From an uncultured Candidatus Saccharibacteria bacterium (lineage in GTDB: Bacteria; Patescibacteriota; Saccharimonadia; Saccharimonadales; JAGQNJ01): a DNA stretch of 64,000 bases. The stretch spans positions 197,053-261,052 of the forward strand of contig CAZPAW010000001.1 of the NCBI GenBank assembly GCA_964584895.1, read 5' to 3'. The notes under the pieces were generated by a model. It saw nothing but the letters and a program-made list of their open reading frames with translations. It did not search any database and was not told where the DNA came from. A program made the position numbers and the translations under genes. How positions within the stretch are numbered: position 1 is the first letter of the stretch; the number at the start of each line of letters is the position of its first letter. Shown here piece after piece: positions 1-64,000 of this stretch.

Positions 1-413
1 GTAGCATTAACCAGTTAGAAGAGTTAGGCATAAAACACAGATACCTAAAGGCAGTAGAGCAGTTTTGGCCTGGGCCAGTCAGTGTTATTTTGCCTGTTCC
101 TGCAACCCTAGATTATTTGCATTATGGATTAATGACTTTGCCTGTTAGAGTAACGAGTGATAAAAAGTTAGTAAATCTACTTGATAAAACTGGGCCAATA
201 ATCACAACTAGTGCGAATCTGCCAGATCAAAAACCGGCAGAGAATATTGATGAGGCCAAAGAATATTTTGGTAATAAAGTTGATTTTTATGTTGATGGCG
301 GCCAACTCAGTAGCGGTCCTCCATCGACAATCATCAGAATAATCGATGATGCCATCGAGATTGTCAGGCAAGGTGCGGCTAAAATTAACGACAATGGAAG
401 GATAATAAAATGA
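1..413 (+). CDS. tsaC: L-threonylcarbamoyladenylate synthase (YrdC/Sua5 family), C-terminal part; the 5' end lies outside the window
   Basis: The frame is open from the window edge. 'FWPGPVSVILPV' and 'GPIITTSANL' match YrdC-domain motifs. Confidence 0.7.
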   Translation, partial: SINQLEELGIKHRYLKAVEQFWPGPVSVILPVPATLDYLHYGLMTLPVRVTSDKKLVNLLDKTGPIITTSANLPDQKPAENIDEAKEYFGNKVDFYVDGGQLSSGPPSTIIRIIDDAIEIVRQGAAKINDNGRIIK

Positions 414-739
414 CGTTTGATGAATATCAAAAACAATCAAAACAAACCGCTCAGTATAGTGATTTTGTCCCGCCGTTTGTTTATTTAACGATGGGGCTAG
501 CTGGTGAATCTGGTGAGACGATTGACAAGATTAAAAAAGTCGTCAGAAATAACAACGGCAAATTTACTGATGAAGATTTAGTTGAGATAAAAAAAGAGCT
601 AGGCGATGTACTGTGGTATTTAAGCCAACTTGCTACTCAACTGGATATGTCGCTTGAGGATGTAGCCTCAACAAACCTTGATAAACTATTCGATAGATTA
701 AAGCGTAACAAAATTCGCTCTCGTGGCGATAACCGCTAG
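410..739 (+). CDS. MazG-like nucleotide pyrophosphohydrolase (small all-alpha NTP-PPase)
   Basis: 109 aa. 'GLAGESGE...ELGDVLWYL' is a MazG-type EExxE / DxLWY signature. Start overlaps the upstream stop (ATGA). Confidence 0.6.
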   Translation: MTFDEYQKQSKQTAQYSDFVPPFVYLTMGLAGESGETIDKIKKVVRNNNGKFTDEDLVEIKKELGDVLWYLSQLATQLDMSLEDVASTNLDKLFDRLKRNKIRSRGDNR

Positions 740-2016
740 CTTTTTGCGAATTCGTTTCGAATCCATTCGTCTAGACTGCCTCCGCCACCTGCTGAAAAAC
801 AAAGCACTAAATCATTTGCATTGGCGTGGGCTTGGATTTTATTATGCAAATTTTGGTTTAAATCAGCGGTTTCGATGTTTTTAGGTTCGTACATTAAAGC
901 CTTTAGCTTTTCTGGCGTTAAATCTTCAAGTGATTCGTTTTCTCGGGCACGGTAGCTAGGCACAATATAAAGTTTCTTAACCCCACTAAACAGATCCGTT
1001 AAATCTACTTTTATGAAGTGTTGGCGAGTATTGTGTAGCCCCTCATAAATAACCACAATATTGTCAGGGTTCAGTTCTTCAGCTAACTGTAATGCGCCGC
1101 GAATTTTGTCTGGGGTATGAGCATAGTCAGAGTAAGTATTTTTAGAAATTTTTTCGAATCGTCTACTAACGCCGGGAAATTTGTTCACAATATCTGCCAG
1201 TGTCGATATGTCAGGTTTTGCTAGAGCTTTTAGCACCCCTTGAGTAGCTAATGCAGCATCCTCGCGATTAACTTTTCCGGCTAATGTGAACATCGGATAA
1301 TCAGTTTTGTTAATAATGCCTAAAGAATTATTGGATTCGTTTATTCCTAGTTTGTGAGCGTCTTCTTCCCACGCATATGCAAATTTGCTTTGAGATAAAA
1401 ACTGTCTAAACGCAGTATTGTATTCGTCTTTCGTTGGGTAAATATCTGGATGATCCCAATCTATGCCAGTAATTAGGCTAATGTACGGCGTGAATGTTAA
1501 AAAATTCCTATCGTATTCGTCGGCTTCGTATATAAAGTATTCTGACTTATTATCGAATTCGCCCATATCGCCAAAACTAATTTTGGCGCCTACAGAATAA
1601 CTAATTGGTACGCCTAACTGTTTAAACAGCCAGATAACCATTGCAGTCGTAGTGGTTTTGCCGTGAGTACCGGCAACCGCAATTAACTTTAAGTTTTTCT
1701 CACTGATTATTTTGTTAAGCAACTCATCACGCTTACTAACTTTGATATTATTGTTTTTTGCAAATACTATTTCCGGATGATCATTTGTTACGGCAGAAGA
1801 CCGCACTATCCAATCAATTGGATTATTATCGTGGATTTTTTGAATTTGATCTGTTGTCTGACCGATATATACACCATCTATACCACGTGTTTTTAGGTAA
1901 TCTGTATAGTTCGAGCGTTGCTTATCCGATCCTGAAACTTGATAACCAGCCTGTTTTGCAATTAAAGCTAGTGGCCCGATTCCGGTTCCGCCAATCCCGC
2001 TAAAAAATATATGCAT
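736..2016 (-). CDS. murC: UDP-N-acetylmuramate--L-alanine ligase (Mur ligase family)
   Basis: 426 aa. N-terminal 'FFSGIGGTGIGPLA' Rossmann region, 'GTHGKTTTTAM' ATP-binding motif, Mur ligase middle and C domains. Confidence 0.85.
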   Translation of the reverse strand: MHIFFSGIGGTGIGPLALIAKQAGYQVSGSDKQRSNYTDYLKTRGIDGVYIGQTTDQIQKIHDNNPIDWIVRSSAVTNDHPEIVFAKNNNIKVSKRDELLNKIISEKNLKLIAVAGTHGKTTTTAMVIWLFKQLGVPISYSVGAKISFGDMGEFDNKSEYFIYEADEYDRNFLTFTPYISLITGIDWDHPDIYPTKDEYNTAFRQFLSQSKFAYAWEEDAHKLGINESNNSLGIINKTDYPMFTLAGKVNREDAALATQGVLKALAKPDISTLADIVNKFPGVSRRFEKISKNTYSDYAHTPDKIRGALQLAEELNPDNIVVIYEGLHNTRQHFIKVDLTDLFSGVKKLYIVPSYRARENESLEDLTPEKLKALMYEPKNIETADLNQNLHNKIQAHANANDLVLCFSAGGGGSLDEWIRNEFAKS

Positions 2017-2062
2017 AAATATAGTCTATCACTCTCGTGTAAAACGGTTTAACATAAGAAAG

Positions 2063-2683
2063 ATGACAAAAGTAACTAAAACAAATTCGTTTAGGCAAAA
2101 ACTATCGTCGATCAATAATATATATTTTTTACTATTGGCAATATTTTTCGGATTTGTATCGCTCTATGCGTTAAGACAAAATAACTTAACTGCAATCCAA
2201 TTACGTGATGATGTAATTGCTGCTGATAAAGCTAATAAACAGGTAGAAGAAAAACTTCGTTTACTACGTGAATATATTTATACTCACATGAACGCCGATT
2301 TATCTAGTGGAGGGGGTTTATCGCAACCTGTACAGTTAAAATATCGATACGAAAGACTCGTTGCCGCAGAAAAAAAACGGACTGATCAAGTTAACGAATC
2401 AATCTATACAGATGCCCAAAACTATTGTGAGAAAAAATTTCCACTTGGACAGGTTGGCGCATCAGGAGGAGGTAGAATCGGCTGCATTAAAGATTATGTA
2501 ACCAAAAAAGGCGAAGATGCAAAACCAATTCCTGAAGATCTGTACAAATTTGATTTTATCTCTCCTAGATGGTCGCCCGATTTAGCGGGATGGAGCCTGG
2601 TATTTAGCTTTATATTTTTTGGACTATGGGTGTTTGGTCTAATCACTAAAAAACGCTTGCGTCATAGGGTTAAGGATTTGTAG
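2063..2683 (+). CDS. hypothetical membrane protein (N- and C-terminal TM helices)
   Basis: 206-aa ORF with hydrophobic segments at both ends and a Gly-rich middle. No recognisable domain. Confidence 0.5.
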   Translation: MTKVTKTNSFRQKLSSINNIYFLLLAIFFGFVSLYALRQNNLTAIQLRDDVIAADKANKQVEEKLRLLREYIYTHMNADLSSGGGLSQPVQLKYRYERLVAAEKKRTDQVNESIYTDAQNYCEKKFPLGQVGASGGGRIGCIKDYVTKKGEDAKPIPEDLYKFDFISPRWSPDLAGWSLVFSFIFFGLWVFGLITKKRLRHRVKDL

Positions 2684-2697
2684 GCTATACTATTTAT

Positions 2698-3321
2698 ATG
2701 GATAATGAAAAACAACCCCAAGCAGAACGAAAATATAATGTAGTAGCAATTGTTGCATTTTTGATGATGTGGTTTCCGCTAGTCGGCCCAATCTTAGGCA
2801 TTGTCGCGCTTTTTCAGATTAGTAAGACTAAAGAAAAAGGTAAATGGATGGCGATTTTGTCAATAATCTTACCGATTATCTCTACCATACTGATCGGTGT
2901 CGCTATTTATCTGTTTATCACATCGGCAATAAAAAATACCAATGAAAAAGCAAGTAGATTAGGAATTTCATCATCAGAGTACAATCAGATCAATAATGCA
3001 ATAAACGGTAATTGCAATATCGAAGCTCTTGAAACAGGCGCCTATATTTCAGATTTTTCTAATACAAAATCTTCAAATATTGATTATGTCGAAGATGGTT
3101 TCGCGACAGGGTCAAGAGAGTGTTATAGCCCCACCGGCAACAAGGTCTATATTGCTAAGCAAGAGAATAAGTCTAACAAAAATAGTGTTTGGCGAATAAT
3201 TTTCGTCGACTACCCCTCTAATAATCCACCTTGCTCGCTAGAGCAAGATTACGGAGTACCAAGCAGCATGTTAAAAAATTGTGATCTTAACAATAGTTCT
3301 ACCCCCGTTATAGCGATATAA
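2698..3321 (+). CDS. DUF4190-like membrane protein with Cys-containing extracellular tail
   Basis: 'MMWFPLVGPILGIVALFQISKTK...ILSIILPII' is the DUF4190 two-helix pattern. Confidence 0.55.
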   Translation: MDNEKQPQAERKYNVVAIVAFLMMWFPLVGPILGIVALFQISKTKEKGKWMAILSIILPIISTILIGVAIYLFITSAIKNTNEKASRLGISSSEYNQINNAINGNCNIEALETGAYISDFSNTKSSNIDYVEDGFATGSRECYSPTGNKVYIAKQENKSNKNSVWRIIFVDYPSNNPPCSLEQDYGVPSSMLKNCDLNNSSTPVIAI

Positions 3322-3437
3322 AAATTTCAATAACTATATTAATTATTTAAAAAAAGTTAGTAACAGGGTTGACAACTAATTTGCTAACAGAGTATCGTAG
3401 GAGTACTAAAGTAAACCTAAAGAGGAAGATAAGAATT

Positions 3438-3635
3438 ATGGCTTACGAGCACACAAACAGCAAAGGTGTAACATATTACCTAAACTGCAAAGATGTAGTA
3501 CTACGCGGTGGAAAGACACAGACAATTTACTACTTCTCTAAAGATCAACGACCAGAAGCTTGCGATCTACCAGAAGGCAAAGAAGTAACAGAAAATCCAA
3601 GAAACGGATTTCTAACAGTTAAGAAAAAAGTTTAA
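3438..3635 (+). CDS. small hypothetical protein (65 aa from the ATG after an AAGAGGAAG RBS; ORF is open from 3369)
   Basis: RBS-ATG spacing is good and an intrinsic terminator follows immediately. Confidence 0.45.
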   Translation: MAYEHTNSKGVTYYLNCKDVVLRGGKTQTIYYFSKDQRPEACDLPEGKEVTENPRNGFLTVKKKV

Positions 3636-3656
3636 GTTAAATACTTAATCGAGATT

Positions 3657-3695
3657 CACCCCTGAGGTTATATAACATCAGGGGTGTTTTTTTGT
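3657..3695 (+). terminator. rho-independent terminator (CACCCCTGA...TCAGGGGTG followed by T7)
   Basis: Perfect 9-bp GC-rich stem followed by TTTTTTT, directly after the 3438..3635 ORF. Confidence 0.8.
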
Positions 3696-3711
3696 TATAA
3701 TAATTTAGTAA

Positions 3712-4470
3712 ATGGCGGATGTGATATTAAAAGTTACTAACCTACGAAAAAAATACGGCCGAAAATCGGTTGTTAAGGGAATTAGTTTTGAAGTAAATAA
3801 AGGTGAGGTTTTTGGCATATTAGGTCCTAACGGAGCCGGCAAGACCACAACGCTTGAAATGATAGAATCAATGCGACCAATTGATGGCGGCACAGCTATT
3901 TTAGATGGGATTAATGTTGCCGAGTCGCCACAAAAAGTAAAAGACATTATTGGCGTACAATTACAGTCTTCGGCATTTTTTGATAATCTTAATCTAAGTG
4001 AGTTGTTAAAAATGTTTGCTGGTATGTATGGTCAGCGAGCACATCCTAGAAAATTACTTCAAGAAGTACAACTAAGTAATAAATCAAAATCTCAAGTCAA
4101 GGAACTGTCAGGTGGTCAACGTCAACGCTTTAGTATTGCAGCTGCTCTTGTTAATAAACCAAAGGTATTATTTCTTGATGAGCCAACAACCGGTCTCGAT
4201 CCACAAGCACGACGTAATCTATGGGAATTAGTAGAATCGATTAAAAAAAAGAATATTACCGTAATTATAACCACTCACTATATGGAGGAAGCCGAGAGAT
4301 TATGCGATCGCGTCGCGATTATGGATGATGGACGTGTTATTGCGCTAGATTCTCCTGCAAATTTAATTCAGCAATTACTAAAGAGGGGCTTTAAAAAGGC
4401 CCAAAAGGTCGAACAAGCTGATCTCGAGGATGTATTTATTGATCTTACAGGCAAGGATTTACGAGAATGA
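3712..4470 (+). CDS. ABC transporter ATP-binding protein
   Basis: Walker A 'GPNGAGKTT', signature 'LSGGQRQR', Walker B 'VLFLDEPTTGLD'. Confidence 0.9.
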   Translation: MADVILKVTNLRKKYGRKSVVKGISFEVNKGEVFGILGPNGAGKTTTLEMIESMRPIDGGTAILDGINVAESPQKVKDIIGVQLQSSAFFDNLNLSELLKMFAGMYGQRAHPRKLLQEVQLSNKSKSQVKELSGGQRQRFSIAAALVNKPKVLFLDEPTTGLDPQARRNLWELVESIKKKNITVIITTHYMEEAERLCDRVAIMDDGRVIALDSPANLIQQLLKRGFKKAQKVEQADLEDVFIDLTGKDLRE

Positions 4471-5570
4471 TGCGACCTATTAAGACAACACTATCATTGG
4501 CAAGGTTTTTTACGGTTCGATATTTCCGTGATAAGGTAGCGCTATTCTTTACCTTTGTCTTTCCAATAATGTTCTTGGTTATTTTTGGTTTTATTTTCGG
4601 TGGCGAAAACACACCAAGCTTTAATGTTGCTTTGATTAATAATTCTGACACCCCATTTAGTAAACAGTTTGTTGAGCAAGCTAAATCCAGTGAAGTATTT
4701 AAAATCACAGAGACATCTGACTTTGATACAGCGAAACTCGAGATTGAAAGGGGTGAAAAAGATGCAATTATTGAGTTACCAGCAAGTTTCGGAAAGCTTA
4801 ATGCCCAAAAGCAACCTACTGGCACGGTGGTAACCTATAATGATCAAAGTGACGAACAGCTTAACGCAACTTTATCGACCGTTATGCAGGGTACTATTGA
4901 TGGTATTAATGCAGGTATAGTAAAGACGCAGGCGCCGATAAAATTAGAAGCAAAATCACTACAGACCGCCAATTTATCTAGGTTTGATTATTTGATTGCT
5001 GGAATTATTGGTTTTTCATTACTTTCGCTAGGTATTTTTAGTATGAGTGAAGGCTTTACTGGCGATAAAAAGAACGGCTCTCTAAGACGCATGGAAGTAG
5101 CACCTCTAAAACCATGGAATATTATCATAGCAACTGGGATTAATAGAGTATTAGTTGGATTAGTTTCTGTAGCAGCCCTGTTTGTGGTGGCGATTGTGAT
5201 ATTTGATTTTCAGATGAGAGGTGATTATCTATCATTTATTTTGTTTACGATAATAAGTACTTTTTGTTTGTTTGGTTTTGGTATGGCAATTGCCGGCTGG
5301 GCAAAAGATGGCAATCAATCAGCGCCTATAGCTAATCTCGTGACTTTCCCAATGATGTTTTTATCAGGAGTATTTTTTCCGGTGTTTTTAATGCCTCAGT
5401 GGCTACAGAACATCTCTGCATTTATCCCGCTGACTCCAATAGTCGATGGTCTTAGGATGATATTGACTGAAGGCAAAACAATAATTGACTTAGGTCCACA
5501 GTTAGCCGTTATCGGCGTATGGACACTGATTATCTATGTAATAGCTTTTAGGGTGTTCAGATGGGAATAG
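4467..5570 (+). CDS. ABC-2 family transporter permease
   Basis: Translationally coupled to the ATPase (ATGA overlap). 367 aa with a large first extracellular loop and six C-terminal TM helices. Confidence 0.8.
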   Translation: MMRPIKTTLSLARFFTVRYFRDKVALFFTFVFPIMFLVIFGFIFGGENTPSFNVALINNSDTPFSKQFVEQAKSSEVFKITETSDFDTAKLEIERGEKDAIIELPASFGKLNAQKQPTGTVVTYNDQSDEQLNATLSTVMQGTIDGINAGIVKTQAPIKLEAKSLQTANLSRFDYLIAGIIGFSLLSLGIFSMSEGFTGDKKNGSLRRMEVAPLKPWNIIIATGINRVLVGLVSVAALFVVAIVIFDFQMRGDYLSFILFTIISTFCLFGFGMAIAGWAKDGNQSAPIANLVTFPMMFLSGVFFPVFLMPQWLQNISAFIPLTPIVDGLRMILTEGKTIIDLGPQLAVIGVWTLIIYVIAFRVFRWE

Positions 5571-5573
5571 ACA

Positions 5574-5602
5574 TTGCATAAGCATACAAAAGGTGATATA
5601 AT
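5574..5602 (+). promoter_or_regulatory. sigma70-like promoter: TTGCAT, 17-nt spacer, TATAAT
   Basis: Read directly: TTGCAT at 5574-5579, TATAAT at 5597-5602, upstream of the 5609 ORF. Confidence 0.5.
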
Positions 5603-5608
5603 AGATTT

Positions 5609-5842
5609 ATGTCAGATCACATTGAACAAGACCAAGGAAAATTATTCGAAGAAGTTCATGTAGAGCCTTTTGATGTAGAACGATATGCCGGATATATCGC
5701 CGAACATGCTTCACCGGTTGATTTACCTGATAGAGATGGTGTTCATCAAGATGTTACCGGTGTAAAACCTGGTGCCGAAAGAGTTACGATACATGGTCCG
5801 GGTAGCCCAGATTGGGAAGAAATGCGCTCACGAGTAGGATAA
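5609..5842 (+). CDS. small acidic hypothetical protein
   Basis: 77-aa ORF preceded by a promoter-like sequence. No known domain. Confidence 0.45.
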   Translation: MSDHIEQDQGKLFEEVHVEPFDVERYAGYIAEHASPVDLPDRDGVHQDVTGVKPGAERVTIHGPGSPDWEEMRSRVG

Positions 5843-5856
5843 AATAATATCCATAA

Positions 5857-6813
5857 ATGAATAATATTTGGGATGAGATGAAGAAGCCAATATTTGTGTT
5901 GGCGCCAATGGATGATGTAACTGATACGGTTTTTCGTCAAATGATTGCTAGCTTAGCGCCGCCAGATTTGTACTTTTCAGAGTTTGTGAATGTCGACGGG
6001 TTACAGAGTGTAGGTCGAGGTAAGTTGATACATAAACTGCAGTACACAAAAAAAGAGAAGCCAATCATTGCTCAGTTATGGGGCAAAAACCCGAATAATT
6101 ATTACAAAACGACTAAACAGTTAATCGAGATGGGTTTTGATGGCGTTGATATTAATATGGGATGTCCAGTCAAGACCGTGGTTAAGGATGGCTGTTGCGT
6201 AGCACTTGTTGATAATCGCATTTTAGCTAACGAGATAATAAGCCAGACTCAAAAAGCTGCCAATGGTAAGATACCGGTAAGTGTAAAAACGCGTATTGGT
6301 AATAGAACTGTTGATATGAGCTGGATAGAGTTTTTGTTATCACATAATCTAGATGCGCTAACTGTTCATGGTCGAACCGCCAAGCAGATGTCCAAGGTGC
6401 CGGCAGACTGGGACATAATAGGGCAGGCGAGGGAAATGCGCGATCGACTCTCTCCTGCTACAAAAATTATCGGTAACGGCGATGTTATGTCGCGATCGCA
6501 TGGATTAGAGTTAGCAAAAAAACACAAGCTGGATGGAATTATGATTGGTCGAGGTATCTTTCATGATCCGTTTGTCTTTGCTAATTCGTTGTCCAGCGAA
6601 TCACCTTGGCAAGGATATTCAAAATCTCAAAAGATTGAGCTTTATAAAAAACACGTCCAACTATTTGCTAAAACTTGGAAAAAGGGCGAACGACGATCGA
6701 TTGGCCTTAACAAGTTTTGTAAGATATATATTAATGGCTTTGATGGTGCCAAAGAATTGCGGGTTGATTTAATGGACGCGAAAAATACTGAAGAGTTACT
6801 AGAGAAGCTCTAG
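5857..6813 (+). CDS. dus: tRNA-dihydrouridine synthase
   Basis: 'LAPMDDVTDTVFRQM', 'DINMGCPVKTV' (catalytic Cys), 'VSVKTRIG'. TIM-barrel Dus family. Confidence 0.85.
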   Translation: MNNIWDEMKKPIFVLAPMDDVTDTVFRQMIASLAPPDLYFSEFVNVDGLQSVGRGKLIHKLQYTKKEKPIIAQLWGKNPNNYYKTTKQLIEMGFDGVDINMGCPVKTVVKDGCCVALVDNRILANEIISQTQKAANGKIPVSVKTRIGNRTVDMSWIEFLLSHNLDALTVHGRTAKQMSKVPADWDIIGQAREMRDRLSPATKIIGNGDVMSRSHGLELAKKHKLDGIMIGRGIFHDPFVFANSLSSESPWQGYSKSQKIELYKKHVQLFAKTWKKGERRSIGLNKFCKIYINGFDGAKELRVDLMDAKNTEELLEKL

Positions 6814-6831
6814 TTCTGTACAATAGCAGGT

Positions 6832-7320
6832 ATGAGCCAACGGTTAAGACAAGTTAGCTTATTATTCTTGCGAGATGATAAATATATTTGGTTGGCCATG
6901 AAAAAACGTGGTTTTGGAGAAGGGTATTGGAACGGGGTTGGTGGTAAGCCCGATTCGAATGAGCCGATCGAAAACACTGCAGTTCGTGAATGTGAAGAAG
7001 AAATAGAAGTAACCCCGCTTAATCTCGAGCACGTCGCGACGCTTGATTTTTACTTTCCACCAGAAAAATCGGCGCTTGGTTGGGATCAGCAAGTTGTGGT
7101 GTATTTTTCGGATAAATGGGATGGCGAACCAAAAGAGACAGAAGAAATGGCGCCAAAACGATTCTCTATTGAAGATCTTCCATATGAGAATATGTGGGAT
7201 GACGATAAGCTTTGGTTACCAAAAGTAATTGACGGTAAGTTCGTCAGAGCCAAATTTCACTTTGATAATTCAGGTAAAATTGAAAATTACAAAATAATAA
7301 GCGAAAAGCCAAGACAATAA
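6832..7320 (+). CDS. NUDIX hydrolase (MutT-like)
   Basis: Nudix box 'GGKPDSNEPIENTAVRECEEEIEV'. Confidence 0.8.
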   Translation: MSQRLRQVSLLFLRDDKYIWLAMKKRGFGEGYWNGVGGKPDSNEPIENTAVRECEEEIEVTPLNLEHVATLDFYFPPEKSALGWDQQVVVYFSDKWDGEPKETEEMAPKRFSIEDLPYENMWDDDKLWLPKVIDGKFVRAKFHFDNSGKIENYKIISEKPRQ

Positions 7321-7321
7321 T

Positions 7322-7636
7322 TTAGCAGTATTTGGCGCCCCAGTCGGCCATGCTTTCTAGAATTTTGCGGAGCTCTTTGCCCTTTTTTGTTAGTTGATAA
7401 CGATAACGTGGTGGGTGGGCGCAATACTTACATCTTTCTAATACGTCATCTGTTTCGAGTTGTTTTAACCTTTGGCTGAGGGTACGAGGGCTGATGCCAG
7501 TCAGTGATATTTCTAGCTCGCTAAAAGTTTTGGGCTGGTCTGATACATCGCGTAATATTAGGGCGGTCCATTTATCGCCCAATATATCTAATGTTGTTTG
7601 AATACAGCCAGGTTTTTTCTCTATCGATAATTTCAT
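7322..7636 (-). CDS. HxlR-family winged-helix transcriptional regulator
   Basis: 104 aa. 'CIQTTLDILGDKWTALILRDV...PKTFSEL...ISPRTLSQRLKQLE' is the HxlR-type HTH. Confidence 0.75.
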   Translation of the reverse strand: MKLSIEKKPGCIQTTLDILGDKWTALILRDVSDQPKTFSELEISLTGISPRTLSQRLKQLETDDVLERCKYCAHPPRYRYQLTKKGKELRKILESMADWGAKYC

Positions 7637-7656
7637 AATCAGTATTATACAAAAAT

Positions 7657-7697
7657 GGCTTTACAAAGTATAGCTAGTAACTATACAATGTAAAGCC
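7657..7697. promoter_or_regulatory. imperfect 41-bp palindrome (GGCTTTACA...TGTAAAGCC) 20 bp upstream of the HxlR-type regulator; candidate operator
   Basis: 8-bp outer and 6-bp inner arms read directly. Position fits an autoregulatory operator. Confidence 0.4.
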
Positions 7698-7838
7698 AGT
7701 GAGGTGTGGTTCTGGAATGTGCGATAGATATTGATAACAAATGAGCTTGTGATATTGGCACAAAATTGCGATTAATTGTTTTACCACGAGCATTTTTATA
7801 GTATACTTCGGTTAATAATGTATATAAGGGGTAATATA

Positions 7839-9208
7839 ATGCTGAAAAAACTTAAACTACTGGTAATTGCTTCTATTTTGGCGGTGCCGCTAATTATATC
7901 CCCAATGCAAGCTTCTGCTGCTACAACTGTCGCAATCACATCGCCGACTACTGGTGAGGAAATAACGGGAACGAGTTTTACGGTAACTGGCACGGCAACC
8001 GCTGACAGGCTGATCACGGTATCGGTCAACGGTGACGAAGTTGGGACGACAACCTCTGACGGCTCAGGTGATTGGAGCTTAGAAGTAACCGACCAAGACG
8101 CTGGTGCAAAGACAATTACGGCTGTTGCTAGTGCCCACTACGCATACGTCACCAATGGTGGAGATGCAACTATCTCTGTTTTTGACATAAATACTGACCA
8201 GAAAGTCGGCAGCAACATCAGTAGTGGCGTCAATCAATCGAATCTTGTTGTACGCCCTGATGGCACGCAGATGGTTTCAGCCGGTGGTTTTGGTAGTACC
8301 GCACTTAGGGTTTGGGATTTGTCAGACCCCGCGGTCCCAGTCATATTCGATAGCATAGTCGCCCCTTTGGCGCACAACATGGGGTTAGCATACACGCCTG
8401 ATGGCACCGAGTTCTGGGCTGTTTCGACAAATTTTGGGGACTCACTACCATTCGCTCTTACGATGCAGACAACCCAGCGACGACAGCAGACATAACTGGC
8501 TATTCAGGTGCGGCGGGAATTGTTATTGCTTTCAATGAAGCAGGCGATAAAGCATACGTTTCGGACTGTGGCGATAGCAAGGTTCACGTCATTGATGTAG
8601 CTACAAAAGCCGAAACTAGTACTATAAATGGTGTTGGTTGTGGCGGCCTAGTAGTTGGGCCAAACGATGTGGCATTCTTGCTCGATAGTACTAACGATAG
8701 GCTTAAGCCAATAAACTTAGCTGCAGAAACAGCAGGCGCCTATATTGCGGTTGGTGATGCTCCGGGCCCAATATTTTTTAATTCTGATGGCAGCCGAGCA
8801 TATGTATCTAATACAAATAGTAACAATATTAGTGTAATTAACACCAACACAGATACGGTTGTAGATACAATTGCATTAACTGGCGGACCGTTGTCGGGTG
8901 TCTTTAACCCAGAATTTTCCAAGGTTTATATTGCAAGAAGTACTGCCGACCAAATAGTTGTTGCGGATGGAGATACGTTAGCTGAATTGTCTACTATTGC
9001 TGCAGGGGATTCCCCGACCGGTGTAAGACTAGGACCTGTCGAGTCTGCGACAGCGTCAGTTGATTTTACGCTTGCAACAGCTACTGGCACGTCATCAGAC
9101 GAGATCTTGGCTGATACTGGACAGAATACCTACATATTCTTGGCTCTTGCAAGCATGCTGTTAATTAGTCCAGCCGTTTACTTGAGAAAACGATACTCGC
9201 AAAAATAA
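7839..9208 (+). pseudogene. sortase-substrate surface protein with YVTN beta-propeller repeats, interrupted by a frameshift near 8440-8460 (frame 3 to frame 2)
   Basis: Signal peptide starts at 7839 (AAGGGG RBS). YVTN repeats continue across the break: frame 2 is open from 8402 and reads '...KAYVSDCGDSKVHVIDVATK...'. A TTTTGGGGA homopolymer sits at the switch. C-terminus is 'LADTG' + TM + 'RKRYSQK'. Confidence 0.55.
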
Positions 9209-9289
9209 TTATCTACAGTTGTTGGTTTAGCAACGTAGATTGCCAGTTAGTAGCCGGCAAGAATAAATCAGGTTTTTAGGGCATATTAA

Positions 9290-10330
9290 ATGAAAAAATA
9301 CATACATATTGCCATCCTCTTATTGTTAGTTGGAGTTAGTTTCTTTGTCATAGGGATAAATAATGCAGATAACCCAAACACAGTAACTGATACGACGACA
9401 AATACGCCGGTTCAAAGTGATGATGAAGTCCCGTCAACTCGAAAAAAAGATAAAGACGATACGTCACAATCGGTATCTAGTGATAATCTGTTTTATGATT
9501 TGGCCTCTCAAACCACTGATGTAAACATAGATAAAACTTTAATCACGTCAAGCAATTCTGATAGTGATTCGGATGATGGTGAAACTGAGGAGATTTCACC
9601 GTTGGCTGATGCCGCATTACTTTTGAGAGCATCTAATGTGCCACTGGATTGGACGGCTTCTGACGTGTGGGAAAATGAAGGTACATTAGGTGCGGTAGCC
9701 AATGCAGAAGTTAGAGATAGTATCAATGTCCCTAATAGCCATGTTGTAACACCAGAATACCTTCCCTTATTCGCAAATGGGCCAGGATTCAAAGTCGATA
9801 AACCTGACTATTCACCCCAGTATCATGGATTTGAAATCCCAGATAATGACGCATTAGATATACCTAATGCTGGCGCACTAACATTGATTTTTGACGTTAG
9901 TTTGATTGATCCGGATGATCCAACTAATAAATTAGCTCAAAAATACCCTAATATCGACTTGGGTAGTTCTGAGGAAGGTTGGATATTAGAAAATATAAAC
10001 TTGGGTGAATACGAAGGTTCAATATCACTCGTAAATGCAACAAAAGATGAAAATGGGTTTGTTGGTATTTTTACAGAACGTAGAACCACAACAGATAGAT
10101 TCACAGTAGCGATTAGATGGGATAGAGATACTGACACGCTACGGATGTTTATTAATGGGGTAGAGGATTATGTTCAGGCCAACCCCACGTTAACTACGCT
10201 TGGCGATATTAATACCGAGGCTGATTTAGTGCTGTGCGGTGGCAATGTCTTTCATAACGTGGCAATATTTGACAGAGCATTATCTGATAGTGAAATCGCA
10301 GATATAGACCAAATTTTTCGGCAAAATTAA
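9290..10330 (+). CDS. secreted/membrane-anchored protein with C-terminal LamG-like (Laminin_G_3 / concanavalin A-like) domain
   Basis: N-terminal TM. The C-terminal 'LVLCGGNVFHNVAIFDRALSDSEIADI' is the characteristic end of Laminin_G_3 domains. Confidence 0.6.
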   Translation: MKKYIHIAILLLLVGVSFFVIGINNADNPNTVTDTTTNTPVQSDDEVPSTRKKDKDDTSQSVSSDNLFYDLASQTTDVNIDKTLITSSNSDSDSDDGETEEISPLADAALLLRASNVPLDWTASDVWENEGTLGAVANAEVRDSINVPNSHVVTPEYLPLFANGPGFKVDKPDYSPQYHGFEIPDNDALDIPNAGALTLIFDVSLIDPDDPTNKLAQKYPNIDLGSSEEGWILENINLGEYEGSISLVNATKDENGFVGIFTERRTTTDRFTVAIRWDRDTDTLRMFINGVEDYVQANPTLTTLGDINTEADLVLCGGNVFHNVAIFDRALSDSEIADIDQIFRQN

Positions 10331-10427
10331 TTATCTAAATGACATAGATTAGTCATGCTGTACCTACTATTGTCATAAGCATAATTAGTGTATAATGACT
10401 CCGAATGAGGAAGAAGGAAAGAGAAAA

Positions 10428-11471
10428 ATGAAAAAATATTTATTTGGTTGGTTTAGCTTATTATTGATTGGTTTTAGTATTCTAATGCCAACAATAGCTA
10501 GCGCCGCGTCCGCAGTTGAAACCATTAGTCCAACAGCGTGGCAGCCGGCTAGCGGAGGCTTTCTTACTTTTGCTCAGGCCGGTACGTCACTTCCAAATGT
10601 CACCATAGCTTCTCGAGACACTCCGGGTACTATTATTAATCCAGGACTTGATAGTCCTGAGCCAGCTGGTGGATCGGGCAATGAATTATCAATGATAACT
10701 ATTCCGTCCGTTCTTACCACCTGTTCAAGCGATACGCCGGTTGATGTAACTTTTAGTAGCTACACACGCGAATTACAAAATGCTCAACCTGGAAACGATG
10801 AATACACAATCGTGAGTGGATTAATAGATTTGAGTGGGCCGACAATCGTTATTGATAGTTATAATCAGGATTCACTTGATACTGACGGAATGTACAGCGC
10901 ATCAGGCAGTGGACAGACTATCAGTACCACAGTCGGTAATCTTGACAACATTGTATCTTTTGTAAACTTTGAGGCTGCTACATTCTCAGGTGGAAGCCAC
11001 TATCAGGGTACTGCAGTATTAGGTTTACCAACGATTACACTTAGCTACGATAACGCTACTTGCCCATTGCCACCAACTGTTACCAGTGCTAGTGTCGCAA
11101 GGACAATAGTATCCCAGGATACTGCTTCTGGGGATGTTGTTGTTTCAGGTTCTAGCTATGGTGCTTCTGACGCCAACGAGGATACACTAACCTATAGCAT
11201 AAGTGATGGCAATGACGAAGGTTATTTCGCAATCAATTCTGATAGTGGAGATATTTCTACCACTAGAGCAAATATCCCTGTAGGAACGTACACAATGACT
11301 GTTTTGATCGATGATGGTAATGGTGGTACAGTTGAAGTGACGGTTACGATTACCGTCACAGAATCTGGCGAAGCGTTGGCCGATACTGGAGATAATACAT
11401 ATGTTTACTTGGCGATGGTTGGTGGGCTGTTGCTGGGATCCGTGGCCGTCGCTAAGAAATACTATTCTTAA
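10428..11471 (+). CDS. cadherin-like domain surface protein with LADTG sortase sorting signal
   Basis: Signal peptide. 'TYSISDGNDEGYFAINSDSGDISTTRANIPVGTYTMTVLIDDGNGG' is a cadherin-like repeat. C-terminal 'LADTGDNTYVYLAMVGGLLLGSVAVAKKYYS'. Start chosen at the Met after a GGAAGAAGGAAAGAG RBS. Confidence 0.7.
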   Translation: MKKYLFGWFSLLLIGFSILMPTIASAASAVETISPTAWQPASGGFLTFAQAGTSLPNVTIASRDTPGTIINPGLDSPEPAGGSGNELSMITIPSVLTTCSSDTPVDVTFSSYTRELQNAQPGNDEYTIVSGLIDLSGPTIVIDSYNQDSLDTDGMYSASGSGQTISTTVGNLDNIVSFVNFEAATFSGGSHYQGTAVLGLPTITLSYDNATCPLPPTVTSASVARTIVSQDTASGDVVVSGSSYGASDANEDTLTYSISDGNDEGYFAINSDSGDISTTRANIPVGTYTMTVLIDDGNGGTVEVTVTITVTESGEALADTGDNTYVYLAMVGGLLLGSVAVAKKYYS

Positions 11472-11594
11472 TAACGAACGTAAATAAAGTCATTTTCAAG
11501 AACTTGCGGAAATAAAATATTGTAAAATTTGTGTTTAAACATAAGTTAGTTATTTTTTTGGTAAACTGATAGAGGTTAATTTGTGTGAAAGTTA

Positions 11595-14537
11595 ATGTCG
11601 ATCAGAAGGAAGTGGTTTGAGTTGGGGCATTTTTTTAAGAAACTTATCTTTATCAATATTGTAGGGCTATTAGCTCTGCCATTACTGATATCAATCTTTT
11701 TGTCACAGCCTGTTCGAGCCGATATTTCATCCGGACTCACTGCCTACTATTCGTTCGACGATATTAGTGGTTCAACAGCTCCGGATAGTTCTGGCAACGG
11801 ATATGATGGAACTATAACTGGTGGTGCAGTAACAGTTAGTGGTGCTGTGGGTGATGCACTGAGTTTTGATGGAGCTGACGATACAGTAGATATTCCGCAT
11901 CAACTTCTTGCAAGCCAGACGCCAGATTTTAGCTACAGTTTTTATTTCAAAGCTGACGTTGGCGGTGACGACAGCCAATATTTGTTAGCCCAATCTAGTA
12001 GCGGAACAAATAATAACGACTGTTTTAGTGTGGCCTACGATAACGTGGCTGGGTCGCTTAAAGTATTAACAACAAATGCAGCGCAGAACGCTAGAATCAC
12101 GAGCGATATTGACGCAACCGGCTGGACCCATATTGCGGTAACGCATTCGTATTCTACGAACGAGTCTAAATTGTACATAAATGGCGTTGCACAGACTGGC
12201 TATGCTATGTCTTGTTCGCAGGCGTTAGCATCACAGTTTTTATTGGGACGTTCGCCATGGGCTGGCTACAACCAACAACTTCAGGGCTCTTTAGACGAGG
12301 TCAGGATATATAGCCGGATTTTAAGCGATGCTGATATCTACGATTTAGCCACAGCCGGTGATACTAATAGTGTATCAATAACTACACCTACTGAGGGGAC
12401 AGTTGTCCGTGGCTCTACTACACTAGAATCCAGCGTGTCTGGTTCGCCTGCTATTAGCTCGATACAATATTATGCAAACGGAGAGGCAATTGGCGCCCCA
12501 ATTGCAGACGCACCTTATTCTTACAACTGGGACACAACAGCAATTGATCAGGGCGATTATTCTATTACGGCGGTCGGTACAGATAGCAATGGTGATGCAG
12601 TACCGTCTTTAGCGTTAAATGTAGTAGTAGATAATGACCCAGTGATAAACATGAATAATACCAAAAGTATTCAGCAAACTACGGCTGAAATTGTATGGGT
12701 AACGGATGAACAAACCAACGGCCAGATTGAATATGGTTTAACAAGTTCTTATGGCTCACAGAGTGATCTGGTAAGTGACCTAAGTTATTACCACAACCAT
12801 CAATTAACAAATTTATTACCTAATACTACCTATCATTATCAGATTATCTCTCAGGACAATTTTGGTAATGAGGTTACGTCTGGTGATCTGACTTTTTCAA
12901 CCATAACGGATGTAGCCGGTAATCAATGGCATGTCACAACTGATGGGACGTCTGGAGGTGATGGTTCCATTGAAAACCCGTGGGATTTGGCTACTGCCTT
13001 GGCTCAGCCTCTCAGCGTTCAACCGGGCGATACAATTTGGGTTCATGCTGGTACGTATGCCGGTGTTTTTACTAGTACATTAACCGGGACAGCGAGTTCA
13101 CCTATTGTTCTGAGAAACTATAATAACGAGCGAGTAATTATAGATGGAGAGAGCTCTAATAGTAGCGTCATCACGGTATACGGTGCTTATACCTGGTATT
13201 GGGGACTAGAGGTAATCAACTCTGATATGACTCGAACAATAGAGCAGGCGGGTTCTAATCCGATCACGTTACCTCGTGGTCTTGGTTACTACGTTTTAGG
13301 CCCAGGCACTAGATTCATAAATAATGTTGTTCATGATACCGCGGAAGGTTTTGGGTTTTGGACGCCGGCCACAAACTCAGAATTATATGGAAATATCGTG
13401 TACTACAACGGCTGGGAAGGCCCAGATAGGGGGCATGGCCATGGGCTTTATGTACAAAATAATACTGGGCTTAAAAATCTAACAAATAATATTGTATTTA
13501 AAAATTTCGGCTACGGACTGCACGCTTATACAGAGGGCGGGACGCTACACAATATTCTAACTGATAGCAATGTATTTTTTAGTAATGGCGCGCTATCCAA
13601 CACTGGTTACACACAAAATATGCTTCATGGTGGGTATACGGTAGCTAATAATCCGATGATTTTTAACAATAGGGTCTACTCACCTATCGCGTTGGGTGGT
13701 GGTCTAGGTATCGGCTATGCTGCCGGTTGCAACACGCCGACAATAGAAGGTAATTATATTGTCTCGCATTCAGCATTTGATCTTAGTTCAGACTGTAGCC
13801 ATAACATGGTTTCTGGCAATACTTTTTATGGTTCGTATCCTGGCTCGGCCCCAACAAACTACCCAGATAACGAGTATTTTAATGTTACAGTCCCCACAGT
13901 TAATAATGTATATGTGGCACAGAATTATTATGAACCCACAAAATCTTACGTAACAATATATAACTGGGAGGATTTGTCGAGTGTTGATGTGGATGCATCA
14001 AGTGTATTAGAAGCAAATGATACTTATGCGGTTTATGACACACAGGATTATTTTGGTGAATCAATAACTACTGGTACTTTTTCTGGTACGACACTAGCTG
14101 TGCCAATGACAACTACCGGGCTAACAGATACGGTGGGTGTAGTGCCTGTTGCCCCGACACATACTAGTGAAGAATTCGGTTCGTTTATTTTAGTTAAGAC
14201 TGGGCATACCGATCCAGTGCCAGATGAAGAGATTGAAACACCTGTCGATAATAATTCGTCAAATGATTCAGTATCTTCTGAGGCTGATGAATCTGTACAA
14301 ACATCGTTAGCTAGCATTTTATTTACTAGCTCTAATTTGGGTTCGCAAAAACCTGAAAAAAGCGAAGACGTATCCAACCAAGACGGATCTCCTTTACTAG
14401 AAAATGACCAAGACAAGAACAATTCAAATACTAGCTCAGAAAAAAACAAAGGATTTGGTGATTTACAAAAAGTTTTGGGCTTTGCTTTTGTGTTGGTAAT
14501 AATCACAGGTTTATTATGGAGAGTATTTATACATTAA
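11595..14537 (+). CDS. 980-aa surface protein: LamG-like, Ig-like, Fn3/purple-acid-phosphatase-N-like and right-handed beta-helix domains, then a C-terminal TM anchor
   Basis: 'LDEVRIYSRILSDADIYDL' (Laminin_G_3). 'TAEIVWVTDEQTNGQIEYGLTSSYG...TTYHYQI' (Fn3-like). Repeated 'N.I..N.G.G' beta-helix turns. Acidic Ser-rich linker and hydrophobic C-terminus. Confidence 0.7.
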   Translation: MSIRRKWFELGHFFKKLIFINIVGLLALPLLISIFLSQPVRADISSGLTAYYSFDDISGSTAPDSSGNGYDGTITGGAVTVSGAVGDALSFDGADDTVDIPHQLLASQTPDFSYSFYFKADVGGDDSQYLLAQSSSGTNNNDCFSVAYDNVAGSLKVLTTNAAQNARITSDIDATGWTHIAVTHSYSTNESKLYINGVAQTGYAMSCSQALASQFLLGRSPWAGYNQQLQGSLDEVRIYSRILSDADIYDLATAGDTNSVSITTPTEGTVVRGSTTLESSVSGSPAISSIQYYANGEAIGAPIADAPYSYNWDTTAIDQGDYSITAVGTDSNGDAVPSLALNVVVDNDPVINMNNTKSIQQTTAEIVWVTDEQTNGQIEYGLTSSYGSQSDLVSDLSYYHNHQLTNLLPNTTYHYQIISQDNFGNEVTSGDLTFSTITDVAGNQWHVTTDGTSGGDGSIENPWDLATALAQPLSVQPGDTIWVHAGTYAGVFTSTLTGTASSPIVLRNYNNERVIIDGESSNSSVITVYGAYTWYWGLEVINSDMTRTIEQAGSNPITLPRGLGYYVLGPGTRFINNVVHDTAEGFGFWTPATNSELYGNIVYYNGWEGPDRGHGHGLYVQNNTGLKNLTNNIVFKNFGYGLHAYTEGGTLHNILTDSNVFFSNGALSNTGYTQNMLHGGYTVANNPMIFNNRVYSPIALGGGLGIGYAAGCNTPTIEGNYIVSHSAFDLSSDCSHNMVSGNTFYGSYPGSAPTNYPDNEYFNVTVPTVNNVYVAQNYYEPTKSYVTIYNWEDLSSVDVDASSVLEANDTYAVYDTQDYFGESITTGTFSGTTLAVPMTTTGLTDTVGVVPVAPTHTSEEFGSFILVKTGHTDPVPDEEIETPVDNNSSNDSVSSEADESVQTSLASILFTSSNLGSQKPEKSEDVSNQDGSPLLENDQDKNNSNTSSEKNKGFGDLQKVLGFAFVLVIITGLLWRVFIH

Positions 14538-14608
14538 TAATCAAAAAAATATGCAAATTTTACTTCTTGAGAATAAGTACTTATGGTAATATTAACCTAA
14601 GGAAAACT

Positions 14609-17203
14609 ATGGTAGAGTCAGATAATTTTTCAGCAGATTGGTCGCAGTTACTTGATGATATGCCCCACGAACCAGGGGCAGTAGTATCTCCGCATACTCA
14701 ACCCATAACGGCCGGTGCAACTAACTCTGGCGAAATACCAATAAGCTCTAATTTTGCAACAACCAGCAAATCAAGTAGCAATAATAGCGGTACTTCATCT
14801 AGTAGCTTTGGCTCGTCAAAAAATGGCAATAATAAAGGACGCTTCCCTTGGTGGATGTTGTTGCTGTTGTTGCTGTTATTGGGTGGTTCTGCTAGCGCCG
14901 CTGCTGGCTTTAATCCAATATATAGAGCTTTGAAAGTAGTAGGTATAGAAGGCAGAGACGGCAAGGATGGAAACGACGGTCAAGATGGAATAGATGGCCA
15001 GAACGGCAAAATAGTTAAACAAACGAACATAGTAGCGTCGGGCGTTTCAGGATCAGGTTCTGGTGCTGATGGCGCAGACGGTTCAAATGGCGCAGACGGT
15101 GCTGATGGTGCAGATGGCGCCAAAGGCGACACCGGTACGCCTGGTTCTAACGATTGTATCTCTGGTATATGTGTCTCCCGCCAATCTACTACACCCGGCA
15201 CTCAGGAGACTGGCAATATTAACATTGATGGCGCAGTGCTAGCAGCCCAAGTTGGCATCAACGACACGACACCGAGTAACACCCTTACTGTTGACGGCAC
15301 TGTGGATGTTTCTGGTCACTCGGCATTCGGCGGTGCAGCGGTAGACGGATATGTATCTGGTTCTGATGGACTATCGGGCACCTCATCGAGCCTCACAACA
15401 ATGACAGTTAGTGAAGAAATCACATCAATAACTGGGTCAGGCGTCAATCGTCAAGCCCTTGCTGCGGTACTTAAACTCAACCCTGGAGCTGCGCCAGTCT
15501 ATAATCAGATTAACGGTGTCGGCGGTGGTGTCGAAATAGCTTCAGGGAATACGCAGAATTTTACAGGTAATTTAGCTGGTTATGGTGGCGGATTCATACA
15601 CTCTGGGACTGGTACAGTCAATTCTGGCACGTCATTTAACGCCGGCATGCTAAACCTATCTACGGGCACTGTAAGTACTGCAAATGCATTTAATTCAAAT
15701 ATCATTAACCTGAACGCGGGAGGTACTGTAACAAATGCTCACGGACTTCAGACCAATGTTATTAACTTAGGCACAATAACCAATAATTACGGTATAAAAA
15801 TTAATACTCCAACAAACGGTGGTACAGTTACCAATAATTATGGACTGTATGTCGCTGATCAGTCTTCGGTGGGCTCGACAATTTCATTGAATCTGGTTTC
15901 TGCAGGCCTTACCTCTAATAACTGGTTTCAAGGAAGTGTTGGTATAGGGAATATAACTGGACCACTAGATGGACACGTCCACATTGTCAACGATGGAAGT
16001 GGAAATAGCTTTAAAGTCAGCGATACAGCCTATGGAGACACCTCGCCGTTTGTGATTGATTCAGATGGAGATGTAGGCATAGGCACTGCTACCCCTGGAT
16101 ACAAGCTCGATGTCAATGGTGGTGCACGCATGAGCAGTATCAATAATATTACTGGAGATGATTTTTACATTAATAGTGGAGGAAATCAGGTACACATTGC
16201 TGGAAATGGCGGCACAGCATTTAGAGTATACAGTGGTGGCTCAGCGCTTCCGGCTGCATCTGCTTTTGCGGTTGATGCTGCTCAGACAGGGTTGCTGGTA
16301 AAAGGCGCTGCATCACAATCGGCAAATCTTCAGGAGTGGCAGAATTCTATAGGAACTGTACTTAGTTCCATCGATGAGAACGGCTACCTTGGAATCGGAA
16401 CGTCTGATCCTCAGTACGAATTACATATTTCTCAAAACGCTACATGGGCAACGTCGCTTGGGATAACCCAAACGACTTCTGGCAAAACCCTTAACCTATC
16501 TACTACTGGCGGTGCTACAAACAGTTGGAACTTAGAGAACGCAAGTGGCCTACTATACTTCTACAACACTTCACTTTCAGAGACCTCACTTGAGCTTCAA
16601 GATAATGGTAATGTTGGTATAGGCACAAACTTTGGTAGTGCTGGCGCAAAATTGCATGTAAAAGAAGACACCGACACAAATGTGCTGCGATTACAAGACA
16701 GTGATGGTACTTGCGACCTTAATCCAGAATCGGGCTCACTAACAACGACGTGTTCATCCGACGAACGCCTAAAGTCTAACATTCGTGAGGCGGCCAGTGT
16801 GTTGGGTGAAATTAACGGCCTAAAGATTCGTGACTACACTGTTGCTGCCGGTGGACAAGAAACTACCGGCTTGATCGCCCAAGAAGTTTTAGAGACTAAC
16901 CCAGAAATGGTACACATGGGCGAAGATGGCTACTACAAAGTAGACAGCTACAACCCCTGGAAGGTACTAAAGGGGGTCCAAGAACTCAGTGCAAACATCG
17001 ATAATTTACAATCAACGTTTACAACTGCACTAGAGCAAACTAACGGAAACCTTGAAAAAACAAACCAAACGCTTGCTAACTTAGGTTTACGTGTTGACGA
17101 CTTGTCTGCTACTCTTCAAAACTATGCCGATCAATTGTCTGACCACAATCAGAGAATCCAAAGCCTAGAAGCAAAGGTTCAAGAACTAGAACAGGCTAAC
17201 TAG
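14609..17203 (+). CDS. membrane-anchored collagen-repeat, tail-fibre-like protein with C-terminal S74 (endosialidase-chaperone) intramolecular-chaperone domain and coiled coil
   Basis: TM 'WWMLLLLLLLLGGSASAAAG'. G-X-Y tracts 'GIEGRDGKDGNDGQDGIDGQNGK' and 'GADGADGSNGADGADGADGAKGDTGTPG'. Three 'VGIGT..P..KL.V' tail-fibre motifs. 'SDERLKSNIREA...GLKIRDYT' S74 motif, then heptad repeats. Start at the Met after an AAGGAAA RBS; the ORF is open from 14516. Confidence 0.7.
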   Translation: MVESDNFSADWSQLLDDMPHEPGAVVSPHTQPITAGATNSGEIPISSNFATTSKSSSNNSGTSSSSFGSSKNGNNKGRFPWWMLLLLLLLLGGSASAAAGFNPIYRALKVVGIEGRDGKDGNDGQDGIDGQNGKIVKQTNIVASGVSGSGSGADGADGSNGADGADGADGAKGDTGTPGSNDCISGICVSRQSTTPGTQETGNINIDGAVLAAQVGINDTTPSNTLTVDGTVDVSGHSAFGGAAVDGYVSGSDGLSGTSSSLTTMTVSEEITSITGSGVNRQALAAVLKLNPGAAPVYNQINGVGGGVEIASGNTQNFTGNLAGYGGGFIHSGTGTVNSGTSFNAGMLNLSTGTVSTANAFNSNIINLNAGGTVTNAHGLQTNVINLGTITNNYGIKINTPTNGGTVTNNYGLYVADQSSVGSTISLNLVSAGLTSNNWFQGSVGIGNITGPLDGHVHIVNDGSGNSFKVSDTAYGDTSPFVIDSDGDVGIGTATPGYKLDVNGGARMSSINNITGDDFYINSGGNQVHIAGNGGTAFRVYSGGSALPAASAFAVDAAQTGLLVKGAASQSANLQEWQNSIGTVLSSIDENGYLGIGTSDPQYELHISQNATWATSLGITQTTSGKTLNLSTTGGATNSWNLENASGLLYFYNTSLSETSLELQDNGNVGIGTNFGSAGAKLHVKEDTDTNVLRLQDSDGTCDLNPESGSLTTTCSSDERLKSNIREAASVLGEINGLKIRDYTVAAGGQETTGLIAQEVLETNPEMVHMGEDGYYKVDSYNPWKVLKGVQELSANIDNLQSTFTTALEQTNGNLEKTNQTLANLGLRVDDLSATLQNYADQLSDHNQRIQSLEAKVQELEQAN

Positions 17204-17262
17204 CGTATACTTCACAGCCCCTATTATTATTGCTAGAATATAGATAAGAGAGGACAAAAATA

Positions 17263-17775
17263 ATGGATGATTTTAAACGTGTTGATGTAACTACAAAACC
17301 TAAGGTTCCGAGTCCCACAACCGAGAAGAAAGTAAAAAAGCCTGGGAAAAAGCGTCGTCTGCCGAAAGCAAGCACGATTATCATTACGGTACTATTATTT
17401 GCCCTAGCTGGTGGCGGATATTATTTTTACAGTAAATATAGCGAAACAAAACAAGAGGTAGAAAAACTGTCTACTGTTCAAGGCCAACAGGAACTTAACA
17501 AATCCCAGACGGAGCAACTGCTAAGTGAAATGCGTAGTATCATAGTCCTACCTGCTGGGGAGGACCCCGTTGTGGCTACAATTACTGACATAAATCAGCT
17601 CAAGAAAAACGAATTCTACAAGGACGCACAAGATGGAGACCGGGTCATCGTCTTTGCTACCGCCAAAAAGGCATATATTTACAGGCCTAGCACAAGAACC
17701 ATAGTAAATGTAGGCGCTTTTCAGCTAGATCAACAAAGCCAAAAACAACCCAGCCAAGACAATACCACTAATTAG
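17263..17775 (+). CDS. small membrane-anchored hypothetical protein (basic N-terminus, one TM, extracellular tail)
   Basis: 170-aa ORF with AGGAC-type RBS. 'KKVKKPGKKRRLPK' followed by a TM. Sits between two giant surface-protein genes. Confidence 0.5.
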   Translation: MDDFKRVDVTTKPKVPSPTTEKKVKKPGKKRRLPKASTIIITVLLFALAGGGYYFYSKYSETKQEVEKLSTVQGQQELNKSQTEQLLSEMRSIIVLPAGEDPVVATITDINQLKKNEFYKDAQDGDRVIVFATAKKAYIYRPSTRTIVNVGAFQLDQQSQKQPSQDNTTN

Positions 17776-17834
17776 AAAGCCTTTTCTGGCTACTTTCAAG
17801 TTTTGACGTAAGCGTTTCTATAGTATAATTAAAC

Positions 17835-20800
17835 ATGAATCAGAGGGTTATGATAAAGACATTGTCAAAACATAAAAAATATTTGTTTTTCGGCATAATA
17901 ATGTTGGTTGTTTTTGCCGTGCCAATTACAAGGGTAAATGCTGCTGCAACCATTACTGTAAATTCTACAGCCGATGACCAAAATAATGATGGAGAATGTA
18001 CCCTAAGGGAAGCCATAGTTGCATCAAATACAGACACAGCTTCAGGTGCTGCAGTCGGTGAATGTACTGCTGGTTCTGGCGCCGACACAATAGAATTTGA
18101 TATCTCAGGGACTGGCTTGAAGACGATCCATATATCCTCCGGGATGCCGACTATCACTCGAACTGTTACGATTGATGGCTATACTCAGACTGACGCTGTT
18201 GTTAATAATGCTGACTTCCCTGATGCGATGAATGGTACTTTAACTGTCGAGATTGATGCCGCCGGAGAATCTGGCATATATGGCTTTGATATTAATGGCA
18301 GCCAGGCTGATGGGACTGTGATAAAAGGACTGATCGTTAATGATATCCCGTACGAAACATTCTATTTGACTGACGTTGATAACGTATCTTTGGAGGGCAA
18401 CTATATCGGTACGAGTTCAACCGGTACTGTGGCTGATGGTGGTAGCTCACACGGTGTTCGAATTGGCGGCAGTTCTACCGGCAATATGATTGGTGGTGCC
18501 ACGGCCGCAAAACGAAATGTCATATCAGGCAACGGGAACACAGGTGTATTATTTTATGGATCTGCGCTAACAACGGGTAATTTTGTGCAAGGTAATTTCA
18601 TAGGCGTTGGGGCAGATGGAACAACAAGAATCGGTAATTCTCAGCAAGGCGTAGCCTCGTCAGAGGGTCCAACCGGTAACATCATCGGTGGTGATGGAGT
18701 TGGTGAGGGGAACGTAATTTCTGGTAACGGTGGGATAGGTGTTTACTTGTCGGGTACGGGTGGTGCTAATACAGTGCAAGGTAATCATATTGGGACAAAC
18801 GCCGCAGGTTCGGCCGGTGTCTATAATGGTCAGGGCGGAATTGTTGTGTCAAACGCAGATAGTAATACCATTGGTGGTTCAATAGTTGGTGCGCGTAATG
18901 TTATATCTGGAAATTCCGCCCACGGCATTTCGATTATCGATGATTCTGATAATAACGATATATCTGGGAACTATGTTGGTGTTGGCAGTGATGGATCTAC
19001 CGCAATGCCTAACGGAGTTCACGGATTACTCATTGAAGGCGGTTCTGGAAGCAACACGATTGGCGGGACTTCATCTGGTGAACGTAATATTATATCTGGC
19101 AATAGTGAAGCTGGGGTCTTTATATCGGGTCCGACTGTAAATTCAAATATTGTACAGGGTAATTATATCGGTACAGACGATACTGGTGCTGTAGACGTTG
19201 GTAATGGATCATACGGGCTAGTATTGGACAATTCGCCATCTAATACTGTTGGCGGTACAACAGGAGTAACTGTTGGTGGTGATTGTACGGGTTCTTGTAA
19301 CGTAATATCTGGGAATGGCGATGATGCTATATGGCTATATGGCGATAGCGCAGATAATAATGTAATAAAAGGCAATCACATTGGCACAAACGTAGCTGGA
19401 ACGGGAGACTTAGGTAATGGCGGTAGAGGTGTCAATATCACATTTAGTGCTGATGGAACCTTAGTCGGAGGCACAACCGCAAGCGACGCTAATCTAATCC
19501 GATTTAACGATGTCAGGGGTGTTTCGATACCGAATTCTGGCTCGATCAATAATGCGATTATCGGTAACTCTCTATATCAAAATGCTATATCAAATATTGA
19601 TCTTTCTGAGGATGGTGTGACAGCAAATGATGCTAATGATGCTGACAACGGACCAAATGACCTACTTAACTACCCAGAGTGGGGGCTATTTGATGACGAT
19701 AGTGGCGACACCGAAGTAACATATGATCTAGATGTTCCGGCTGGCGATTACCGGATAGAAACATTTAGTGATAATGGAAAAACTTTAGTTGATTCACAAA
19801 ATATTACGCACACTGGCTCAGGAGCAGAAAGTTTTTCCAACACTATTACGGGCAATAATTATTCAAACCTTCGAATGACTGCAACAGAGATTGATGGTGG
19901 ATTGTCCAGTGGTTTTGGATCAACTAGCGAATATAGCGAAGCATACTCTGATGGTACAGAAATAATTACCGTAAACTCTACAGCTGACGATAGTAATGAT
20001 GATGGCGAATGTACCTTGCGCGAAGCCATAACTGCAGCTAATGATAATACTGAATCTGGGATAAGTGACGGCGAGTGTATTGCTGGTGCTGCGACTGATA
20101 CCATAGAATTTGATATTGCAGGTGCTGGACCGCACACGATTCAGCCAGGCGCAGCCTTGCCATCGATAACAGCAGACGGTACGACCATTAATGGCTATAG
20201 TGAAACAGGAGCAGTAGAGAACTCTGGTGACTATAGTGCATGTTTTGTAGGTACGATCATGATAGAAATCGATGGTCAAAATGCCGGTAGCGTATCTGGG
20301 CTGACAATTTCTGCTGAGAATGTGACAATCAGAGGTCTGGCAATCAACAGATTTACATATAGTGGAGTTTATATAGGGTCAGCGAGTGGTACGGTAGTTG
20401 CAGGGAATATTCTTGGACTTGATGACGCAGGGTTGGTTGACCACGGTAATGGCGATGCTGGTGTTGACATAAGAAGTACTGGGGATACTTTGATTGGTGG
20501 TACGACTGCTGCAGATCGGAACCTAATCTCCGGTAATGAAGGGTTTGGCGGGATAAGTTCTTATGCAGATACAGGCACGATAACAATTAGTGGGAATTGT
20601 ATCGGCACTGACGCAACTGGTGATACTGCAATCCCGAATAACCATAGCGGGATTAATTTATATCAAGCCGAGGCGAATATGGTTATCGGCGGCGACACCA
20701 CTCACGAGCGCAATATTATATCTGGTAACGACGAAAACGGTATCAGCATTTCAGAGAGTAATGTGGGTGATATAAAAGGCAACTATATCGGAGTGGATGC

Positions 20801-22934
20801 GGATGGTGAGGCTGATTTGGGCAATGGCATGAGCGGAATATCGGCTGACGCTACTTCCAGCGTGTCCTATATTGGTGGGCTAACTAGCGGAGAGCGTAAT
20901 ATTATATCTGGTAACGACAGCGATGGTATATATTTGGCCGATGGAACTGGCGATACCAGAATCCGCGGTAACTACATTGGCGTTGATGCTACAGGGGCAG
21001 TAGACCTAGGTAATACAGATGATGGAATAATTGCTGGCTCGACCGACATTATTATCGGTGGAACAGCAAGTGGAGCACGAAACGTTGTATCCGGGAATGG
21101 TGCAGAGGGTATAGAATTATCTTCTACCGCAACAACTGCTTTGGTCCAAGGTAATTATATTGGACTTAGCGCTAGTGGCAGTAGCGGTATCGGGAATACT
21201 AATATTGGTCTTAGCACAATGGGTATCAATACGATAGTTGGCGGTACGGCAAGCGGGGCAGAAAATGTCGTCTCAGATAACGGTGCTGGTGGAATTTCGG
21301 TCGATGGCGACGATACGACAGTAATCGGAAACCTAGTCGGAACAAGCGCAGATGGCTTGAGTGAAATTGGCAATACTAGTGTTGGTATTAAATCTGGTGG
21401 TGACAATGTAATTATTGGCGGAGATTCAGCCACCGAGCGTAATGTAGTAGCCGGCACAATAGTAGGTGGAAATTATGCTGGATCAGGTATCGTTCTGCTC
21501 AGTTTTGGATCAGGCGGAAGTGGTGGGGTTGTTAAGGGTAATTACGTTGGGACAAATATTAACGGTACAGTTGGTGGCGGGTTTGGCAACGGCGGATTCG
21601 GAATATTCGCAATCGGGGACTATTCAAATGGAGTTATCGGCGGTACAGCTAGTGGCGAGGGTAACAAAGTTGTGAGTAGCGGAATGAACGGAATAGGCGC
21701 GAACGGGTTCGCTGGCTTTGGTCTGTACACGAATAATATATCAATCTTAGGTAACCAAGTATATCAAAGTACCTCGACCGGCATTAGATTAATGGCAGAT
21801 ACTAATGGTGATTTTCAACCTGATACTCCGATTCCGTTCCCCAATGATGCGGGCGATGGTGATGTTGGGCCTAATGATTATCTTAACTTCCCAGTTCTTA
21901 ATAGTTCTTCGGCTTCTGCGGGCTCGTTGGATGTTAATTTTGATCTAGATATTCCTAATACTAATACTGGAGTAACCGGCTATAGACTAGAGTTTTTTGC
22001 TAACGACACAGGTGATGCGTCCGGTAATGGCGAGGGGCAGATATATCTTGGTTCGGCAAATGTGTCAGGAGATGTATCAAGCCATTCGGAGACAATAACT
22101 TTAGATCCTGGTGTCATCACCACCGGTGACTACGATATTTCGGCAACTGTCACTGAAATCGATGGTAGTGCTGATGGGTTTGGATCGACTAGCGAGTTTA
22201 GTGCATTCCTAGATAACCAAGAGATTATTCAGCCACTAGATAATGACGATGACGGAGTCAATGATGCTGTTGAAGATGCTGGCCCTAATGGTGGCGATGG
22301 TAATGACGATGGAACGCAGGATAGTGAACAAGCTAGCGTGGCAACAATTCTTGATGCCGAAAGCGACGATTACGTTACACTAGCACTTGATTCGGCTGGC
22401 GTGTGCGATCAGATAGATGATTTTGCATCAAAGCTTGAAAGCGAGCTATCTGAATCTGACCCTGACTTTATCTATCCGCTAACACTAGTAGAATTTACTA
22501 TTCCGTGTGAAGACAGCGTAGATGGAACATTATTCTGGCACGGCGAGGAAGAGTTCACTACTCAAATCTATCGTAAATTTGGCCCGACCACACCTGGCGA
22601 TGTTTCTTCGACAAGTTGGTACACGTCTGAACAATTTATAACGAGCACTGTAGATATTGACGGGAATGCTACAGCAACAGCTTCATTTACGTTGACCGAT
22701 GGTGAAGCAGGTGACGATACAGGCAATGATAATGTAATTGTAGATGCCAATGGTCCAGGCCTAGAAGTAGAAACAACTGACTCTGTAGTAGATAGTATCT
22801 CTAGCGCTGTATCAGACGCACTGTCGGCTACTGGAATGAACCAATACGGCATTTATGCAATAGCCGGCGCGTTAATTATCGGTGGATCGGTGTTTATTGT
22901 AAAACGAAAGTATCAAAGCAGAACTTCAAAGTAA
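17835..22934 (+). CDS. 1699-aa giant surface protein: two CTLREA-type N-terminal modules plus long parallel beta-helix (PbH1/NosD-like) repeat arrays, with C-terminal LSATG sorting signal
   Basis: Signal peptide. 'DGECTLREAIVASN' at residue ~50 and again at ~720. Dozens of 'N.ISGN...G(I/V)' beta-helix repeats. C-terminal 'LSATGMNQYGIYAIAGALIIGGSVFIVKRKYQSR'. Confidence 0.75.
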   Translation: MNQRVMIKTLSKHKKYLFFGIIMLVVFAVPITRVNAAATITVNSTADDQNNDGECTLREAIVASNTDTASGAAVGECTAGSGADTIEFDISGTGLKTIHISSGMPTITRTVTIDGYTQTDAVVNNADFPDAMNGTLTVEIDAAGESGIYGFDINGSQADGTVIKGLIVNDIPYETFYLTDVDNVSLEGNYIGTSSTGTVADGGSSHGVRIGGSSTGNMIGGATAAKRNVISGNGNTGVLFYGSALTTGNFVQGNFIGVGADGTTRIGNSQQGVASSEGPTGNIIGGDGVGEGNVISGNGGIGVYLSGTGGANTVQGNHIGTNAAGSAGVYNGQGGIVVSNADSNTIGGSIVGARNVISGNSAHGISIIDDSDNNDISGNYVGVGSDGSTAMPNGVHGLLIEGGSGSNTIGGTSSGERNIISGNSEAGVFISGPTVNSNIVQGNYIGTDDTGAVDVGNGSYGLVLDNSPSNTVGGTTGVTVGGDCTGSCNVISGNGDDAIWLYGDSADNNVIKGNHIGTNVAGTGDLGNGGRGVNITFSADGTLVGGTTASDANLIRFNDVRGVSIPNSGSINNAIIGNSLYQNAISNIDLSEDGVTANDANDADNGPNDLLNYPEWGLFDDDSGDTEVTYDLDVPAGDYRIETFSDNGKTLVDSQNITHTGSGAESFSNTITGNNYSNLRMTATEIDGGLSSGFGSTSEYSEAYSDGTEIITVNSTADDSNDDGECTLREAITAANDNTESGISDGECIAGAATDTIEFDIAGAGPHTIQPGAALPSITADGTTINGYSETGAVENSGDYSACFVGTIMIEIDGQNAGSVSGLTISAENVTIRGLAINRFTYSGVYIGSASGTVVAGNILGLDDAGLVDHGNGDAGVDIRSTGDTLIGGTTAADRNLISGNEGFGGISSYADTGTITISGNCIGTDATGDTAIPNNHSGINLYQAEANMVIGGDTTHERNIISGNDENGISISESNVGDIKGNYIGVDADGEADLGNGMSGISADATSSVSYIGGLTSGERNIISGNDSDGIYLADGTGDTRIRGNYIGVDATGAVDLGNTDDGIIAGSTDIIIGGTASGARNVVSGNGAEGIELSSTATTALVQGNYIGLSASGSSGIGNTNIGLSTMGINTIVGGTASGAENVVSDNGAGGISVDGDDTTVIGNLVGTSADGLSEIGNTSVGIKSGGDNVIIGGDSATERNVVAGTIVGGNYAGSGIVLLSFGSGGSGGVVKGNYVGTNINGTVGGGFGNGGFGIFAIGDYSNGVIGGTASGEGNKVVSSGMNGIGANGFAGFGLYTNNISILGNQVYQSTSTGIRLMADTNGDFQPDTPIPFPNDAGDGDVGPNDYLNFPVLNSSSASAGSLDVNFDLDIPNTNTGVTGYRLEFFANDTGDASGNGEGQIYLGSANVSGDVSSHSETITLDPGVITTGDYDISATVTEIDGSADGFGSTSEFSAFLDNQEIIQPLDNDDDGVNDAVEDAGPNGGDGNDDGTQDSEQASVATILDAESDDYVTLALDSAGVCDQIDDFASKLESELSESDPDFIYPLTLVEFTIPCEDSVDGTLFWHGEEEFTTQIYRKFGPTTPGDVSSTSWYTSEQFITSTVDIDGNATATASFTLTDGEAGDDTGNDNVIVDANGPGLEVETTDSVVDSISSAVSDALSATGMNQYGIYAIAGALIIGGSVFIVKRKYQSRTSK

Positions 22935-23009
22935 GCGGTATTAGTAGTTGTAATATTAGTTAAACTGACAGATAATATACATAAGCATTTTATAAGGGGA
23001 GTTAGAATT

Positions 23010-25469
23010 GTGGGAGTAGGTTTATCCCAGATTGTAGATAATCAAAATAATAAATTATTTGCGATATCGTTATTACTCGGCGTCAGTATAATCTCGGTGT
23101 TAATCTTTAGCGGACAAGTAGTTAGGGCTGCTGCAGATACTTGTACCTGGACGGGCTCTGGAGCAGATACGAATATTAGTACAGCTGGAAATTGGAGTGG
23201 GTGCGATAATGGCAATGTCCCTCAGGACGGGGACACACTAGTATTCCCATCTGGCCCCACTAACAAAGCAGTTACGGTTGACTCGGATATGGGATTTAAT
23301 GGTATTACATTTAATGGTAGTGGTTACACTGTTGCATCTGTGGCGTTTGAATCTCTCGGTGTCTATACCAGCCTGACTATTAGTGGCAACAACAACATAT
23401 TTAGTGGATATGTTCGGTTATATCCAACAACCACAGCCACCATAAATCACAGTGGTACTGGGACAAGTTTTTCTCATTATATTGTCATACAACCTTTAGC
23501 TGATAATACGGATGTTGTATTGAACACTGTAACAGACCTAGCTGTTCCAATGATTTCACAGACTGCGGTAGGGGCTGGAAGTTCAGTCGACACAGTCGCA
23601 AAATCAGGTGCTGGGACGCTAGATATCACTGGGACTGCGATTTCAGGTGTTATTACTAGCGGTGGTATTCACATTGAAGAAGGTCGCTGGCAATGTGATT
23701 CAACAAATTGCCTTGGCAATAGTGCAAACGAAATTATCCTAGATGAAGGTGGCGATGAAGACGGTGCTGAACTAAAGATTAATCATGGCGGAACAGTCAG
23801 TAACCCTATTACTTCTGCAGCGGTCACGGGAGAAAACGGCTCTGTAATTATTTCTGCAAGCGCGACACTAAATGGCGATATTACTGTCACTGATAGTTTG
23901 AATATGTTTGTGACTGGCTCTACAAGTGCCAATATTGATTCTGATATAGCGGTCGCTGATGGCAAAAATCTTGTAAGTTATGGCTCGGAAGGTTATGCGA
24001 CAAACGCTTACGATTACGGCGGTATCATATCTGGCGATGGGGGTTTGATTATTGATAATGCCCATGTGACGTTGAGCGGAATGTCTAATACTTATACTGG
24101 TTCGACAGAGCTAAATAACGCCGCATTGCTTACCGTGACAAATAATAATTCACAGGGCGCACAAACATCAGGAACTGTCGTCAATAATGGCACAACACTA
24201 GAATATGACGCAGGGAGTAGCATCGGTTTTGGAGAGCCAATTACTGTTGAGGGTACTGGTGTGGGTGGTAGCTATCCGGGAGCGTTAGTTAAAACTGGTC
24301 AAAACATGCAGATTGAAGGTGGTATTACCTTGACTGATGATACAACGTTCCATAATGCGACAAGCGAGTTATTTGAAATCACCTCTGTAATTACCGGTAA
24401 TTATAACTTAACATTAACTAACGTCGAAGACGATGGTGGATTCAATATGCAACCAGGTGCGGAAAATTACTTTGGTAACCTAATTGCAACCGGTACAGAA
24501 CTCACGATAGCAGGTTCTGGCAATACAGCGATTCCAAATAATCTAACCATCAATGCTGTAGACGGCAAGTCTTCTTATGTACTATTAAACAGCGACAATG
24601 TCATTGCAGATGATTCGGTAATTACGCTTAATAACGATAGTACCGAAATCGCCAAACTGATAAGCAGTGGAGTAGCGGATTCAGTAGGCACAATTATAGG
24701 CGACGGCACCATTTCGATGCTGGATTCTGATTCACGCTTTAACATTGGATACGGCGACACTGACGGCACTTTTGAAGGTGTTGTAGAAGGCTATACTAAT
24801 TCTCAATTTCAGATCACTGATGGTATATGGACCTTTTCTGGTGATAATACGGACGTTGGTAATGGGTTCTCTAGTTACTATGTTAACGGCGGGAAATTTG
24901 TTGCTGATGCTATTAATACAAGTCTTGGATTCTCCCCGTTTAGCATTAGCTCGGGTGTGCTGGGCGGAACCGATGTAATAGGGCAAGTCAGCGTATATGG
25001 TGGTACAATCGCCCCTGGAAACAGCCCAGGTTGCTTAAACCCTGCCGGTGACGTGGCCTTTACAGATGAGCTTTCTATTTTGAATGTCGAGCTTAACGGC
25101 ACTACTGTCTGCAGTGAATATGACAAGCTTGCAGCCAGTGGAATTGTCTACCTTAATGATGCGACGCTAAATGTAGACTTAGGTTTTGTTCCATCAGCCG
25201 GCGACACATTTACAATTGTAGAGGGTTCTTCAATTGTTGGTACATTTTCTGGTCTTGCTGATGACGATACATTTACTGTTGGCAGCAGAACAATGAAGAT
25301 TAACTACAATGCTACTTCGGTTGTTGTAACTGATGTCACAGCAGATTCAGCAAGCTCTTCAACAACAGATTCGTTAGCAAATACAGGTGTTAGCCAACTG
25401 TTCTTTTTTGGTTTAGTAATTGTATTATTTGGTGGGTCAGCTCTGGTACTCAAGAAGAAAAATCTGTAA
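23010..25469 (+). CDS. autotransporter-passenger-like surface protein (PATR repeats, pertactin-like beta-helix) with LANTG sortase signal in place of a beta-barrel
   Basis: GTG start after a GGGGAG RBS. 'CTWTGSGADTNISTAGNWSG...VPQDGDTLVF' (PATR). 'GGTIAPGNSPGCLN' SPG motif. C-terminal 'LANTGVSQLFFFGLVIVLFGGSALVLKKKNL'. Confidence 0.65.
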   Translation: MGVGLSQIVDNQNNKLFAISLLLGVSIISVLIFSGQVVRAAADTCTWTGSGADTNISTAGNWSGCDNGNVPQDGDTLVFPSGPTNKAVTVDSDMGFNGITFNGSGYTVASVAFESLGVYTSLTISGNNNIFSGYVRLYPTTTATINHSGTGTSFSHYIVIQPLADNTDVVLNTVTDLAVPMISQTAVGAGSSVDTVAKSGAGTLDITGTAISGVITSGGIHIEEGRWQCDSTNCLGNSANEIILDEGGDEDGAELKINHGGTVSNPITSAAVTGENGSVIISASATLNGDITVTDSLNMFVTGSTSANIDSDIAVADGKNLVSYGSEGYATNAYDYGGIISGDGGLIIDNAHVTLSGMSNTYTGSTELNNAALLTVTNNNSQGAQTSGTVVNNGTTLEYDAGSSIGFGEPITVEGTGVGGSYPGALVKTGQNMQIEGGITLTDDTTFHNATSELFEITSVITGNYNLTLTNVEDDGGFNMQPGAENYFGNLIATGTELTIAGSGNTAIPNNLTINAVDGKSSYVLLNSDNVIADDSVITLNNDSTEIAKLISSGVADSVGTIIGDGTISMLDSDSRFNIGYGDTDGTFEGVVEGYTNSQFQITDGIWTFSGDNTDVGNGFSSYYVNGGKFVADAINTSLGFSPFSISSGVLGGTDVIGQVSVYGGTIAPGNSPGCLNPAGDVAFTDELSILNVELNGTTVCSEYDKLAASGIVYLNDATLNVDLGFVPSAGDTFTIVEGSSIVGTFSGLADDDTFTVGSRTMKINYNATSVVVTDVTADSASSSTTDSLANTGVSQLFFFGLVIVLFGGSALVLKKKNL

Positions 25470-25548
25470 ATAACTAAGTTAGTTTGTTATAATCACATCT
25501 GTTACGTAGTAATTTTTTTAGTTACTCGTTGACGAGGGGATGTAGCTC

Positions 25549-25597
25549 GGTGTGAGAATTGCCTGTGGTAATTCGTAAGGGAATCAACTTCTCAAAA
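25549..25597 (+). repeat. copy 1 of a ~50-90 nt hairpin-containing repeat flanking a tRNA; diverged counterpart at 25787..25836
   Basis: The two copies align at ~75% identity. The internal hairpin carries compensatory changes: GAATTGCC/GGTAATTC versus AAATGCCA/TGGCATTT. Confidence 0.45.
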
Positions 25598-25678
25598 CTT
25601 GATTTGATGAAGTTGTGACTGGGTCGCCAGAGGTGACTAGATCACTATTAACATTTTTTAACAAAATTCATCTTTGGG

Positions 25679-25754
25679 GGGGCTGTAGCTCAGGGGTTAG
25701 AGCAGTCGGCTCATAACCGATTGGTCGCAGGTTCAAATCCTGCCAGCCCCACCA
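25679..25754 (+). tRNA. tRNA with CAT anticodon, elongator-type (Met, or Ile2 if lysidine-modified); CCA encoded
   Basis: Cloverleaf read directly: acceptor GGGGCTG/CAGCCCC, D-arm GCTC-AGGGGTTA-GAGC, anticodon loop CTCATAA, T-arm GCAGG-TTCAAAT-CCTGC, then A-CCA. C11:G24 is the elongator type. Confidence 0.8.
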
Positions 25755-25786
25755 TAGCTGAGTTTTGTTTTAACCGATTGGTCGAA

Positions 25787-25836
25787 GGTGAGAAATGCCT
25801 TGAATGGCATTTCGCAAGGCAGTCAACTCTTGCAAA
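25787..25836 (+). repeat. copy 2 of the tRNA-flanking hairpin repeat
   Basis: Preceded by 'AACCGATTGGTCGAAGGT', a near-copy of the anticodon-to-T-arm segment of the adjacent tRNA. Alignment to copy 1 is given in that entry. Confidence 0.45.
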
Positions 25837-26194
25837 TTTGTTTGCAAAGATGTTGCTACGGGGTTGCAGAATGTGACCAATTCCTACCACCCCCACCATC
25901 CATCTAATGGCGATTATTGGATATCCGATGACTACTGGAGAATTATAGATCTAACAACACAGCCTCAAAAACTCGAAGAAGAGGACGGAGAACGCCTAAC
26001 TCGCTCGATAGTCAGGCTAAATGACAATTATAACTTGATAGCAAGCAGACTCGGGCCAACCCTACAAAAAGCTTATGATGGCGTTGCTGAACAAATAAAT
26101 GACTTAAACCATGATGACCCAAATAGACGCATGATTCCTCCTATGCAGCAAAAGCGCTAAATTTGCTTTAATTCTTGATACAATTAAGCTGTAG

Positions 26195-26650
26195 ATGCTT
26201 GAAGAAATAAAAAATAGAATTATTAATTATTCAAAATCTTTGACCGACATTAGGGTGCTTGGCCAAACATTATTTGTGTTGATTATTTTATTGGTAAGTT
26301 GGAGTGGTATAAAAGCGATTCAAAAAAATTATGAATTGCAAAAACAGATATCAAAATTAGAACAAGAGGTTGAGATTGCACAATTAGAGAACGAAAATCA
26401 AAAACTAAATAATTTGTATCTAGAGACGGATCAATTCTTAGAATTATCTGCTCGACGGCAATTTGGACTTGGTGCCCCAGGCGAAAAATTATTAGTCGTT
26501 CCTAAAGAGGTTGCGCTGGCAAATTCAGTAAAGCTGGTGGCTAAATCAGATAATGTGAAAAAAGTAGAAAAACCAAAGTATCAACAAAATTTAGAAGCAT
26601 GGATTAGCTTTTTTTTCAGAGGCTCACAGAATAGGTTGACAGAGGAATGA
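26195..26650 (+). CDS. FtsB/DivIC-like septum formation initiator (N-terminal TM plus coiled coil)
   Basis: TM 'LGQTLFVLIILLVSWSG', then 'NYELQKQISKLEQEVEIAQLENENQKLNN' leucine-zipper-like coiled coil. Confidence 0.5.
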   Translation: MLEEIKNRIINYSKSLTDIRVLGQTLFVLIILLVSWSGIKAIQKNYELQKQISKLEQEVEIAQLENENQKLNNLYLETDQFLELSARRQFGLGAPGEKLLVVPKEVALANSVKLVAKSDNVKKVEKPKYQQNLEAWISFFFRGSQNRLTEE

Positions 26651-26655
26651 GCCTA

Positions 26656-28230
26656 CTAAAGTTGCATGCGATCTTTTAGAGGCGAGATGCGTGCGTCCAC
26701 CCGTCCTACGATATATTGAATATCTATCGGACCGTTAATTCTAGAATCTAGTGATTCAGGTCTATTATCTCCGCTAACAAAAACTTCATTTTCGGCTAAT
26801 GTAATATCGATATTATCTTCATCGCCGATATTATAGGTATCTTCCCAATCACTACTTTTATCTGGGTTAAATCCTTTTGGATTTTCTTGATTGTAGACAA
26901 GCACTATGCCTTTGTTTACGGTTATACGCTCTCCTGGTAAACCAAGTACTCGTTTGACTACATATTCGGGACCTTCTTTTTCATTATCATCTACTAACGA
27001 AGGAGAAGGTTTTTGAAATATAATCACTTCACCTCGCTTCGGTATATATTTTTGGCTATTGATATTTGCCCATGTCCTTGATGATTTGTTGACCAGCAGT
27101 TTGTCATCATCTTTTAAGGTGTTTTCCATACTAATACCGTCAACCCTAAAAATCTCGACTATATAATAATCTACAATAATAATAAACAAAGAAATCGAGG
27201 CTATTGCAAACACTGGCATAGCAACTTTCACAACCCTCACTAAATTATCTTTGGCTTTGGTGATAGTAGCTGGTTGAGATGGGATATCGTTGGTTGGAAT
27301 AATGTCGTCAGGGCTCGCGATAGAATTATTGTCTGTCGATACTGGGGTTGGCTGTACTATTCCATGGTTAATCTTCCATTGTCGTTTGCGGTTAATAATT
27401 CGGATTATCATTAATGTAATAAATATTAGTAATGTAGCGAAAAATAGTACGACAACGACTTGAATCCAAACACGATTACTATTAAAAGTACGGTAAATTA
27501 AATTTCCAAAGTCTTTGGTAAAACTAACATATACTTTATCTTCGATGACTACTTTTTGCCCGGATTTATAGATGATAACTCTAGAGAGTGTTTGATTACC
27601 AGCCGGTACTAGGCGTAAATTAAAATCCTCAATACCTGTAGTGGTGTATTGGTATTTACTTCCGACGTAGTATTCAACTTTTTCAATCTTGTCATCTTTA
27701 GGATCAGTAACCTGAGCAATCACAAGATCATTTTCAGCTAGTGATGTGTATTTCGGTTCAATAAAGCCTGATTGACCAGATATTTTAACAAAACACTGTT
27801 TCTCTGGAATACAGGGCGGGTTTTGTTTTGGGACTATTAATACTCTAGGACGATTTGCGTCCGGCATGTTATAAAAAATTTCTGACGACAAAATAAAACG
27901 ATAAGAGTTATCTTTAGTATTATTCCAGCTACCAATCTTTGTCCATTTTTCGCCACTGGCTGTAGTTGATCCAATTTTTTTACATGATGTCTCGCCCTCT
28001 ATTTCTAAACTAACCTTAGATGATTGACCTCGCTTACCTAGTTTTACATAAATATCATATGATCCTGTTCTAGTATCTGTCCTGCCATCATAATAATTAA
28101 TTGTATTTTGATTACATTGATCGTCTTGGGTTTGTTGTGCGCTGGCTATTGATGACGATAATGTGCTACTCGCTAAAAGCAAAAATAAACAAATTAATAA
28201 TGCTCGAATCGAGATTTTTTTAGCAATCAT
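26656..28230 (-). CDS. lepB: signal peptidase I (S26) with an unusually long (~330 aa) N-terminal extracellular extension
   Basis: Box B 'DGISMENTL', box D 'VKRVLGLPGERI', box E 'GDNRPESLDSR'. N-terminal signal peptide plus large domain plus TM ahead of the catalytic domain. Confidence 0.8.
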   Translation of the reverse strand: MIAKKISIRALLICLFLLLASSTLSSSIASAQQTQDDQCNQNTINYYDGRTDTRTGSYDIYVKLGKRGQSSKVSLEIEGETSCKKIGSTTASGEKWTKIGSWNNTKDNSYRFILSSEIFYNMPDANRPRVLIVPKQNPPCIPEKQCFVKISGQSGFIEPKYTSLAENDLVIAQVTDPKDDKIEKVEYYVGSKYQYTTTGIEDFNLRLVPAGNQTLSRVIIYKSGQKVVIEDKVYVSFTKDFGNLIYRTFNSNRVWIQVVVVLFFATLLIFITLMIIRIINRKRQWKINHGIVQPTPVSTDNNSIASPDDIIPTNDIPSQPATITKAKDNLVRVVKVAMPVFAIASISLFIIIVDYYIVEIFRVDGISMENTLKDDDKLLVNKSSRTWANINSQKYIPKRGEVIIFQKPSPSLVDDNEKEGPEYVVKRVLGLPGERITVNKGIVLVYNQENPKGFNPDKSSDWEDTYNIGDEDNIDITLAENEVFVSGDNRPESLDSRINGPIDIQYIVGRVDARISPLKDRMQL

Positions 28231-28396
28231 TGTGTATATAATATGCTTTTTTATCGTCAGTACTAAAAAATAATTGCGATAAAGACCGAGATTTATCCAC
28301 AGCTACGGTTGCGCATATGCTTATAATCGCGTATAAATATCAGTGAATATCAAAGCGTAACTATAAAAAGTGCAAAAATAAATAAAGGAAAAAAGT

Positions 28397-29566
28397 ATGA
28401 AATTTTTTAGCTCTATTAAAAAATTAAACCAAAAAGGTTTCAGCCACGTTGAGTTTTTTCTAGTGTTGGTTGTTGTAGTTGCAGTAGGAGGGATAGGTTT
28501 TTATGTATATAAAAACTCAACTGACAGCACAAAAGAAAGTAGCGCAGCTTCAGAACCTGTGATTGCAGTTGCGGCTCCTATTCCAAATAGATTAGAATCT
28601 GGTCCAATCCGAACTGCATTTAAAGATCAGATTAATGCTAGGGCAGCTGTTGAGGCACCGCGAACTACCGTTATGCCAACATGCGATGGCGACAAGGGTA
28701 CCCGAGGCGCAAGAGTCGAGTTAGTTTGGGTAGATGGCAAAAACTTCCTGGATAAACAAGCGAATATACGGGAAGCAAAAAGCGATATTCGTAAGATTGC
28801 CGCCGGTGTAGATTCTGTTTTCATAGAGTCAGCAAAAACTCAAAATACACGCTATATGGTACGTTGGCCACGAGACAGCAAGTGCAATATTAAGGTCAGG
28901 ACACTCGGCCTCAAACAAAAAGATTTTGAAAAACTGCAGTTTGCACTTAAGGGAGGTCCTCAAAACAAAAACCCAGAAAAAGCTTACAAAATCCTTCGTC
29001 GAGCAGGGCTTGACCAAAATAGTCGTAAATACATGGTATTCACAAGGGTAACTAACAAAATAAAAATGTGTGGTTATGACTTTATGCCATTCCAAGATGA
29101 TCGACCTGGGCAAGAGAATAAAAACAATCGATTAAGTAGTATGCAGATTATTAATAGACAGTGTTGGATTGGGAAGGGCGATGCAGATCAAGCAAAAAAA
29201 ATCGATATGTTTGTGCAAAATGCTGCCTTTCAGCTAGTGCATACACTAGGCGGACCACAAAAGAGTGCGCCAAATGCCTTTAAGATTGATGGATCATTCT
29301 TGGGCGACGGTGCTGAAAAACTAAAATTCGTCTACAACGTAACACAGTATGATGATCTACTAGGATACTATGGTCCGCTTGAGCATGAAAAAAGTGAAGA
29401 TTGTGAAACGACTGCCACCAATCTACGAGCTGTAATGCTAGATTGTGGTAATGACGACTACTTCAATACATTAGGTGATACTATCAGCGATGAAAACTAT
29501 CTGAAAACACACTGGAATATAGCCAACAGTCGCTTTATCGAAAAAGTACCTAACAATACGCCTTAA
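28397..29566 (+). CDS. type IV pilin-like protein with large C-terminal domain
   Basis: Class III signal 'KKLNQKG|FSHVEFFLVLVVVVAVGGIGFYVY' (G-1, E+5) followed by a 350-aa Cys-containing domain. Confidence 0.65.
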   Translation: MKFFSSIKKLNQKGFSHVEFFLVLVVVVAVGGIGFYVYKNSTDSTKESSAASEPVIAVAAPIPNRLESGPIRTAFKDQINARAAVEAPRTTVMPTCDGDKGTRGARVELVWVDGKNFLDKQANIREAKSDIRKIAAGVDSVFIESAKTQNTRYMVRWPRDSKCNIKVRTLGLKQKDFEKLQFALKGGPQNKNPEKAYKILRRAGLDQNSRKYMVFTRVTNKIKMCGYDFMPFQDDRPGQENKNNRLSSMQIINRQCWIGKGDADQAKKIDMFVQNAAFQLVHTLGGPQKSAPNAFKIDGSFLGDGAEKLKFVYNVTQYDDLLGYYGPLEHEKSEDCETTATNLRAVMLDCGNDDYFNTLGDTISDENYLKTHWNIANSRFIEKVPNNTP

Positions 29567-29587
29567 GTGTACTAACCAAGTCATTAA

Positions 29588-29625
29588 TAAAGAGCCTAGC
29601 AAAACTGCAGGCTCTTTATTAATTA
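29588..29625 (+). terminator. rho-independent terminator (AAAGAGCCT...AGGCTCTTT followed by a T-rich run)
   Basis: Perfect 9-bp stem with an 11-nt loop, then ATTAATTATT. Confidence 0.6.
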
Positions 29626-29652
29626 TTCTAACCATATGAGATAATTATTATA

Positions 29653-31440
29653 ATGAGTAAAATCTTCAAATGTGCCACAATATTTCTATTAGTATTCAGT
29701 TTTTTAATAGGTCCATCACTTAGCGCGTTAGATACAAATAATTTTGTAATAAATTCGTTTGATACAAATTATTACTTGCAGAAATCCAACAAAAACGTAG
29801 CATCAATGCGTGTTGTCGAAAAGATTGTCGCTACCTATCCTGATTATGACCAAAATCACGGCATTATCCGGGCTATCCCAAATGAATATAAAGACAATGA
29901 TTTGAATATTAAAATCCAAGCCGTTGTTAACGAGCAAGGTCGACCGTACCAATATTCAACTAGTGAATCAAATAATAATACCGTATTAAAGATTGGTGAT
30001 CCAAATACGTATGTTCATGGTAAAACAACTTATATAATTAGCTATTTAGTATCAAACTTTATTACTTTTGAAGGTTCTCATGATGAGTTTTACTGGGATG
30101 TTAATGGCGACGAGTGGGCTCAGCCGATTGATAAAGTTAGTGCGACTATTCATGTGCCAAAATCAGTTGGCAAACTTAAAGAAACCTTAAAAAAATGTTA
30201 CGAGGGAGCTTACGGTGAACAGGACAGCAATTGTAAAATCAAAATTTCAAACTCTGACAATATGCAGACAGTAAAAGTGTCTGCGTCAAAATTAAATCCT
30301 TATCAAACGCTAACATTTGTACTGGGTTTTGAAAAAGGGACATTTCAACCAGACAAACTGGCGTTAATTTATAAGAGAATTTTTATGCTTTTAATTATTG
30401 CTTCAGCCTTGCTACCGATTTTTATTACATTATTAGTTGTGATACTAAAATGGCGCAAACGCGGGCGTGACCCAAAGGGCAGGGGTGTGATTGTGCCTCA
30501 ATATATTGCTCCAAAAGATCTAGATGTTATTTTGGCGGACGTAATTCTTAATGAAAGATTAACCACTAACGCAATCTCCGCCGGTATTATTGAATTAGCG
30601 ATTTCAAAATTTATTATCATCCACGAGATAAAAAAAGATAAGTTAATTGGGAGTAAAACAGAGTATGAGTTAGAGTTAATAAAAAAAGAATATCCTCACT
30701 CTGCTCAACTTAAAGAAATAATTGTCATGTTGTTCGGATCGACTAGCAGTATTGGCGATAAGGTAAATATGTCAGAAAAAAAGAACGCGTATTATAAAGA
30801 TGTACAATCGCTTGGCAAATCGACAACAAGCAAAGCGTCGAGTGAAGGCTATTTTGCAGTCGACCCATCAAAAGCGAAGACAAGCTTTAATACGGTTGCG
30901 ATCTTGATGCTGGTGATTGGGATACTTGTAATGTTTACTGGTATCGGCATACCTCTAGGGATTGGATTAATTGTATCCAGTATTATCACATTCATCGCGT
31001 CTAATGCTATGCCTGCAAGAACAATTAAGGGTGTCGAAGTGCGTGATTGTCTATTGGGACTTAAAGAATATATTAAGCTAGCTGAGGCGGAGCGATTGAA
31101 GTACCTTCAAAGTCCAAAAGGAGTCAAACAGTACGGTAATCCAAAATCAACTAAATCAAAGGTAAAATTATTTGAAAAATTACTGCCATACGCAATGCTG
31201 TTTGGGTTAGAAAAGGATTGGGCAAAAGAATTTGAAGATATCTATAATCAACCACCGGATTGGTATCAGGGTAATTACAGAAACTTTAATGCTGCGTATC
31301 TTGCATCATCTCTTAATAGTTTTAGTGCAAATAGCACAAGCTCGTTTAGTCCTCCATCCAGCTCAGGATCAAGTGGATTTTCGAGCGGTGGTGGATTTTC
31401 TGGCGGTGGTGGTGGCGGTGGCGGCGGTGGTGGCTGGTAA
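29653..31440 (+). CDS. DUF2207-family membrane protein with C-terminal poly-Gly tail
   Basis: Signal peptide, ~230-aa extracellular domain, TM helices, and C-terminal 'SSGGGFSGGGGGGGGGGGW' typical of DUF2207. Confidence 0.6.
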   Translation: MSKIFKCATIFLLVFSFLIGPSLSALDTNNFVINSFDTNYYLQKSNKNVASMRVVEKIVATYPDYDQNHGIIRAIPNEYKDNDLNIKIQAVVNEQGRPYQYSTSESNNNTVLKIGDPNTYVHGKTTYIISYLVSNFITFEGSHDEFYWDVNGDEWAQPIDKVSATIHVPKSVGKLKETLKKCYEGAYGEQDSNCKIKISNSDNMQTVKVSASKLNPYQTLTFVLGFEKGTFQPDKLALIYKRIFMLLIIASALLPIFITLLVVILKWRKRGRDPKGRGVIVPQYIAPKDLDVILADVILNERLTTNAISAGIIELAISKFIIIHEIKKDKLIGSKTEYELELIKKEYPHSAQLKEIIVMLFGSTSSIGDKVNMSEKKNAYYKDVQSLGKSTTSKASSEGYFAVDPSKAKTSFNTVAILMLVIGILVMFTGIGIPLGIGLIVSSIITFIASNAMPARTIKGVEVRDCLLGLKEYIKLAEAERLKYLQSPKGVKQYGNPKSTKSKVKLFEKLLPYAMLFGLEKDWAKEFEDIYNQPPDWYQGNYRNFNAAYLASSLNSFSANSTSSFSPPSSSGSSGFSSGGGFSGGGGGGGGGGGW

Positions 31441-31457
31441 TTAGTTTACCGCTATCA

Positions 31458-32447
31458 TTAGACCCCGTACTTTACACTTTCTTCCATTTTTTTAATGAAT
31501 CCTTCGTTTGCATCAAAAACTTCATCCGTGAAAATATACATGAATTCGTAAGCGCGCTTTCCAATCATATTAAATACCATTACACCTTTGGCTGGGATAT
31601 TTTTTTGATCTGTTTTCGGGGAAGCAATTTCTAAAGTAATCTCTGCTCTTAATGTAGTGTTATCGCTTGATACATATTTATTGACTATTTTTGCGTTTTT
31701 GATTCTTGGATCAGTTATTTGCCATTTAGAATCGAATGAATCATCTTTGAATTCATCTGCAATTTCTTTTTTTTGGTTTTCTGTCACATCAAATGTGTAA
31801 GAGATTGTTTGAATATTTGCTGCAACAATTCCTAGAGACTGCTCAGAATTATTTTTTGATTTTTCTTTATGTACATAGTCAGCGGATAAGTCAGTTTTTA
31901 TTGTTTCTTCCATTTCGATAGGTATATCAAAACTCATCCCAGAATTTTCATCAGTCGAAAAACCGGTTAGCTCTACATTCTTGGTTTCAGAATATTTCGG
32001 TACATTAGAATTTAGCCTGCCAATAAAAATAATTGCCACAATAGCAATAAGAGCAACAATAAATACTGCACCCAATAATATTAATAATCTTTTTATAGGA
32101 AAATTCTTTTTAGGTGCATTAGATATTGGGGCTTGTGGTTGCATTGGTTGAGGCGGTTGTGGTGAATCCGCAAATGTAGGTGTTGATGATTGATTCAATG
32201 GAGAGGGTTGAGGACTAGGTATTGGTACTTGTGGTGTAGGAGTTGGTGGTGGCGGCGCAGTAGGAGAGATATTATGTTGTGGTATGTTTTGTGGCGGGGC
32301 AAGAGTTTGATTACTAAAGTTTGGCATGGGTTGAGCTGGTTCTGGTATTGGATTATTTGTTGGGTATTGTTGAGGAGGTATCTGTGGTTCGGGTTGCGGA
32401 ATAGGATTTGGATTTTGATTAGGTTGATTAGGATCGTTAGGTTGCAT
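31458..32447 (-). CDS. hypothetical membrane protein with Pro/Gln-rich N-terminal region
   Basis: ~120 aa of P/Q-rich low complexity, one TM, ~190-aa C-terminal domain. Confidence 0.5.
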   Translation of the reverse strand: MQPNDPNQPNQNPNPIPQPEPQIPPQQYPTNNPIPEPAQPMPNFSNQTLAPPQNIPQHNISPTAPPPPTPTPQVPIPSPQPSPLNQSSTPTFADSPQPPQPMQPQAPISNAPKKNFPIKRLLILLGAVFIVALIAIVAIIFIGRLNSNVPKYSETKNVELTGFSTDENSGMSFDIPIEMEETIKTDLSADYVHKEKSKNNSEQSLGIVAANIQTISYTFDVTENQKKEIADEFKDDSFDSKWQITDPRIKNAKIVNKYVSSDNTTLRAEITLEIASPKTDQKNIPAKGVMVFNMIGKRAYEFMYIFTDEVFDANEGFIKKMEESVKYGV

Positions 32448-32517
32448 TAGAGGCCTCTTATTTTTTAAATAACTTTATCTAATCATAACATGCTTATGCT
32501 ACAATTTAGATTAAGCT

Positions 32518-35298
32518 ATGAGGTTAAAAAAGAGTAAGAGGGATACTGTTATTAACAATGGTGATTACGGTAATAATTCGAAGCATGCAAAGAGAACCAG
32601 ACACCTTAAGTTAATAATTGTTAGCCTGACGGGTTTGGTTGCAGTACTTGTTATCGGGTTGTACCTGTCGCAGGCTAGAACAAAAAATACTAACGGTGAT
32701 TCGGACCAGGCTTTCCAAGAAGTTTTACAAGTTGAACCGCAAGGTAATAATGACGTAACAGTAAATTCAACTCTTGGATTTTCGACAACTTATAACAAAA
32801 AGCTATTTGAAGGCCAAGGTTGGATAATTGCAGAAAACGATAAATTGGACTACGTAACAGGTGAAGATCTTTGGAATAATAAAGATAAGTACAGCCCATT
32901 ATTTTTGAGCTATATTGAACCAGAGACACCGACAGCTAATGTGCTTTCAGATGATTTTGATATTAGAAATACAAATATGTATGTTAGCTCTAGTACGGTG
33001 AAAGATTTTTTTGTAAAACGAAAAAAAGAATTCGGAGCATCATTATCTGATACAGAGCTTGCGACGAAATTTTTTGCACCTAAATCAAGCGACAAGATAA
33101 CTTATAAAGCGACATCACCAACAAAAGTGAAGATTGGTGAAACTGAGTATACAAAAATTGTCTATAAAGCATCAAAACAATATAGCTACAAAGAAAGTGA
33201 ACCAGTTGGATCGCCTGACGGTGGACAAGTAAATTACATCACTATTCAAAATGGTCGTCCTTACGTAATGAAATTGACCTACTACGAATTTACGTCATCC
33301 CAAACTCTGGCATTATTTGAACAGATAATTGCGCAAACTAAATATACAAAACCAGATGCAAATTCGGGAGTTCTCGGTGCAAAAACTTCTGCCTCTGACA
33401 TGTTGTTGCCTACATCAATATTCTCTATTTTTGGCGCTACGACTGTTAACGAAGACTCTATTAATAAGGATATTAATGTGCCAGATGATTTGGTTGGTAA
33501 GACCGCTTTAGAGGTTGTTGCAAAAAATCAACCTTCCGTAGTGCGGGTTGGTTCGATTGATTGTAAAGACTTCAATCTTTTACTGAGTGGCGGGAAGGTT
33601 GGACTGAAGGTAGTTGATGCTTGTTCAGTTGCAGTAGGAACCGGTACGATTATTTCTGAAGATGGATATGTTAGTACTAATGGACATGTCGTAAAACATG
33701 GTTTTGTTCCGGCCTTGCAACAATACTTGGCGATTAATGTTGAAGCAAAAAACTACAAGCCGTTTCAAACATATCTTCAATACCTTTTAGACTCAAAACT
33801 AATAACCGAGTCTGGCTTAAATACTCTGATACAAGGAATTAAAGCTGGAGACGAAGACGCAATTTATACGATTCTTGATTTAGCATATGAAATACCTCAA
33901 TCTAACGTTAAAGTCACAAAAGAAAAAACAGAACTTGCTATTCAATTATCTGATGAACCGATTAAACTAAAGGATTTAAAAACTGCATCAGATTTTGTCT
34001 ATTCAGATAAAGTTGTCAGCGCAAAATTAATTGATTTTGACTTTGATCAGTATAGTCCTGATAATGGCGAAACTGATATTAATAAATCCAAAACATCAGA
34101 TGTGGCATTGTTAAAGATTGAAGGCAGCTCGTTCCCGGTGGCAAGTCTAGGGTCTATTAATTCCGTAAAAACTGGCGACTTAGCTACATCTATCGGTTTT
34201 CCTGGGTTTGTTGATGGTGGTTTAGAGACAAAAAAGGCAAGAACAATTCCTTCTGCGACTCAAGGTGTTGTCCAAGAGATAGTAAAAGAATCTGCAAAAT
34301 CGAATCGTTTGCTAGGAATTACTACTATCCCTACAGCTCAAGGAAATAGTGGCGGGCCTGTTTTTGATACTAACTCGCAAGTAGTTGGTATAACAACTTA
34401 TGCTTCAAGTAAGGGGGATCCGGAAGAGGGAGTGTCAAAATTTGCAGGCACTGGCGTAATGCGGGATGTCGCTGATCTATCTGCGTTAGTGACAAAGAAT
34501 AAAATCACATTAGATACTCAAAGTTCTATCGACGATATTTGGGACTCGGCAATTACAGAGTTTAGTAATGCTAATTATCAAAAATCAAAGGATCTATTTA
34601 ATCAAGTCGCAGAACAATACCCAGCTAATTATTTAGCATCTAGTTTTATAAAAGTTGCGGATACCAAGATTGCAAATGGAGAAGATAAAAGTAGCTCTAG
34701 CCCAATAAAAGTTATAACTAGCGAAAAGCTATTTAGCGCATCTAACCCTGTGACGTTAGCACTTACATTATTAATATTAATTACTATAATAATGATAATT
34801 ATTACGCTTATCTTATTGATTGTTCATAAAAAACGGGGAAAGCAACTACAGCAACCTAATCCACTAAACTCACCAGTCGATGGTTCAACTGCTGATAATG
34901 TGTTTCAGGGAAATCCGCAGACTCAATTGAATCGACCGATTAATCAAACAGCGACTAATTCTATGCCTCCATTGGGTCAATCGATGGTTGCCCAGTCTTT
35001 TCGGCAAGGAATTTCAAATAGCTACATTAATGCTAATAGCAATACCAACAGTAGCGTTATTAATCCCGCTCCACCACCACCGCTTCCTAGAGTTGCGCCG
35101 CCAGCTCCATCACAAAAACCCGTTTCTCCGACTGTAGTTTCTACTCCAATACAAAAACCAGAACTGTCAGTCGTAGCTCCTGATAATAGTCAGTCAAATC
35201 AAGTAGGTCAACCAATTAGCGATGTCAAACCTGTTGCTATTCAGCAATCTCCTGAACAGAGTCCAACAATCGAAGTTAGATTTGACCATGATCAATAA
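32518..35298 (+). CDS. membrane-anchored trypsin-like (S1/HtrA-type) serine protease domain protein with C-terminal TM and Pro-rich tail
   Basis: N-terminal TM. 'GTGTIISEDGYVSTNGHVV' (catalytic His region), 'TAQGNSGGPVFD' (catalytic Ser GNSGGP). Second TM and a 'PPPPLPRVAPPAPS' tail. Confidence 0.7.
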   Translation: MRLKKSKRDTVINNGDYGNNSKHAKRTRHLKLIIVSLTGLVAVLVIGLYLSQARTKNTNGDSDQAFQEVLQVEPQGNNDVTVNSTLGFSTTYNKKLFEGQGWIIAENDKLDYVTGEDLWNNKDKYSPLFLSYIEPETPTANVLSDDFDIRNTNMYVSSSTVKDFFVKRKKEFGASLSDTELATKFFAPKSSDKITYKATSPTKVKIGETEYTKIVYKASKQYSYKESEPVGSPDGGQVNYITIQNGRPYVMKLTYYEFTSSQTLALFEQIIAQTKYTKPDANSGVLGAKTSASDMLLPTSIFSIFGATTVNEDSINKDINVPDDLVGKTALEVVAKNQPSVVRVGSIDCKDFNLLLSGGKVGLKVVDACSVAVGTGTIISEDGYVSTNGHVVKHGFVPALQQYLAINVEAKNYKPFQTYLQYLLDSKLITESGLNTLIQGIKAGDEDAIYTILDLAYEIPQSNVKVTKEKTELAIQLSDEPIKLKDLKTASDFVYSDKVVSAKLIDFDFDQYSPDNGETDINKSKTSDVALLKIEGSSFPVASLGSINSVKTGDLATSIGFPGFVDGGLETKKARTIPSATQGVVQEIVKESAKSNRLLGITTIPTAQGNSGGPVFDTNSQVVGITTYASSKGDPEEGVSKFAGTGVMRDVADLSALVTKNKITLDTQSSIDDIWDSAITEFSNANYQKSKDLFNQVAEQYPANYLASSFIKVADTKIANGEDKSSSSPIKVITSEKLFSASNPVTLALTLLILITIIMIIITLILLIVHKKRGKQLQQPNPLNSPVDGSTADNVFQGNPQTQLNRPINQTATNSMPPLGQSMVAQSFRQGISNSYINANSNTNSSVINPAPPPPLPRVAPPAPSQKPVSPTVVSTPIQKPELSVVAPDNSQSNQVGQPISDVKPVAIQQSPEQSPTIEVRFDHDQ

Positions 35299-35335
35299 TA
35301 TTCAATATATCAGATACTGTAATCTAATTAATTAA

Positions 35336-35365
35336 AAATACCTCTTATTGCTAAGAGGTATTTTT
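35336..35365. terminator. bidirectional rho-independent terminator (12-bp perfect stem AAATACCTCTTA/TAAGAGGTATTT flanked by A/T runs)
   Basis: Lies between the convergent genes ending at 35298 and 35385. Confidence 0.7.
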
Positions 35366-35384
35366 GTAAGATTAGAAAGACTAT

Positions 35385-35729
35385 TTATTCTAGTTCTTTC
35401 ATTTCTCCACCGTGGACTGCAACTGCCCAGATTACAAGTACATCAATGACGATAATCATCAAAGACCATACAGGATATACTGGTACGAAAGCCATGTTAG
35501 CTATTGCGCTAGCCATTGCTACTAAAATTGCTATTGTTCGCCCAAAGCCTTTGCCTTGCATTAATGAGCCGGATGCAACAAGTGCTAAGAATCCGCCAAG
35601 GATATGTATCCAGCCCCATTGGCTATAATCAAATACCCATAAAGCGTTTGGTGCTGCAACATATACGTCTTCTTGAAACAATGCTACAAAACCAGCAATA
35701 ATGTGAAATACTCCTGCAAGCATCAGCAT
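35385..35729 (-). CDS. small integral membrane protein (3-4 TM)
   Basis: 114-aa hydrophobic ORF. The only good RBS (AGGAGG) lies ~60 nt upstream of the first ATG, so a non-ATG start is possible. Confidence 0.45.
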   Translation of the reverse strand: MLMLAGVFHIIAGFVALFQEDVYVAAPNALWVFDYSQWGWIHILGGFLALVASGSLMQGKGFGRTIAILVAMASAIANMAFVPVYPVWSLMIIVIDVLVIWAVAVHGGEMKELE

Positions 35730-35926
35730 TAAGCTAGCAAATCCAATCCAACCAACCCAACCAGTTACTTCTTTACTTTGTTTTGCTATGATAGAACCTC
35801 CTCTATTAATTTATACTTATATTATACTCCAAATTGTCAAAATATTAACAATGACTAAAAAGAAAAATACTCAACTTACATAACGTGGTAGTGTTTAATT
35901 CTGATATAGTATCTAATAGGTATACC

Positions 35927-36625
35927 ATGCAAACTCTACCATCTAGTCTTATTCCGTATTTTATAGGTACGATTGTTTTTGCCATATTTGCATGGAGGGC
36001 ATATAGGAATTATCGTAAACTACACAATCCACTATCGGGTTATTTTGGACTAATAGCGGGTTCTATATCGATTGCATTTGGTACATGGTCTATTCCGCTT
36101 TTTTTCACTCGTGACGTTCAATTTGTTAAATTTGCAAATATTGTCGGAGATTTTTTTCTTTACGTTTTTTTTGTTATATGCGCAGACTTTGTTTACTACT
36201 TAGCACTCCAAAACCATATTTCTAAAAAATTGTACCGTGGGGTTATTGGTTTGTTGGCATTAGTAGGCTGGTGTGCACATGTTTACGGTTATCAGCAATA
36301 CGGTATTGTTGTTACAGACTTAGCAGTCGATTACAAATTACCAACTCTTGCATCTGTAGTCGAATTATTTTTTCTCGTAGATGTATTGCTGGTTGGTATA
36401 TTAGTTTTAAAAAAATTACCTGAACAATCTGGGGTTCGTGGGCGTCAAGGATTGATTGGGATTTCAGTTTTATTTATATTGTCGAGTTTGGCTGGTGCAG
36501 CGAATATTGTGATGTCAGAAGGCTATAGTAATTCGCCGTTGATTGTTGGTACTTACATGGGTGCATTTATATTCTTTGTGGCTGTTTTAGTATTAGTCAG
36601 GCTTGGTACCAAAAAATCTAGATAG
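35927..36625 (+). CDS. polytopic membrane protein, function unknown
   Basis: ~7 hydrophobic helices. Start placed at the first ATG (MQTLPSS); the ORF is open from 35885. Confidence 0.5.
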   Translation: MQTLPSSLIPYFIGTIVFAIFAWRAYRNYRKLHNPLSGYFGLIAGSISIAFGTWSIPLFFTRDVQFVKFANIVGDFFLYVFFVICADFVYYLALQNHISKKLYRGVIGLLALVGWCAHVYGYQQYGIVVTDLAVDYKLPTLASVVELFFLVDVLLVGILVLKKLPEQSGVRGRQGLIGISVLFILSSLAGAANIVMSEGYSNSPLIVGTYMGAFIFFVAVLVLVRLGTKKSR

Positions 36626-37982
36626 AGTTAGCGAAATCTTTAATTTCTGCTGTAGTTACTTTCTTTGCATCGCTCGGCAAGCCACCTACTGGTGGCACTT
36701 CCAGGTAGAATGTAGCACCTTTTTTGAGCTCACTAACACACCATACTTTAGCGCCAATCCGTTCAGCCATTATCTTTGATATGTATAGACCCAATCCTGT
36801 ACCATCGGTTTCTCTCGTACGCCAATCTTCAGCTCTAAAGAATTTTGTGAATAGTTTAGTTTGATCGGATTGACTAATTCCTGCGCCACTGTCTTGTACC
36901 CAAAACCTTACGCTATTATTTTCTCCATTCTCGGCACCGACAGTCACTACTCCTTCCTTCGTATATGTGACAGCATTATCTAGAAAATTATTAAGTATTT
37001 CGCGAACATAGGTTGGGCTCGTTAGAACGGGATGAATATCAATAATTGGACTTGAGAGTAGGTTCAAACCTTTTTTCGATGCCTTATCTTGATGCAGAGC
37101 TTTTACTTGAGCAACAAGAGCTTTGGGGTCGATAGGTTGAATATCGATGTCTAAAAATTCGCCTTGAGCTTTGGCTAGGGTTGCCAAGTCTCGGACTAAC
37201 TGACCGAGATGAATTATTCTTTCATGAACAGTGTTTAATAATTTTATTGCATCTGGTTTCATAGAACTTTTTAACGGTTCTGACAAAAGGGTAGATAGCC
37301 CGGCTTCTACAACGGCAAGTGGTGTTCGTAACTCGTGAGAGGTTACAGAAACGAATTCGCTACGCTCATCATCAAGTGTCTTTGCTTTTGTTATATCTTG
37401 TATAACGATAATATAGCCATTACTGGGTCGGCCATTATCAGCTGTGATTGGATTAACGGCGACACGGATATTAATAGTTTCATTATCGCTAATTGCCATC
37501 GACAGATCGCTTCGCTCAACAGGACTTTTTGTAGATGATATATCGTGAAGAATGTCGATATGATTTTTCTTATTATCAAAAATATTAAATACCTTTGAAA
37601 AAATATTGTCGCGAATTTGAGTCTGTGGATTACATAATTTTTCAGTAGCTTTGTTAAAGAACTTAATATTTCCATTTTCGTCTGTTACGATTATCGCCAT
37701 ATCCAATGAATTAATAAGTGAGTTAGAAATGTTATGTTCTTGTTCGTATTGATGTAACATATGACTCAATTTGTCTTTAGTCTTTTGATCACTGCGTAGG
37801 ACGAAAAATACAAATGCAGTTAAAAACGATGCTACAATTACCGAAATAGCGATAGATGCCCCCGAGCTAATCAGTATCGCGCATGCAATTATTAATGCCG
37901 CCAAAATAACTACAAATTGTATTGTCCGTTTATCTAGAATATTTTTGTCTGGTAGGTCGTCTCCACCAAAATTCTTATCCAT
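36618..37982 (-). CDS. sensor histidine kinase (TM, PAS-like, HisKA, HATPase_c)
   Basis: H-box 'SHELRTPL', N-box 'LNNFLDNAVTYT', G-boxes 'DSGAGI' and 'GTGLGLYISK'. Confidence 0.85.
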   Translation of the reverse strand: MDKNFGGDDLPDKNILDKRTIQFVVILAALIIACAILISSGASIAISVIVASFLTAFVFFVLRSDQKTKDKLSHMLHQYEQEHNISNSLINSLDMAIIVTDENGNIKFFNKATEKLCNPQTQIRDNIFSKVFNIFDNKKNHIDILHDISSTKSPVERSDLSMAISDNETINIRVAVNPITADNGRPSNGYIIVIQDITKAKTLDDERSEFVSVTSHELRTPLAVVEAGLSTLLSEPLKSSMKPDAIKLLNTVHERIIHLGQLVRDLATLAKAQGEFLDIDIQPIDPKALVAQVKALHQDKASKKGLNLLSSPIIDIHPVLTSPTYVREILNNFLDNAVTYTKEGVVTVGAENGENNSVRFWVQDSGAGISQSDQTKLFTKFFRAEDWRTRETDGTGLGLYISKIMAERIGAKVWCVSELKKGATFYLEVPPVGGLPSDAKKVTTAEIKDFANSI

Positions 37983-38016
37983 ATAAATATCATACCAAAA
38001 TAACTTGATCTAAAGT

Positions 38017-39201
38017 TTAGCTATTATTCGAAGTTCGGATTTTTGTAGCATTAAAAGCAATCAGCGCCATAAATACAGCAACCACTAAAAACGCTGCCCT
38101 GTCAGACAATATAGCCAAACCTATACCGACACCGAGTCTAGCCAAGGTACTCCCGATCATGCTGGATGTACCATAAATGGGATAGGTCTTCTCCTCTTCA
38201 ATTTTTGTTACTTGATCGAAAAAGAACAGTTCGCTAATTGGTTCAATAAAACTGAGCGATATCGAACCAACTGAAAGCGCAATCATTGCAAATGCAAAAT
38301 TATCAGTAAAAAAACAATATATACATATAGCAGCTAATATTGCGTAGGATCCTACAAAAACGTTACGATAGCCAACTTTTGAAATAATATTCACGGTTTT
38401 GAACTCTAATAAAAATAATGGCAACTGGGTTAGACTGATGAATAGCCCAATACTTGCTACGCTGTAGCCTTCTCGTGCCATAAAAATTGGTATAAAAGTC
38501 CATATAAATCCCCACCAGACGGTAATTCCCATTCTTTGGATGTAGGCAATCTTAAGGTTTAAACGCGATAAGTAAAAACGAAGATTTTCTTTAACGCTGA
38601 CGTCTAATCTTTCCCGTTTTTTTATAACAGTTTTTATAGGCATGATCATAAGGTAGGCAGCACTAATTATGCAAAGCGATCCAGACAGAATAAACAAGCC
38701 ATTTACGCCAGCATAGTTGAGTGTCAGTCCGCCAAGTAATGGTCCGATAAACCAACTCAGATTTACTAAGGATCCCATCAGACCGGTGTCTCGGGTGAAC
38801 TCTTGTTTGTTTCGTGTTGAATCTTTGAATAAAATACTCAACGAATTAACACTGACAGTAATGCAAAGGTTAGTTACAAAGATTAGCACAGTTGCCATAA
38901 TTATGCTCTTTGTATACCCAAAAAAAACATAAGATAATCCAGTCAAGATAGAGCTGATAATTAATAACCTTAATTGATTAAATTTCTCAAGCAGAGGTGG
39001 CATAAATAGTGACATCACTGCTATTAACAGTGCGCTCAGACCAATAAATATCCCGATTTGGGAGTCTGGCATACCTAGACTTATTAAATATAACGGAACG
39101 CCTACAGTCGTTGCAGCTACCCCCAGTGTATATAGCATTCTGTTAGATACTAGTTCATGAGTAGGTTTTAAATGTAGTGCAGATTTTGCATGATATGGCA
39201 T
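38017..39201 (-). CDS. MFS transporter
   Basis: 394 aa with ~12 TM helices and the charged inter-helix loop pattern typical of the major facilitator superfamily. Confidence 0.7.
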   Translation of the reverse strand: MPYHAKSALHLKPTHELVSNRMLYTLGVAATTVGVPLYLISLGMPDSQIGIFIGLSALLIAVMSLFMPPLLEKFNQLRLLIISSILTGLSYVFFGYTKSIIMATVLIFVTNLCITVSVNSLSILFKDSTRNKQEFTRDTGLMGSLVNLSWFIGPLLGGLTLNYAGVNGLFILSGSLCIISAAYLMIMPIKTVIKKRERLDVSVKENLRFYLSRLNLKIAYIQRMGITVWWGFIWTFIPIFMAREGYSVASIGLFISLTQLPLFLLEFKTVNIISKVGYRNVFVGSYAILAAICIYCFFTDNFAFAMIALSVGSISLSFIEPISELFFFDQVTKIEEEKTYPIYGTSSMIGSTLARLGVGIGLAILSDRAAFLVVAVFMALIAFNATKIRTSNNS

Positions 39202-39238
39202 TAAGCTAATTATATATGGTTTTTGAACTAATCAGTAT

Positions 39239-39988
39239 TTAGTTATGTATAGGTATCAATTCAAAATAATCTGCATACTCTCCCAGTGAGTCAATATATA
39301 TATCATCAACTGCTTTCGGATTGAAACAAATACTTAGCCGATCCTCTGATGAATTAATAGTTGCATGAGCGAACACAGGATTCCACATCGTGCCATAAGA
39401 ATGTAGTGCTAAATAATCTCCCTTTCTCAGATCAACTGTCTCGCCTTTCAGGGTGTTCTCGATAGGATTCGTATGTAGATAACTGTTGGCATCTTTGGGC
39501 TGTCCCGCAATTAACTTTCTTGTCTCCGATACGCTTAATCTATCCATCAAGAAAGTAGTAGTCCCAGCAAGGGTCAGGTGGTGTGAAACTCCTGGGTAAA
39601 TGTCTGGGTGTAGAAGTGGTATCCTGACAAAAGTATTGAGAGATCCATCATCGGCTGCCTCTTCGTAATCGAAAAGGCCATCAATATGCTTAGGAATATC
39701 TTTTTTAAAGAATGTGATATTTCCTCTGCTCTGGGCAGTACGGGTTCTTGGTAGATGACGCAGGTTTAGTTCGATATCGTCAACTTGGACACCTTTTGTT
39801 ACTCTAGATGCTTCGTAGGCAAATCTTCGAAGCTCTGATTCGTGCGCCCAATATTCACGTGCTCGTCCAATGACAACTCCTTTTATACAAATTGCTCCGA
39901 TTTTTCGACAAGCAAGATTATCTAATAGGTCTCGGGCTTCTGAAAAAGTCTCAACTGTTTGAATCAATGCTCGCCGATTCAGATACAT
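39239..39988 (-). CDS. hypothetical protein (possible HxD...H 2OG/Fe(II)-oxygenase-like fold; weak)
   Basis: 249 aa. 'KHIDGLFD' then a distal 'LHSYGTMWNPVFAH'. No confident domain. Confidence 0.4.
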   Translation of the reverse strand: MYLNRRALIQTVETFSEARDLLDNLACRKIGAICIKGVVIGRAREYWAHESELRRFAYEASRVTKGVQVDDIELNLRHLPRTRTAQSRGNITFFKKDIPKHIDGLFDYEEAADDGSLNTFVRIPLLHPDIYPGVSHHLTLAGTTTFLMDRLSVSETRKLIAGQPKDANSYLHTNPIENTLKGETVDLRKGDYLALHSYGTMWNPVFAHATINSSEDRLSICFNPKAVDDIYIDSLGEYADYFELIPIHN

Positions 39989-40041
39989 ACTATATAGATA
40001 ATACCATAAAAGGAGAAATTATTCAATGTTAATGTACTGTG

Positions 40042-40491
40042 TTACCAGTTAACTTGAAAGCTAGATTTTAAATAGCCAATCTCGCTCCAGTATTCGTATT
40101 TTGGGCTTGGGGGTTCAGTATATATTGTGGTTGTATCCGGATTGCAAGTTACATTAAATCCTTCGTTGACTAGCCTAGCTGAAAGTGTGGTGTTAATTGT
40201 ATGCAAGATCGATCTATCGAATTCAATATCACGTGCAACAGGCTCATCTCTAAAACTACAGTAAGAGGTTGACCACCCCCGCATAGCATCTTGAAATATG
40301 CATTGCGTGATTCTTGCGTACCTGCTTTCGATCTCGGCTTCAACAGTTAAGGCTAAAGTAATTAAGTCTTGCTCTGTTCTTGAAAACTCGCCGGTTTTAG
40401 CGATCGCTGTCAACGATAATGCTCTGGTTAGCAAAGGTGTTGATGGTTCGATGACCATGCCTAATTCCTTATCATTCTTTCGTTTTTCCAT
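40042..40491 (-). CDS. hypothetical protein
   Basis: 149-aa ORF with no recognisable motifs. Confidence 0.4.
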   Translation of the reverse strand: MEKRKNDKELGMVIEPSTPLLTRALSLTAIAKTGEFSRTEQDLITLALTVEAEIESRYARITQCIFQDAMRGWSTSYCSFRDEPVARDIEFDRSILHTINTTLSARLVNEGFNVTCNPDTTTIYTEPPSPKYEYWSEIGYLKSSFQVNW

Positions 40492-40693
40492 AAATAATAT
40501 CCTTTCTTTTGATGGTTATTTAATTGTTATGTTTATTTTATAAAGGGGATGGCAATTTTTGATTTGCTCGGCTTTCGCATTGGAATAGCCGCACTTACAA
40601 AAAATGCGCACAGAATCTACTATATAATAGCAAAAAAATCAAAATATGTCAAGTACATAGTAGTTATGCCGGGCCGTACTGTAAAATATTGAT

Positions 40694-41044
40694 ATGGTAG
40701 AAGAAAAAGGTGAAAAGTTAAAACGTCAACCAGACCCAACTCCAGAAGATAGAGTATTTTTAAATGAAATCGTGCAATCACATCTCGGAGAGAGAGCAAC
40801 TGGAGAATTCTTTGGGGTTATGTCGCGCGGTGTTAGGGGAGACGAAGGTCATTATGGGCACGCGGTTTTGGTCGTAGACCCTGATATTGCTGAGCGATTT
40901 AGTCAAGATCCAGAAGGTTATCCAGACCTTTTAGCGACCATGTCTACCACTATCACTAATAAGATTAAAGTTGCTGGTAATGTAATTATAGATTTAGCAG
41001 GTCACGCTTTTGATAGTAAAACCGCGAATAGATCTAATAAATAA
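40694..41044 (+). CDS. hypothetical protein
   Basis: 116-aa ORF, His-rich core 'GHYGHAVLVVDPD', no recognisable domain. Confidence 0.4.
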   Translation: MVEEKGEKLKRQPDPTPEDRVFLNEIVQSHLGERATGEFFGVMSRGVRGDEGHYGHAVLVVDPDIAERFSQDPEGYPDLLATMSTTITNKIKVAGNVIIDLAGHAFDSKTANRSNK

Positions 41045-41066
41045 TGGATTATAATAAATTCAAAGT

Positions 41067-41327
41067 ATGGCCAAGAATATGAAGTCTACCCAAGAAGAGC
41101 AATTAGAGCTAGGCAAAAAGCTTCAGCAATTTTATGATTCAGGATATATAAATAAAAAGCAAACATTATTATTTTCGTTTTATAAAGGCATAGCATCAGG
41201 ATTTGGAGTTGTTATAGGAGGCACGATTGTAATCGCTTTACTTATATGGCTGCTTGGTCTATTTGATGAACTGCCTTTTTTAGGCGATCTAGTAGATTCC
41301 ATCAACAGAACAATTCAATCAAAATAA
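41067..41327 (+). CDS. small membrane protein
   Basis: 86 aa. Amphipathic N-terminus then a TM 'GVVIGGTIVIALLIWLLGLF'. Confidence 0.45.
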   Translation: MAKNMKSTQEEQLELGKKLQQFYDSGYINKKQTLLFSFYKGIASGFGVVIGGTIVIALLIWLLGLFDELPFLGDLVDSINRTIQSK

Positions 41328-41489
41328 TCATAATATTTTATCGACGATGCCGAAGTATTTCTTGGTTATCTATAAATTGTTGTAGTGCGGATCTTCAGCA
41401 CTATATAAAAGTAAAAATTTCTAATCAGCCAATCATAATAAAAAGTCTAGAGATAAAATATGTCGAGTTATGTAGTCAAGACTATTATT

Positions 41490-42038
41490 TTAGCTCGCCC
41501 GATTTCCGTTGGGTTGAATTACCCACCATAGTCCGCCATGGGTGCTGATGTTGTGGCATTTTACTTCACCTGGTTTTTCATGAGCATAATAGTATAACGG
41601 GTGATTGTTATAGGTAACTTGGGTAGTACCGTCAGTCCGCTCGGTAGTGCCTAGTAATTTTTCATTTACTTCACCGGACGCTATTGGAGTCCCGTTGGTA
41701 AGTACAGGTGGCCATGCTTCGGCACAATCATCGTAACATTCGGCTTTTTTTGATTCCTCTAATTCCCATATGTATATTGCTTGATTATTGTCATCGAAAA
41801 GCATTGTGCCAAAATCACTTTCGCCGGTCGTAATAATTGTTCCTTTAGATTTTTTCACTGAATCATCAGAACTTGTTTTTGGTTGCACTTCTTGTTGTAC
41901 TGTTTGTTTTTCTGCAGTAGGTTCTGATTCATTATTGTTATTTGTGTATACTTTGTACCCGATAAAACCTAATGCACCAACTAAAACAATTATCAGAACA
42001 ACACCGATTATTCCAAAACCTTTATTTCGTGATACCAT
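41490..42038 (-). CDS. secreted-repeat protein (COG4315 / PF03640-like lipoprotein repeat)
   Basis: N-terminal TM. 'CYDDCAEAWPPVL...GTTERTDGTTQVTYNNHPLYYYAHEKPGE..C......GGLWWVIQPNG' matches the family consensus. Confidence 0.65.
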   Translation of the reverse strand: MVSRNKGFGIIGVVLIIVLVGALGFIGYKVYTNNNNESEPTAEKQTVQQEVQPKTSSDDSVKKSKGTIITTGESDFGTMLFDDNNQAIYIWELEESKKAECYDDCAEAWPPVLTNGTPIASGEVNEKLLGTTERTDGTTQVTYNNHPLYYYAHEKPGEVKCHNISTHGGLWWVIQPNGNRAS

Positions 42039-42235
42039 ATTCTACCCTTAATTTATCTTGTTAATAGTAATGACTATTATAAACAATAATTTATATGTAG
42101 CCCAATTCAAGGTATGGTTTTTTACCAGCTTGTTGGCTATTGTTTTTGTAAGGTTCTAAATATTGTATTGAATCAACTGCTTATAAAATCTTTTGACAAT
42201 AAATAAAAACACCGTAAATAAATTGATTTAGATTA

Positions 42236-42694
42236 TTATCGGCCAATGTCAGAAATATTTTCGTAGTACGAGCCAGCATCTGGGAAATTATTATCTATTC
42301 TATCAACAAATTTTTTTGAAAAACCAAACTTAGTTAGCTCATTTATAGGAATAAATTTTACTGTGTGTAATTTATTTGATTCCGAGTCAGTAAGTTTTAA
42401 ATTTTGGCCAGGTTTTCCTGATATATATTTACATTCTAAAAAAACGTTAATAACGTGTTTATTTTCTAAAAATCTCTCGGCAATATATAACAGTCTTGTT
42501 GATTTTACTTTAAGACCGGTTTCTTCTTTGACTTCACGTTCAACGGCTTCCATGATTGTTTCACCCTCTTCAACTTTGCCCCCTGGTAATGACCAAAATG
42601 TATCCATGTCGGAGAACGATTGTTTTATCAATAATAATTTATTGTCATATATGCAGACGGCTGTAGCGCGAATAACCATATCAATACTATACAT
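42236..42694 (-). CDS. NUDIX hydrolase
   Basis: Nudix box 'GGKVEEGETIMEAVEREVKEETGL'. Confidence 0.8.
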   Translation of the reverse strand: MYSIDMVIRATAVCIYDNKLLLIKQSFSDMDTFWSLPGGKVEEGETIMEAVEREVKEETGLKVKSTRLLYIAERFLENKHVINVFLECKYISGKPGQNLKLTDSESNKLHTVKFIPINELTKFGFSKKFVDRIDNNFPDAGSYYENISDIGR

Positions 42695-42743
42695 CCACTC
42701 GCGAAACTGAAGGGTTAATTGTGTCCCTGATGCTTTAAGATTA

Positions 42744-42771
42744 GGACGTAGTGCAAGGGGAGCCGACTAGC
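42744..42771. repeat. degenerate copy (D) of the conserved intergenic/leader element family (see 43445..43600)
   Basis: 'GGACGTAGTGCAAGGGGAGCCGACTAGC' aligns with 'GGATGGAGCTTAGTGCTAGGAGAGTTGACTAG' of copies A-C. Same position relative to flanking genes. Confidence 0.35.
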
Positions 42772-42789
42772 TAAAAATATATATCTCAG

Positions 42790-43437
42790 TTATAGAAATT
42801 TTATAGAGTTAACAATACTTTCAAATTCTTGAGTAAGATTTGACGCATCAAAATCATATTCATTGTTTGTAGTATTGTTGCTGTAACTTTCTCTGAAGCT
42901 AAGTGTCACCAAATCCTTGCCATTTAATACCCTATACTCAATATCCTTATATTTTTCGGCCTCACTAGGGCCAACAAAATCGGTCGTATGCTTTAGCGCC
43001 TTATATCCATCTATTGTCACTTTTTCGTAGGTATTAAATTGGTCTTTATCGATATCATCGATTTCTTTTTCTATTGTTGTGTCTACATCAGTAAAACCAT
43101 AGATGAACACTTCGGCTTTTTGATTATCTTTATTGCGAAGTGTTATGGGTTGCGTATCTTTGGTCCAATCAGGAGTTGGCTTAGTAGGTCCATCGGTGTC
43201 TGGTTCTTCGTATGGTATTTTTGACCAAGTATTTGGGTATTCGACAGAAAAAGTTTTCGAAGAGTCTGTTATTTCTGATTTAGTAGAGCTTGGTGTCGTA
43301 TTAGTAGAATTATATGAATTATCACTATCACTCCTATTATTTACGACATACCACCCAACACCTGCAATTAATCCAACAATAACAAATATTAGTAATCCCT
43401 CTACTACACTAAAGCCTTTGGTGTTCAACTTTTTCAT
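42790..43437 (-). CDS. type IV pilin-like protein
   Basis: Class III signal 'MKKLNTKG|FSVVEGLLIFVIVGLIAGVGWYVV' followed by a 180-aa Ser/Thr/Asn-rich domain. Confidence 0.65.
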   Translation of the reverse strand: MKKLNTKGFSVVEGLLIFVIVGLIAGVGWYVVNNRSDSDNSYNSTNTTPSSTKSEITDSSKTFSVEYPNTWSKIPYEEPDTDGPTKPTPDWTKDTQPITLRNKDNQKAEVFIYGFTDVDTTIEKEIDDIDKDQFNTYEKVTIDGYKALKHTTDFVGPSEAEKYKDIEYRVLNGKDLVTLSFRESYSNNTTNNEYDFDASNLTQEFESIVNSIKFL

Positions 43438-43444
43438 TTCTTAG

Positions 43445-43600
43445 TTCCTGCTTATGCTTATTAAATCAAGATTAATTATATACCTATTTCAATATAAAAG
43501 AGCTCCTTTTGTAGAGACCAAAGTGCTAATGTTTACACAGGTGTGTTCGTCCGCTATACAACGGATGGAGCTTAGTGCTAGGAGAGTTGACTAGAGGTGG
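43445..43600 (-). promoter_or_regulatory. copy A of a ~155-nt conserved leader/intergenic element (includes RBS and 5'UTR of the downstream minus-strand gene, plus a covarying hairpin)
   Basis: Aligns with copy B (44139..44281) at ~75% over ~155 nt, including 'CATAAGCAGGA' directly before the ATG. Hairpin TCCGC-N7-GCGGA (A/B) versus CTCG-N8-CGAG (C) shows a compensatory change. Confidence 0.5.
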
Positions 43601-43614
43601 AACAGATTATTTCG

Positions 43615-44121
43615 TCACTCTATTGAATTTTCTTGAATTTTACCTTTTGAATCTTCACACTCAGGTTCAGCAATCTTATTAATATTATATTTCTCTAGCT
43701 GTTGACAGAGAGGATTTTCTCCGCTTCCGCTATACTCAGTCGGCGGTATCAATGTCCAGTCGCCATTATCCTGTTTTACTGCAACAATAGTAACTTCTTC
43801 AATTAAATTATCTGAGCATCCATATGACATCCTAGCATATCTATCGTCAACATTAGCTTGTACTGCGTATAGTGCTACTCCGTCGGGTGTGTCTGTGCCT
43901 CGATATTGTTTACAGTCATCGTCAGAGTTCTTTTCAAGATAAGATTCTAGTCCTGACGGTATAACAACACTATCATCGACTGCCCAAACCTTTACATTCT
44001 CACTATCTTTATTTAAAAGGTTATTAGTTAGATAACCCAATGCGAAAGCTGTAACTACTATTGCTAAAAGTATTAAATAATTTTTTGACCGCATTGTATT
44101 CTTCTTTTTTGGTTTTGGCAT
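43615..44121 (-). CDS. hypothetical secreted/membrane-anchored protein
   Basis: 168 aa, basic N-terminus plus TM, 4 Cys in the C-terminal domain. Confidence 0.5.
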   Translation of the reverse strand: MPKPKKKNTMRSKNYLILLAIVVTAFALGYLTNNLLNKDSENVKVWAVDDSVVIPSGLESYLEKNSDDDCKQYRGTDTPDGVALYAVQANVDDRYARMSYGCSDNLIEEVTIVAVKQDNGDWTLIPPTEYSGSGENPLCQQLEKYNINKIAEPECEDSKGKIQENSIE

Positions 44122-44138
44122 TTTTTTGGTCCTGCTTA

Positions 44139-44281
44139 TGTTATTAAATTAAGTATAAGTATACTCCTATTTTTCATAAAAAACTTATATTTTTACAGAG
44201 GCCAAAGTACTAATGGTAAACAGGTGTATTCGTCCGCCATACAGCGGATGGAGCACTATGCTAGAAGAATTGACTAGGTGG
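44139..44281 (-). promoter_or_regulatory. copy B of the conserved leader/intergenic element
   Basis: Alignment to copy A is given in that entry. Sits upstream of an unrelated gene (43615..44121). Confidence 0.5.
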
Positions 44282-44287
44282 AAAGAA

Positions 44288-44719
44288 CTAGCTCTGGCTA
44301 TCTAGGTATTCTTGCAAGCCTTTAAGCCAGCCTCCCGTAAAGTATTCTTCGGGTTTGAAAGTTGCAATATCTACCCACTCATACTTATCGTGGTTGCCGC
44401 CGAGTTTGATGTCTCCGTTTTTGTATATTGCATCGTAACCGACTGCAAAAATTCGTACAGGTAGCTTAGTTGTGTGCTCAGTTCTTTCGTGCCTAAAGAA
44501 TATTACTGGCTTTTCGAGCTCATACTCTACGTCATGGCCCAACTCTTCATTTATCTTACGTTTAACAATTTTCTCAAGAGGCTTCTCGAATTCGTCGGGT
44601 TTAATGCGTCCACCAGGAATATCCCATTCACCGAAGACATCATGTGTTATCAAAAGGTTGCCACCCTTCCGAAGCAGTACCTTTACTGCAATGTGATAAA
44701 GGTCTTTTGGCTCATTCAT
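44288..44719 (-). CDS. NUDIX hydrolase
   Basis: 'GGRIKPDEFEKPLEKIVKRKINEELG' Nudix box. Confidence 0.75.
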   Translation of the reverse strand: MNEPKDLYHIAVKVLLRKGGNLLITHDVFGEWDIPGGRIKPDEFEKPLEKIVKRKINEELGHDVEYELEKPVIFFRHERTEHTTKLPVRIFAVGYDAIYKNGDIKLGGNHDKYEWVDIATFKPEEYFTGGWLKGLQEYLDSQS

Positions 44720-44794
44720 ATCATCATAATACCAAAATCAAGAAAAGAGACATCTACTTATTACAGAACTCACAGTGTTTATTGTTGGTTGCCT

Positions 44795-44843
44795 AGGTAC
44801 GCTCGGATTGGAACGAGTTGCTAGGAGAGTTGACAGGATGGAC
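44795..44843 (-). promoter_or_regulatory. partial copy C of the conserved element (hairpin plus 'TTGCTAGGAGAGTTGACAGGATGG' core)
   Basis: Core aligns with copies A and B. The stem carries compensatory substitutions. Confidence 0.4.
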
Positions 44844-44857
44844 ACCGACTTAACCAG

Positions 44858-45595
44858 TCATAAATACTTTGTAATTAATTTCTCTAGTGATTCTTCTACG
44901 GCTTTTATTGCTTCTGGATAAAGCCTGTAATCGTGTGTGCAATCAATCTCAAGAAAAATCTTTGGTTCAGATAATTCATCAAAGATTTCTTTAACACGAC
45001 TAGACGGCACAAATTTGTCCTTTGTTGCATACACCAATAGTTTTGCACCCTTAAAGTTTTTCAAAGCTTGTATGGGGTCATGTTTGGCACCGTCTTCAAA
45101 GTATTTCATAGGAAGACTAAACTTGCGTTGTTCTTTGGTTCTTTTGTTTCCTGGTGGAATGTCTCGTGATTCTTGTAACGTATTGTTTTTGATTTTTTCT
45201 AGTTCAGGCGCTGACGGCTTGCCGTAAGCTGCATTAATAAGTGCCAATCCTATAACAGAAGGGTTGTCTGAAGCTAGCATTGCGGTTGCACCACCACGAC
45301 TATGCCCTAATAGTAGAGTAGGGCGATTACCTAGCAAATCTATAAGCTCATTGATTGCATTAATGTATGTAGTAGTTGTGTAGTTTTCTAATTCGCCTAG
45401 GCTATCCCAAGTTCCTGGTGCATCAATTGCGATAGCGTAATAACCGTGCTTAGCAAAGAAGTCAAGGTGACTAACAAAGTTTGCATAATCTTTCGTATCA
45501 AGACGGCCTGGCATCAATATGGCGACCTTGGTCGCGTCAGTGTCTCCAGCTTCGTTGGCTGCGATTGTAAAGTTCTTGGTTTTAATCAGTTTCAT
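44858..45595 (-). CDS. alpha/beta hydrolase (dienelactone-hydrolase/esterase-like)
   Basis: Nucleophile elbow 'GHSRGG', 'ILMPGRLD' oxyanion region, 245 aa. Confidence 0.7.
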   Translation of the reverse strand: MKLIKTKNFTIAANEAGDTDATKVAILMPGRLDTKDYANFVSHLDFFAKHGYYAIAIDAPGTWDSLGELENYTTTTYINAINELIDLLGNRPTLLLGHSRGGATAMLASDNPSVIGLALINAAYGKPSAPELEKIKNNTLQESRDIPPGNKRTKEQRKFSLPMKYFEDGAKHDPIQALKNFKGAKLLVYATKDKFVPSSRVKEIFDELSEPKIFLEIDCTHDYRLYPEAIKAVEESLEKLITKYL

Positions 45596-45657
45596 ATTTC
45601 AATAATAACAGAGAGACTAAAAAGACCCCAGCTTCCTAGGGTCATAGTGCTTATGCT

Positions 45658-45732
45658 TGGTTGCGGGACCAGGACTCGAACCTGGGACCTCGTGGTTATG
45701 AGCCACGCGAGCTGCCGCTGCTCCATCCCGCA
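45658..45732 (-). tRNA. tRNA-CAT with initiator-like features (candidate tRNA-fMet)
   Basis: Read on the minus strand: TGCGGGA-TG-GAGC-AGCGGCA-GCTC-G-CGTGG-CTCATAA-CCACG-AGGTC-CCAGG-TTCGAGT-CCTGG-TCCCGCA-A-CCA. Features: weak U1-A72 pair, A11:U24, two G:C pairs closing the anticodon loop. Confidence 0.75.
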
Positions 45733-45831
45733 TATCGTCTGGATGACGATCAAAAACTATCCAGAGCAGTTCAAATACTAACATTACAGATAACAGATGT
45801 CAATAAGCATGCTATGAAATAAAAAAAGTAT

Positions 45832-45860
45832 TTGACAAATTAAAGTTCTTATGTATAATG
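45832..45860 (+). promoter_or_regulatory. near-consensus sigma70 promoter TTGACA, 17-nt spacer, TATAAT in a gene-poor region
   Basis: Exact hexamers read directly, followed by an A-rich leader and an AAGGAG RBS. Confidence 0.6.
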
Positions 45861-45931
45861 TTAAGTACAGTTTTAAATTAAAACAAAACAAAAAATTAAC
45901 AAACTAACAAAACAAAAAAGGAGTCCGAAAA

Positions 45932-46009
45932 ATGGGCGATCTTACTTATGAAGTTGTCGAGACAGACAACGTAGCAATAAGAGAAGTAGACAGCATACTT
46001 TTCAGTTAA
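45932..46009 (+). CDS. candidate 25-aa small ORF (MGDLTYEVVETDNVAIREVDSILFS) behind the strong promoter and a consensus RBS
   Basis: AAGGAG 9 nt upstream of the ATG. Acidic peptide. No homology assessable by eye. Confidence 0.35.
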   Translation: MGDLTYEVVETDNVAIREVDSILFS

Positions 46010-46088
46010 TTCATCAAGAGCTAAAGCTCTAAAAAACGATGGGCTAGCCGGTGCAAAAAATGTACCGGCTATTTTTGGTAACAACAAT

Positions 46089-46181
46089 ATGTTGTCAGGC
46101 TGGAGTTTGCCTTGTTGTTTTATCAGCACTATTATCGGAATTTGGGTTGGTTATAAGGTTGGACAATATATATACGACTAA
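46089..46181 (+). CDS. candidate 30-aa hydrophobic peptide (MLSGWSLPCCFISTIIGIWVGYKVGQYIYD), type-I-toxin-like
   Basis: Single predicted TM with an aromatic/charged C-terminus. The frame is open from 45990. No obvious SD. Confidence 0.25.
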   Translation: MLSGWSLPCCFISTIIGIWVGYKVGQYIYD

Positions 46182-46281
46182 ATATCTTTTCTATTGCGAG
46201 CTAAAGCTCGCGCTTTAAATACTTTTTACCTGAAAAAGTAGTAGCAAAAGCAGGCAAGCGGCTGAAAGAACAAGATGTTAA

Positions 46282-46389
46282 TTTTAGTAATATGTATCGT
46301 GCCTGCGGAACGTAAGCGATCCGATTCATTAATTCTAGAGTAAGGAATCGGATTAGTCCTCGGCATTGACCCGATACATATTACTAAAA
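46282..46389. repeat. nested perfect inverted repeats: outer 18 bp (TTTTAGTAATATGTATCG / CGATACATATTACTAAAA) and inner 9 bp (ATCCGATTC / GAATCGGAT) with symmetric 18-nt internal loops
   Basis: Read directly. The 108-nt element could form a long stem-loop in RNA or a cruciform in DNA. Confidence 0.6.
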
Positions 46390-46514
46390 TTAAATCTGTT
46401 TTTCAGAGCTTGGAAACTAAGCGATAATTTACTCATCAATTTCTGGTCATTGTCCAGAGAATAATAATGAAACATTACGTTGATTTGGGTATCTTTTAAC
46501 AGACTAGAATTAGC

Positions 46515-46949
46515 CTAATCAGTTTTGAGCCAGTTTTCGAGTGATTTTAAGTCTGGAAAAATCTCATCAAAAATACCATACAGAGTTTCTGTCTTTTCTG
46601 GTATGCCCAATGCATAACATTTTTTGCCCATGCCATATGCTGCACCAGCCTCTATGTGTCCAGAGATCCCCGCTGGTAAAACTAATAGGAAGTTATCGCT
46701 ATCTCGTTGAGCCTGCATATCATTTTCGAAAATATGTCTTATGAAATCATCGTCTTTGGGTAGCGATTCGAGCGTTTGCATAATCGACTCAATGCTAGCA
46801 TCTTGTTTGAACTCAACTTTCGATCCCTTATACAAGTTCTCAATGAAACAATAGGCAACTTTGTTGTGAGCTCTTACAGAATCAAGGGCTTTTTTTACTT
46901 CTGGATAATTTCGCCAACGTCCAACTATGAAGAAATCGTACTTTGCCAT
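46515..46949 (-). CDS. nucleoside 2-deoxyribosyltransferase-like protein (Rossmann-like)
   Basis: 'FLLVLPAGISGHIEAGAAYGMGKKCYAL' resembles the 'DsGTafEiGyAyalGKPv' motif of PF05014-type proteins. Confidence 0.55.
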   Translation of the reverse strand: MAKYDFFIVGRWRNYPEVKKALDSVRAHNKVAYCFIENLYKGSKVEFKQDASIESIMQTLESLPKDDDFIRHIFENDMQAQRDSDNFLLVLPAGISGHIEAGAAYGMGKKCYALGIPEKTETLYGIFDEIFPDLKSLENWLKTD

Positions 46950-47318
46950 GGAATAATTATATCAATTTAGTTGATGAAGGCTCTAACTTACTAATTGGTC
47001 AACCTAACTCATATGGATATGGAATGACTTTGTTGGGTATCTGACTGATCCTAAACAGATGTTGTGAAAAAAAGGTGACCTTGGACGCGAGGACTGTTTG
47101 AGATATGAATTTGCTTAGTAGCATATTCATATAGAGTTCCACAGAGAGCTAACTTTATACTAACAGATATATAAAGACTGTGTAGTAAGTCCGAGCTTTT
47201 GGTTTACTTTGGGCGGTTAAAAGTAATAAATTAATAGTTTTTAATAAAATAGATATGCCTACATTGAATCTAGTAACTTGGGTTGAGATGTGGTATATTT
47301 ACCCCTGTCGGTAACTAT

Positions 47319-47395
47319 GTCGGTGTAGCTCAGTTGGTTAGAGCGCAGGACTCATAAGCCTGAGGTCGTTGGTTCAATTCCAACCACCGACACCA
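47319..47395 (+). tRNA. tRNA with CAT anticodon, elongator-type (Met or Ile2-lysidine); CCA encoded
   Basis: GTCGGTG-TA-GCTC-AGTTGGTTA-GAGC-G-CAGGA-CTCATAA-GCCTG-AGGTC-GTTGG-TTCAATT-CCAAC-CACCGAC-A-CCA. C11:G24. A31/G39 mismatch at the loop-proximal pair. Confidence 0.75.
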
Positions 47396-47445
47396 AAAAA
47401 AGTTTTGCAAAGATTAAAATGCTGATGGTATAATAAAGTCTCAGT

Positions 47446-48105
47446 ATGGCAACAACCCAAAGTCCAGCTGAAACAGGTTCATCTCCGCAAGGAGATGTTT
47501 TTTTATCACAAGATTATTTAGGCCAAATACCTCCTCAAGTTCATGAAAATAGATTTTCACGACAGTTGCACGACTTAACTACTTTGGATATTGTGCGCAG
47601 TGACGTCGCGGTTGCCACGCAGACTCTCAACGGCGAAAGAACATTTAGATATGACGCATGTGGTGTTTTGATCTCGGGCTTGAAAGAAATTACAGATACA
47701 ATTTTTAGAGCAAGAGAAGGTGTGCTCGAGATTGAGGCAAAAGGCCTATTCAGGTTGGGCCGAGGGTTGTCTAGACTTTTCGAGGAATATGGTGTGGGTG
47801 AAAATGATGATGATGACAGCTTCCTTAGAATGCCGGTTGAGCGTATTACTGATGTGAGGCCTGGTTATGGCACAGGTCGAGTCCTAAATAGGGATATGAT
47901 TGTATATAATCCGTTTTTGGATTTGAGAATACAATTTGAAGATGATCTTGCTCCAGCAAATGTTGGGGTTTCTCCTCATCTCAAACATCTTTTTAGAGAA
48001 GACAGGCCAGGGGAATTTCATAGGATAGGATTAGCAGGTATTACAAGATTGAGTTTGCTTGAGCCAATGGAGTCGTTGAGAGCAAGGACTAATCCTGTTA
48101 AATGA
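47446..48105 (+). CDS. hypothetical protein, first gene of a coupled two-gene cassette
   Basis: 219-aa ORF, no recognisable motif. Stop overlaps the next start (ATGA). Confidence 0.5.
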   Translation: MATTQSPAETGSSPQGDVFLSQDYLGQIPPQVHENRFSRQLHDLTTLDIVRSDVAVATQTLNGERTFRYDACGVLISGLKEITDTIFRAREGVLEIEAKGLFRLGRGLSRLFEEYGVGENDDDDSFLRMPVERITDVRPGYGTGRVLNRDMIVYNPFLDLRIQFEDDLAPANVGVSPHLKHLFREDRPGEFHRIGLAGITRLSLLEPMESLRARTNPVK

Positions 48106-48680
48106 CCGAGTCCAAATCTGTCGATACACCGCCCAATGAAGGCGGTATTTTTTTGTCAAAAGAAGAATATGAAAAAGTAAGCGAGCTAGTCGCCGAATTC
48201 CCAAGAATAGCAGACAAAGGATTACAAAAACGGCAGGCCTATCCTTTTATTAATTTGTATCTGATCATGTGGATTCTGTCGCGAGAAAAACGATCTAATA
48301 ATCAAGATGGCTTTGATCGTGAGCCCTATCGTGATTTTTGTAGGAATTGGATGCAACAAATGAGAGAAGAGGCCCTATATCCAATCGATGTTTCTGGAAT
48401 CGTAAGAAGAGTGTCATCCATCTTCCAAAACAGACTACTATACTCCAGTAGCGTCGATGACGCCCCAGTAATTTTTGATCTTGCGGGCAAAGAGTACATA
48501 GCCTTATGCCACCCATCGCTTAAATCATTGTATCTATGCACAGAGGAAGAAGGTACTGGTAGAATCGTTAGTTTTACGGAAGCACAGTTGTCGGCTGAGC
48601 ATGATCGATCAGCACGCTACGCTAGTACCGAGGACCACATAGCTTTTTTGAGCGCCTGTGTTTTATCTGTTGAATTCTGA
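48102..48680 (+). CDS. hypothetical protein, second gene of the cassette
   Basis: 192-aa ORF, no recognisable motif. Translationally coupled to 47446..48105. Confidence 0.5.
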   Translation: MTESKSVDTPPNEGGIFLSKEEYEKVSELVAEFPRIADKGLQKRQAYPFINLYLIMWILSREKRSNNQDGFDREPYRDFCRNWMQQMREEALYPIDVSGIVRRVSSIFQNRLLYSSSVDDAPVIFDLAGKEYIALCHPSLKSLYLCTEEEGTGRIVSFTEAQLSAEHDRSARYASTEDHIAFLSACVLSVEF

Positions 48681-48693
48681 TACCATATCGATA

Positions 48694-49566
48694 ATGAAAA
48701 TCGTAATTAAACCAGGAAAATATATAGTTGCGGTTTCTGGTGGCGTGGATTCAATTGTTTTACTTGATTTGTTATCAAAAAACAAAGATCTTGAATTGGT
48801 AGTTGCACATTTTGATCATGGTATAAGACGAGAGTCTGAAAAAGACAAAAATTTTGTCGTTGAATTAGCTGGCCGATATGGGCTACCAATCCGAATAGGA
48901 GAGGGGAGGCTTGGTAGCGGTACTAGTGAAGAGCGTGCGCGGAGGACTAGATATGACTTCTTGCATGAAGTTATGAAAAGTGAAGGCGCCGATGCAATCA
49001 TAACTGCGCATCATCAAGATGACTTGGTTGAAACCGTAATATTCAATATCTTGCGCGGGACAGGTCGAAAAGGCATCACTTCGTTATCGAATAATAAAAA
49101 TATCCAAAGACCACTACTTGGTATAAGTAAAAATGAAATTATTAAATACGCCAAAACAAACAATCTTGCTTGGGTTGTAGATTCTACTAATTACGATACG
49201 CAATATACACGTAACTGGATCAGACATATTCTAATTCCAAAAATGGATGACGAGAAAAAAGATCAAATTTTAATGCTATATCAATCACATCAACCAATTA
49301 ATTCCGAGGTGGATGAGGCAATCAAGCGAATTATTGATTTTGAACAAGATCTAAAAAAATCAACCCTGTTGAACTTACCATATTCAATCAGTTGTGAATT
49401 GGTTGCGGGTTGGCTACGAGATAAGGGTTTGGCAGAATTTGACAAAAAAACAATAGACAGAATAGTGCGAGGCGTAAAGACTTTGCCGACAGGAAAAACT
49501 ATAGATATATATGATAATAATCAAGTTATTATTGGCGATAAAAAACTAGAAATAGTAAAAAGGTAA
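48694..49566 (+). CDS. tilS: tRNA(Ile)-lysidine synthetase
   Basis: PP-loop 'VAVSGGVDSIVLLDLL', 'DHGIRRESEKD'. Short TilS form (~290 aa). Start set at the MKIVIKPG Met; the ORF is open from 48658. Confidence 0.8.
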   Translation: MKIVIKPGKYIVAVSGGVDSIVLLDLLSKNKDLELVVAHFDHGIRRESEKDKNFVVELAGRYGLPIRIGEGRLGSGTSEERARRTRYDFLHEVMKSEGADAIITAHHQDDLVETVIFNILRGTGRKGITSLSNNKNIQRPLLGISKNEIIKYAKTNNLAWVVDSTNYDTQYTRNWIRHILIPKMDDEKKDQILMLYQSHQPINSEVDEAIKRIIDFEQDLKKSTLLNLPYSISCELVAGWLRDKGLAEFDKKTIDRIVRGVKTLPTGKTIDIYDNNQVIIGDKKLEIVKR

Positions 49567-49612
49567 CTCTTGCCTATAAAAATCCAAAATTATAGGTATA
49601 ATAATTGTTTGT

Positions 49613-51481
49613 ATGGATAAAAAGTTGAAACAGCGCCCAGGTGGGAACGGCTACAATGGTAAGCGCGGGCTCAAAAATCTGGGCTTTATCGTTATTATTA
49701 TTTTAATAGGGTTAATTGTTTACGCCTCTTTTAATAAACCGAGTGAATTAACTTCGGTGCCATTTAATGACGTAGTAACGAGAGCAAACAATGGCGAAAT
49801 CCAAAAAATTGAATTAACTGGCGATGAACTCGTAATTACCAAGAAAGGTGATAGTGAGCCAACTGAAGAATCAAGAAAAGAGCCAGAAACATCTCTGAGC
49901 GAACAGGGTCTTGATACAACAAAAGTCGAGCTGGTAGTAAAACCGGCTGATTCTAATGCTACCTGGACAAATATAGGCGTTTCTTTATTGCCCGTGATAA
50001 TTATTACAGGTGTTTTGTTTTTTATGCTCAAGAGTGCTCAAGGCCAAGGTAATCAGGCAATGAGCTTTGGTAAAAGTAAGGCTAGATTATATGGTAACGA
50101 AAAGGACAAAGTAACTTTTAAGAATATTGCAGGCACAGAAGAGGCAAAGCAAGATTTGTCTGAAGTTGTTGATTTTTTGAAACATCCAAAGAAATTTATT
50201 GGTGTAGGTGCTCGTATACCTCAGGGCGTGCTACTAGTGGGTCCACCTGGTACCGGTAAAACAATGCTAGCGCGGGCCGTTGCCGGCGAGGCAGGAGTGC
50301 CATTTTTTAGTATTTCTGGTTCTGAATTTGTCGAAATGTTTGTCGGAGTAGGTGCTTCGCGGGTTAGAGATTTGTTTGCCAAGGCTAAGAAGAATGCACC
50401 TTGCATAATTTTTATAGATGAAATAGATGCTGTGGGCCGAAAACGTGGTAGTGGTATGGGAGGTGGTCATGACGAGCGCGAGCAAACACTGAATCAAATC
50501 CTTGTTGAGATGGATGGTTTCGAGCAAGGTCAAAATGTTATTGTTTTGGCTGCTACTAACAGGGCGGATGTGCTTGACCCAGCGTTACTTCGTCCTGGAC
50601 GATTTGATAGGCGAGTAAAAATTGATCTACCTGATCGAAAAGCTCGAAAGGCTATACTTGAAGTACACTTTGAGAAAAAACCGCTAGACTCTCATGTTGA
50701 TCTTGATGCGCTTGCTGCAAAAACTGCAGGTTCATCTGGTGCCGATCTTGGCAATATCGTTAACGAGTCTGCGATTATTGCTGCAAGAGAAAATCGAAAA
50801 ATTATTAAGCAAGCTGATGTTACTGCGGCTTTTGAAAAAGTAGCAATTGGGCCAGAGCGAAAAAGCAAGATCATGAGCGATAAAGAAAAAGAACTTTCAG
50901 CCTATCATGAGGGCGGTCATGCTGTCGTTGGTCATGTATTGCCCGATAGCGATCCTATTCATAAAGTTACGATTATCTCTCGTGGAAATACTGGGGGCGT
51001 TACTTGGTCAATTCCGCCCGAGGACAAAAGTTATCATAGTATCGTTGAATTTAAAGATGCACTAGCTAGGATGTTAGGCGGGCGTATTGCAGAAGAACTA
51101 ATATACGGCAAAGATCATGTTACTACAGGCGCAGGTTCTGACTTACCTAGTGCTGCAGAGCTTGCACGCGATATGATTATCAATCAGGGAATGGGTAGTG
51201 GCCGACTTCGTAATCAAGTTTTTCATGTTGATGAAGGTATTATGATGGATAAGCTTATGCACGAGAGACAATATTCTGAAGATACCGCCAAATTAATTGA
51301 CGACGAAGTAGAGAACTTAATTACTGAGGCTGCTAATCGTGCCCGAGATGTTCTAAAAGCTAATAAGGCAGGCCTTGAAAAACTAAAAGACGTATTATTA
51401 GAAAAAGAAACAGTTGAATCTGAAGAAGTGCTTGAGATCCTAAAGGATAGTGTTATGCCAAAATCCGCTATGCTTTATTGA
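49613..51481 (+). CDS. ftsH: ATP-dependent zinc metalloprotease FtsH
   Basis: Walker A 'GPPGTGKT', Walker B 'IIFIDEID', SRH '[19 protein letters not shown]', zinc site 'HEGGHAV'. Confidence 0.95.
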
Positions 51482-51627
51482 TTTTTTATCGTTTCAAAAA
51501 ACAAATATACACCTTATAATAAGCGGTAAATGAATGCTTTTATGTTAAATAATTTTATGGTTGCATTTTTGACGCTTATAGATGCACAGAGGTTGATGAT
51601 TGTTGGCCTTCGTAAAGGTCAAGTGGA

Positions 51628-53226
51628 ATGAATCGGTTTTTGAAACGCGCAAGCAAGAGCATGTCAATTGGCGGTGCGGCAACTCTACTTATTTCTATCT
51701 CATTACTTGGTCAAGTATTGGGTTTTTTAAAAGTAAAGTTGATCAATGCAAACTTTCCTGCTACCGGTCTTCAGAGTACCGATGCATATTTTGCTGCATT
51801 TAAAATTCCGGATTTTTTCTTTCTTACGATTGCTGCTGGTGCTCTCGGGGTTGCTTTTATCCCATATCTATCAGACAAGTTAGAGAAAGGTGATAAAAAA
51901 GGTGCCTGGCAAATATCTTCGAGCTTACTTAACTTATTAATGATTTTCATGTTTGTTGTAGGTCTGGTTATCTTTATTTTTGCCGAGCAGTTAATAGAAC
52001 TATTGGTTGCGCCTGGGTTAACGCCAGAACAGCTAAGTAATGCTGTGATGATTATGCGTCTAGTTTGTCTGAATCCATTAATGTTTACGATATCTGGAAT
52101 ACTTATGAGTGTTCAGCAAACTATTGGACGATTTTTCTTTTTTGCTATCGCACCATTATTTTATAGTCTTGCCATCATTGCTAGTACGCTAATATTTCGC
52201 AATAATGTAGGAATTGTAGGCCTTGGAATCGGTGCGGCAGTCGGGGCTGCGCTACAGTTGATTATCGCACTTTTGGGAATGTGGGGTACAAAATTCCGAT
52301 ACGAAACTATGATTAGATGGGAGAATGCGGCTTTCCGTGGAGTGCTTAGGCAATTACCGGCACGATCAGTTGACCAGGGGATAGATGCGATTAACTCGAT
52401 TGCAGAAACGAACTTCGCTAATAGACTCGGTCCGGGCAATGTTACTTATTATGAGAATGCTTACGTCATACACACAACCCCAATATTATTACTTGGAAGC
52501 GCCATATCAACAGCAGCATATCCAAAATTAACCGAAAGATTGTCACAGGGCAGGCCGGATCTATTTAGAAAAGATTTCATTGACGTGTTACGAGCTATGA
52601 TATGGATTTTGATGCCGGTCGTTATTGTGGCATTTTTTGCTCGAGGATATTTGGCGAGAATTATTTACGCTCGACCCGATGATGCAAACCAGATTGCATT
52701 AATTCTTGGCTTTTTGTGTGTAGCGATTTTTTTCAGAACTATCTATCAAATAATCTCGAGATATTTTTACGCACATAAAGATTCCATGACACCGTTACTC
52801 GTTTCAATCTTTATTATTGCTCTCAACGTTTTCTTGGCCTGGAAACTCTCCCAACGAGATTCGTACAGCGTGGCCGGTCTAGCGATAGCACAAAGCATTG
52901 CTGCTACTACAGAGGTATTAATACTAATATTATTAATGATGATCAGAGATAAAAAAATATTTACCTTGAAATTTTTAGGCGATTTAACAAGGATAATGTC
53001 TGTTTCTGGTTTTGCAGTTGTAGCTGCATACATTGCGATTTCGTTCTTGCCTCTCAACGCTACAGACGTAGGATTTCTTACGCTTGGGACAAAGCTAGTT
53101 GCGATTAGCCTTGTTACGTTTGGCGTATATATATTCATGTCATCTTTATTTAGTATCGAAGAATCTAAAGCTGTCACTGATAGAATAAAAAAGATTGTTT
53201 TCAAGCCAGTAAAAATTGATTGGTGA
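51628..53226 (+). CDS. murJ: lipid II flippase MurJ (MviN family)
   Basis: 532 aa, 14 TM. N-terminal 'GAATLLISISLLGQVLGFLKVKLINANF...DAYFAAFKIPDFFF' is the MurJ signature. Confidence 0.85.
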   Translation: MNRFLKRASKSMSIGGAATLLISISLLGQVLGFLKVKLINANFPATGLQSTDAYFAAFKIPDFFFLTIAAGALGVAFIPYLSDKLEKGDKKGAWQISSSLLNLLMIFMFVVGLVIFIFAEQLIELLVAPGLTPEQLSNAVMIMRLVCLNPLMFTISGILMSVQQTIGRFFFFAIAPLFYSLAIIASTLIFRNNVGIVGLGIGAAVGAALQLIIALLGMWGTKFRYETMIRWENAAFRGVLRQLPARSVDQGIDAINSIAETNFANRLGPGNVTYYENAYVIHTTPILLLGSAISTAAYPKLTERLSQGRPDLFRKDFIDVLRAMIWILMPVVIVAFFARGYLARIIYARPDDANQIALILGFLCVAIFFRTIYQIISRYFYAHKDSMTPLLVSIFIIALNVFLAWKLSQRDSYSVAGLAIAQSIAATTEVLILILLMMIRDKKIFTLKFLGDLTRIMSVSGFAVVAAYIAISFLPLNATDVGFLTLGTKLVAISLVTFGVYIFMSSLFSIEESKAVTDRIKKIVFKPVKIDW

Positions 53227-53262
53227 CGATCGTAATAGCATCTCTGTTATAATTACACGTCG

Positions 53263-55041
53263 ATGAACCAAGAACATATTAGGAATTTTTGCATTATCGC
53301 ACATATTGATCACGGCAAGAGCACGCTGGCCGATAGATTATTAGAATTGACCGGAACAATTGAAAAACGGAATATGAAAGCTCAACTTTTAGACCGTATG
53401 GATCTAGAGCGCGAAAAAGGTATAACCATAAAACTTCAGCCAGTCAGAATGAAGTATCAAGACTGCGAACTGAATTTAATTGATACACCAGGCCACGTGG
53501 ATTTTAGCTACGAAGTATCTCGTAGTCTGCAAGCTTGTGAAGGCGCGTTGTTGGTTGTTGATGCAAGTCAAGGGATTCAGGCGCAGACTTTAGCGAATGT
53601 ATACCTAGCTTTAGAACAAGACCTGAAAATTATCCCAGTTTTAAATAAAATTGATTTGCCGGCTAGTGATGTAGAACGAGTTAGTGCGGAAGTAATATCG
53701 TTACTTGGTTGCAGTAAAGATGAGATTATCAAGATATCTGCAAAGACTGGCGAAGGCGTCGACCAAGTTTTAGACAGAATCATCGCTGATGTTCCACCAC
53801 CAATAGGAAGTGAAAATAAAGATACCAGAGCTTTGATATTCGATAGTTATTACGATGAATATCGAGGAGTTATTTTGTATGTTCGAGTAGTAGATGGCAC
53901 AATTGAAAAAAATAACGAGATACGAATGATTGCCGCTGAGGCTAATGGGATTGCGTTAGACGTTGGTCACCTAAGCCCAGATATGTCATCTGACCAATCA
54001 TTAAATACTGGTGAAATTGGCTTTGTCGTCACTAACCTAAAAAGTACACAGGAAGCAAAAGTTGGTGATACGGTAACGTTGAAGGATCATCCATCTATCG
54101 AACCACTGCCCGGGTATAAAGAAGTTTTACCATTTGTTTATGCTGGGTTTTTCCCGACTAGCAACGAAGACTATAGTGATCTCAAGGATGCGATAGAAAA
54201 ATTAGCCCTGTCAGATTCGGCCTTAAGATATGAACCTGAAAATTCTCCGGTATTAGGTTTTGGGCTACGAGTGGGTTTTTTGGGATTACTACATATGGAT
54301 ATCGTCAAAGAAAGATTAGAACGCGAATACGACTTAGAATTAATTGTCACCAATCCATCGACGGACTATAAAGTTGTTCTTAGTAGTGGTGAAGAATTGG
54401 ATATCAAATCGGCATCCGAATTGCCGGATGTGTCAAAAGTAGCTGAGATAAAAGAGCCATGGATTAACGGTGAAATTGTCGTGCAAAATAATTTCGTTGG
54501 TGGCGTTATTCAGTTGATTTCTTCAAAGCGAGGTTTACAAAAAAATATTAGCTATGTTGACGAATTAGCGGTGGTCAATTTTGAAGCGCCACTAGCAAAT
54601 CTTCTAACTGATTTTTACGATCAACTAAAAAGTGTCACTAGTGGGTACGGATCATTTAATTATGAACTGGCAGACTATCGCACAGAAGATCTAGTACGTG
54701 TTGATTTCTATGTGGCCGGTGAAATTGTAGAATCATTATCGGTTATGACTCATAGATCTGAGGCTGTTAGTTTTGGTAGAGAAATTGTGGGTAAATTAAA
54801 AGAAGTGATTCCGCGCCAGCAGTTTAAGGTGAGTTTGCAGGCAGCTATTGGAGGAAACTTTATAGCACGCGAAGACATTAGCGCTTATCGCAAAGATGTA
54901 ACAGTTGGTTTGTATGGCGGTGATGTATCGCGTAAGAAAAAACAACTAGCTAAACAAAAAAAAGGCAAAGCTAGAATGAAAAAATTTGGTAATGTCGAAA
55001 TCCCTCCAGAAGCATTTACTGTAATGTTAAAACGTGACTGA
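53263..55041 (+). CDS. lepA: elongation factor 4 (LepA)
   Basis: 'IRNFCIIAHIDHGKSTLADR', 'DTPGHVDF', 'NKID'. The LepA-specific C-terminal domain is present. Confidence 0.95.
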   Translation: MNQEHIRNFCIIAHIDHGKSTLADRLLELTGTIEKRNMKAQLLDRMDLEREKGITIKLQPVRMKYQDCELNLIDTPGHVDFSYEVSRSLQACEGALLVVDASQGIQAQTLANVYLALEQDLKIIPVLNKIDLPASDVERVSAEVISLLGCSKDEIIKISAKTGEGVDQVLDRIIADVPPPIGSENKDTRALIFDSYYDEYRGVILYVRVVDGTIEKNNEIRMIAAEANGIALDVGHLSPDMSSDQSLNTGEIGFVVTNLKSTQEAKVGDTVTLKDHPSIEPLPGYKEVLPFVYAGFFPTSNEDYSDLKDAIEKLALSDSALRYEPENSPVLGFGLRVGFLGLLHMDIVKERLEREYDLELIVTNPSTDYKVVLSSGEELDIKSASELPDVSKVAEIKEPWINGEIVVQNNFVGGVIQLISSKRGLQKNISYVDELAVVNFEAPLANLLTDFYDQLKSVTSGYGSFNYELADYRTEDLVRVDFYVAGEIVESLSVMTHRSEAVSFGREIVGKLKEVIPRQQFKVSLQAAIGGNFIAREDISAYRKDVTVGLYGGDVSRKKKQLAKQKKGKARMKKFGNVEIPPEAFTVMLKRD

Positions 55042-55042
55042 T

Positions 55043-55738
55043 CTAAATCAAAGAAAATAACGATTCAATAATATTGCTGAAAATAATTTCTTCTGATGGT
55101 CTACCATTAATTTTGATTAATAGACCTTTAGATTCGTAATATTCAATAACTGGCTCTGTTTTTTCTTTGAACTCTTTTAGTCTAACTGCTAGCGTTCCAT
55201 GTGCATCGTCTGCGCGCCTTCCTCTGTCGCCGAGTTTTTTTGCAATCTCCCAACGCTCTTTGACGTCATTTTCAGTAATCTCTAAATAAATCACTGCTTT
55301 TAGTGGATGATTCGCCGATTCTAAAGCCTGTATCACTCCTGTTTCCTCGCCCTTCCATCGTCCTACAGAGCTCAAGATTAATGGTCTGCCTATCAGTGAA
55401 TCTTGGCTTAGATACGGCAATACTATTTTTATATAATCCTCGGTTGGGATTAATTCTCCACTACTCATAATATCCTTAACAGTTTCGGGAATTTCGCTAG
55501 CTCGAAGTATGTCGCCACCACCAATGAGGGGTGCGTTGAAAAGTTGTGCTAGCCTTTTACCTTGAGTGTCTTTGCCAGAAAATGGTCGACCAAAAATATT
55601 AATAGATCCACTACCTAGCCAGTTTTTGAGTCTATCAATATTTGCCGACGATAATTCCATAGTGTAATTATAGCGGAAAAGGGAAATACTTGTTATATTC
55701 GCCTTTTTGCTGGTGTCAAGTGTGTCAAGTATGTCCAT
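55043..55738 (-). CDS. P-loop nucleoside-monophosphate kinase family protein (adenylate-kinase-like); the true start may be the internal Met at 55660
   Basis: 'IFGRPFSGKDTQGKRLA' P-loop and 'LIGGGDILRA' resemble Adk/NMPK motifs, with a longer N-terminus than canonical Adk. Confidence 0.55.
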   Translation of the reverse strand: MDILDTLDTSKKANITSISLFRYNYTMELSSANIDRLKNWLGSGSINIFGRPFSGKDTQGKRLAQLFNAPLIGGGDILRASEIPETVKDIMSSGELIPTEDYIKIVLPYLSQDSLIGRPLILSSVGRWKGEETGVIQALESANHPLKAVIYLEITENDVKERWEIAKKLGDRGRRADDAHGTLAVRLKEFKEKTEPVIEYYESKGLLIKINGRPSEEIIFSNIIESLFSLI

Positions 55739-55763
55739 CCGCTAGCACTGCCGAACAAACATA

Positions 55764-55790
55764 TTGGCACTCTTGACATGAGAGTGCCAA
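55764..55790. promoter_or_regulatory. CIRCE-like operator TTGGCACTC-N9-GAGTGCCAA, overlapping a TTGACA -35 box
   Basis: Perfect 9-bp inverted repeat with 9-nt spacer, matching the CIRCE layout (TTAGCACTC-N9-GAGTGCTAA) except A to G. It sits 24 bp upstream of hrcA. Confidence 0.75.
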
Positions 55791-55801
55791 GTTTGATACA
55801 C

Positions 55802-55826
55802 TAGCACTTACAAATGACAAGTGCTA
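55802..55826. promoter_or_regulatory. second CIRCE-like inverted repeat TAGCACTT-N9-AAGTGCTA, overlapping the hrcA start codon
   Basis: 8-bp arms with 9-nt spacer. The hrcA ATG at 55814 lies within the spacer. Confidence 0.6.
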
Positions 55827-56533
55827 ATTTATCACCAAGACAAGAAAAGATTTTGGCCTCTATAGTAGAGCAATATGCAGAGGTTGCTAGTCCTGTTGGT
55901 AGTAGCTTGCTGTCAAAAGCCTTTAATGTTTCATCAGCAACAATACGATCAGAAATGGCAGAACTAGAAAAACTTGGCTATATTAAGCAACCCTATACTA
56001 GCGCTGGACGAATACCGACTGATAAAGGCTATCGACATTATGTAAACTTACTACAAGATCAAGACGAGCCAATGACTAGTAAAAGGGCAGAAAGGGCTTT
56101 GTCGGCGCGAGTCGATAATGCGGGATTGCCAAAACAGACTATCCGAAATGCTGTTGATACTCTTGTCGAGCTAACAAGTAATCTAGGAATAGGCACAATC
56201 GGCGATCAATTATATATGAGTGGGCTTAGTAATTTGTTTGGTCAACCAGAATTTATTCAGCCGGGACAGGTCCAGGAGGTTGCGAGGCTTCTGGACAATC
56301 TTCAGCCATGGCTTAAAGAAACAGCACCAAACGAACCTTTGAATGTTTATATCGGACGAGAAAATCCAATCGGCGGTAGCGCAGGATGTAGCTTAATTAT
56401 TAGCAGATTCCGAAGTCCGTATTCTGATCATAGTTATGTTGGTGTGCTTGGTCCAACTAGGCAGAGTTACCGTGGAGTCATTAGTCTAGTTCGCCAAACA
56501 GGCGAAGCATTAGAGGAGGCTTTGTATGAGTAA
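55814..56533 (+). CDS. hrcA: heat-inducible transcription repressor HrcA (short form)
   Basis: N-terminal winged helix 'RQEKILASIVEQYAEVASPVGSSLLSKAFNVSSATIRSEMAELEKLGYIKQPYTSAGRIPTDKGYRHYV'. Heads the hrcA-grpE-dnaK operon. Confidence 0.8.
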   Translation: MTSANLSPRQEKILASIVEQYAEVASPVGSSLLSKAFNVSSATIRSEMAELEKLGYIKQPYTSAGRIPTDKGYRHYVNLLQDQDEPMTSKRAERALSARVDNAGLPKQTIRNAVDTLVELTSNLGIGTIGDQLYMSGLSNLFGQPEFIQPGQVQEVARLLDNLQPWLKETAPNEPLNVYIGRENPIGGSAGCSLIISRFRSPYSDHSYVGVLGPTRQSYRGVISLVRQTGEALEEALYE

Positions 56534-57014
56534 AAAACCAACGCTTAAAGATCTGCAACAGCAAGTCGGTGAGTTAACAGAGGCTCTTCAGCGAGAACGC
56601 GCAGATTCGCTGAATATTAGGCGACGTCATGACGAGCAGATTGCAAGTCTAAAAGATCTAGTTAAAGTTAGTGTAGTCGAAGATTTGTTGCCAGTAATTG
56701 ATAACTTTGAAAGAGCCTTAAAACACGTACCAAAAGATCTAGAAAATAATGATTATGTGAAAGGTGTATCCGGAGTAGTAAAACAATTTGAGAATACTCT
56801 CAAGCAAATGGGCGTCGAGAAGATAAAGACAGTTGGTGAACAATTTGATCCTAATCTACATGAAGCAGTTGGCGTCGAAGGTGATGAGAGTGAATTGTCG
56901 GTAGGCGTTGAAGTTGTCAGCGAGGAACTTCAATCTGGATATAAGTTAAACGATGTGATTATTCGTCATGCAATGGTAAAAGTTAAAAAATCAAACCTTA
57001 AAGGAGGTAAATAA
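56526..57014 (+). CDS. grpE: nucleotide exchange factor GrpE
   Basis: Coiled-coil N-terminus and 'DPNLHEAV' C-terminal beta-domain. Overlaps the hrcA stop. Confidence 0.85.
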   Translation: MSKKPTLKDLQQQVGELTEALQRERADSLNIRRRHDEQIASLKDLVKVSVVEDLLPVIDNFERALKHVPKDLENNDYVKGVSGVVKQFENTLKQMGVEKIKTVGEQFDPNLHEAVGVEGDESELSVGVEVVSEELQSGYKLNDVIIRHAMVKVKKSNLKGGK

Positions 57015-58925
57015 ATGGGAAAAATAATAGGAATCGATTTAGGAACAACAAACAGCGCAATGGCTGTAATGCAATCAGGTAAGCCGGAAATTATTGCTAA
57101 TACAGAGGGTAACCGAACGACTCCTTCAGTCGTGGCGATCAACAAAAATGGTGAGCGACTTGTTGGGCAGGTGGCAAACAGACAGCGCGTAACTAATCCA
57201 AATAATACTATTTTTGGAATAAAAAGATTAATTGGACGGAAGTTTGATAGTAAAGAAGTTCAGCGTGATATCGAACTAATGCCGTACGAAATCGAAAAAA
57301 GTGGCAATGGCGTCAAAGTTCAGATGTCAGATAAGCAATATAGCCCTGAAGAAGTCAGCGCGATGATTCTAGGCAAACTAAAAGCTGATGCCGAGAAGTT
57401 TTTGGGCGAGCCGGTAACAGAAGCTGTAATAACTGTGCCTGCATACTTTGACGATAGTCAAAGACAGGCGACAAAGGATGCTGGAAAAATTGCCGGGCTA
57501 GAAGTAAAGCGAATCATTAACGAGCCGACTGCAGCTGCTCTTGCTTATGGGTTAGACAAGGGTAAAGAAGAAAAAATCGCTGTGTTTGACCTTGGTGGTG
57601 GTACTTTTGATGTATCAATATTACAACTTGGTGACGGTGTTTTTGAAGTGCTGTCAACCAACGGCGATACTCACCTTGGGGGTGAAGACTTTGACCTAAA
57701 GATTGTTAACCACTTCGTTGATGAGTTCAAAAAAGAAACTGGTGTTGATGTAAAAACTGATAAAGCTGCGATGCAACGTCTAAAAGAAGAGGCTGAAAAA
57801 GCTAAAAAAGAACTTTCAACTACAGAAGTCGCCGATATTAATCTGCCATTCTTGACTGCTGATGCTGAGGGTCCAAAACACTTTGAATACAAATTAACTC
57901 GGGCAAAATTAGTTGATCTTGTTCAAGATTACATCGACAAAACTGCCGAGCCATGCAAAAAAGCCTTAAAAGATGCCAAGTTGGAAGCTAAAGACATTAA
58001 CGAGGTGATTTTAGTCGGCGGAATGACTAGGATGCCAGCAGTTATTGAAAAAGTGAAAGAAATTTTTGGTAAGGAGCCAAAAAAAGGTGTTAATCCTGAT
58101 GAGGTTGTTGCCGTGGGTGCGGCAATTCAAGGTGGTGTATTACAAGGTGATGTTAAGGACGTATTGTTACTAGATGTTACTCCACTAAGTCTTGGTATAG
58201 AAACATTAGGTGGAATTACTACAAAGTTAATAGAGCGAAACACAACAATCCCTTCAAGTAAAAGCGAGACATTCTCGACCGCAGCCGATAATCAACCACA
58301 GGTAGAGATTCATGTATTGCAAGGCGAGCGCGAGATGGTGGCTGATAACAAATCGCTAGGTCGATTTGTGCTTGACGGCATTCCACCTGCTCCTCGAGGT
58401 GTTCCGCAGATTGAAGTAACCTTTAATATCGACGCTAACGGTATATTAAATGTTAGCGCAAAGGACAAAGGATCTGGCAAAGAACAGAGCATCACTATTC
58501 AAAACAGTGGTAATTTGGACAAAGAAGAAGTCGAAAAAGCGGCTAAAGAAGCTGAAGCGCATGCCGAGGAAGACAAGAAAAAGCGCGAAGCAATTGAAGT
58601 ACGAAACCAACTAGACAGTGCTGTCTATCAGGCCGAAAAGTTAAAAACAGATAATAAAGACAAGATTAGTGATGAAGATGTCAAAAATATTGACAAAGCG
58701 GTCGAAGAAGCCAAAAAAGTTCTAGCTGATGACAAAGCAGACAAAGATAAGATTGAAACAGCTGCTAAGGAACTTAACGACCGGATAATGCCAATCGGTG
58801 CAAAAATGTACGAGCAAGCGCAAAAAGACGAAAAATCTAGCGACAAAGAAGGTGAAGAAGCTAAAAAAGATAAAGATGAACCGGTAGAAGGCGAAGTCGT
58901 AGACGAAGACAAGAAAGAAAAATAG
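57015..58925 (+). CDS. dnaK: molecular chaperone DnaK (Hsp70)
   Basis: '[10 protein letters not shown]', 'DLGGGTFD', '[13 protein letters not shown]', acidic C-terminus. Confidence 0.97.
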
Positions 58926-59233
58926 TGAGTAGTTATCCTGGTGTACCACCAAGTGAACGCAGCCCGTTATCTGAAAATGAACAATTGTTATGGAATTCCT
59001 CAGTCCTATATCTAACGGTTGATTACCAGGAGCTTGATCCCATAGAACAAGCTGTAGAAGATCATAGACTCGGACAGGCTTATGATCTAATGCATTCTGA
59101 TTTGGATGTAGATCCCGAAAGAGGTGCTGAATTTTTGGCACAAGTTGGCCATGAGTATATTTTGCGGCCGAACGAGTTAGACATAGCCTTGGAGATACAT
59201 CGTGATAGATCGCTAAGAGAAAGGCATCAATAA
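58925..59233 (+). CDS. hypothetical small acidic protein (GTG start overlapping the dnaK stop)
   Basis: 102-aa ORF. Coding status uncertain. Confidence 0.35.
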   Translation: MSSYPGVPPSERSPLSENEQLLWNSSVLYLTVDYQELDPIEQAVEDHRLGQAYDLMHSDLDVDPERGAEFLAQVGHEYILRPNELDIALEIHRDRSLRERHQ

Positions 59234-59308
59234 TACATTTGACAATGGAGTATTGCGCTAAAAAATAATCTACCATACCTAACGTCGTAAAAAAGGTACA
59301 ATAAAAAG

Positions 59309-59902
59309 ATGAAAACATTAAATAACACATCAAAATTATCAAAAATATGGGCATGGGTATTAACTGTTGGCGGGTTGTCTGGCGTGATTGCTATGACAAT
59401 GCAGGCTAGTGAGAGAATTACAATGCTCAAGAATCCGACTGTTCCACTCAGTTGTAATTTAAATCCAATCATTGATTGCGGGACAGTGCTTGATAATCGA
59501 TTGGCTGCACTTTTTGGTTTTCCTAATGCATTCATCGGTATGATTGTTTTTGCCGGACTAGCGCTTAGTGGATTATTTTTGATAACAGGAACTAAGCCAA
59601 ACAAAGCGTATCGCAATATTGTGATGGCGCTCAGTACAATTCTATTAGGTTTTAGTATCTGGTTTTATAGCGTAAGTCTCTACGTTATTGCTAAAATTTG
59701 TATTTTTTGTTTAGTAGGATGGTTCGTCAGCATCCCAATTTTTGTTTACTCGTTTGCACAATGGGCAAGCGGGTCTAATAATAAATCGCTTCAAAAAGCA
59801 GGTGAGTTTTTCCAAAAAAATCACATCAATATAATTGTTGTTTCGTACGTGATAATGGCGTTAATGTACGTATTAAAATTTCAAGAATATTATTTTGGAT
59901 AA
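59309..59902 (+). CDS. vitamin K epoxide reductase (VKOR)-family membrane protein
   Basis: Loop cysteines 'CNLNPIIDCG' and TM4 active site 'CIFCL' (CxxC), 4-5 TM. Adjacent to dnaJ. Confidence 0.6.
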   Translation: MKTLNNTSKLSKIWAWVLTVGGLSGVIAMTMQASERITMLKNPTVPLSCNLNPIIDCGTVLDNRLAALFGFPNAFIGMIVFAGLALSGLFLITGTKPNKAYRNIVMALSTILLGFSIWFYSVSLYVIAKICIFCLVGWFVSIPIFVYSFAQWASGSNNKSLQKAGEFFQKNHINIIVVSYVIMALMYVLKFQEYYFG

Positions 59903-59910
59903 AAAAATAA

Positions 59911-60996
59911 ATGGCTAAGAAAGATTACTATGAAGTACTAGGGGTAGGAAAGTCGGCAAGCGCTGACGAGATAAAGAAAGCTTTTAGGCGTGCTGCTGTT
60001 GAGCATCATCCAGATAAGGGGGGCGATGAAGCAAAATTTAAAGAAATTAATGAAGCTTATGAAGTTTTAAAAGATCCCAGCAAACGTCAGCGTTATGATC
60101 AGTTTGGCCATGCGGGAGTTGGTGGTGCGTCAAGTGGTGGTCCGGCTGGTGGTGGTTTTGGAGGTTTTGGTCAAGGTCAAGAAATGCACTTTGATTTTGG
60201 CGATTTGGGCTTAGGCGATATTTTTGGGAGTTTTTTTGGTGGAGGCCAGAGACCCGGTGGTCAACGCCAAAGACGAGGTAATGATATTCAAACCAGCGTT
60301 GATCTAACTTTTGATCAGGCTGTGTTTGGTACTGAGATTGATTTAAACATGAATATTGATGATGCTTGTGAACACTGCAAAGGTAGTACCGTCGAACCAG
60401 GCTATGAGTTAAAAAATTGCCCAACCTGTAAGGGTAGCGGTCAAGTGCTGAGGGTAACCCGGACAGTTTTTGGCAATATTCAGCAGGCGACAATTTGTGA
60501 TGAATGTAAGGGAAGCGGAAAAGTTCCTGAAAAATTATGTAGCGTGTGTCGAGGCAAAGGCATAAAGCAAAAAAGACAAGACATAAAATTAAAAGTTCCA
60601 GCAGGGATTGATGATGGAGCAACAATAAGACTTCGTGAACACGGAGAAGCAGTGGCTCGGGGCGAAAAAGGCGATTTATATGTAAATGTACGAGTCAAAC
60701 CTCATAAAAAATTTACTCGTGAAGGCGATATAATTCTTAGCGAAGAGGCAATCGGAATGGTGGATGCAACACTGGGGACTGAAATTGAAGTGGACACAGT
60801 TGATGGCCCGATTACCATGAGAATACCGGCCGGAACCCAGAGTGGTACGGATTTTAAATTATCTGATCATGGCGTACCACACATAAAATCAAAATCTCGT
60901 GGACCTCATATAGTCACTATTATTGTAGAAACCCCCGAAAAACTTAACAAGCATCAAAAGAAGCTGTTTGAAAATTTGAGAGAACACGGTCTTTAA
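59911..60996 (+). CDS. dnaJ: molecular chaperone DnaJ
   Basis: J-domain 'HPDKGGDE' (HPD), G/F-rich region, four CxxCxGxG zinc-finger repeats. Confidence 0.95.
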
Positions 60997-61047
60997 GCAC
61001 AAAAAATAATTGGCGAATGACCACATAAATAGTTAGAATATAAACTC

Positions 61048-61713
61048 ATGGCAAAAAATAAAGTTCAGTATGTTCATGGTGAAAAACTAGTAAAAAAGAG
61101 CAAATGGCGACGTAGAGTAGCGTTAATAATTGCCCTTGTATTATTTATATCAGGAATATATCTACTTTTATTGACATTGTCACCAAAAGCCCCTGTGCCG
61201 TCAAAGATTGACTTAAATACCAAGGACGATACTGAAGACCATCGAGACAGAATACAAATTGAGAAAATTAATTTAGAGGTTCCATTTTTTGCAGGTACAG
61301 ATGCCAGTACTTTAGAAAAAGGAGTATGGTGGCGGTTTCCTGATAGAGGTAGCCCTACGACCGGCGGTAACTTTATTTTGAGTGCTCATAGATTTTTCTT
61401 AGGCTATACGCCTCAAGGTACGCGCGAGAGATCTCCGTTTTATAAATTAAATGAAGTTCAGCCAGGCGATAAGATTAAAGTGTATTATAAAGATAAGTGG
61501 TACGAATACGAAGTAACTAAAAACTATGCTGTAGACCGAACGGCTGTGGAAATAGAGAATAAAACCGAAGACGCAAAAATGACACTGTATACTTGTTCGC
61601 TTGCTGGTGAGGCAGACGGCAGGGCGGTTATTGATGCCAAGCCGTTATTTGAAACATCTGGCTCTCTAGAAGAAAATGGCAGTGGCTCACCACTCCTACG
61701 AGTGGTCAATTAA
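61048..61713 (+). CDS. sortase (class E-like transpeptidase)
   Basis: N-terminal TM. 'ILSAHRFF' (catalytic His), 'TLYTCS' (TLxTC Cys), 'GRAVID' (Arg). Confidence 0.8.
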   Translation: MAKNKVQYVHGEKLVKKSKWRRRVALIIALVLFISGIYLLLLTLSPKAPVPSKIDLNTKDDTEDHRDRIQIEKINLEVPFFAGTDASTLEKGVWWRFPDRGSPTTGGNFILSAHRFFLGYTPQGTRERSPFYKLNEVQPGDKIKVYYKDKWYEYEVTKNYAVDRTAVEIENKTEDAKMTLYTCSLAGEADGRAVIDAKPLFETSGSLEENGSGSPLLRVVN

Positions 61714-62352
61714 ATCAGTATATGCAACCACTTGGTTGCCACCGGCTTTTTTAGCGGCGTAAAGTGCTAGGTCTCCCTGCTCATACAATTCTTCGAACTG
61801 AGTGTGTTGTTCGAATTGTACAACACCTACACTTGTAGAGATATCAACACCCCTAGAGTCAACCTCTTGAATCCCGTTAATAAGCTCACATATGACTTTT
61901 GCACGTTCTATTGCGACTTCTTCTGTTGCACCATCAAGCATAATAACTAATTCGTCGCCCCCAAATCTTGCAACTGCGTCGTCATCGCGCACAGAACTAA
62001 GGATTGCAACGATACCTTTCAGTAGCTTGTCTCCAATAGGATGACCATGCGTATCGTTTACGGGTTTGAATCTATCGATGTCAAAAAAGAGCATACTGCC
62101 ACTAGGTGTTTCCCTTTTATTGTATCTCTCTTCGAGGCCTTCACGATTAAGTGCACTAGTGAGCTTGTCGCGATAAAGCCTCTGTTGCAAATCGTTTGTT
62201 TCCCCACGGAGTAAATAGTTAGAGAAAGCAGTAATTGCATGATTGTAGCTTGTGTCCGCCATGGCTCGATCTATGGGGTTATCAAATTCGGACCGTTTTA
62301 ATGGCCCGCTATAAAACTCTTCTTGTTGTCTCGAAGATGGAGTAAATGACAT
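61696..62352 (-). CDS. GGDEF-domain protein with non-canonical GGDEL motif
   Basis: 'FFDIDRFKPVNDTHGHPIGDKLL' and 'RFGGDELVIML'. The F to L change may affect activity. Confidence 0.7.
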   Translation of the reverse strand: MSFTPSSRQQEEFYSGPLKRSEFDNPIDRAMADTSYNHAITAFSNYLLRGETNDLQQRLYRDKLTSALNREGLEERYNKRETPSGSMLFFDIDRFKPVNDTHGHPIGDKLLKGIVAILSSVRDDDAVARFGGDELVIMLDGATEEVAIERAKVICELINGIQEVDSRGVDISTSVGVVQFEQHTQFEELYEQGDLALYAAKKAGGNQVVAYTDLIDHS

Positions 62353-62596
62353 ATATTTATATTAACACAAACTGACTAAACAGTCAATGTATGCACATGT
62401 GTGTGCTTGTGGTTATAATATATTTGAATTATGAAAAAGATAAAAAATAATCAAGAAGGTTTTATCCCGCTAATGATATTTATGATTTCAGTGCTTTTGT
62501 TTGCAATAATTTTTGTTTTTCTGAGAGTCATTAAGTCGACTTGAAAGGTTCGAAAATCATTGCATAAGTATATAAACAATGATATAATAATTTTTA

Positions 62597-63904
62597 ATGA
62601 TGTCACCACCTTTACCAGAAGTTAAAGTTAATGTTGGCTTAACCCCTGATCAGGACGGCTCCGATACTATTACGTACGGCAAGTTACGCAGTGAAATTGA
62701 TAGACAAGCTGAATATCTCGATGGTCGTTGGGATTTGCTTTTCAACTCCCCAGAAGGCGATATAGAAGAGTCTTTACAAGCGCGACGTCTTGCCGAAACA
62801 TATTTATTGCAAACTGCAATTCGAGGACTACAATCATGGGATAATCCCGAAAAAGAACGATTGTGGCAAGAACGATTTACTCAGGCAAGCATAGAGCTAT
62901 ATGGTGAGCCAGACGAAAAGATTGTACGAGAGCTTGCAGCTAATGAGCGTAATTTGTTATCAGAGTTTTTCGATGACCCAAGAGTTGATCAGGATATTCT
63001 ACGTGAAGTAATTGATGTATATGATTATGTCGCTGGACACAGCGAAGGAGAAGCCATACCAGAACTTAGCCATGAAGCTTTTGAAGTTGTTGATGCATTC
63101 TTTTCGAGTGAAACTAACTCTAAAGTATTAGAGATGACTGATAGTTTAGAGGACAGACCATATGCACCTAAAGAACTGGTCGGGATATTTAGAGAAGCTA
63201 TTAACATACTTAAATCTAATGATTCTAATTGGGATGTTTGGAAAGTTGAACTGGTCGATCAATCAGGCTTATCTATCAACCCAGAGGAGAAAATTGTTCG
63301 TATTGGAGAACGAAGAAGTAGTGCATACCCTGCTGAAGTAAAAAAACTTTTAGGCCATGAACTATTAATTCATGCTCTTAGAGCGACTAATGCCTTGAGG
63401 CAGTCTGACGAACTTCTTCACGAAACCTTACCTGAATATGGCGTATTTGAAGAGGGTCTTGGTATTGTTGCTGAGGTCGTTATATCTGGAGAAAGATCTG
63501 AAAAAGCTATAAATCGATATGTTGATATAGCGCTGGCGCTCGGGACAAATCATTATTTGTTAAGTAGGAAAGAACTATTCGAGTTTGCCTATAATCGTCA
63601 AATATTAGCAAATCAGATTAAGGGAAAACCTATTGATTATAAAGCAATAGAAAAAGAGACATGGACACACATCGATAGAATTTTTCGGGGAGGCGATGGC
63701 GATGAAGATTCAAAAGCAGTATATACAATGTATAGCTATTACTACGCAGGATACGTAAAAGCGGTCAATTATTTAAACGAGGCATTAGCTAGTGGTGTAA
63801 GTGCCGACAAATTAATTGAATATACCATGCAGGCAAAATTCGACCCTACAAACCCTACCCATAAAAAACATATTAGAGAAAACGGATTAGTCCCTAGTCT
63901 GTAA
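62597..63904 (+). CDS. DUF1704 / QEGLA-motif family protein (predicted HExxH zinc-dependent carboxypeptidase-like)
   Basis: 'GHELLIHALR' (HExxH) and 'FEEGLGIVAEV' (QEGLA-like motif). ~435 aa, the typical family size. Confidence 0.5.
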   Translation: MMSPPLPEVKVNVGLTPDQDGSDTITYGKLRSEIDRQAEYLDGRWDLLFNSPEGDIEESLQARRLAETYLLQTAIRGLQSWDNPEKERLWQERFTQASIELYGEPDEKIVRELAANERNLLSEFFDDPRVDQDILREVIDVYDYVAGHSEGEAIPELSHEAFEVVDAFFSSETNSKVLEMTDSLEDRPYAPKELVGIFREAINILKSNDSNWDVWKVELVDQSGLSINPEEKIVRIGERRSSAYPAEVKKLLGHELLIHALRATNALRQSDELLHETLPEYGVFEEGLGIVAEVVISGERSEKAINRYVDIALALGTNHYLLSRKELFEFAYNRQILANQIKGKPIDYKAIEKETWTHIDRIFRGGDGDEDSKAVYTMYSYYYAGYVKAVNYLNEALASGVSADKLIEYTMQAKFDPTNPTHKKHIRENGLVPSL

Positions 63905-64000
63905 TAACTCGAACGTTTTCGTTGACGAAATCTAAGTCTTTTTCAAATTGTTTTGGATTTGGATTGTGCAAGATTATGATCGCGCACATTTTGTATCCGT

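Follow-up and report, generated by a model that had tools for sequence, protein, structure and literature searches.

The region between two tRNA(CAU) genes of this Saccharimonadales (CPR) genome is probably a mosaic, in which a micro-protein gene (p25), the decayed remnant of a second gene (p57) and a palindromic DNA element lie within a rearrangement-prone stretch. An earlier note, made from the sequence, had likened the region to a type I toxin-antitoxin or small RNA (sRNA) locus. The sequence features it listed are confirmed as real, with slightly corrected coordinates; the toxin-antitoxin or sRNA assignment is not supported. Throughout, "the window" denotes the whole 64-kb stretch of DNA that was analysed.

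The p25 unit begins with a sigma-70 promoter on the plus strand (45832-45859) that matches the consensus TTGACA-16-TATAAT perfectly. Both boxes had been recognised earlier, with a 17-nt spacer and an end at 45860; the spacer measures 16 nt. This is the single perfect TTGACA/TATAAT site in 64 kb (9 of 100 shuffles contained at least one), and it is identical in the relatives L100 (5649-5676) and L107 and reads TTGCAA-16-TATAAT in L102. Back to back with it sits a minus-strand promoter-like site (45775-45803) that would serve the initiator-type tRNA(CAU) gene (45658-45732) and reads TTGACA-17-TAGTAT, with a TG; L100 and L102 are arranged alike. The plus-strand 5′ leader of p25 (45866-45931) is A/C-rich and largely unstructured, and its 3′ end forms the Shine-Dalgarno sequence AAGGAG (45918-45923), from which an 8-nt spacer leads to the ATG of p25 (45932-46009, plus strand), the gene for an acidic 25-residue micro-protein, MGDLTYEVVETDNVAIREVDSILFS. 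The leader is near-identical in L100 and L107; that of L102 is different yet also A-rich.

Homologues of p25, each of exactly 25 codons, were found in L100, L107 and L102, giving with the window four Saccharimonadales species; a tandem-duplicated p25 used as query recovered P0124. In all four species the gene diverges from the initiator tRNA, behind a promoter with a 16-nt spacer and an A-rich leader. Identity between the window and L100 is 91%. Comparison with L107 shows three synonymous and one non-synonymous codon changes, with four of the five nucleotide changes at third positions, and in L102 the peptide motif persists in a strongly diverged nucleotide sequence. The codon log-likelihood (0.518 per codon) is equalled by one of 233 spurious ORFs and ranks within the top 16% of real-gene chunks. 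The ribosome-binding site and acidic ORF described in the earlier note are present, and the ORF is both gene-like in codon usage and conserved in the three relatives. Judged by codon usage and homologues, p25 is a genuine micro-protein gene, and the same comparisons support promoter, leader, ribosome-binding site and ORF as a real, conserved expression unit. The consensus promoter, A-rich leader and AAGGAG site would together direct expression of a conserved, acidic, cytosolic 25-residue peptide. Conservation is observed directly; expression and function we infer. Neither a family nor a function was detected for p25. It is a 25-codon ORF called by no pipeline, yet conserved and placed behind the strongest promoter in 64 kb. 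To our knowledge micro-proteins are essentially unstudied in CPR bacteria, and p25, strongly promoted and conserved, is a good experimental candidate in cultivable Saccharibacteria.

The second micro-ORF reported earlier, 30 codons at 46089-46181 in a frame open from 45990, is likewise present. The frame is open for 64 codons and contains no in-frame start codon between 45990 and 46089. The ORF proved to be the 3′ half of p57, a gene that is intact in L100 and L102. In relatives p57 encodes 57 residues with two helices and a glycine zipper and lies within ordinary operons; P0126 and the L100 ORF (57 residues each) can be aligned with the window across its upstream frame, and the ATG of the 30-codon ORF is Met28, conserved in all full-length homologues. 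The window copy (46038-46181, plus strand) is 5′-truncated and lacks 16 nt. It carries the window-specific changes G10C, G13S and E29Y at sites that are identical between L100 and L102; within the 30-residue stretch two glycine-zipper glycines have gone and a proline has been brought into the helix. The ORF is 83% identical to its L100 counterpart, with seven synonymous and five non-synonymous codon changes and one second-position change, and in L107 the p57 part has been lost altogether and the frame shifted. Intrinsically the ORF is no stronger than chance, as 28% of spurious ORFs reach the same codon score and 12% are as hydrophobic, and it has neither an upstream Shine-Dalgarno sequence nor a leaderless -10 box. 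The p57 protein itself shows weak similarity (E = 0.004-0.03) to the glycine-zipper families PF13441 (Gly-zipper_YMGG) and PF13488 (Gly-zipper_Omp), its best Pfam scores falling below the gathering thresholds (17.1 bits with a cut-off of 28.9; 16.4 with a cut-off of 25), and NCBIfam gave weak YiaD glycine-zipper matches only. Since it has lost its 5′ end, start codon included, and carries other residues in place of conserved glycines, the remnant with its 30-codon ORF is probably a pseudogene; deletion of the start and first helix would have left 30 codons surviving.

We located a terminator-like hairpin overlooked in the earlier note (46045-46071, 11 pairs, six of them G-C; with the following T5, 46045-46076, plus strand) within what was once the p57 frame; in that frame it codes for LAGAKNVPAIFG. 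A G+C-rich stem with a U tract directly after it, as here, is the form of an intrinsic (Rho-independent) terminator. The stem is kept in L100, with a 3-nt in-frame indel in the loop, and in L107 despite the loss of p57 and a shifted frame; the hairpin probably now ends the p25 transcript. Two small palindromes flank the remnant. The first copy of the 12-mer GAGCTAAAGCTC (46018-46029) stands where it had been reported, at the replaced p57 gene start, and is degenerate in L107 (GAGCTAATACTC) and absent in L100. The second had been placed at 46193-46212; we find the 12-mer at 46198-46209 within a longer palindrome, GCGAGCTAAAGCTCGC, at 46196-46211. The window holds these two copies and no more, and the pair is borderline because two of 100 shuffles also reach two copies. 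A small A/T hairpin read from the sequence at 46219-46242 (TACTTTTT-ACCTG-AAAAAGTA) has its counterpart in L100 (6046-6071) and L107 (356-387), where a small hairpin likewise stands before the left palindromic element.

Copy 1 of the palindromic element (46262-46406, plus strand) contains a large hairpin at 46278-46393, the longest inverted repeat within the window. The earlier description was of a 108-nt nested palindrome (46282-46389) with 18-nt outer arms and symmetric 18-nt loops. Its inner 9-nt arms stand, as a perfect stem (46319-46327 and 46345-46353); the outer arms are instead a perfect 22 nt (46278-46299 and 46372-46393) and the loops 19 and 18 nt. The conserved core halves lie at 46301-46311 and 46355-46364. 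For each of its strands copy 1 has a folding energy of -47.3 kcal/mol (z = -7.3 and -7.55). A degenerate copy 2 on the minus strand (47034-47177, core 47144-47088) had been overlooked; its outer stem is decayed (z = -1.4), and it matches element A of L100 but occupies the opposite side of the slot between the elements, on the opposite strand.

Seven copies from three species, each of about 115-150 nt, were dissected. An asymmetric core, CTGYGGAAC...AGTCCTCG, is invariant in all seven and contains one bulged T and one Y·T mismatch. The core helix (GCC-bulged T-G-[Y·T]-GGAAC ... AGTCC-T-C-GGC) is 98% paired, with 40-44 nt between its halves and changes on both sides at two pairs. The inner stems are of five different sequences, 9-15 bp and all near perfect, so that sequence varies and pairing is kept; the covariation statistics are thin, because only three species carry elements. 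Values of z near -7 were obtained for copy 1, L100A and L100B, folding is as good for the antisense as for the sense strand, and G·U makes up about 4% of pairs. Outer stems are alike in L100B, L107L, L107R and L108L; copy 1 and the A type differ. The left element in every genome lies just 3′ of the p25 unit and is sense to it. T runs come after copy 1 and after those of the A type, and B-type copies lack a U tract. The strains L107 and L108 are nearly identical, and of the 23 differences between them 22 fall within one element.

Beyond the pair at the locus, no further element copy was found in the 64-kb window or elsewhere in 1.1 Mb, and a relaxed structural descriptor run on the 1.1 Mb recovered the known copies alone, with no false positives. 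The 18-nt arm, for which further copies had been thought worth seeking, has none in the window; its five hits in IMG/VR and 21 in JGI metagenomes are single-arm chance matches. The core pattern gave 14 hits in IMG/VR, all of them G+C-rich matches by chance that lack the element architecture. No clear target-site duplication was seen at the elements; TTAA occurs at both ends of copy 1 and is itself palindromic.

The elements are arranged as inverted pairs around a variable slot, of which copy 1 is the left member in the window. In the window the slot holds a deoxyribosyltransferase-like gene; one relative has a methyltransferase there, and in another the slot is empty. The window cargo (46515-46949, minus strand) encodes 144 residues between the two elements, has a leaderless-type promoter with TATAAT 7 nt upstream of the ATG, and is absent from the corresponding slot of L100, L107 and L102. 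Its similarity to nucleoside 2-deoxyribosyltransferases is sub-threshold (Pfam PF15891, E = 0.06; PF05014, E = 0.15), a profile search of the PDB gave 4jen, a CMP N-glycosidase, at E = 0.36, and a single-sequence structure model reached a pLDDT of 47, too poor to use. No conserved neighbourhood was found for the 144-residue gene (61 genome loci) or for an alpha/beta hydrolase. A conserved non-coding spacer, y (46385-46457, plus strand), with a small hairpin CTGGTCATTGTCCAG, is 90% identical to L107 1516-1588; when aligned by hand by reading frame, seven of seven differences from L107 would be non-synonymous. As spacer y lies in the same orientation in both, one inversion cannot explain all layouts, and a simple inversion of the whole segment between the window and L100 was dropped. 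The stretch between the two tRNA genes contains a small, well-defined hot spot, marked by the palindromic pairs, at which accessory genes are gained and lost; the organisms concerned have very reduced genomes with few recognised mobile elements.

The comparison of copies favours a DNA-level recombination or mobile element, since both strands fold equally well, and thereby also favours what the earlier note had offered as its fallback, a MITE-like or recombination site. The elements would be foldback or recombination elements, recognised in hairpin or cruciform form via the bulged core, and through them cassettes may be inserted, inverted and replaced; if transcribed, the elements would act incidentally as strong stem-loops ending transcription units. 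No transposase or recombinase, HUH transposases included, was present among the window ORFs scanned. The sites of attC, IS200/IS605 and REP hairpins are recognised as folded single strands. By analogy, we suggest, as a doubtful proposal, that the paired palindromes could be the recombination sites of an undescribed Saccharibacteria (CPR) system for capturing, inverting and exchanging gene cassettes, in which folded single-stranded hairpins would be recognised via the bulged core by a recombinase encoded elsewhere. If true, such a system would explain why the cargo differs, why elements have swapped positions and why one element was replaced as a whole between near-identical strains, and a dedicated recombination mechanism would open a new path for gene flux among CPR bacteria.

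It is somewhat unlikely that the elements instead act as RNA: stem-loops at the ends of transcription units (bidirectional terminators, insulators, 3′-end protectors or RNase III sites), with the bulged core as a protein-binding site on the transcript and the variable cargo a coincidence. Stems that stay paired through compensatory changes, an invariant bulge and mismatch, core halves held at one narrow range of distances, a left copy always sense to the p25 unit and directly 3′ of it, and the T runs after copy 1 and A-type copies all agree with such a role. Equal folding of the two strands, the rarity of G·U pairs and the missing U tract of the B-type copies do not, and neither do the inverted pairs around variable cargo, the complete replacement of one element between near-identical strains and the switch of the A-type unit in both side and strand. 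A similar question arises for the p25 unit, whose promoter-driven transcript of about 210 nt (45866-46076) might be a non-coding sRNA with an incidental 25-codon ORF. The consensus promoter is like that of a stable RNA, promoter and terminator bound a short transcript, and this transcript folds better than shuffles (z = -5.4); the rare AAGGAG-spacer-ATG arrangement occurs at three sites in the window, about the number estimated by chance, and so is no evidence on its own. We nevertheless regard this as very improbable, given an ORF of constant length in four species (the diverged L102 among them), substitutions concentrated at third positions, gene-like codon usage and no Rfam family match; in L102, moreover, the ORF is followed by further genes and not by a terminator.

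As to the 30-codon ORF, it is improbable that translation from the conserved internal Met still gives a shortened but functional membrane peptide of one helix. The long open frame, an ATG that corresponds to a Met of all full-length homologues and the excess of synonymous over non-synonymous changes, with second positions nearly untouched, would fit such a peptide. The ORF, however, has no ribosome-binding site or -10 box, follows directly on the terminator-like hairpin, has lost two zipper glycines and gained a helix proline, is missing from the sister lineage L107 and is less like its L100 counterpart than p25 is. It is scarcely credible that the same ORF encodes a membrane toxin kept in check by an sRNA that is antisense to its mRNA or overlaps it, as in type I toxin-antitoxin loci. 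One hydrophobic helix with a charged or aromatic tail is predicted, folding of the region is more stable than that of shuffled sequence (z = -7.2), and weak antisense promoter-like sites exist. As the 3′ half of p57, a conserved operon-encoded gene, and with no Shine-Dalgarno sequence before its ATG, the ORF does not qualify as a complete toxin gene that carries translation signals of its own; its codon usage is unlike that of genes, and its hydrophobicity is matched, as stated above, by many spurious ORFs. Even with the limit set at E ≤ 10 the ORF found no match in Pfam, and hence none among Pfam's toxin families. The 77-residue antisense ORF noted at 45896-46129 is present in the window but interrupted by stop codons in L100 and L107. 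Minus-strand promoter-like sites in the window reach 9 of 12 matches at most, and none of the sites listed for L100 corresponds to them; together with the interrupted antisense ORF and the Rfam result this speaks against a conserved antisense sRNA promoter over a toxin mRNA. The toxin-antitoxin reading is largely refuted. For annotation the case is instructive, since an apparently plausible type I toxin turned out to be the 3′ end of a gene in decay.

Several other identities were considered for the region. The Rfam check proposed in the earlier note gave nothing apart from tRNA: at gathering thresholds, three tRNAs were the sole Rfam 15 matches in the window, and a scan of 45550-46600 at E ≤ 10 added chance-level matches only. 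Apart from tRNA, no covariance model of a known ncRNA (tmRNA, RNase P, SRP, 6S, riboswitches and others) matched. A retron or defence system, suggested by a hairpin beside the deoxyribosyltransferase-like gene, was rejected, reverse transcriptase being absent nearby and PADLOC giving no match. With respect to an origin of replication, DnaA boxes are not enriched across the 64-kb window and are absent from the region itself, and the cumulative GC skew of the window has no turning point. Same-species Logan contigs are 100% identical in the region and therefore uninformative, blastn against phage and plasmid collections matched nothing, and a literature search on leaderless genes, MITEs and small proteins of Saccharibacteria found nothing relevant.

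Set beside known systems, the 30-codon ORF resembles type I toxins (Fst, Ldr, TisB, Hok) in its length and single hydrophobic helix. It differs in matching no Pfam family, in having neither an antisense RNA nor translation signals of its own, and in being a fragment of a longer conserved protein. Like small glycine-zipper membrane proteins, p57 has two short hydrophobic helices with GxxxG-type spacing; unlike them it scores below threshold, and the window copy retains the second helix only, with glycines substituted.

The elements share with MITEs a non-coding sequence in the 100-300 bp class with terminal inverted repeats that fold back; the multiple dispersed genome copies of a MITE are replaced here by two copies at one locus of the 64-kb window, with none elsewhere in 1.1 Mb. 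Families such as ERIC/IRU, Correia (NEMIS) and further MITE-like intergenic repeats of bacteria are imperfect palindromes of about 100-150 nt that form long hairpins on either strand. They are extragenic and non-coding, often at gene ends, with compensatory stems and varying internal segments; they occur in tens to hundreds of dispersed copies with conserved termini and often with target duplications. Our elements are alike in size, in both-strand hairpins, in compensatory stems and in a variable interior. They differ in that one inverted pair per genome is seen, at one locus and with differing outer stems, in that no target duplication was found, and in that the conserved part is the internal bulged core and not the termini. 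REP, REPIN and BIME sequences are inverted hairpin pairs in intergenic DNA mobilised by RAYT (HUH) transposases, whose target is a single-stranded DNA hairpin that is imperfect and leaves some bases unpaired. Each REP unit spans about 20-40 nt and starts with a conserved GTAG; the units are present in high copy number with a RAYT gene alongside and can affect mRNA ends. The elements here are likewise intergenic inverted pairs of imperfect hairpins with unpaired bases; short GTAG units, high copy number and an accompanying RAYT gene are REP features not seen for them in the sequence covered. GTAG itself is present in the B-type outer arms and absent from copy 1, and the window ORFs scanned include no HUH transposase.

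Integron attC sites, finally, are folded single-strand recombination sites in which structure is conserved over sequence, with extrahelical bases and a variable terminal stem-loop; in arrays they share one orientation, and their R″/R′ consensus is RYYYAAC/GTTRRRY. The element core, CTGYGGAAC / AGTCCTCG, does not fit this consensus, the elements form inverted pairs and an integrase was not found. The likeness lies in the folded strand, where the bulged T and Y·T mismatch recur in every copy around variable inner stem-loops, and in the position of the elements beside small cargo that is promoter-poor or carries its own promoter.

The region lies in a genome of the Saccharimonadales (Saccharibacteria, CPR); the relatives of the flanking 144-aa gene (46515-46949, minus strand; weakly deoxyribosyltransferase-like) come nearly all from that group; tilS and ftsH are found just downstream. 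Contigs of the same species are identical to the window here, and the nearest relatives to which the hydrolase and 144-aa genes led have no shared synteny. A tandem-duplicated query of the 25-codon ORF (p25; 45932-46009, plus strand) found one protein, P0124, which is p25 plus an in-frame leader extension and is carried on contig L100, syntenic with the window. L100 runs from the initiator tRNA (minus strand) through a promoter identical to the window's, an A-rich leader and the 25-codon ORF to a hairpin, a homologue of the 30-codon ORF (p30; 46089-46181, plus strand), ~560 nt of non-coding DNA, tRNA-Met (plus strand), a 213-aa gene, tilS, ftsH and murJ. With p30 as the query, phmmer against 1.84 billion representatives located the 57-aa protein P0126 on contigs L102-L106, where the initiator tRNA (minus strand), the 25-codon ORF, a NUDIX gene, the 57-aa gene and tRNA-Met (plus strand) are followed by an OTCase gene, a 90-aa gene, tilS and ftsH. 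Contigs L107-L110, reached via a 219-aa neighbour, represent a third species with two strains.

The TTGACA and TATAAT boxes reported upstream of p25 in the earlier note are present (45832-45859), with a spacer of 16 rather than 17 nt. This is the sole perfect consensus in the 64-kb window; at least one is also seen in 9 of 100 shuffles. The AAGGAG (45918-45923) 8 nt before p25 was likewise confirmed. The codon score of p25 (0.518 bits per codon, under a model trained on the long ORFs of the window) lies above 84% of similar-length chunks of real genes and was reached by 1 of 233 spurious short ORFs. The peptide has 25 residues in all four species, reading MGDLTYEVVETDNVAIREVDSILFS in the window, ...LFN in L107, MGDLTYEIVETDNVAIRSVDSILFS in L100 and MLELTYEATATSDERILEIDEVIFD in L102; the 16-nt promoter spacing, the divergence from the initiator tRNA and the A-rich leader are common to the four loci. 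Between the window and L107, three codon changes are synonymous and one non-synonymous, with four of five nucleotide changes in third positions. The ORF heads an operon in L102 and stands alone in the window and L107. On this sequence comparison p25 and its signals are conserved, and we conclude that p25 is a real micro-protein gene, probably both transcribed and translated. It has no match in Pfam and is a new micro-protein family of narrow distribution. The micro-ORFs are not present in a collection of 15 billion proteins and have therefore been called by no pipeline. Shine-Dalgarno-like cores were observed in 13 of the window's 49 long ORFs; 19 of the 49 have a leaderless look: a TATAAT box of at least 5/6, in many cases with TG upstream of it, ends 4-11 nt short of the start codon, an arrangement seen at 5% of control ATGs. 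Examples of such starts are 46949, 47446, 49613, 53263 and 62597.

The region had been proposed to be a type I toxin-antitoxin locus with p30 as the toxin. The second frame is indeed open from 45990 and contains the 30-codon ORF, with no earlier ATG, GTG or TTG in frame. Its codon score (0.015) is not gene-like, lying below 97% of real chunks and being reached by 28% of spurious ORFs; a 17-residue stretch as hydrophobic as that of p30 occurs in 12% of spurious ORFs. By alignment, p30 is the tail of p57, a 57-aa two-helix glycine-zipper membrane protein of relatives, with the 5′ end lost. The L100 p57, which has a TTG start (MKILIYIFASIGGLAGAYVPAIFGNNNMLSGWSLFCGFVGTIIGIWVGYKVGQYIED), is 61% identical to P0126 across the full 57 residues, and upstream of the p30 Met the window frame still reads ...GLAGAKNVPAIFGNNN. 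We regard p30 as most likely a pseudogene remnant because the p57 5′ end is lost (16 nt missing, start and first helix replaced, a state common to L107); residues on which L100 and L102 agree are replaced (G10C, G13S, E29Y, and also a proline at position 8); the ORF is less similar to L100 than p25 is (83% versus 91% identity); and the rest of the p57 gene is lost in L107. The p57 family gives only sub-threshold matches to glycine-zipper profiles, and the 77-aa antisense ORF is interrupted by stops in L100 and L107. The toxin-antitoxin idea misread a gene remnant, an error of an ordinary kind. The earlier note did not list a terminator-like hairpin followed by T5 (46045-46076); the hairpin itself (46045-46071) sits within the p57 frame. 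Its loop differs from that of L100 by 3 nt, in frame; the L107 loop is shorter by 1 nt than that of the window, so the frame is shifted, and the stem and T-run are kept. The hairpin may act as an attenuator of p57 where p57 is intact and, where p57 is dead, as the terminator of p25 transcription. The GAGCTAAAGCTC palindrome occurs at 46018 and 46198 with no third site in the window; as a departure from chance this is borderline.

The nested palindrome further downstream has the 9-nt inner arms described before; its perfect outer arms measure 22 nt (46278-46299 and 46372-46393) instead of 18. It is the window's longest inverted repeat and folds with -47.3 kcal/mol on either strand (z ~ -7.3). 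The arm, for which a search for further copies had been advised, has no second site in the window and gave single-arm chance matches only in IMG/VR and JGI metagenomes. Two long hairpins, one per strand, are present at this locus in each of the window (46278-46393, plus; 47034-47177, minus), L100, L107 and L108, and seven distinct element copies were dissected. All seven contain a core helix composed of GCC (or CGC), a bulged T, G, a Y·T mismatch, GGA:TCC, C and GGC (or GCG), its halves 40-44 nt apart in every copy. Pairing of this helix holds in 98% of cells on alignment A3, with two pairs altered on both sides. For the enclosed stem-loop there are five unrelated sequences, whose 9-15 bp pair fully or with a single mismatch or G·T. 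The outer stem reaches ~45 bp in B-type copies (of the kind of L100 copy B); the left window copy has a different, perfect 22-bp stem. A relaxed structural descriptor recovered exactly the known copies from 1.1 Mb, and a core-pattern scan of IMG/VR gave chance matches only. At the sequence level these data show a small palindromic-element family whose asymmetric core is invariant and whose stems covary, carried by three species only.

Left copies are without exception on the plus strand and right copies on the minus strand, giving a paired, inverted arrangement around variable cargo. Between the elements lie spacer y and the 144-aa gene (minus strand) in the window, ~85 nt in L100, and in L107 a SAM-methyltransferase gene and y, with a 225-nt inverted repeat (75% identity) on either side. 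Elements and cargo are both missing from L102, where the p57-tRNA gap is 47 nt. The right window copy is 83% identical to L100 left copy A, and the left window core matches L100 right copy B in inverted orientation; since the orientation of spacer y is unchanged, the layouts need more than one event. Spacer y itself (window 46385-46457, L107 1516-1588) is 73 nt of non-coding DNA with the hairpin CTGGYCATTGKCCAG, 90% identical between the two species, above the flanking coding DNA; it is taken as non-coding because, with the reading frame aligned by hand, none of the seven differences would be synonymous. L107 and L108 show an apparent strain-level replacement of one element. They differ at 23 positions in 1.7 kb, and because 22 of these cluster in the left element (15 in its inner stem-loop) with pairing kept, the comparison suggests that the element was replaced or was converted from another copy.

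The initiator-like tRNA (45658-45732; A11:U24) has its own divergent promoter and terminator. Its base 1 (45732, minus strand) is variable in an otherwise identical tRNA: U in the window (a U1-A72 pair), A in L100 (5435), and C, the canonical C1xA72 mismatch, in L102 (3178) and another sample of the window's species (L062). Three tRNA(CAU) genes of clearly different sequence (25679, 45658, 47319) lie with tilS (48658-49566) within ~25 kb and are probably the initiator, elongator Met and Ile2. A long-range stem of ~11 bp encloses the tRNA-Met at 25679-25754, and 25651-25780 has the window's lowest 130-nt folding energy. The 3′ ends of both tRNA(CAU) genes recur as short direct repeats (L100 5034-5056 and 6698-6717; L102 1731-1751; L107 2013-2032) at distances of tens to ~1350 nt. 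These repeats resemble scars left by integration or excision at the two tRNAs, in keeping with a locus prone to rearrangement. Other Saccharimonadales carry homologues of the 144-aa gene that often directly adjoin tRNA genes in otherwise unrelated neighbourhoods (L003, L008, L013, around 6001-6430), which suggests an itinerant accessory gene. Elsewhere, two adjacent genes on the minus strand (215 and 168 aa, neither matched in Pfam) have ~170-nt upstream regions (43435-43602, 44119-44283) that are direct repeats of 77% identity, whose predicted common structure is weak.

We infer that the elements are recognised as DNA, in hairpin or cruciform form, by a putative recombinase or transposase. 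The main rival explanation is that the elements act solely as RNA, as terminators, insulators or processing sites; the compensatory changes in the stems and the elements' location behind the p25 unit would agree with it. Less easily reconciled with it are the strand symmetry (folding is equal on sense and antisense strands, G·U making up only ~4% of pairs), the pairing in inverted orientation, the turnover of cargo and the replacement of an element between strains. Of the window ORFs that were scanned, none proved to be a recombinase, and PADLOC gave no hits. The Rfam search advised in the earlier note returned tRNAs only and no known ncRNA; the region has no DnaA boxes, and blastn against phage and plasmid collections gave no match.

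Because dispersed copies were absent from the sequence available, neither termini conserved among all copies nor a clear target duplication were seen, the attC consensus is lacking and no cognate enzyme was seen among the window ORFs scanned, the tests run do not place the elements in a known system. Their closest likenesses include palindromic MITE-type repeats (ERIC, Correia) and REPIN/BIME units, and with attC sites, though lacking the attC consensus, they share conservation of structure over sequence together with extrahelical bases.

Follow-up and report, generated by a model that had tools for sequence, protein, structure and literature searches.

An orphan gene pair ahead of tilS in a Saccharibacteria clade follows a putative translation-coupled, pyrimidine-type attenuator

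Between a tRNA gene and tilS, the 64-kb stretch of Saccharibacteria DNA analyzed here (the window) carries two overlapping genes, A and B, whose products are cytoplasmic, lineage-specific (orphan) proteins in a replaceable first-gene slot heading the tilS-ftsH cluster. The cassette is very probably an orphan pair and not a toxin-antitoxin (TA) system. Its first gene begins inside a conserved leader element that has no Rfam family and was hitherto undescribed. The leader is likely to be a transcription attenuator; that it responds to pyrimidines through the choice of transcription start site is a serious candidate, if just short of our expectation. The composite reading, an orphan cassette behind a translation-coupled, pyrimidine-type attenuator, is the one favored on balance.

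The tRNA(CAT) gene (47319-47395, plus strand; anticodon CAU) is assigned to Met by ARAGORN and, compared with E. coli sequences, is ambiguous between elongator Met and Ile2. ORF A (47446-48105, plus strand; 219 aa) starts 50 nt after the tRNA, and the start of ORF B (48102-48680, plus strand; 192 aa) overlaps the stop of A by 4 nt (ATGA, 48102-48105), as it also does in the related loci L010 and L091. Co-directional tilS (48694-49566, plus strand; PF01171, E = 4e-52) follows, most likely starting at the ATG at 48694, 13 nt after the B stop, and is itself followed by co-directional ftsH (49613-51481, plus strand) and murJ; no terminator-like site was found between B and tilS-ftsH. The order A-B-tilS-ftsH-murJ is conserved in relatives, with the tRNA always ahead of the pair. 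The initial annotation had given the same tRNA, coordinates, 50-nt gap, ATGA overlap and adjoining tilS, all of which were confirmed. The somewhat higher GC content that it ascribed to the pair proved to be no meaningful anomaly: values of 0.423 for A and 0.425 for B compare with 0.395 ± 0.033 for the 46 window ORFs (74th and 78th percentiles), GC3 is ordinary, and ftsH is equally rich. A second replaceable slot (46183-47032) lies on the other side of the tRNA. Its occupant in the window is a 144-aa ORF (46515-46949, minus strand) that gives a weak Pfam match to nucleoside deoxyribosyltransferases (E = 0.06); a same-species contig (L006), 99.87% identical over 47033-53000, has a SAM-methyltransferase gene in its place.

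A sigma-70-like promoter (47405-47434, plus strand; TTGCAA, 18 nt, TG-extended TATAAT) is predicted from a 10/12 consensus match, its -35 box 10 nt beyond the 3' end of the tRNA. The promoter scan overall was unenriched relative to shuffles (17 found, 16.9 expected); the layout of -10 box, 6 nt and YYAGTATG is retained in distant loci. Six nucleotides separate the -10 box from the YYAG start region, a spacing from which transcription would start at Y1/Y2 (47441/47442) or at the A/G that follows (47443/47444). The predicted 5'-terminal hairpin P1 (47441-47471, plus strand) pairs UCAGU (47441-47445) with GCUGA (47467-47471), so that the AUG at 47446 stands at the top of its 5' arm. A second predicted hairpin, P2 (47480-47497, plus strand; CAUCUCC-GCAA-GGAGAUG), lies inside ORF A at codons 12 to 20 and runs into U7 (47498-47504). 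The leader as a whole reads -10 box, 6 nt, YYAGU-AUG, a covarying AUG-bearing 5' hairpin, a putative terminator and a U-run.

Instances of this leader number 25, comprising 12 anchored on tilS and 13 recovered by a scan not anchored on tilS. The full descriptor gave 12 matches (0.01 expected from shuffles), each of them ahead of tilS and on its strand, and the 12 tilS-anchored loci all fall within one tree subclade. TAtAaT, 6 nt and Y-Y-A-G occur in 25/25 instances, a pattern that the search partly imposed and that was first seen unimposed in seven loci. The predicted P1 stem covaries: pair 2 is complementary in every one of the 25 instances (C-G in 14, U-A in 11), and pair 1 is C-G in 12, U-A in 9 and U.G in 1. 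These pairs were counted with our own register-based script and not with a covariance model, because MAFFT could not register the variable leader loops. P1 is associated with P2 (Fisher p = 5e-6), and its predicted free energy would change from -6.2 kcal/mol to -2.9 or -2.0 kcal/mol for starts at A3 or G4. When the covariance models of Rfam 15, including the PyrR binding site and leader families, were searched, only tRNAs reached the gathering score; the best overlap with a leader was Phe_leader, on L118 (32 bits against a gathering score of 55).

P2 has a counterpart in B. This second hairpin (48128-48146, plus strand; ACCGCC-CAAUGAA-GGCGGU) occupies codons 9 to 18 of ORF B and is followed by an A and then U7 (48148-48154). 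Predicted folding energies are -10.8 kcal/mol for P2 (z = -5.2) and -9.9 kcal/mol for the B hairpin (z = -3.1). Each has the form of an intrinsic terminator, a G+C-rich hairpin followed by a sense-strand U-tract; P2 in addition lies between a promoter-like site and the genes presumably regulated, and its structure is kept across the 25 instances, with loop-only and compensatory changes. They are the only strict terminator-like sites on either strand of the window, and ~486 kb of downstream coding sequence from 81 loci contained only 2. Across three lineages, P2 is identical at 23/24 nt despite saturated dS, with 10 consecutive codons frozen, and the B hairpin at 22/24 nt, with six consecutive identical codons; the baseline is a mean of 13/24. 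Where P2 varies, the loop changes from GCAA to GGAA in orthologues with the stem unchanged, and the P2 of L011 has a compensatory stem, CAUCCC/GGGAUG. The stem of the B hairpin is identical in the three lineages, with changes in loop bases only. The predicted hairpins are evidently under RNA-level constraint. The T7 tracts were also considered as -1 frameshift sites (U UUU UUA / U UUU UUG) and rejected, as the -1 frame stops within ~7 to 11 codons and the hairpin lies upstream.

The hairpins account for a feature that the initial annotation had overlooked. Its statement that neither protein has a recognizable motif holds for protein families (Pfam, NCBIfam, PADLOC, PHROGs and PDB) and for transmembrane segments, none of which is predicted in A or B. 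The two N-termini nevertheless have a conserved block in common (A, SPxGDVFLS; B, PPxEGGIFLS). This block is an RNA-level feature (a G+C-rich hairpin plus U7), since its synonymous sites are frozen and only the loops vary. That the block is instead a protein-level signal for targeting, degradation or interaction would fit its amino acid invariance in all orthologues of A and B. This explanation is highly improbable: it does not account for frozen synonymous positions or for changes that fall only in hairpin loops, the encoded peptide differs by family (GDVFLS, GGIFLS, SRFFVA, GGLFLL) while hairpin and U-run stay constant, and the element also occurs with leader ORFs that end before the hairpin. 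Neither does the block make A and B distant paralogues, as hhalign aligned only the 13-residue hairpin-encoded block (E = 0.13).

The leader is either fused in-frame to unrelated genes or equipped with a leader ORF of 7 to 13 codons. The ORF from the leader AUG runs through P2 in 20/25 instances and stops 0 to 30 nt before P2 in the other five, the free-standing leader ORFs of L013, L025, L113, L201 and L118. As ORF A starts at the leader AUG, its first ~20 codons are leader peptide and P2 coding; residues 1 to 20 are thus the leader peptide and hairpin-encoded block, residues 21 to 42 are variable, and residues 43 to 219 form a conserved core. The leader precedes carAB in L081, L113 and L201, pyrB in L070, L013 and L206 (TIGR00670 above cut-off) and a dCMP deaminase gene in L118; elsewhere it precedes orphan genes running into tilS-ftsH. 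The two carAB instances L113 and L201 are of doubtful affiliation, with a GC content of 0.53 to 0.58 and a CarA only 40% identical to a Saccharibacteria CarA. Pyrimidine genes are thus found behind the leaders of relatives, and the leader-borne genes of the window are the orphans and tilS-ftsH. No pyrimidine genes lie within the 64-kb window, so the pyrimidine link of A and B is by association only.

A simpler explanation would make both hairpins plain terminators of the genes upstream (the tRNA and A), overlapping the next ORF because the genome is compact and without any regulation. In its favor are the distances, 85 nt from the tRNA to the first hairpin and 22 nt from the A stop to the start of the second, and the known existence of gene-overlapping terminators (PMC4824070). 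The region of the B hairpin also has neither its own promoter nor a P1, and 66 nt around it fold no better than shuffles (z = -1.2 and 0.0); for this hairpin alone, a role as the terminator of gene A is reasonable. As an account of the whole arrangement, plain termination is unlikely. The tRNA is separated from the first hairpin by a conserved promoter, and the element is present in L038, L070 and L088, where the upstream neighbor is oppositely oriented or a tRNA is absent. Plain termination would also leave unexplained the covarying P1 and the fixed register of -10 box, 6 nt and YYAGUAUG. In L013 and L025, moreover, the stop codon of a free-standing leader ORF abuts the hairpin.

Attenuation would explain these features, and from the layout we infer transcription start, termination, ribosome dependence and a pyrimidine signal in the following form. 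RNA polymerase would halt at P2, giving a ~60-nt transcript, unless a close-following ribosome prevented P2 from folding. That ribosome would be one started at the 5' AUG, and P1 would govern its loading. The two bottom pairs of P1 would use the two pyrimidines located 7 to 8 nt after the -10 box; starts at these pyrimidines, when CTP/UTP is high, would allow P1 to fold and hide the AUG, and starts at the next A or G would leave P1 unfolded and the AUG accessible. The second hairpin may repeat the ribosome-dependent check between A and B-tilS-ftsH. Dependence of tilS and ftsH on the leader is uncertain because of possible internal promoters in both genes. The mechanism proposed here would unite the start-site switching of pyrC/pyrD with the translation-coupled attenuation of pyrBI/pyrE.

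The Bacillus pyr operon has tandem PyrR-dependent attenuators ahead of successive genes, comparable to the two hairpins before A and B. It differs from the present locus, where Rfam searches gave no match to the PyrR binding site, no antiterminator or anti-antiterminator is evident, and no pyrR-like gene was detected. A further comparison is with the UTP-sensitive, translation-coupled attenuation of E. coli pyrBI and rph-pyrE. In both cases the terminator falls within the first ~100 to 135 nt, inside a translated leader ORF or directly behind it, a close-following ribosome blocks the hairpin (as proposed here), and the targets include, in relatives of the window, pyrB and carAB. The layout of rph-pyrE is resembled by that of the B hairpin, 22 nt after the stop of A. 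Placement within an ORF is compatible with function, as the pyrBI attenuator sits inside its leader ORF and ribosomes do not suppress terminators that lie within ~100 bp of an ORF start (PMC4824070). The Saccharibacteria leader differs in that its ORF mostly continues in-frame into a full-length protein and does not encode a separate peptide. Furthermore, the spacer in the window (47449-47479) is not U-rich and has no evident U-rich pause region, with U7 of the terminator as the only U-run; the mRNA is apparently near-leaderless; the controlled genes of the window are orphans, not pyr genes; and the host is a Saccharibacterium, a member of the candidate phyla radiation (CPR).

Start-site switching at pyrC/pyrD adds two pyrimidines to the 5' end and thereby completes a translation-blocking hairpin (PMC6524683). 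The E. coli and Salmonella genes, like the present leader, have a pair of pyrimidines ~7 nt beyond the -10 box with purines next to it, and in both cases this pair completes a 5'-terminal hairpin over the translation start, a role that is predicted for P1. The pyrC/pyrD hairpin hides a Shine-Dalgarno sequence and its output is translational only, whereas P1 would hide a 5'-terminal AUG and its output would be relayed to a downstream terminator.

A and B are real genes and more than chance ORFs: three or four diverged lineages have preserved them intact, and dN/dS is 0.22 to 0.29 where dS is unsaturated. Both products are acidic and soluble (pI 5.3 and 5.0). Searches against Pfam, NCBIfam, PADLOC and PHROGs gave no matches at an E value of ≤1, and searches against PDB sequences and profiles gave nothing credible. 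AlphaFold2 models built from shallow alignments (4 and 2 sequences) reached pLDDT values of 33 and 39, too low to be usable. Among 5.8 billion proteins, only three relatives of A and three of B were found, and an index-free profile search of 1.84 billion representatives returned the family itself and one repeat artifact, a 5,225-aa RTX/Ig-repeat adhesin (P0007) whose match to the A profile was the sum of 17 repeats of 1 to 4 bits each. A and B are confined to one genus-level Saccharibacteria clade, in which they evolve rapidly (50 to 54% identity, compared with 94% for FtsH). Residues 105 to 193 of A have possible remote homology to the L026/L112 family (hhalign probability 50%, E = 1.7e-4; reciprocal best hits). 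Neither A, B nor the L026/L112 family showed homology to family C, another family found in the slot, which itself gave nothing credible in a PDB profile search.

Descent of the pair is vertical: it is present in the outgroup (the window) and in the ingroup, and L010, which has it, is the sister of L011, which does not. In L011, the stretch equivalent to 47453-48720 is swapped for one unrelated 213-aa gene, with tRNA, promoter and tilS homologous; homology to the window ends at 47452 and resumes at 48721. The cassette therefore stands as described initially, uncharacterized and tightly coupled, and is also replaceable. Whether it is core or accessory, a test set by the initial annotation, has an intermediate answer: the pair is semi-core, as three of four related lineages have it at this position.

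Two small, overlapping and presumably co-transcribed genes of uncharacterized function in a replaceable slot beside a tRNA are reminiscent of type II TA systems and two-gene defense modules, and the initial annotation had suggested that A and B form such a module. Some Saccharibacteria do have an integration hotspot in the surrounding region: L011 bears att-like tRNA-fMet scars, and L058, L059 and L079 carry serine recombinases. A TA or anti-phage function is, however, very unlikely. PADLOC-DB v2 contributed no family for A or B at an E value of ≤1, nor did the other family databases. Mobile defense and TA families have a wide, patchy spread, the opposite of the distribution of A and B, whose homologues occur within one clade and at one locus throughout, share the descent of their neighbors and are native in composition. 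No att-like direct repeats flank the pair, there is no other flanking mobility signature, and the replacement boundary is the A start codon and not the tRNA 3' end. Finally, both products are acidic proteins of ~200 aa, and their leader is common to the biosynthetic genes of relatives.

The neighborhood also invites a connection with tRNA modification, in which A and B would be accessory factors for TilS or the CAU tRNA, or the leader would sense AUA decoding or translation capacity and thereby autoregulate tilS. Of 63 Saccharibacteria loci, 54 have this same tRNA species as the closest tRNA(CAT) ahead of tilS, and most leader instances lie upstream of tilS. Several leader ORFs (e.g., in L025 and L010) have AUA just before the hairpin, and a leaderless AUG carried by a hairpin would inherently respond to translation-initiation capacity. 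In other Saccharibacteria, however, the tRNA-tilS interval contains pyrB, carAB, other orphan genes or nothing; the linkage is ancient and independent of what lies between, so that the tRNA-related accessory role put forward in the initial annotation finds no support. Slot content is unrelated between lineages (A and B, family C, pyrB, carAB), and in many Saccharibacteria the interval is empty. AUA is missing from the leader of the window and variable in position elsewhere, and the leader heads carAB and dCMP deaminase genes with no tilS in reach. A link to TilS or its tRNA is thus quite unlikely.

As a tentative best guess from the leader and the neighboring nucleotide-metabolism genes, A and B may serve nucleotide (pyrimidine) supply or housekeeping. 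A broader and more doubtful suggestion is that the leader serves as a constant platform for expression and sensing, onto which unrelated genes are grafted in-frame in place of one another, with A and B and family C as alternative, non-homologous modules for one pyrimidine- or nucleotide-related need of these epibiotic bacteria. The first ~10 to 25 codons (leader peptide and terminator-encoded residues) would then be common and the rest exchangeable (A and B, family C, pyrB or carA). The platform would be a dual sensor, in which start-site choice gates a leaderless AUG and ribosome-dependent anti-termination follows, and each premature stop within a structural gene would yield a non-stop mRNA.

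To our knowledge, gene regulation is almost uncharted in Saccharibacteria and other members of the CPR, and a literature search on Saccharibacteria attenuators found no paper. If the proposed mechanism is true, the leader is a compact, protein-free regulator in which two pyrimidine controls classic in enterobacteria are apparently merged, and its in-frame fusion to full-length genes is unusual. The N-terminal blocks are a warning that conserved "peptide motifs" at the start of orphan proteins can be by-products of RNA structure. The analysis removes a candidate TA or defense call and recasts A and B as regulated, lineage-specific cargo, the function of which should be sought in nucleotide metabolism. 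As a template of ~65 nt, the leader may provide a handle on how organisms unable to make their own nucleotides sense nucleotide supply and respond to it.

A and B, an orphan gene pair (47446-48105, 219 amino acids [aa], and 48102-48680, 192 aa) overlapping by ATGA, ride on a conserved leader. A starts 50 nt past a tRNA(CAT) gene (47319-47395), and the most likely start of tilS (PF01171, E = 4e-52) is the ATG at 48694, 13 nt past the B stop codon; ftsH and then murJ follow. The tRNA, both ORFs, their overlap, and tilS were all correctly located in the initial annotation, which was also right to treat A and B as a cassette. It described the genes as GC-richer than their surroundings, but their GC contents (0.423 and 0.425) are not anomalous against 0.395 ± 0.033 for 46 window ORFs; their GC3 is ordinary, and ftsH is as GC rich. 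The proteins are computed to be acidic (pI 5.3 and 5.0) and soluble, without a hydrophobic segment.

Neither protein has a recognizable family, as previously noted: there were no matches at an E value of ≤1 in Pfam, NCBIfam, PADLOC, or PHROGs and no sequence match in PDB. A search of 5.8 billion proteins yielded three relatives of A (97, 58, and 54% identity) and three of B (100, 50, and 50%); those with names belong to “Candidatus Saccharibacteria” metagenome-assembled genomes. When the A alignment was used for an index-free profile search of 1.84 billion representatives, only the family itself was returned, along with one artifact, a repeat adhesin of 5,225 aa containing 17 repeats that scored 1 to 4 bits apiece. 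AlphaFold2 models were unusable (pLDDT of 33 for A and 39 for B). All contigs with A or B retain the order tRNA(CAT)-A-B-tilS-ftsH-murJ and the 4-nt overlap. A and B are translated and under purifying selection, as dN/dS is low (0.26 to 0.29 for A and 0.24 for B at unsaturated dS of 0.34 to 0.39; 0.22 for the 97% variant). They evolve much faster than neighboring genes: identity between the window and locus L010 is 54% for A and 50% for B versus 70% for TilS, 90% for MurJ, and 94% for FtsH. The suggestion that the pair is a toxin-antitoxin or defense module is unsupported, since the proteins match no family (including in the PADLOC defense check), horizontal spread is absent, composition is native, and there are no flanking repeats.

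Of 80 tilS-anchored Saccharibacteria loci at the species level, L010 alone carried the pair. L010 and L011 are sisters (FtsH, 97.6% identical; MurJ, 98.5%) with the window as the outgroup. The pair is therefore ancestral to this small clade, in which L011 acquired a replacement. Homology between L011 and window DNA extends through the tRNA and intergenic promoter to 47452, is lost, and returns within tilS at 48721; the equivalent L011 interval contains one unrelated 213-aa ORF between sharp replacement boundaries. The C-terminal half of A may be related to an orphan family that starts at the same leader in L026 and L112 (hhalign probability, 50%; E = 1.7e-4; 80 columns), the two profiles being each other's best outside matches. 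The L011 replacement gene may similarly be a divergent member of another leader-headed orphan family, family C (probability, 40%; 187 columns). From these likenesses, the slot between the tRNA and tilS seems to hold one or the other of two orphan families, both fast evolving. B is restricted to the window's clade.

The N termini of A and B have a conserved block in common (SPxGDVFLS in A and PPxEGGIFLS in B), beyond which hhalign aligned nothing, and two matches of a terminator scan fall exactly on this block. The hairpin in A (P2; 47480-47504, codons 12 to 20) is CAUCUCC-GCAA-GGAGAUG followed by U7, and that in B (48128-48154, codons 9 to 18, starting 22 nt past the A stop codon) is ACCGCC-CAAUGAA-GGCGGU followed by A and U7; predicted energies are −10.8 and −9.9 kcal/mol, respectively. 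Strict terminator-like sites were defined by a perfect stem of ≥5 bp with ≥4 G-C pairs, a loop of 3 to 8 nt, and then ≥6 T. The A and B hairpins are the only such sites on either strand of the 64-kb window (both are on the plus strand and the minus strand has none, although runs of T6 or longer number 71 and 107). Under this definition and in this window, canonical intrinsic terminators are very rare in the genome. Strict sites numbered 51 across 81 loci (932 kb, both strands); most were intergenic, and the ~486 kb of tilS-ftsH-murJ coding sequence downstream contained only 2.

At the hairpins, three lineages share identical runs of 10 codons in A and 6 in B, though interlineage dS is saturated. 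Identity over 24 nt is 23/24 (A) and 22/24 (B) versus a mean of 13/24, and differences between lineages are confined to loops. The unrelated replacement gene of L011 carries a compensatory stem, CAUCCC/GGGAUG, with U7. Constraint on the N-terminal block acts at the RNA level, because codons are frozen at saturated dS and variation occurs in loops only. A protein-level signal is contradicted by the frozen synonymous sites, by differing peptides over the same RNA structure, and by the termination of some leader ORFs ahead of the hairpin.

In distant Saccharibacteria (TilS ~45% identical), the ORFs immediately preceding tilS show the same arrangement, which there heads unrelated protein families or short free-standing ORFs. 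The leader comprises a −35-like box, 17 to 18 nt, TAtAaT, 6 nt, YYAGU-AUG, a 5′ hairpin (P1) of 5 to 8 bp whose 5′ arm runs from the first Y and includes the AUG, a spacer of 7 to 41 nt, a G+C-rich P2, and a U-run. The full descriptor has 12 instances in tilS-anchored loci versus 0.01 in shuffled controls, and all 12 are on the tilS strand upstream of tilS. The window promoter matches the consensus; the promoter scan overall was not enriched over shuffles. P1 is found at 12/12 YYAGTATG sites with a terminator versus 20/66 without (Fisher P = 5e-6), and it covaries: in 25 instances, pair 1 is U-A in 9, C-G in 12, and U.G in 1, and pair 2 is C-G in 14 and U-A in 11, with zero mismatches. In a TilS+FtsH tree, the 12 leader loci fall in one subclade (12 of ~32 taxa, versus 0 of ~41 elsewhere), and a metagenome scan with the sequence signature alone, independent of tilS, found at least 13 further structurally complete instances. 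The leader matched no Rfam 15 family, and no report on Saccharibacteria attenuators emerged from a literature search. The frame from the leader AUG is open through P2 in 20/25 instances (≥90 codons in 17 of these), and A contains two lineage-specific indels, both multiples of three; the N termini are therefore translated. The hairpins might be plain terminators of upstream genes, which is reasonable for the hairpin in B. For the first hairpin, however, a conserved promoter intervenes after the upstream gene, some loci have an opposite-strand upstream neighbor, and both the covarying P1 and the free-standing leader ORFs contradict this explanation.

Known targets of the leader are pyrimidine genes. 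Short, separate leader ORFs of 7 to 13 codons precede carA-carB (L113 and L201), a dCMP/cytidine deaminase and P-loop kinase (L118), a small ORF followed by pyrB and tilS (L013), and tilS itself ~250 nt downstream (L025). The leader is fused in frame to carA, followed by carB and tilS, in L081 and to pyrB in L070; the leader-linked carbamoyltransferases exceed the curated aspartate carbamoyltransferase cutoff (TIGR00670). It is also the in-frame start of A in the window, of family C in seven loci (L024, L080, L088, L106, L131, L150, and L188), and of orphan proteins in the L026/L112 family and single cases, all running into tilS-ftsH. NUDIX and Ham1 genes lie between the leader and tilS in L150. 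The carA-carB leaders with 7- to 8-codon ORFs (L113:2547-2640 and L201:2974-3065) are on contigs with a GC content of 0.53 to 0.58. Since their CarA shares only 40% identity with one from Saccharibacteria, the leader may not be limited to the Saccharibacteria subclade or may have multiple origins. The L118 deaminase (157 aa) and kinase-like protein (187 aa; L118:36-1075, minus strand) scored 63.6 and 33.9 bits against the NCBIfam anti-phage dCTP deaminase model, below its cutoff of 400, and are probably ordinary dCMP-deaminase-family genes.

In 54/63 Saccharibacteria loci, the closest tRNA(CAT) upstream of tilS is of the species that adjoins A (opposite strand in 45 and same strand in 9). The window has three CAU tRNAs (25679-25754, 45658-45732 [initiator-like], and 47319-47395), and the tilS-linked tRNA is either tRNA-Ile2, the TilS substrate, or elongator Met. 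The proposal that A and B are TilS or tRNA accessory factors, or that the leader senses AUA decoding, is unsupported: different lineages fill the slot with unrelated genes, AUA codons are not consistently placed, and the leader also stands ahead of carAB at loci with no tilS nearby.

A second replaceable, hypervariable slot lies between the initiator tRNA and the tRNA of A (window 46183-47032 versus L006:493-1585, L006 being a same-species contig 99.87% identical over 47033-53000 [~6 kb]). It contains a 279-aa SAM-methyltransferase gene in L006 and, in the window, a 144-aa ORF (46515-46949, minus strand) weakly similar to nucleoside deoxyribosyltransferases and a perfect 22-nt inverted repeat (46278-46299/46372-46393, 72 nt between arms). 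Further upstream, a perfect sigma-70 consensus promoter (45832-45859; TTGACA, 16 nt, TATAAT) precedes a terminator-like hairpin (46045-46071) by ~190 nt, with no plus-strand ORF of >25 aa between them. This stretch (45832-46076) is conserved (88% in L011 and 93% in L006), has no Rfam match, and is a small RNA candidate. In L011, the initiator tRNA 3′ end is repeated in three additional partial copies (2073-2103, 3660-3690, and 3859-3880; matching window 45648-45678) that look like att scars. In L058, L059, and L079, ORFs of 516 to 524 aa adjoin the tRNA upstream of tilS, and their N termini look like serine recombinases by eye. The tRNA region upstream of tilS is apparently a hotspot for integration in Saccharibacteria.

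In enterobacterial pyrC and pyrD, high CTP leads to transcription starting 6 to 7 nt past the −10 box, and the two added pyrimidines at the 5′ end close a hairpin there that prevents translation from initiating (PMC6524683). Similarly, two pyrimidines, followed by A and G, lie here 7 to 8 nt past the −10 box and form the covarying bottom pairs of the AUG-holding P1, whose predicted stability is −6.2 kcal/mol in full and −2.9 or −2.0 kcal/mol if transcription starts at A3 or G4. In pyrBI, the terminator is within a translated leader ORF; ribosomes do not yet suppress terminators located within ~100 bp of the start of an ORF, and terminators a few nucleotides past a stop codon are suppressed (PMC4824070). 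Unlike pyrBI, the leader has no U-rich pause region. Because its parts match these controls, it is proposed that a nucleotide signal, of pyrimidine type, would set the transcription start (itself predicted), that P1 would gate ribosome loading on the near-leaderless AUG, and that the loaded ribosome would decide P2 formation and hence termination. The hairpin 22 nt past the A stop codon, within B, could impose the same ribosome-dependent check before B-tilS-ftsH.

Saccharibacteria generally rely on external nucleotides, and some retain most pyrimidine enzymes (PMC7786006). The pyrimidine targets and the NUDIX and Ham1 genes of L150 lean toward nucleotide metabolism, and a function in nucleotide supply is the best, though tentative, guess for A and B. 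The leader has the hallmarks of a conserved, previously undescribed, pyrimidine-type, translation-coupled attenuator. It would represent a known sort of regulator in a new form, in a phylum whose regulation is essentially uncharted.

Follow-up and report, generated by a model that had tools for sequence, protein, structure and literature searches.

A sortase outside the curated classes and its candidate LAxTG-type substrates in a Candidatus Saccharibacteria genome fragment

An initial annotation of a 64,000-nucleotide stretch of DNA (referred to here as the window) proposed that a gene at positions 61048 to 61713 encodes a class E-like sortase acting on at least four proteins with L[AS]xTG-type C-termini, encoded 36-53 kb away. 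This raised the questions of which class the enzyme belongs to and whether it can be matched with substrates encoded so far from it. The window comes from Candidatus Saccharibacteria (TM7; CPR/Patescibacteria) and has a low G+C content (0.36-0.45). Relatives were taken from a scan with one genome per species, and the 80 loci kept from 104 relatives derive nearly all from MAGs of Saccharibacteria, Saccharimonadales or Patescibacteria. The sortase itself has 301 detectable homologues in a large protein collection; the few that are named are called 'sortase' or 'sortase A', one of them from Candidatus Saccharibacteria. An exhaustive profile search, clustered at 50% identity, gave 110 representatives at E values up to 1e-30, beyond which the scores fall smoothly into the general sortase superfamily.

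61048..61713, + strand: sortase, 221 aa, with a PF04203 domain, catalytic H/C/R and a sortase fold

The translated protein contains the motifs ILSAHRFF (H114), MTLYTCS (C183) and DGRAVID (R192), and the three catalytic residues are retained in 56 of 56 aligned homologues. It scored 78.5 bits against the Pfam profile HMM PF04203 (cutoff 26.6) and also passed TIGR01076, the generic NCBIfam sortase model (47.2 bits, cutoff 39.35). A basic cytoplasmic N-terminus is followed by a membrane helix (residues ~19-44), a linker (~53-68) and the catalytic domain (68-199). The linker reads IDLNTxDDxxDxRxR and is conserved in the alignment of the family, and alignment with the PDB references revealed a family-specific insertion of ~9 aa, HRFFLGYTPQGTRERSPFY, directly after the catalytic His (117-127). 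The AlphaFold2 model (pLDDT 84.9) consists of an N-terminal helix at residues 19-44 and a β-barrel domain, and the best 50 Foldseek matches for this model in the PDB were all sortases, with probability 1.0. These observations bear out the annotation of the gene as a sortase with H, C and R in place: judged by its sequence, the protein belongs to the sortase superfamily, as a membrane-anchored enzyme predicted to act as a cysteine transpeptidase.

We assessed its class by comparison with six PDB catalytic domains and the NCBIfam class models; the alignment did not include classes B, C and F, and NCBIfam offers no dedicated model for class A. The class E model (NF033747) gave ~47 bits (cutoff 160), and the two class D models (NF033746 and NF058671) gave 57.2 and 58.4 bits (cutoffs 165 and 140); the scores for the GN class and class F were 26 and 18 bits. 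All 56 homologues likewise remained below the NCBIfam class cutoffs, including that of class E, and more distant relatives (ranks ~95-150 of the profile search) also fell under every class cutoff. As a calibration, PDB catalytic domains were run through the identical models. True class E domains reached 188 (SrtE1, 5CUW), 202 (5GO5) and 141 bits (9IOK) on the class E model and BaSrtD reached 182 and 196 bits on the class D models, while the class A enzyme LmSrtA scored 47.6 bits on the class E model, the same as the window sortase (47.5 bits). Since 50-60 bits are an ordinary result for a sortase run against the model of another class, the 58 bits obtained on class D say nothing about class.

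When the window sortase was used in a sequence search of the PDB, LmSrtA (class A, 5HU4), BaSrtD (2LN7) and CpSrtD (4D70) ranked one to three, and SrtE1 was retrieved with E = 0.0065. The best 50 Foldseek matches of the structural model mix classes C, A and D, and SrtE1 is absent from these 50. When a small neighbour-joining tree was computed, the family came out as a clade of its own; identity was 23-25% with class E sequences, 26-32% with those of class D and 31% with class A.

We also inspected the residues that set class E apart. The class E hallmarks are a tyrosine in the β3/β4 loop (Y229 of SrtE1, in G-H-Y), proposed to read the amide of Ala at P3, together with a long β6/β7 insertion; CpSrtD, with GHF at this place, is cited as being without the tyrosine (Kattke 2016, PMC5148588). 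In our MAFFT alignment, the class E Tyr column is occupied in the window sortase by F97, a Phe as in CpSrtD. Across 63 family members, position 97 is F in 33, Y in 20 and W, K, H or R in 7, and we found no link between Tyr or Phe at this position and the signal type of neighbouring substrates: F and Y types both adjoin LAxTG substrates, and in the four LPxTG cases the sortase residue is K, Y, F or unknown. Alignment with 5CUW, 5GO5 and 9IOK showed no β6/β7 insertion of the class E kind in the window sortase, a segment of ~10 aa before TLTTC being unmatched.

By these sequence comparisons, which draw on few reference sequences and a simple tree, the window sortase is placed outside class E and all curated classes (A-F, GN); it could still be a divergent sister of class D or class E. 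The class E label of the initial annotation is not retained, given the score of 47 bits against 160, F97 in place of Tyr and the missing β6/β7 insertion. Nor did the enzyme group with class A or B, the placement that the same annotation had set against its own proposal; it falls in no class. A class C identity with a role in pilus assembly was also considered and rejected, there being no adjacent pilin-like substrate and only 42 bits on the class C model, against a cutoff of 160.

For the candidate substrates, the scan took in all 91 window ORFs of at least 80 aa and looked for LxxTG 26-33 residues before the C-terminus. Exactly 4 of the 91 carry such a C-terminal LxxTG followed by a hydrophobic stretch and then a K/R tail.

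7839..9208, + strand: substrate 1, ending in LADTG-TM-RKRYSQK, with a signal peptide, an Ig-like domain and YVTN β-propeller repeats
10428..11471, + strand: substrate 2, ending in LADTG-TM-KKYYS, with a signal peptide and a cadherin/Big_9-like Ig domain
17835..22934, + strand: substrate 3, 1699 aa, ending in LSATG-TM-KRKYQSRTSK, with a signal peptide and two CSLREA N-terminal domains
23010..25469, + strand: substrate 4, 819 aa, ending in LANTG-TM-KKKNL, with a signal peptide and a long right-handed β-helix

Substrates 2 to 4 each have a clear N-terminal signal peptide; the ORF 8669..9208, under which substrate 1 had been annotated, is without one. The reading frame of this gene breaks at ~8441-8447, inside a TTTTGGGG run, and the gene reads as two ORFs, 7776..8495 and 8669..9208. 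An unbroken 458-aa orthologue that ends in LADTG (7134..8510 of the related locus L078) aligns to both halves. Judging from this alignment, the ORF 8669..9208 is the 3' part only of a frameshifted gene at 7839..9208, and by inspection substrate 1 has the full sorting-signal layout only once the halves are joined; it also matches TIGR02276 with 55.9 bits. The four signals that had been annotated are thus all real, but the first of them had been assigned to a fragment of its gene. For substrate 2, the start of the longest ORF lies at 10395, and the alternative start at 10428, which gives MKKYLF..., is the more plausible one, as had been annotated. This protein is 70% identical to the product of another gene of L078 (5939..7018), which also ends in LADTG and is encoded 3 kb upstream of the L078 sortase.

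The signals are also distinctive when the motif is left out of the search. A motif-blind scan for a C-terminal TM and a basic tail returned 8 window ORFs, among which L[AS]xTG occurs in four, and in no other ORF; the remaining four resemble ordinary membrane proteins. L[AS]xTG occurs in the interior of window ORFs 3 times per ~17.7k interior residues, which corresponds to ~0.2 expected in the C-terminal zone compared to 4 observed, the hydrophobic stretch and basic tail not yet being demanded. As the motif is this rare in the interior, four occurrences at one fixed C-terminal position are far beyond chance. The standard LPXTG anchor model TIGR01167 (cutoff 15.9) gave 15.1 bits for substrate 1, below the cutoff, and no match to substrates 2 to 4 at E values up to 0.1, a loss of score that is probably due to the change from Pro to Ala.

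We extended the census of signals to the window and the 80 related loci (81 sequences, 1.24 Mb), using every ORF of 100 aa or longer and keeping those in which xxxTG precedes a hydrophobic stretch and, after it, a basic tail. Among these are 47 signals with Leu at P4, which divide as follows.

LAxTG: 36 of the 47 signals
LSxTG: 4 of the 47 signals
LPxTG: 4 of the 47 signals
LVxTG: 2 of the 47 signals
LTxTG: 1 of the 47 signals

LAxTG is found in the interior of proteins only 16 times per ~350,000 residues in the window and these loci, and its enrichment at the fixed C-terminal position, computed from the counts in the 81 sequences, is ~23-fold. L, T and G are conserved in all 47 signals and P2 varies; with its flanking positions, the consensus reads [ST][TG]x[ST]-L-A-[DN]-T-G-[QED]-N, and Asn occupies P2' in 31 of the 47 signals. 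Among the full-length orthologues of substrate 4, which are 27-80% identical to it, 29 of 37 end in LAxTG. A signal of the class D type, LPxTA(T/N), was found neither in the window nor in the 80 related loci. A preference for Ala or Ser at P3 is therefore well supported as a conserved trait of the substrates of this sortase family, in agreement with the earlier reading of the signal as LAxTG rather than LPxTG.

Two of the four proteins raised a further question, since the initial annotation had described an autotransporter-passenger-like protein that carries a sorting signal in place of a β-barrel as an unusual fusion. Substrate 4 has no Pfam match, and its N-terminal cap contains Cys residues (DTCTWTG...GCDNG). 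An AlphaFold2 model built on 32 orthologues (pLDDT 88.3) predicts one long right-handed β-helix. The nearest solved folds comprise a β-helix domain of metagenomic origin as well as the passengers SepA, EspC, Hbp, Ssp, Hap, EspP, pertactin and Ag43; the Foldseek scores are weak (E 1e-4 to 1e-1, TM 0.16-0.26), with passengers matched at E 3e-4 to 2e-2, and the autotransporter repeat model TIGR02601 gave 15.6 bits, under its cutoff of 19.85. Distant relatives of substrate 4 carry PF12951 (PATR), and one of them, P0164, also has an SLH domain. The β-barrel translocator PF03797 was found neither in the 819-aa and 1699-aa proteins nor in any of the 47 homologues of the 819-aa protein. Substrate 3 scored 65.2 bits against TIGR04214 (CSLREA; cutoff 25), with two copies plus parallel β-helix repeats, and 23.5 bits against NF041766 (choice-of-anchor-U-like), under the cutoff of 32. 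The CSLREA and choice-of-anchor families are defined by their occurrence with many different C-terminal anchors.

Compared to autotransporters, substrate 4 models as a β-helix and has distant sequence relatives with PF12951, and differs in that neither it nor its 47 homologues have a β-barrel and in that the structural scores against passengers are weak. The modelled protein would thus bear a likeness to the passenger fold. Because β-helix modules occur with several anchor types, as with SLH in P0164, the joining of such a module to a sortase signal is not exceptional. The earlier description is thus supported in part, insofar as the 819-aa protein models as a β-helix; the claim that the fusion is unusual is not supported, given relatives without a β-barrel and a module that is indifferent to its anchor.

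We then asked how the sortase and the four proteins are arranged relative to each other here and elsewhere. The closest substrate gene in the window lies 35.6 kb from the sortase gene. In about 20 of 63 related loci, a substrate gene is found within 200 bp of the sortase. In L078, orthologues of substrates 1 and 2 (the genes at 7134..8510 and 5939..7018 mentioned above) precede the sortase by ~1.5-4 kb on its upstream side; homologues of substrate 3 with LAxTG flank the sortase in L070 (both neighbours), L017 (8 bp), L013 and L023; and orthologues of substrate 4 are near the sortase in L075, L018 (25 bp) and L076. All four substrates consequently have orthologues within ~4.5 kb of an orthologous sortase elsewhere, several directly adjoining it. 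These arrangements give strong comparative support, drawn from gene order, to the proposal that sortases of this family process the four substrates, and with it to the pairing made in the initial annotation. In the closest relatives of the window (L001-L006), no substrate is found within 10 kb of the sortase.

Three other genes of the window bear on this pathway.

59309..59902, + strand: VKOR (vitamin K epoxide reductase family; PF07884), two genes upstream of the sortase
51628..53226, + strand: MurJ lipid II flippase (PF03023, 208.5 bits)
26656..28230, - strand: signal peptidase I, a 524-aa protein whose C-terminus carries the S26 domain (PF10502, 100.1 bits)

The sortase gene is the last in the series dnaK - small ORF - VKOR - dnaJ - sortase, followed by a convergent GGDEF gene, and this order is kept in the closest relatives. 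The context is of the housekeeping, single-copy kind and not a substrate operon. In L001, L002, L004, L019 and L040, the region 1-4 kb upstream of the sortase encodes homologues of the VKOR with 65-83% identity, and the protein is a probable re-oxidant of a disulfide-forming system for secreted proteins. The presence of MurJ implies that the organism exports lipid II, the expected sortase acceptor, and the signal peptidase I, which fits with Sec-dependent secretion, would trim the N-terminal signal peptides from the substrates.

Taken together, it is likely that an unclassified single-copy, housekeeping-type sortase anchors the four L[AS]xTG proteins, and that Ala at P3 is a signal of this family read by determinants other than those of class E. 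The four surface proteins would leave the cell via Sec, using the N-terminal signal peptides observed in them, and the C-terminal hydrophobic segment and K/R tail, likewise observed, would hold them in the membrane. Cys183, with His114 and Arg192, is predicted from the family and the invariance of these residues to cut the T-G bond of LA(D/N)TG or LSATG, giving a thioacyl intermediate. The amine of lipid II, to which the MurJ gene in the window points, would resolve this intermediate and leave the substrates covalently attached to peptidoglycan. With the class E determinants missing, the Ala preference of the window sortase must rest on different residues and, with Phe at position 97, an explanation by the class E Tyr hydroxyl cannot apply to it. 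Possible determinants of P3 recognition are the family-specific W[WH]R[FY]P segment at β3/β4 and the insertion after the catalytic His.

The separation of 35.6 kb from the closest substrate, when many relatives have adjoining substrates, could instead mean that the four proteins are handled by a different sortase paralogue encoded elsewhere and that the window sortase serves other substrates or another role. The contig is at least 402 kb long and the window covers 64 kb of it, so further paralogues may exist and could process some of the substrates. Several MAGs have two or three sortases (L008/L027/L062, L010/L021 and L058/L079), and the paralogues include long-tailed forms inside multi-substrate clusters (L012, L013). 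We nevertheless regard this explanation as unlikely, given that sortases of the same family adjoin or lie near orthologues of the same substrates in L078, L017, L018, L023, L070 and L075, that the closest relatives, L001-L006, share the separation, and that a gene position apart from the substrates is common for housekeeping sortases. That the tails are plain, uncleaved membrane anchors in which the motif arose by chance has in its favour that TIGR01167 falls below its cutoff or detects nothing in the substrates; the C-terminal enrichment across 81 sequences, the invariant L, T and G, the persistence of the signal through orthologues of 27-80% identity and its physical linkage to sortase genes effectively refute this reading, and we give it almost no credence.

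The class question bears on the same evidence, as the window sortase might be a genuine but divergent class E enzyme that shares ancestry and Ala recognition with SrtE, perhaps by way of actinobacterial hosts. Saccharibacteria live on Actinobacteria, and an aromatic residue, F or Y, is usual in the class E Tyr column of the family. The spacing of the catalytic residues, 69 from His to Cys and 9 from Cys to Arg, equals that of SrtE1, whose catalytic His and Cys we take to be H251 and C320. The catalytic Arg of SrtE1 is R329, and the LAxTG substrate signal is as in class E (Kattke 2016, PMC5148588). We consider such an origin very unlikely, however, since the score of 47 bits on the class E model is that of a class A enzyme, compared to 141-202 bits for true class E domains and a cutoff of 160, and since class D outscores class E and the identities to classes D and A exceed those to class E. 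In addition, position 97 is Phe as in CpSrtD, with F and Y types both adjoining LAxTG substrates; the β6/β7 insertion is missing; and SrtE1 is outside the best 50 structural matches. We thus favour the reading of an unclassified housekeeping-type sortase with its own means of recognizing Ala at P3.

If correct, this reading leaves the known mechanism of sortase anchoring unaltered and has several consequences. In Saccharibacteria, which live as obligate epibionts, the proteins at the surface are the foremost candidates for recognizing the host and attaching to it. LA[DN]TG[QED]N provides a simple search rule for the displayed proteome of these organisms; the standard LPXTG model misses all four substrates in the window. 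The apparent reading of Ala at P3 in an enzyme without the class E determinants constitutes a natural experiment on sortase specificity, and the window sortase might become the source of an orthogonal enzyme for use in sortase-mediated ligation. We tentatively suggest, as a possibility that falls short of being probable, that the sortases of Saccharibacteria, and probably of a wider group within the CPR, form a separate class in which recognition of Ala at P3 (LAxTG[QED]N) was gained independently of class E, through W[WH]R[FY]P and/or the post-His insertion. More speculatively still, the LAxTG code common to the epibionts and their actinobacterial hosts may be no coincidence and may reflect a similar lipid II acceptor, exchange of substrate genes with the hosts or even cross-anchoring where epibiont and host meet.

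In comparison with known sortases, the window sortase shares with class E enzymes (SrtE1 of S. coelicolor, 5CUW, and SrtA of Actinomyces oris) a membrane-anchored His/Cys/Arg transpeptidase with TLxTC and, by genomic inference, substrates with Ala at P3 (LAxTG). A housekeeping-type context and a link to oxidative folding are also common to both; the VKOR gene near the sortase may be compared to the Actinomyces MdbA/VKOR system, which is cited in PMC6744442. The window sortase differs from class E in its low identity (23-25%) and HMM score (47 bits versus 160), in the change of the β3/β4 Tyr to Phe, a position that is variable in the family, in the missing β6/β7 insertion and in having the ~9-aa post-His insertion and the conserved IDLNTxDD linker. 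Its family is moreover found in Patescibacteria, and its signal adds the conserved Asn at P2'.

Class D (SrtD of Bacillus anthracis, 2LN7, and of Clostridium perfringens, 4D70) also shares features with the window sortase. Its models are the best-scoring NCBIfam class models for the window sortase (57-58 bits), and 2LN7 and 4D70 are PDB sequence matches 2 and 3, after class A 5HU4. In both, the catalytic domain is compact and has no β6/β7 insertion, and the Phe at β3/β4 is as in CpSrtD. The scores are nonetheless far under the cutoffs (140 and 165), at the ordinary cross-class level, and the window substrates have LAxTG, in contrast to the class D signals LPxTA or LPQTGS. Class D enzymes are specialised, acting in sporulation, and are not housekeeping sortases.

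A TM7 sortase and predicted sorted proteins have already been reported from a search for LPXTG only (Kantor 2013, PMC3812714), and a sortase family (fam000526) has been described in more than half of CPR genomes together with a VKOR-linked disulfide system (Méheust 2019, PMC6744442). These sortases come from the same organisms and presumably belong to the same protein family as the window sortase. The literature that we found on TM7 and CPR sortases consists of general statements, with no LAxTG(Q/E/D)N signal, class placement or substrate set. Sortase anchoring and the existence of TM7 and CPR sortases are thus known, and what appears to be new here is the LAxTG signal, the substrate set and the position of the enzyme relative to the sortase classes.

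Surface-protein genes fill an 18-kb block of the window (about 7800-25500), which has a G+C content of 0.42-0.45 versus 0.36-0.40 in the rest of the window and stops just short of a tRNA-Met gene at 25679-25754, one of three tRNA-Met (CAT) genes in the window (25679, 45658 on the minus strand, and 47319). Besides the sortase and its substrates, the window includes these genes:

11595-14537, plus strand: 980-aa surface protein, LamG/Big_7/purple-acid-phosphatase-N-like
14516-17203, plus strand: 895-aa protein that has collagen-like G-x-D repeats and is crossed internally by a TM segment
32518-35298, plus strand, elsewhere in the window: 926-aa protein that includes a trypsin-like protease domain
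59309-59902, plus strand, between dnaK and dnaJ, with the sortase two genes downstream: VKOR-family protein
62597-63904, plus strand, a short way downstream of the sortase: 435-aa protein, one segment of which resembles a MATCAP (PF08014) metallopeptidase

In the 980-aa protein the C-terminal end is hydrophobic (…VLGFAFVLVIITGLLWRVFIH) and carries no LxxTG motif; apparently this protein, encoded next to the sortase substrates, is anchored in another way. The 895-aa protein also carries a domain of the Peptidase_S74 type (endosialidase intramolecular chaperone), and its C-terminal part is a coiled coil; the architecture is like that of a phage-tail fibre, and the gene is located among surface-protein genes. 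The YVTN-propeller/LADTG gene (substrate 1, 7839..9208) is broken into two ORFs, 7776..8495 and 8669..9208, by a frameshift in a TTTTGGGG run at 8441-8447, and the 179-aa fragment is likewise present in the public gene call. The broken gene could be a true pseudogene or the product of a homopolymer assembly error.

In some Saccharibacteria, LAxTG proteins are encoded consecutively, with two to four per cluster, at these related loci:

L012, 5085-10726
L013, 9902-16925
L069, 3666-7621

The clustered proteins have in common a conserved segment preceding the signal (…DPVGLATTSLADTG), and in L012 and L013 the clusters are adjoined by a long-tailed paralogue of the window sortase (294-315 aa, with a Pro/Ser/Thr-rich C-terminus). 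Such clusters may be sorting islands of a pilus-like or specialised kind. For substrate 4, the β-helix protein, the more distant homologues P0151, P0156 and P0159-P0161 end in a different motif, [GA]xP[NDE]TG[FL], followed by a TM segment and a basic tail, as does one protein encoded by a Nomurabacteria-labelled MAG (L011, 11023-12537, minus strand). This motif lacks Leu at P4 and, for other Patescibacteria, may represent a second kind of signal.

Close relatives of the sortase (216 aa) end in a conserved ...GSPLL* tail; the window sortase reads through past that end to ...GSPLLRVVN* (61696-61713), overlapping a convergent GGDEF gene (61696..62352, minus strand) by 18 nt. The L001 homologue of the MATCAP-like protein is present as two separate ORFs. 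Upstream, the dnaK-VKOR-dnaJ-sortase gene order is kept in close relatives, and C45, C65, C229 and C234 are invariant or near-invariant in substrate 4 orthologues. Together, the proximity of VKOR to the sortase and these conserved cysteines suggest that disulfide formation is tied to surface-protein display, as in Actinomyces.
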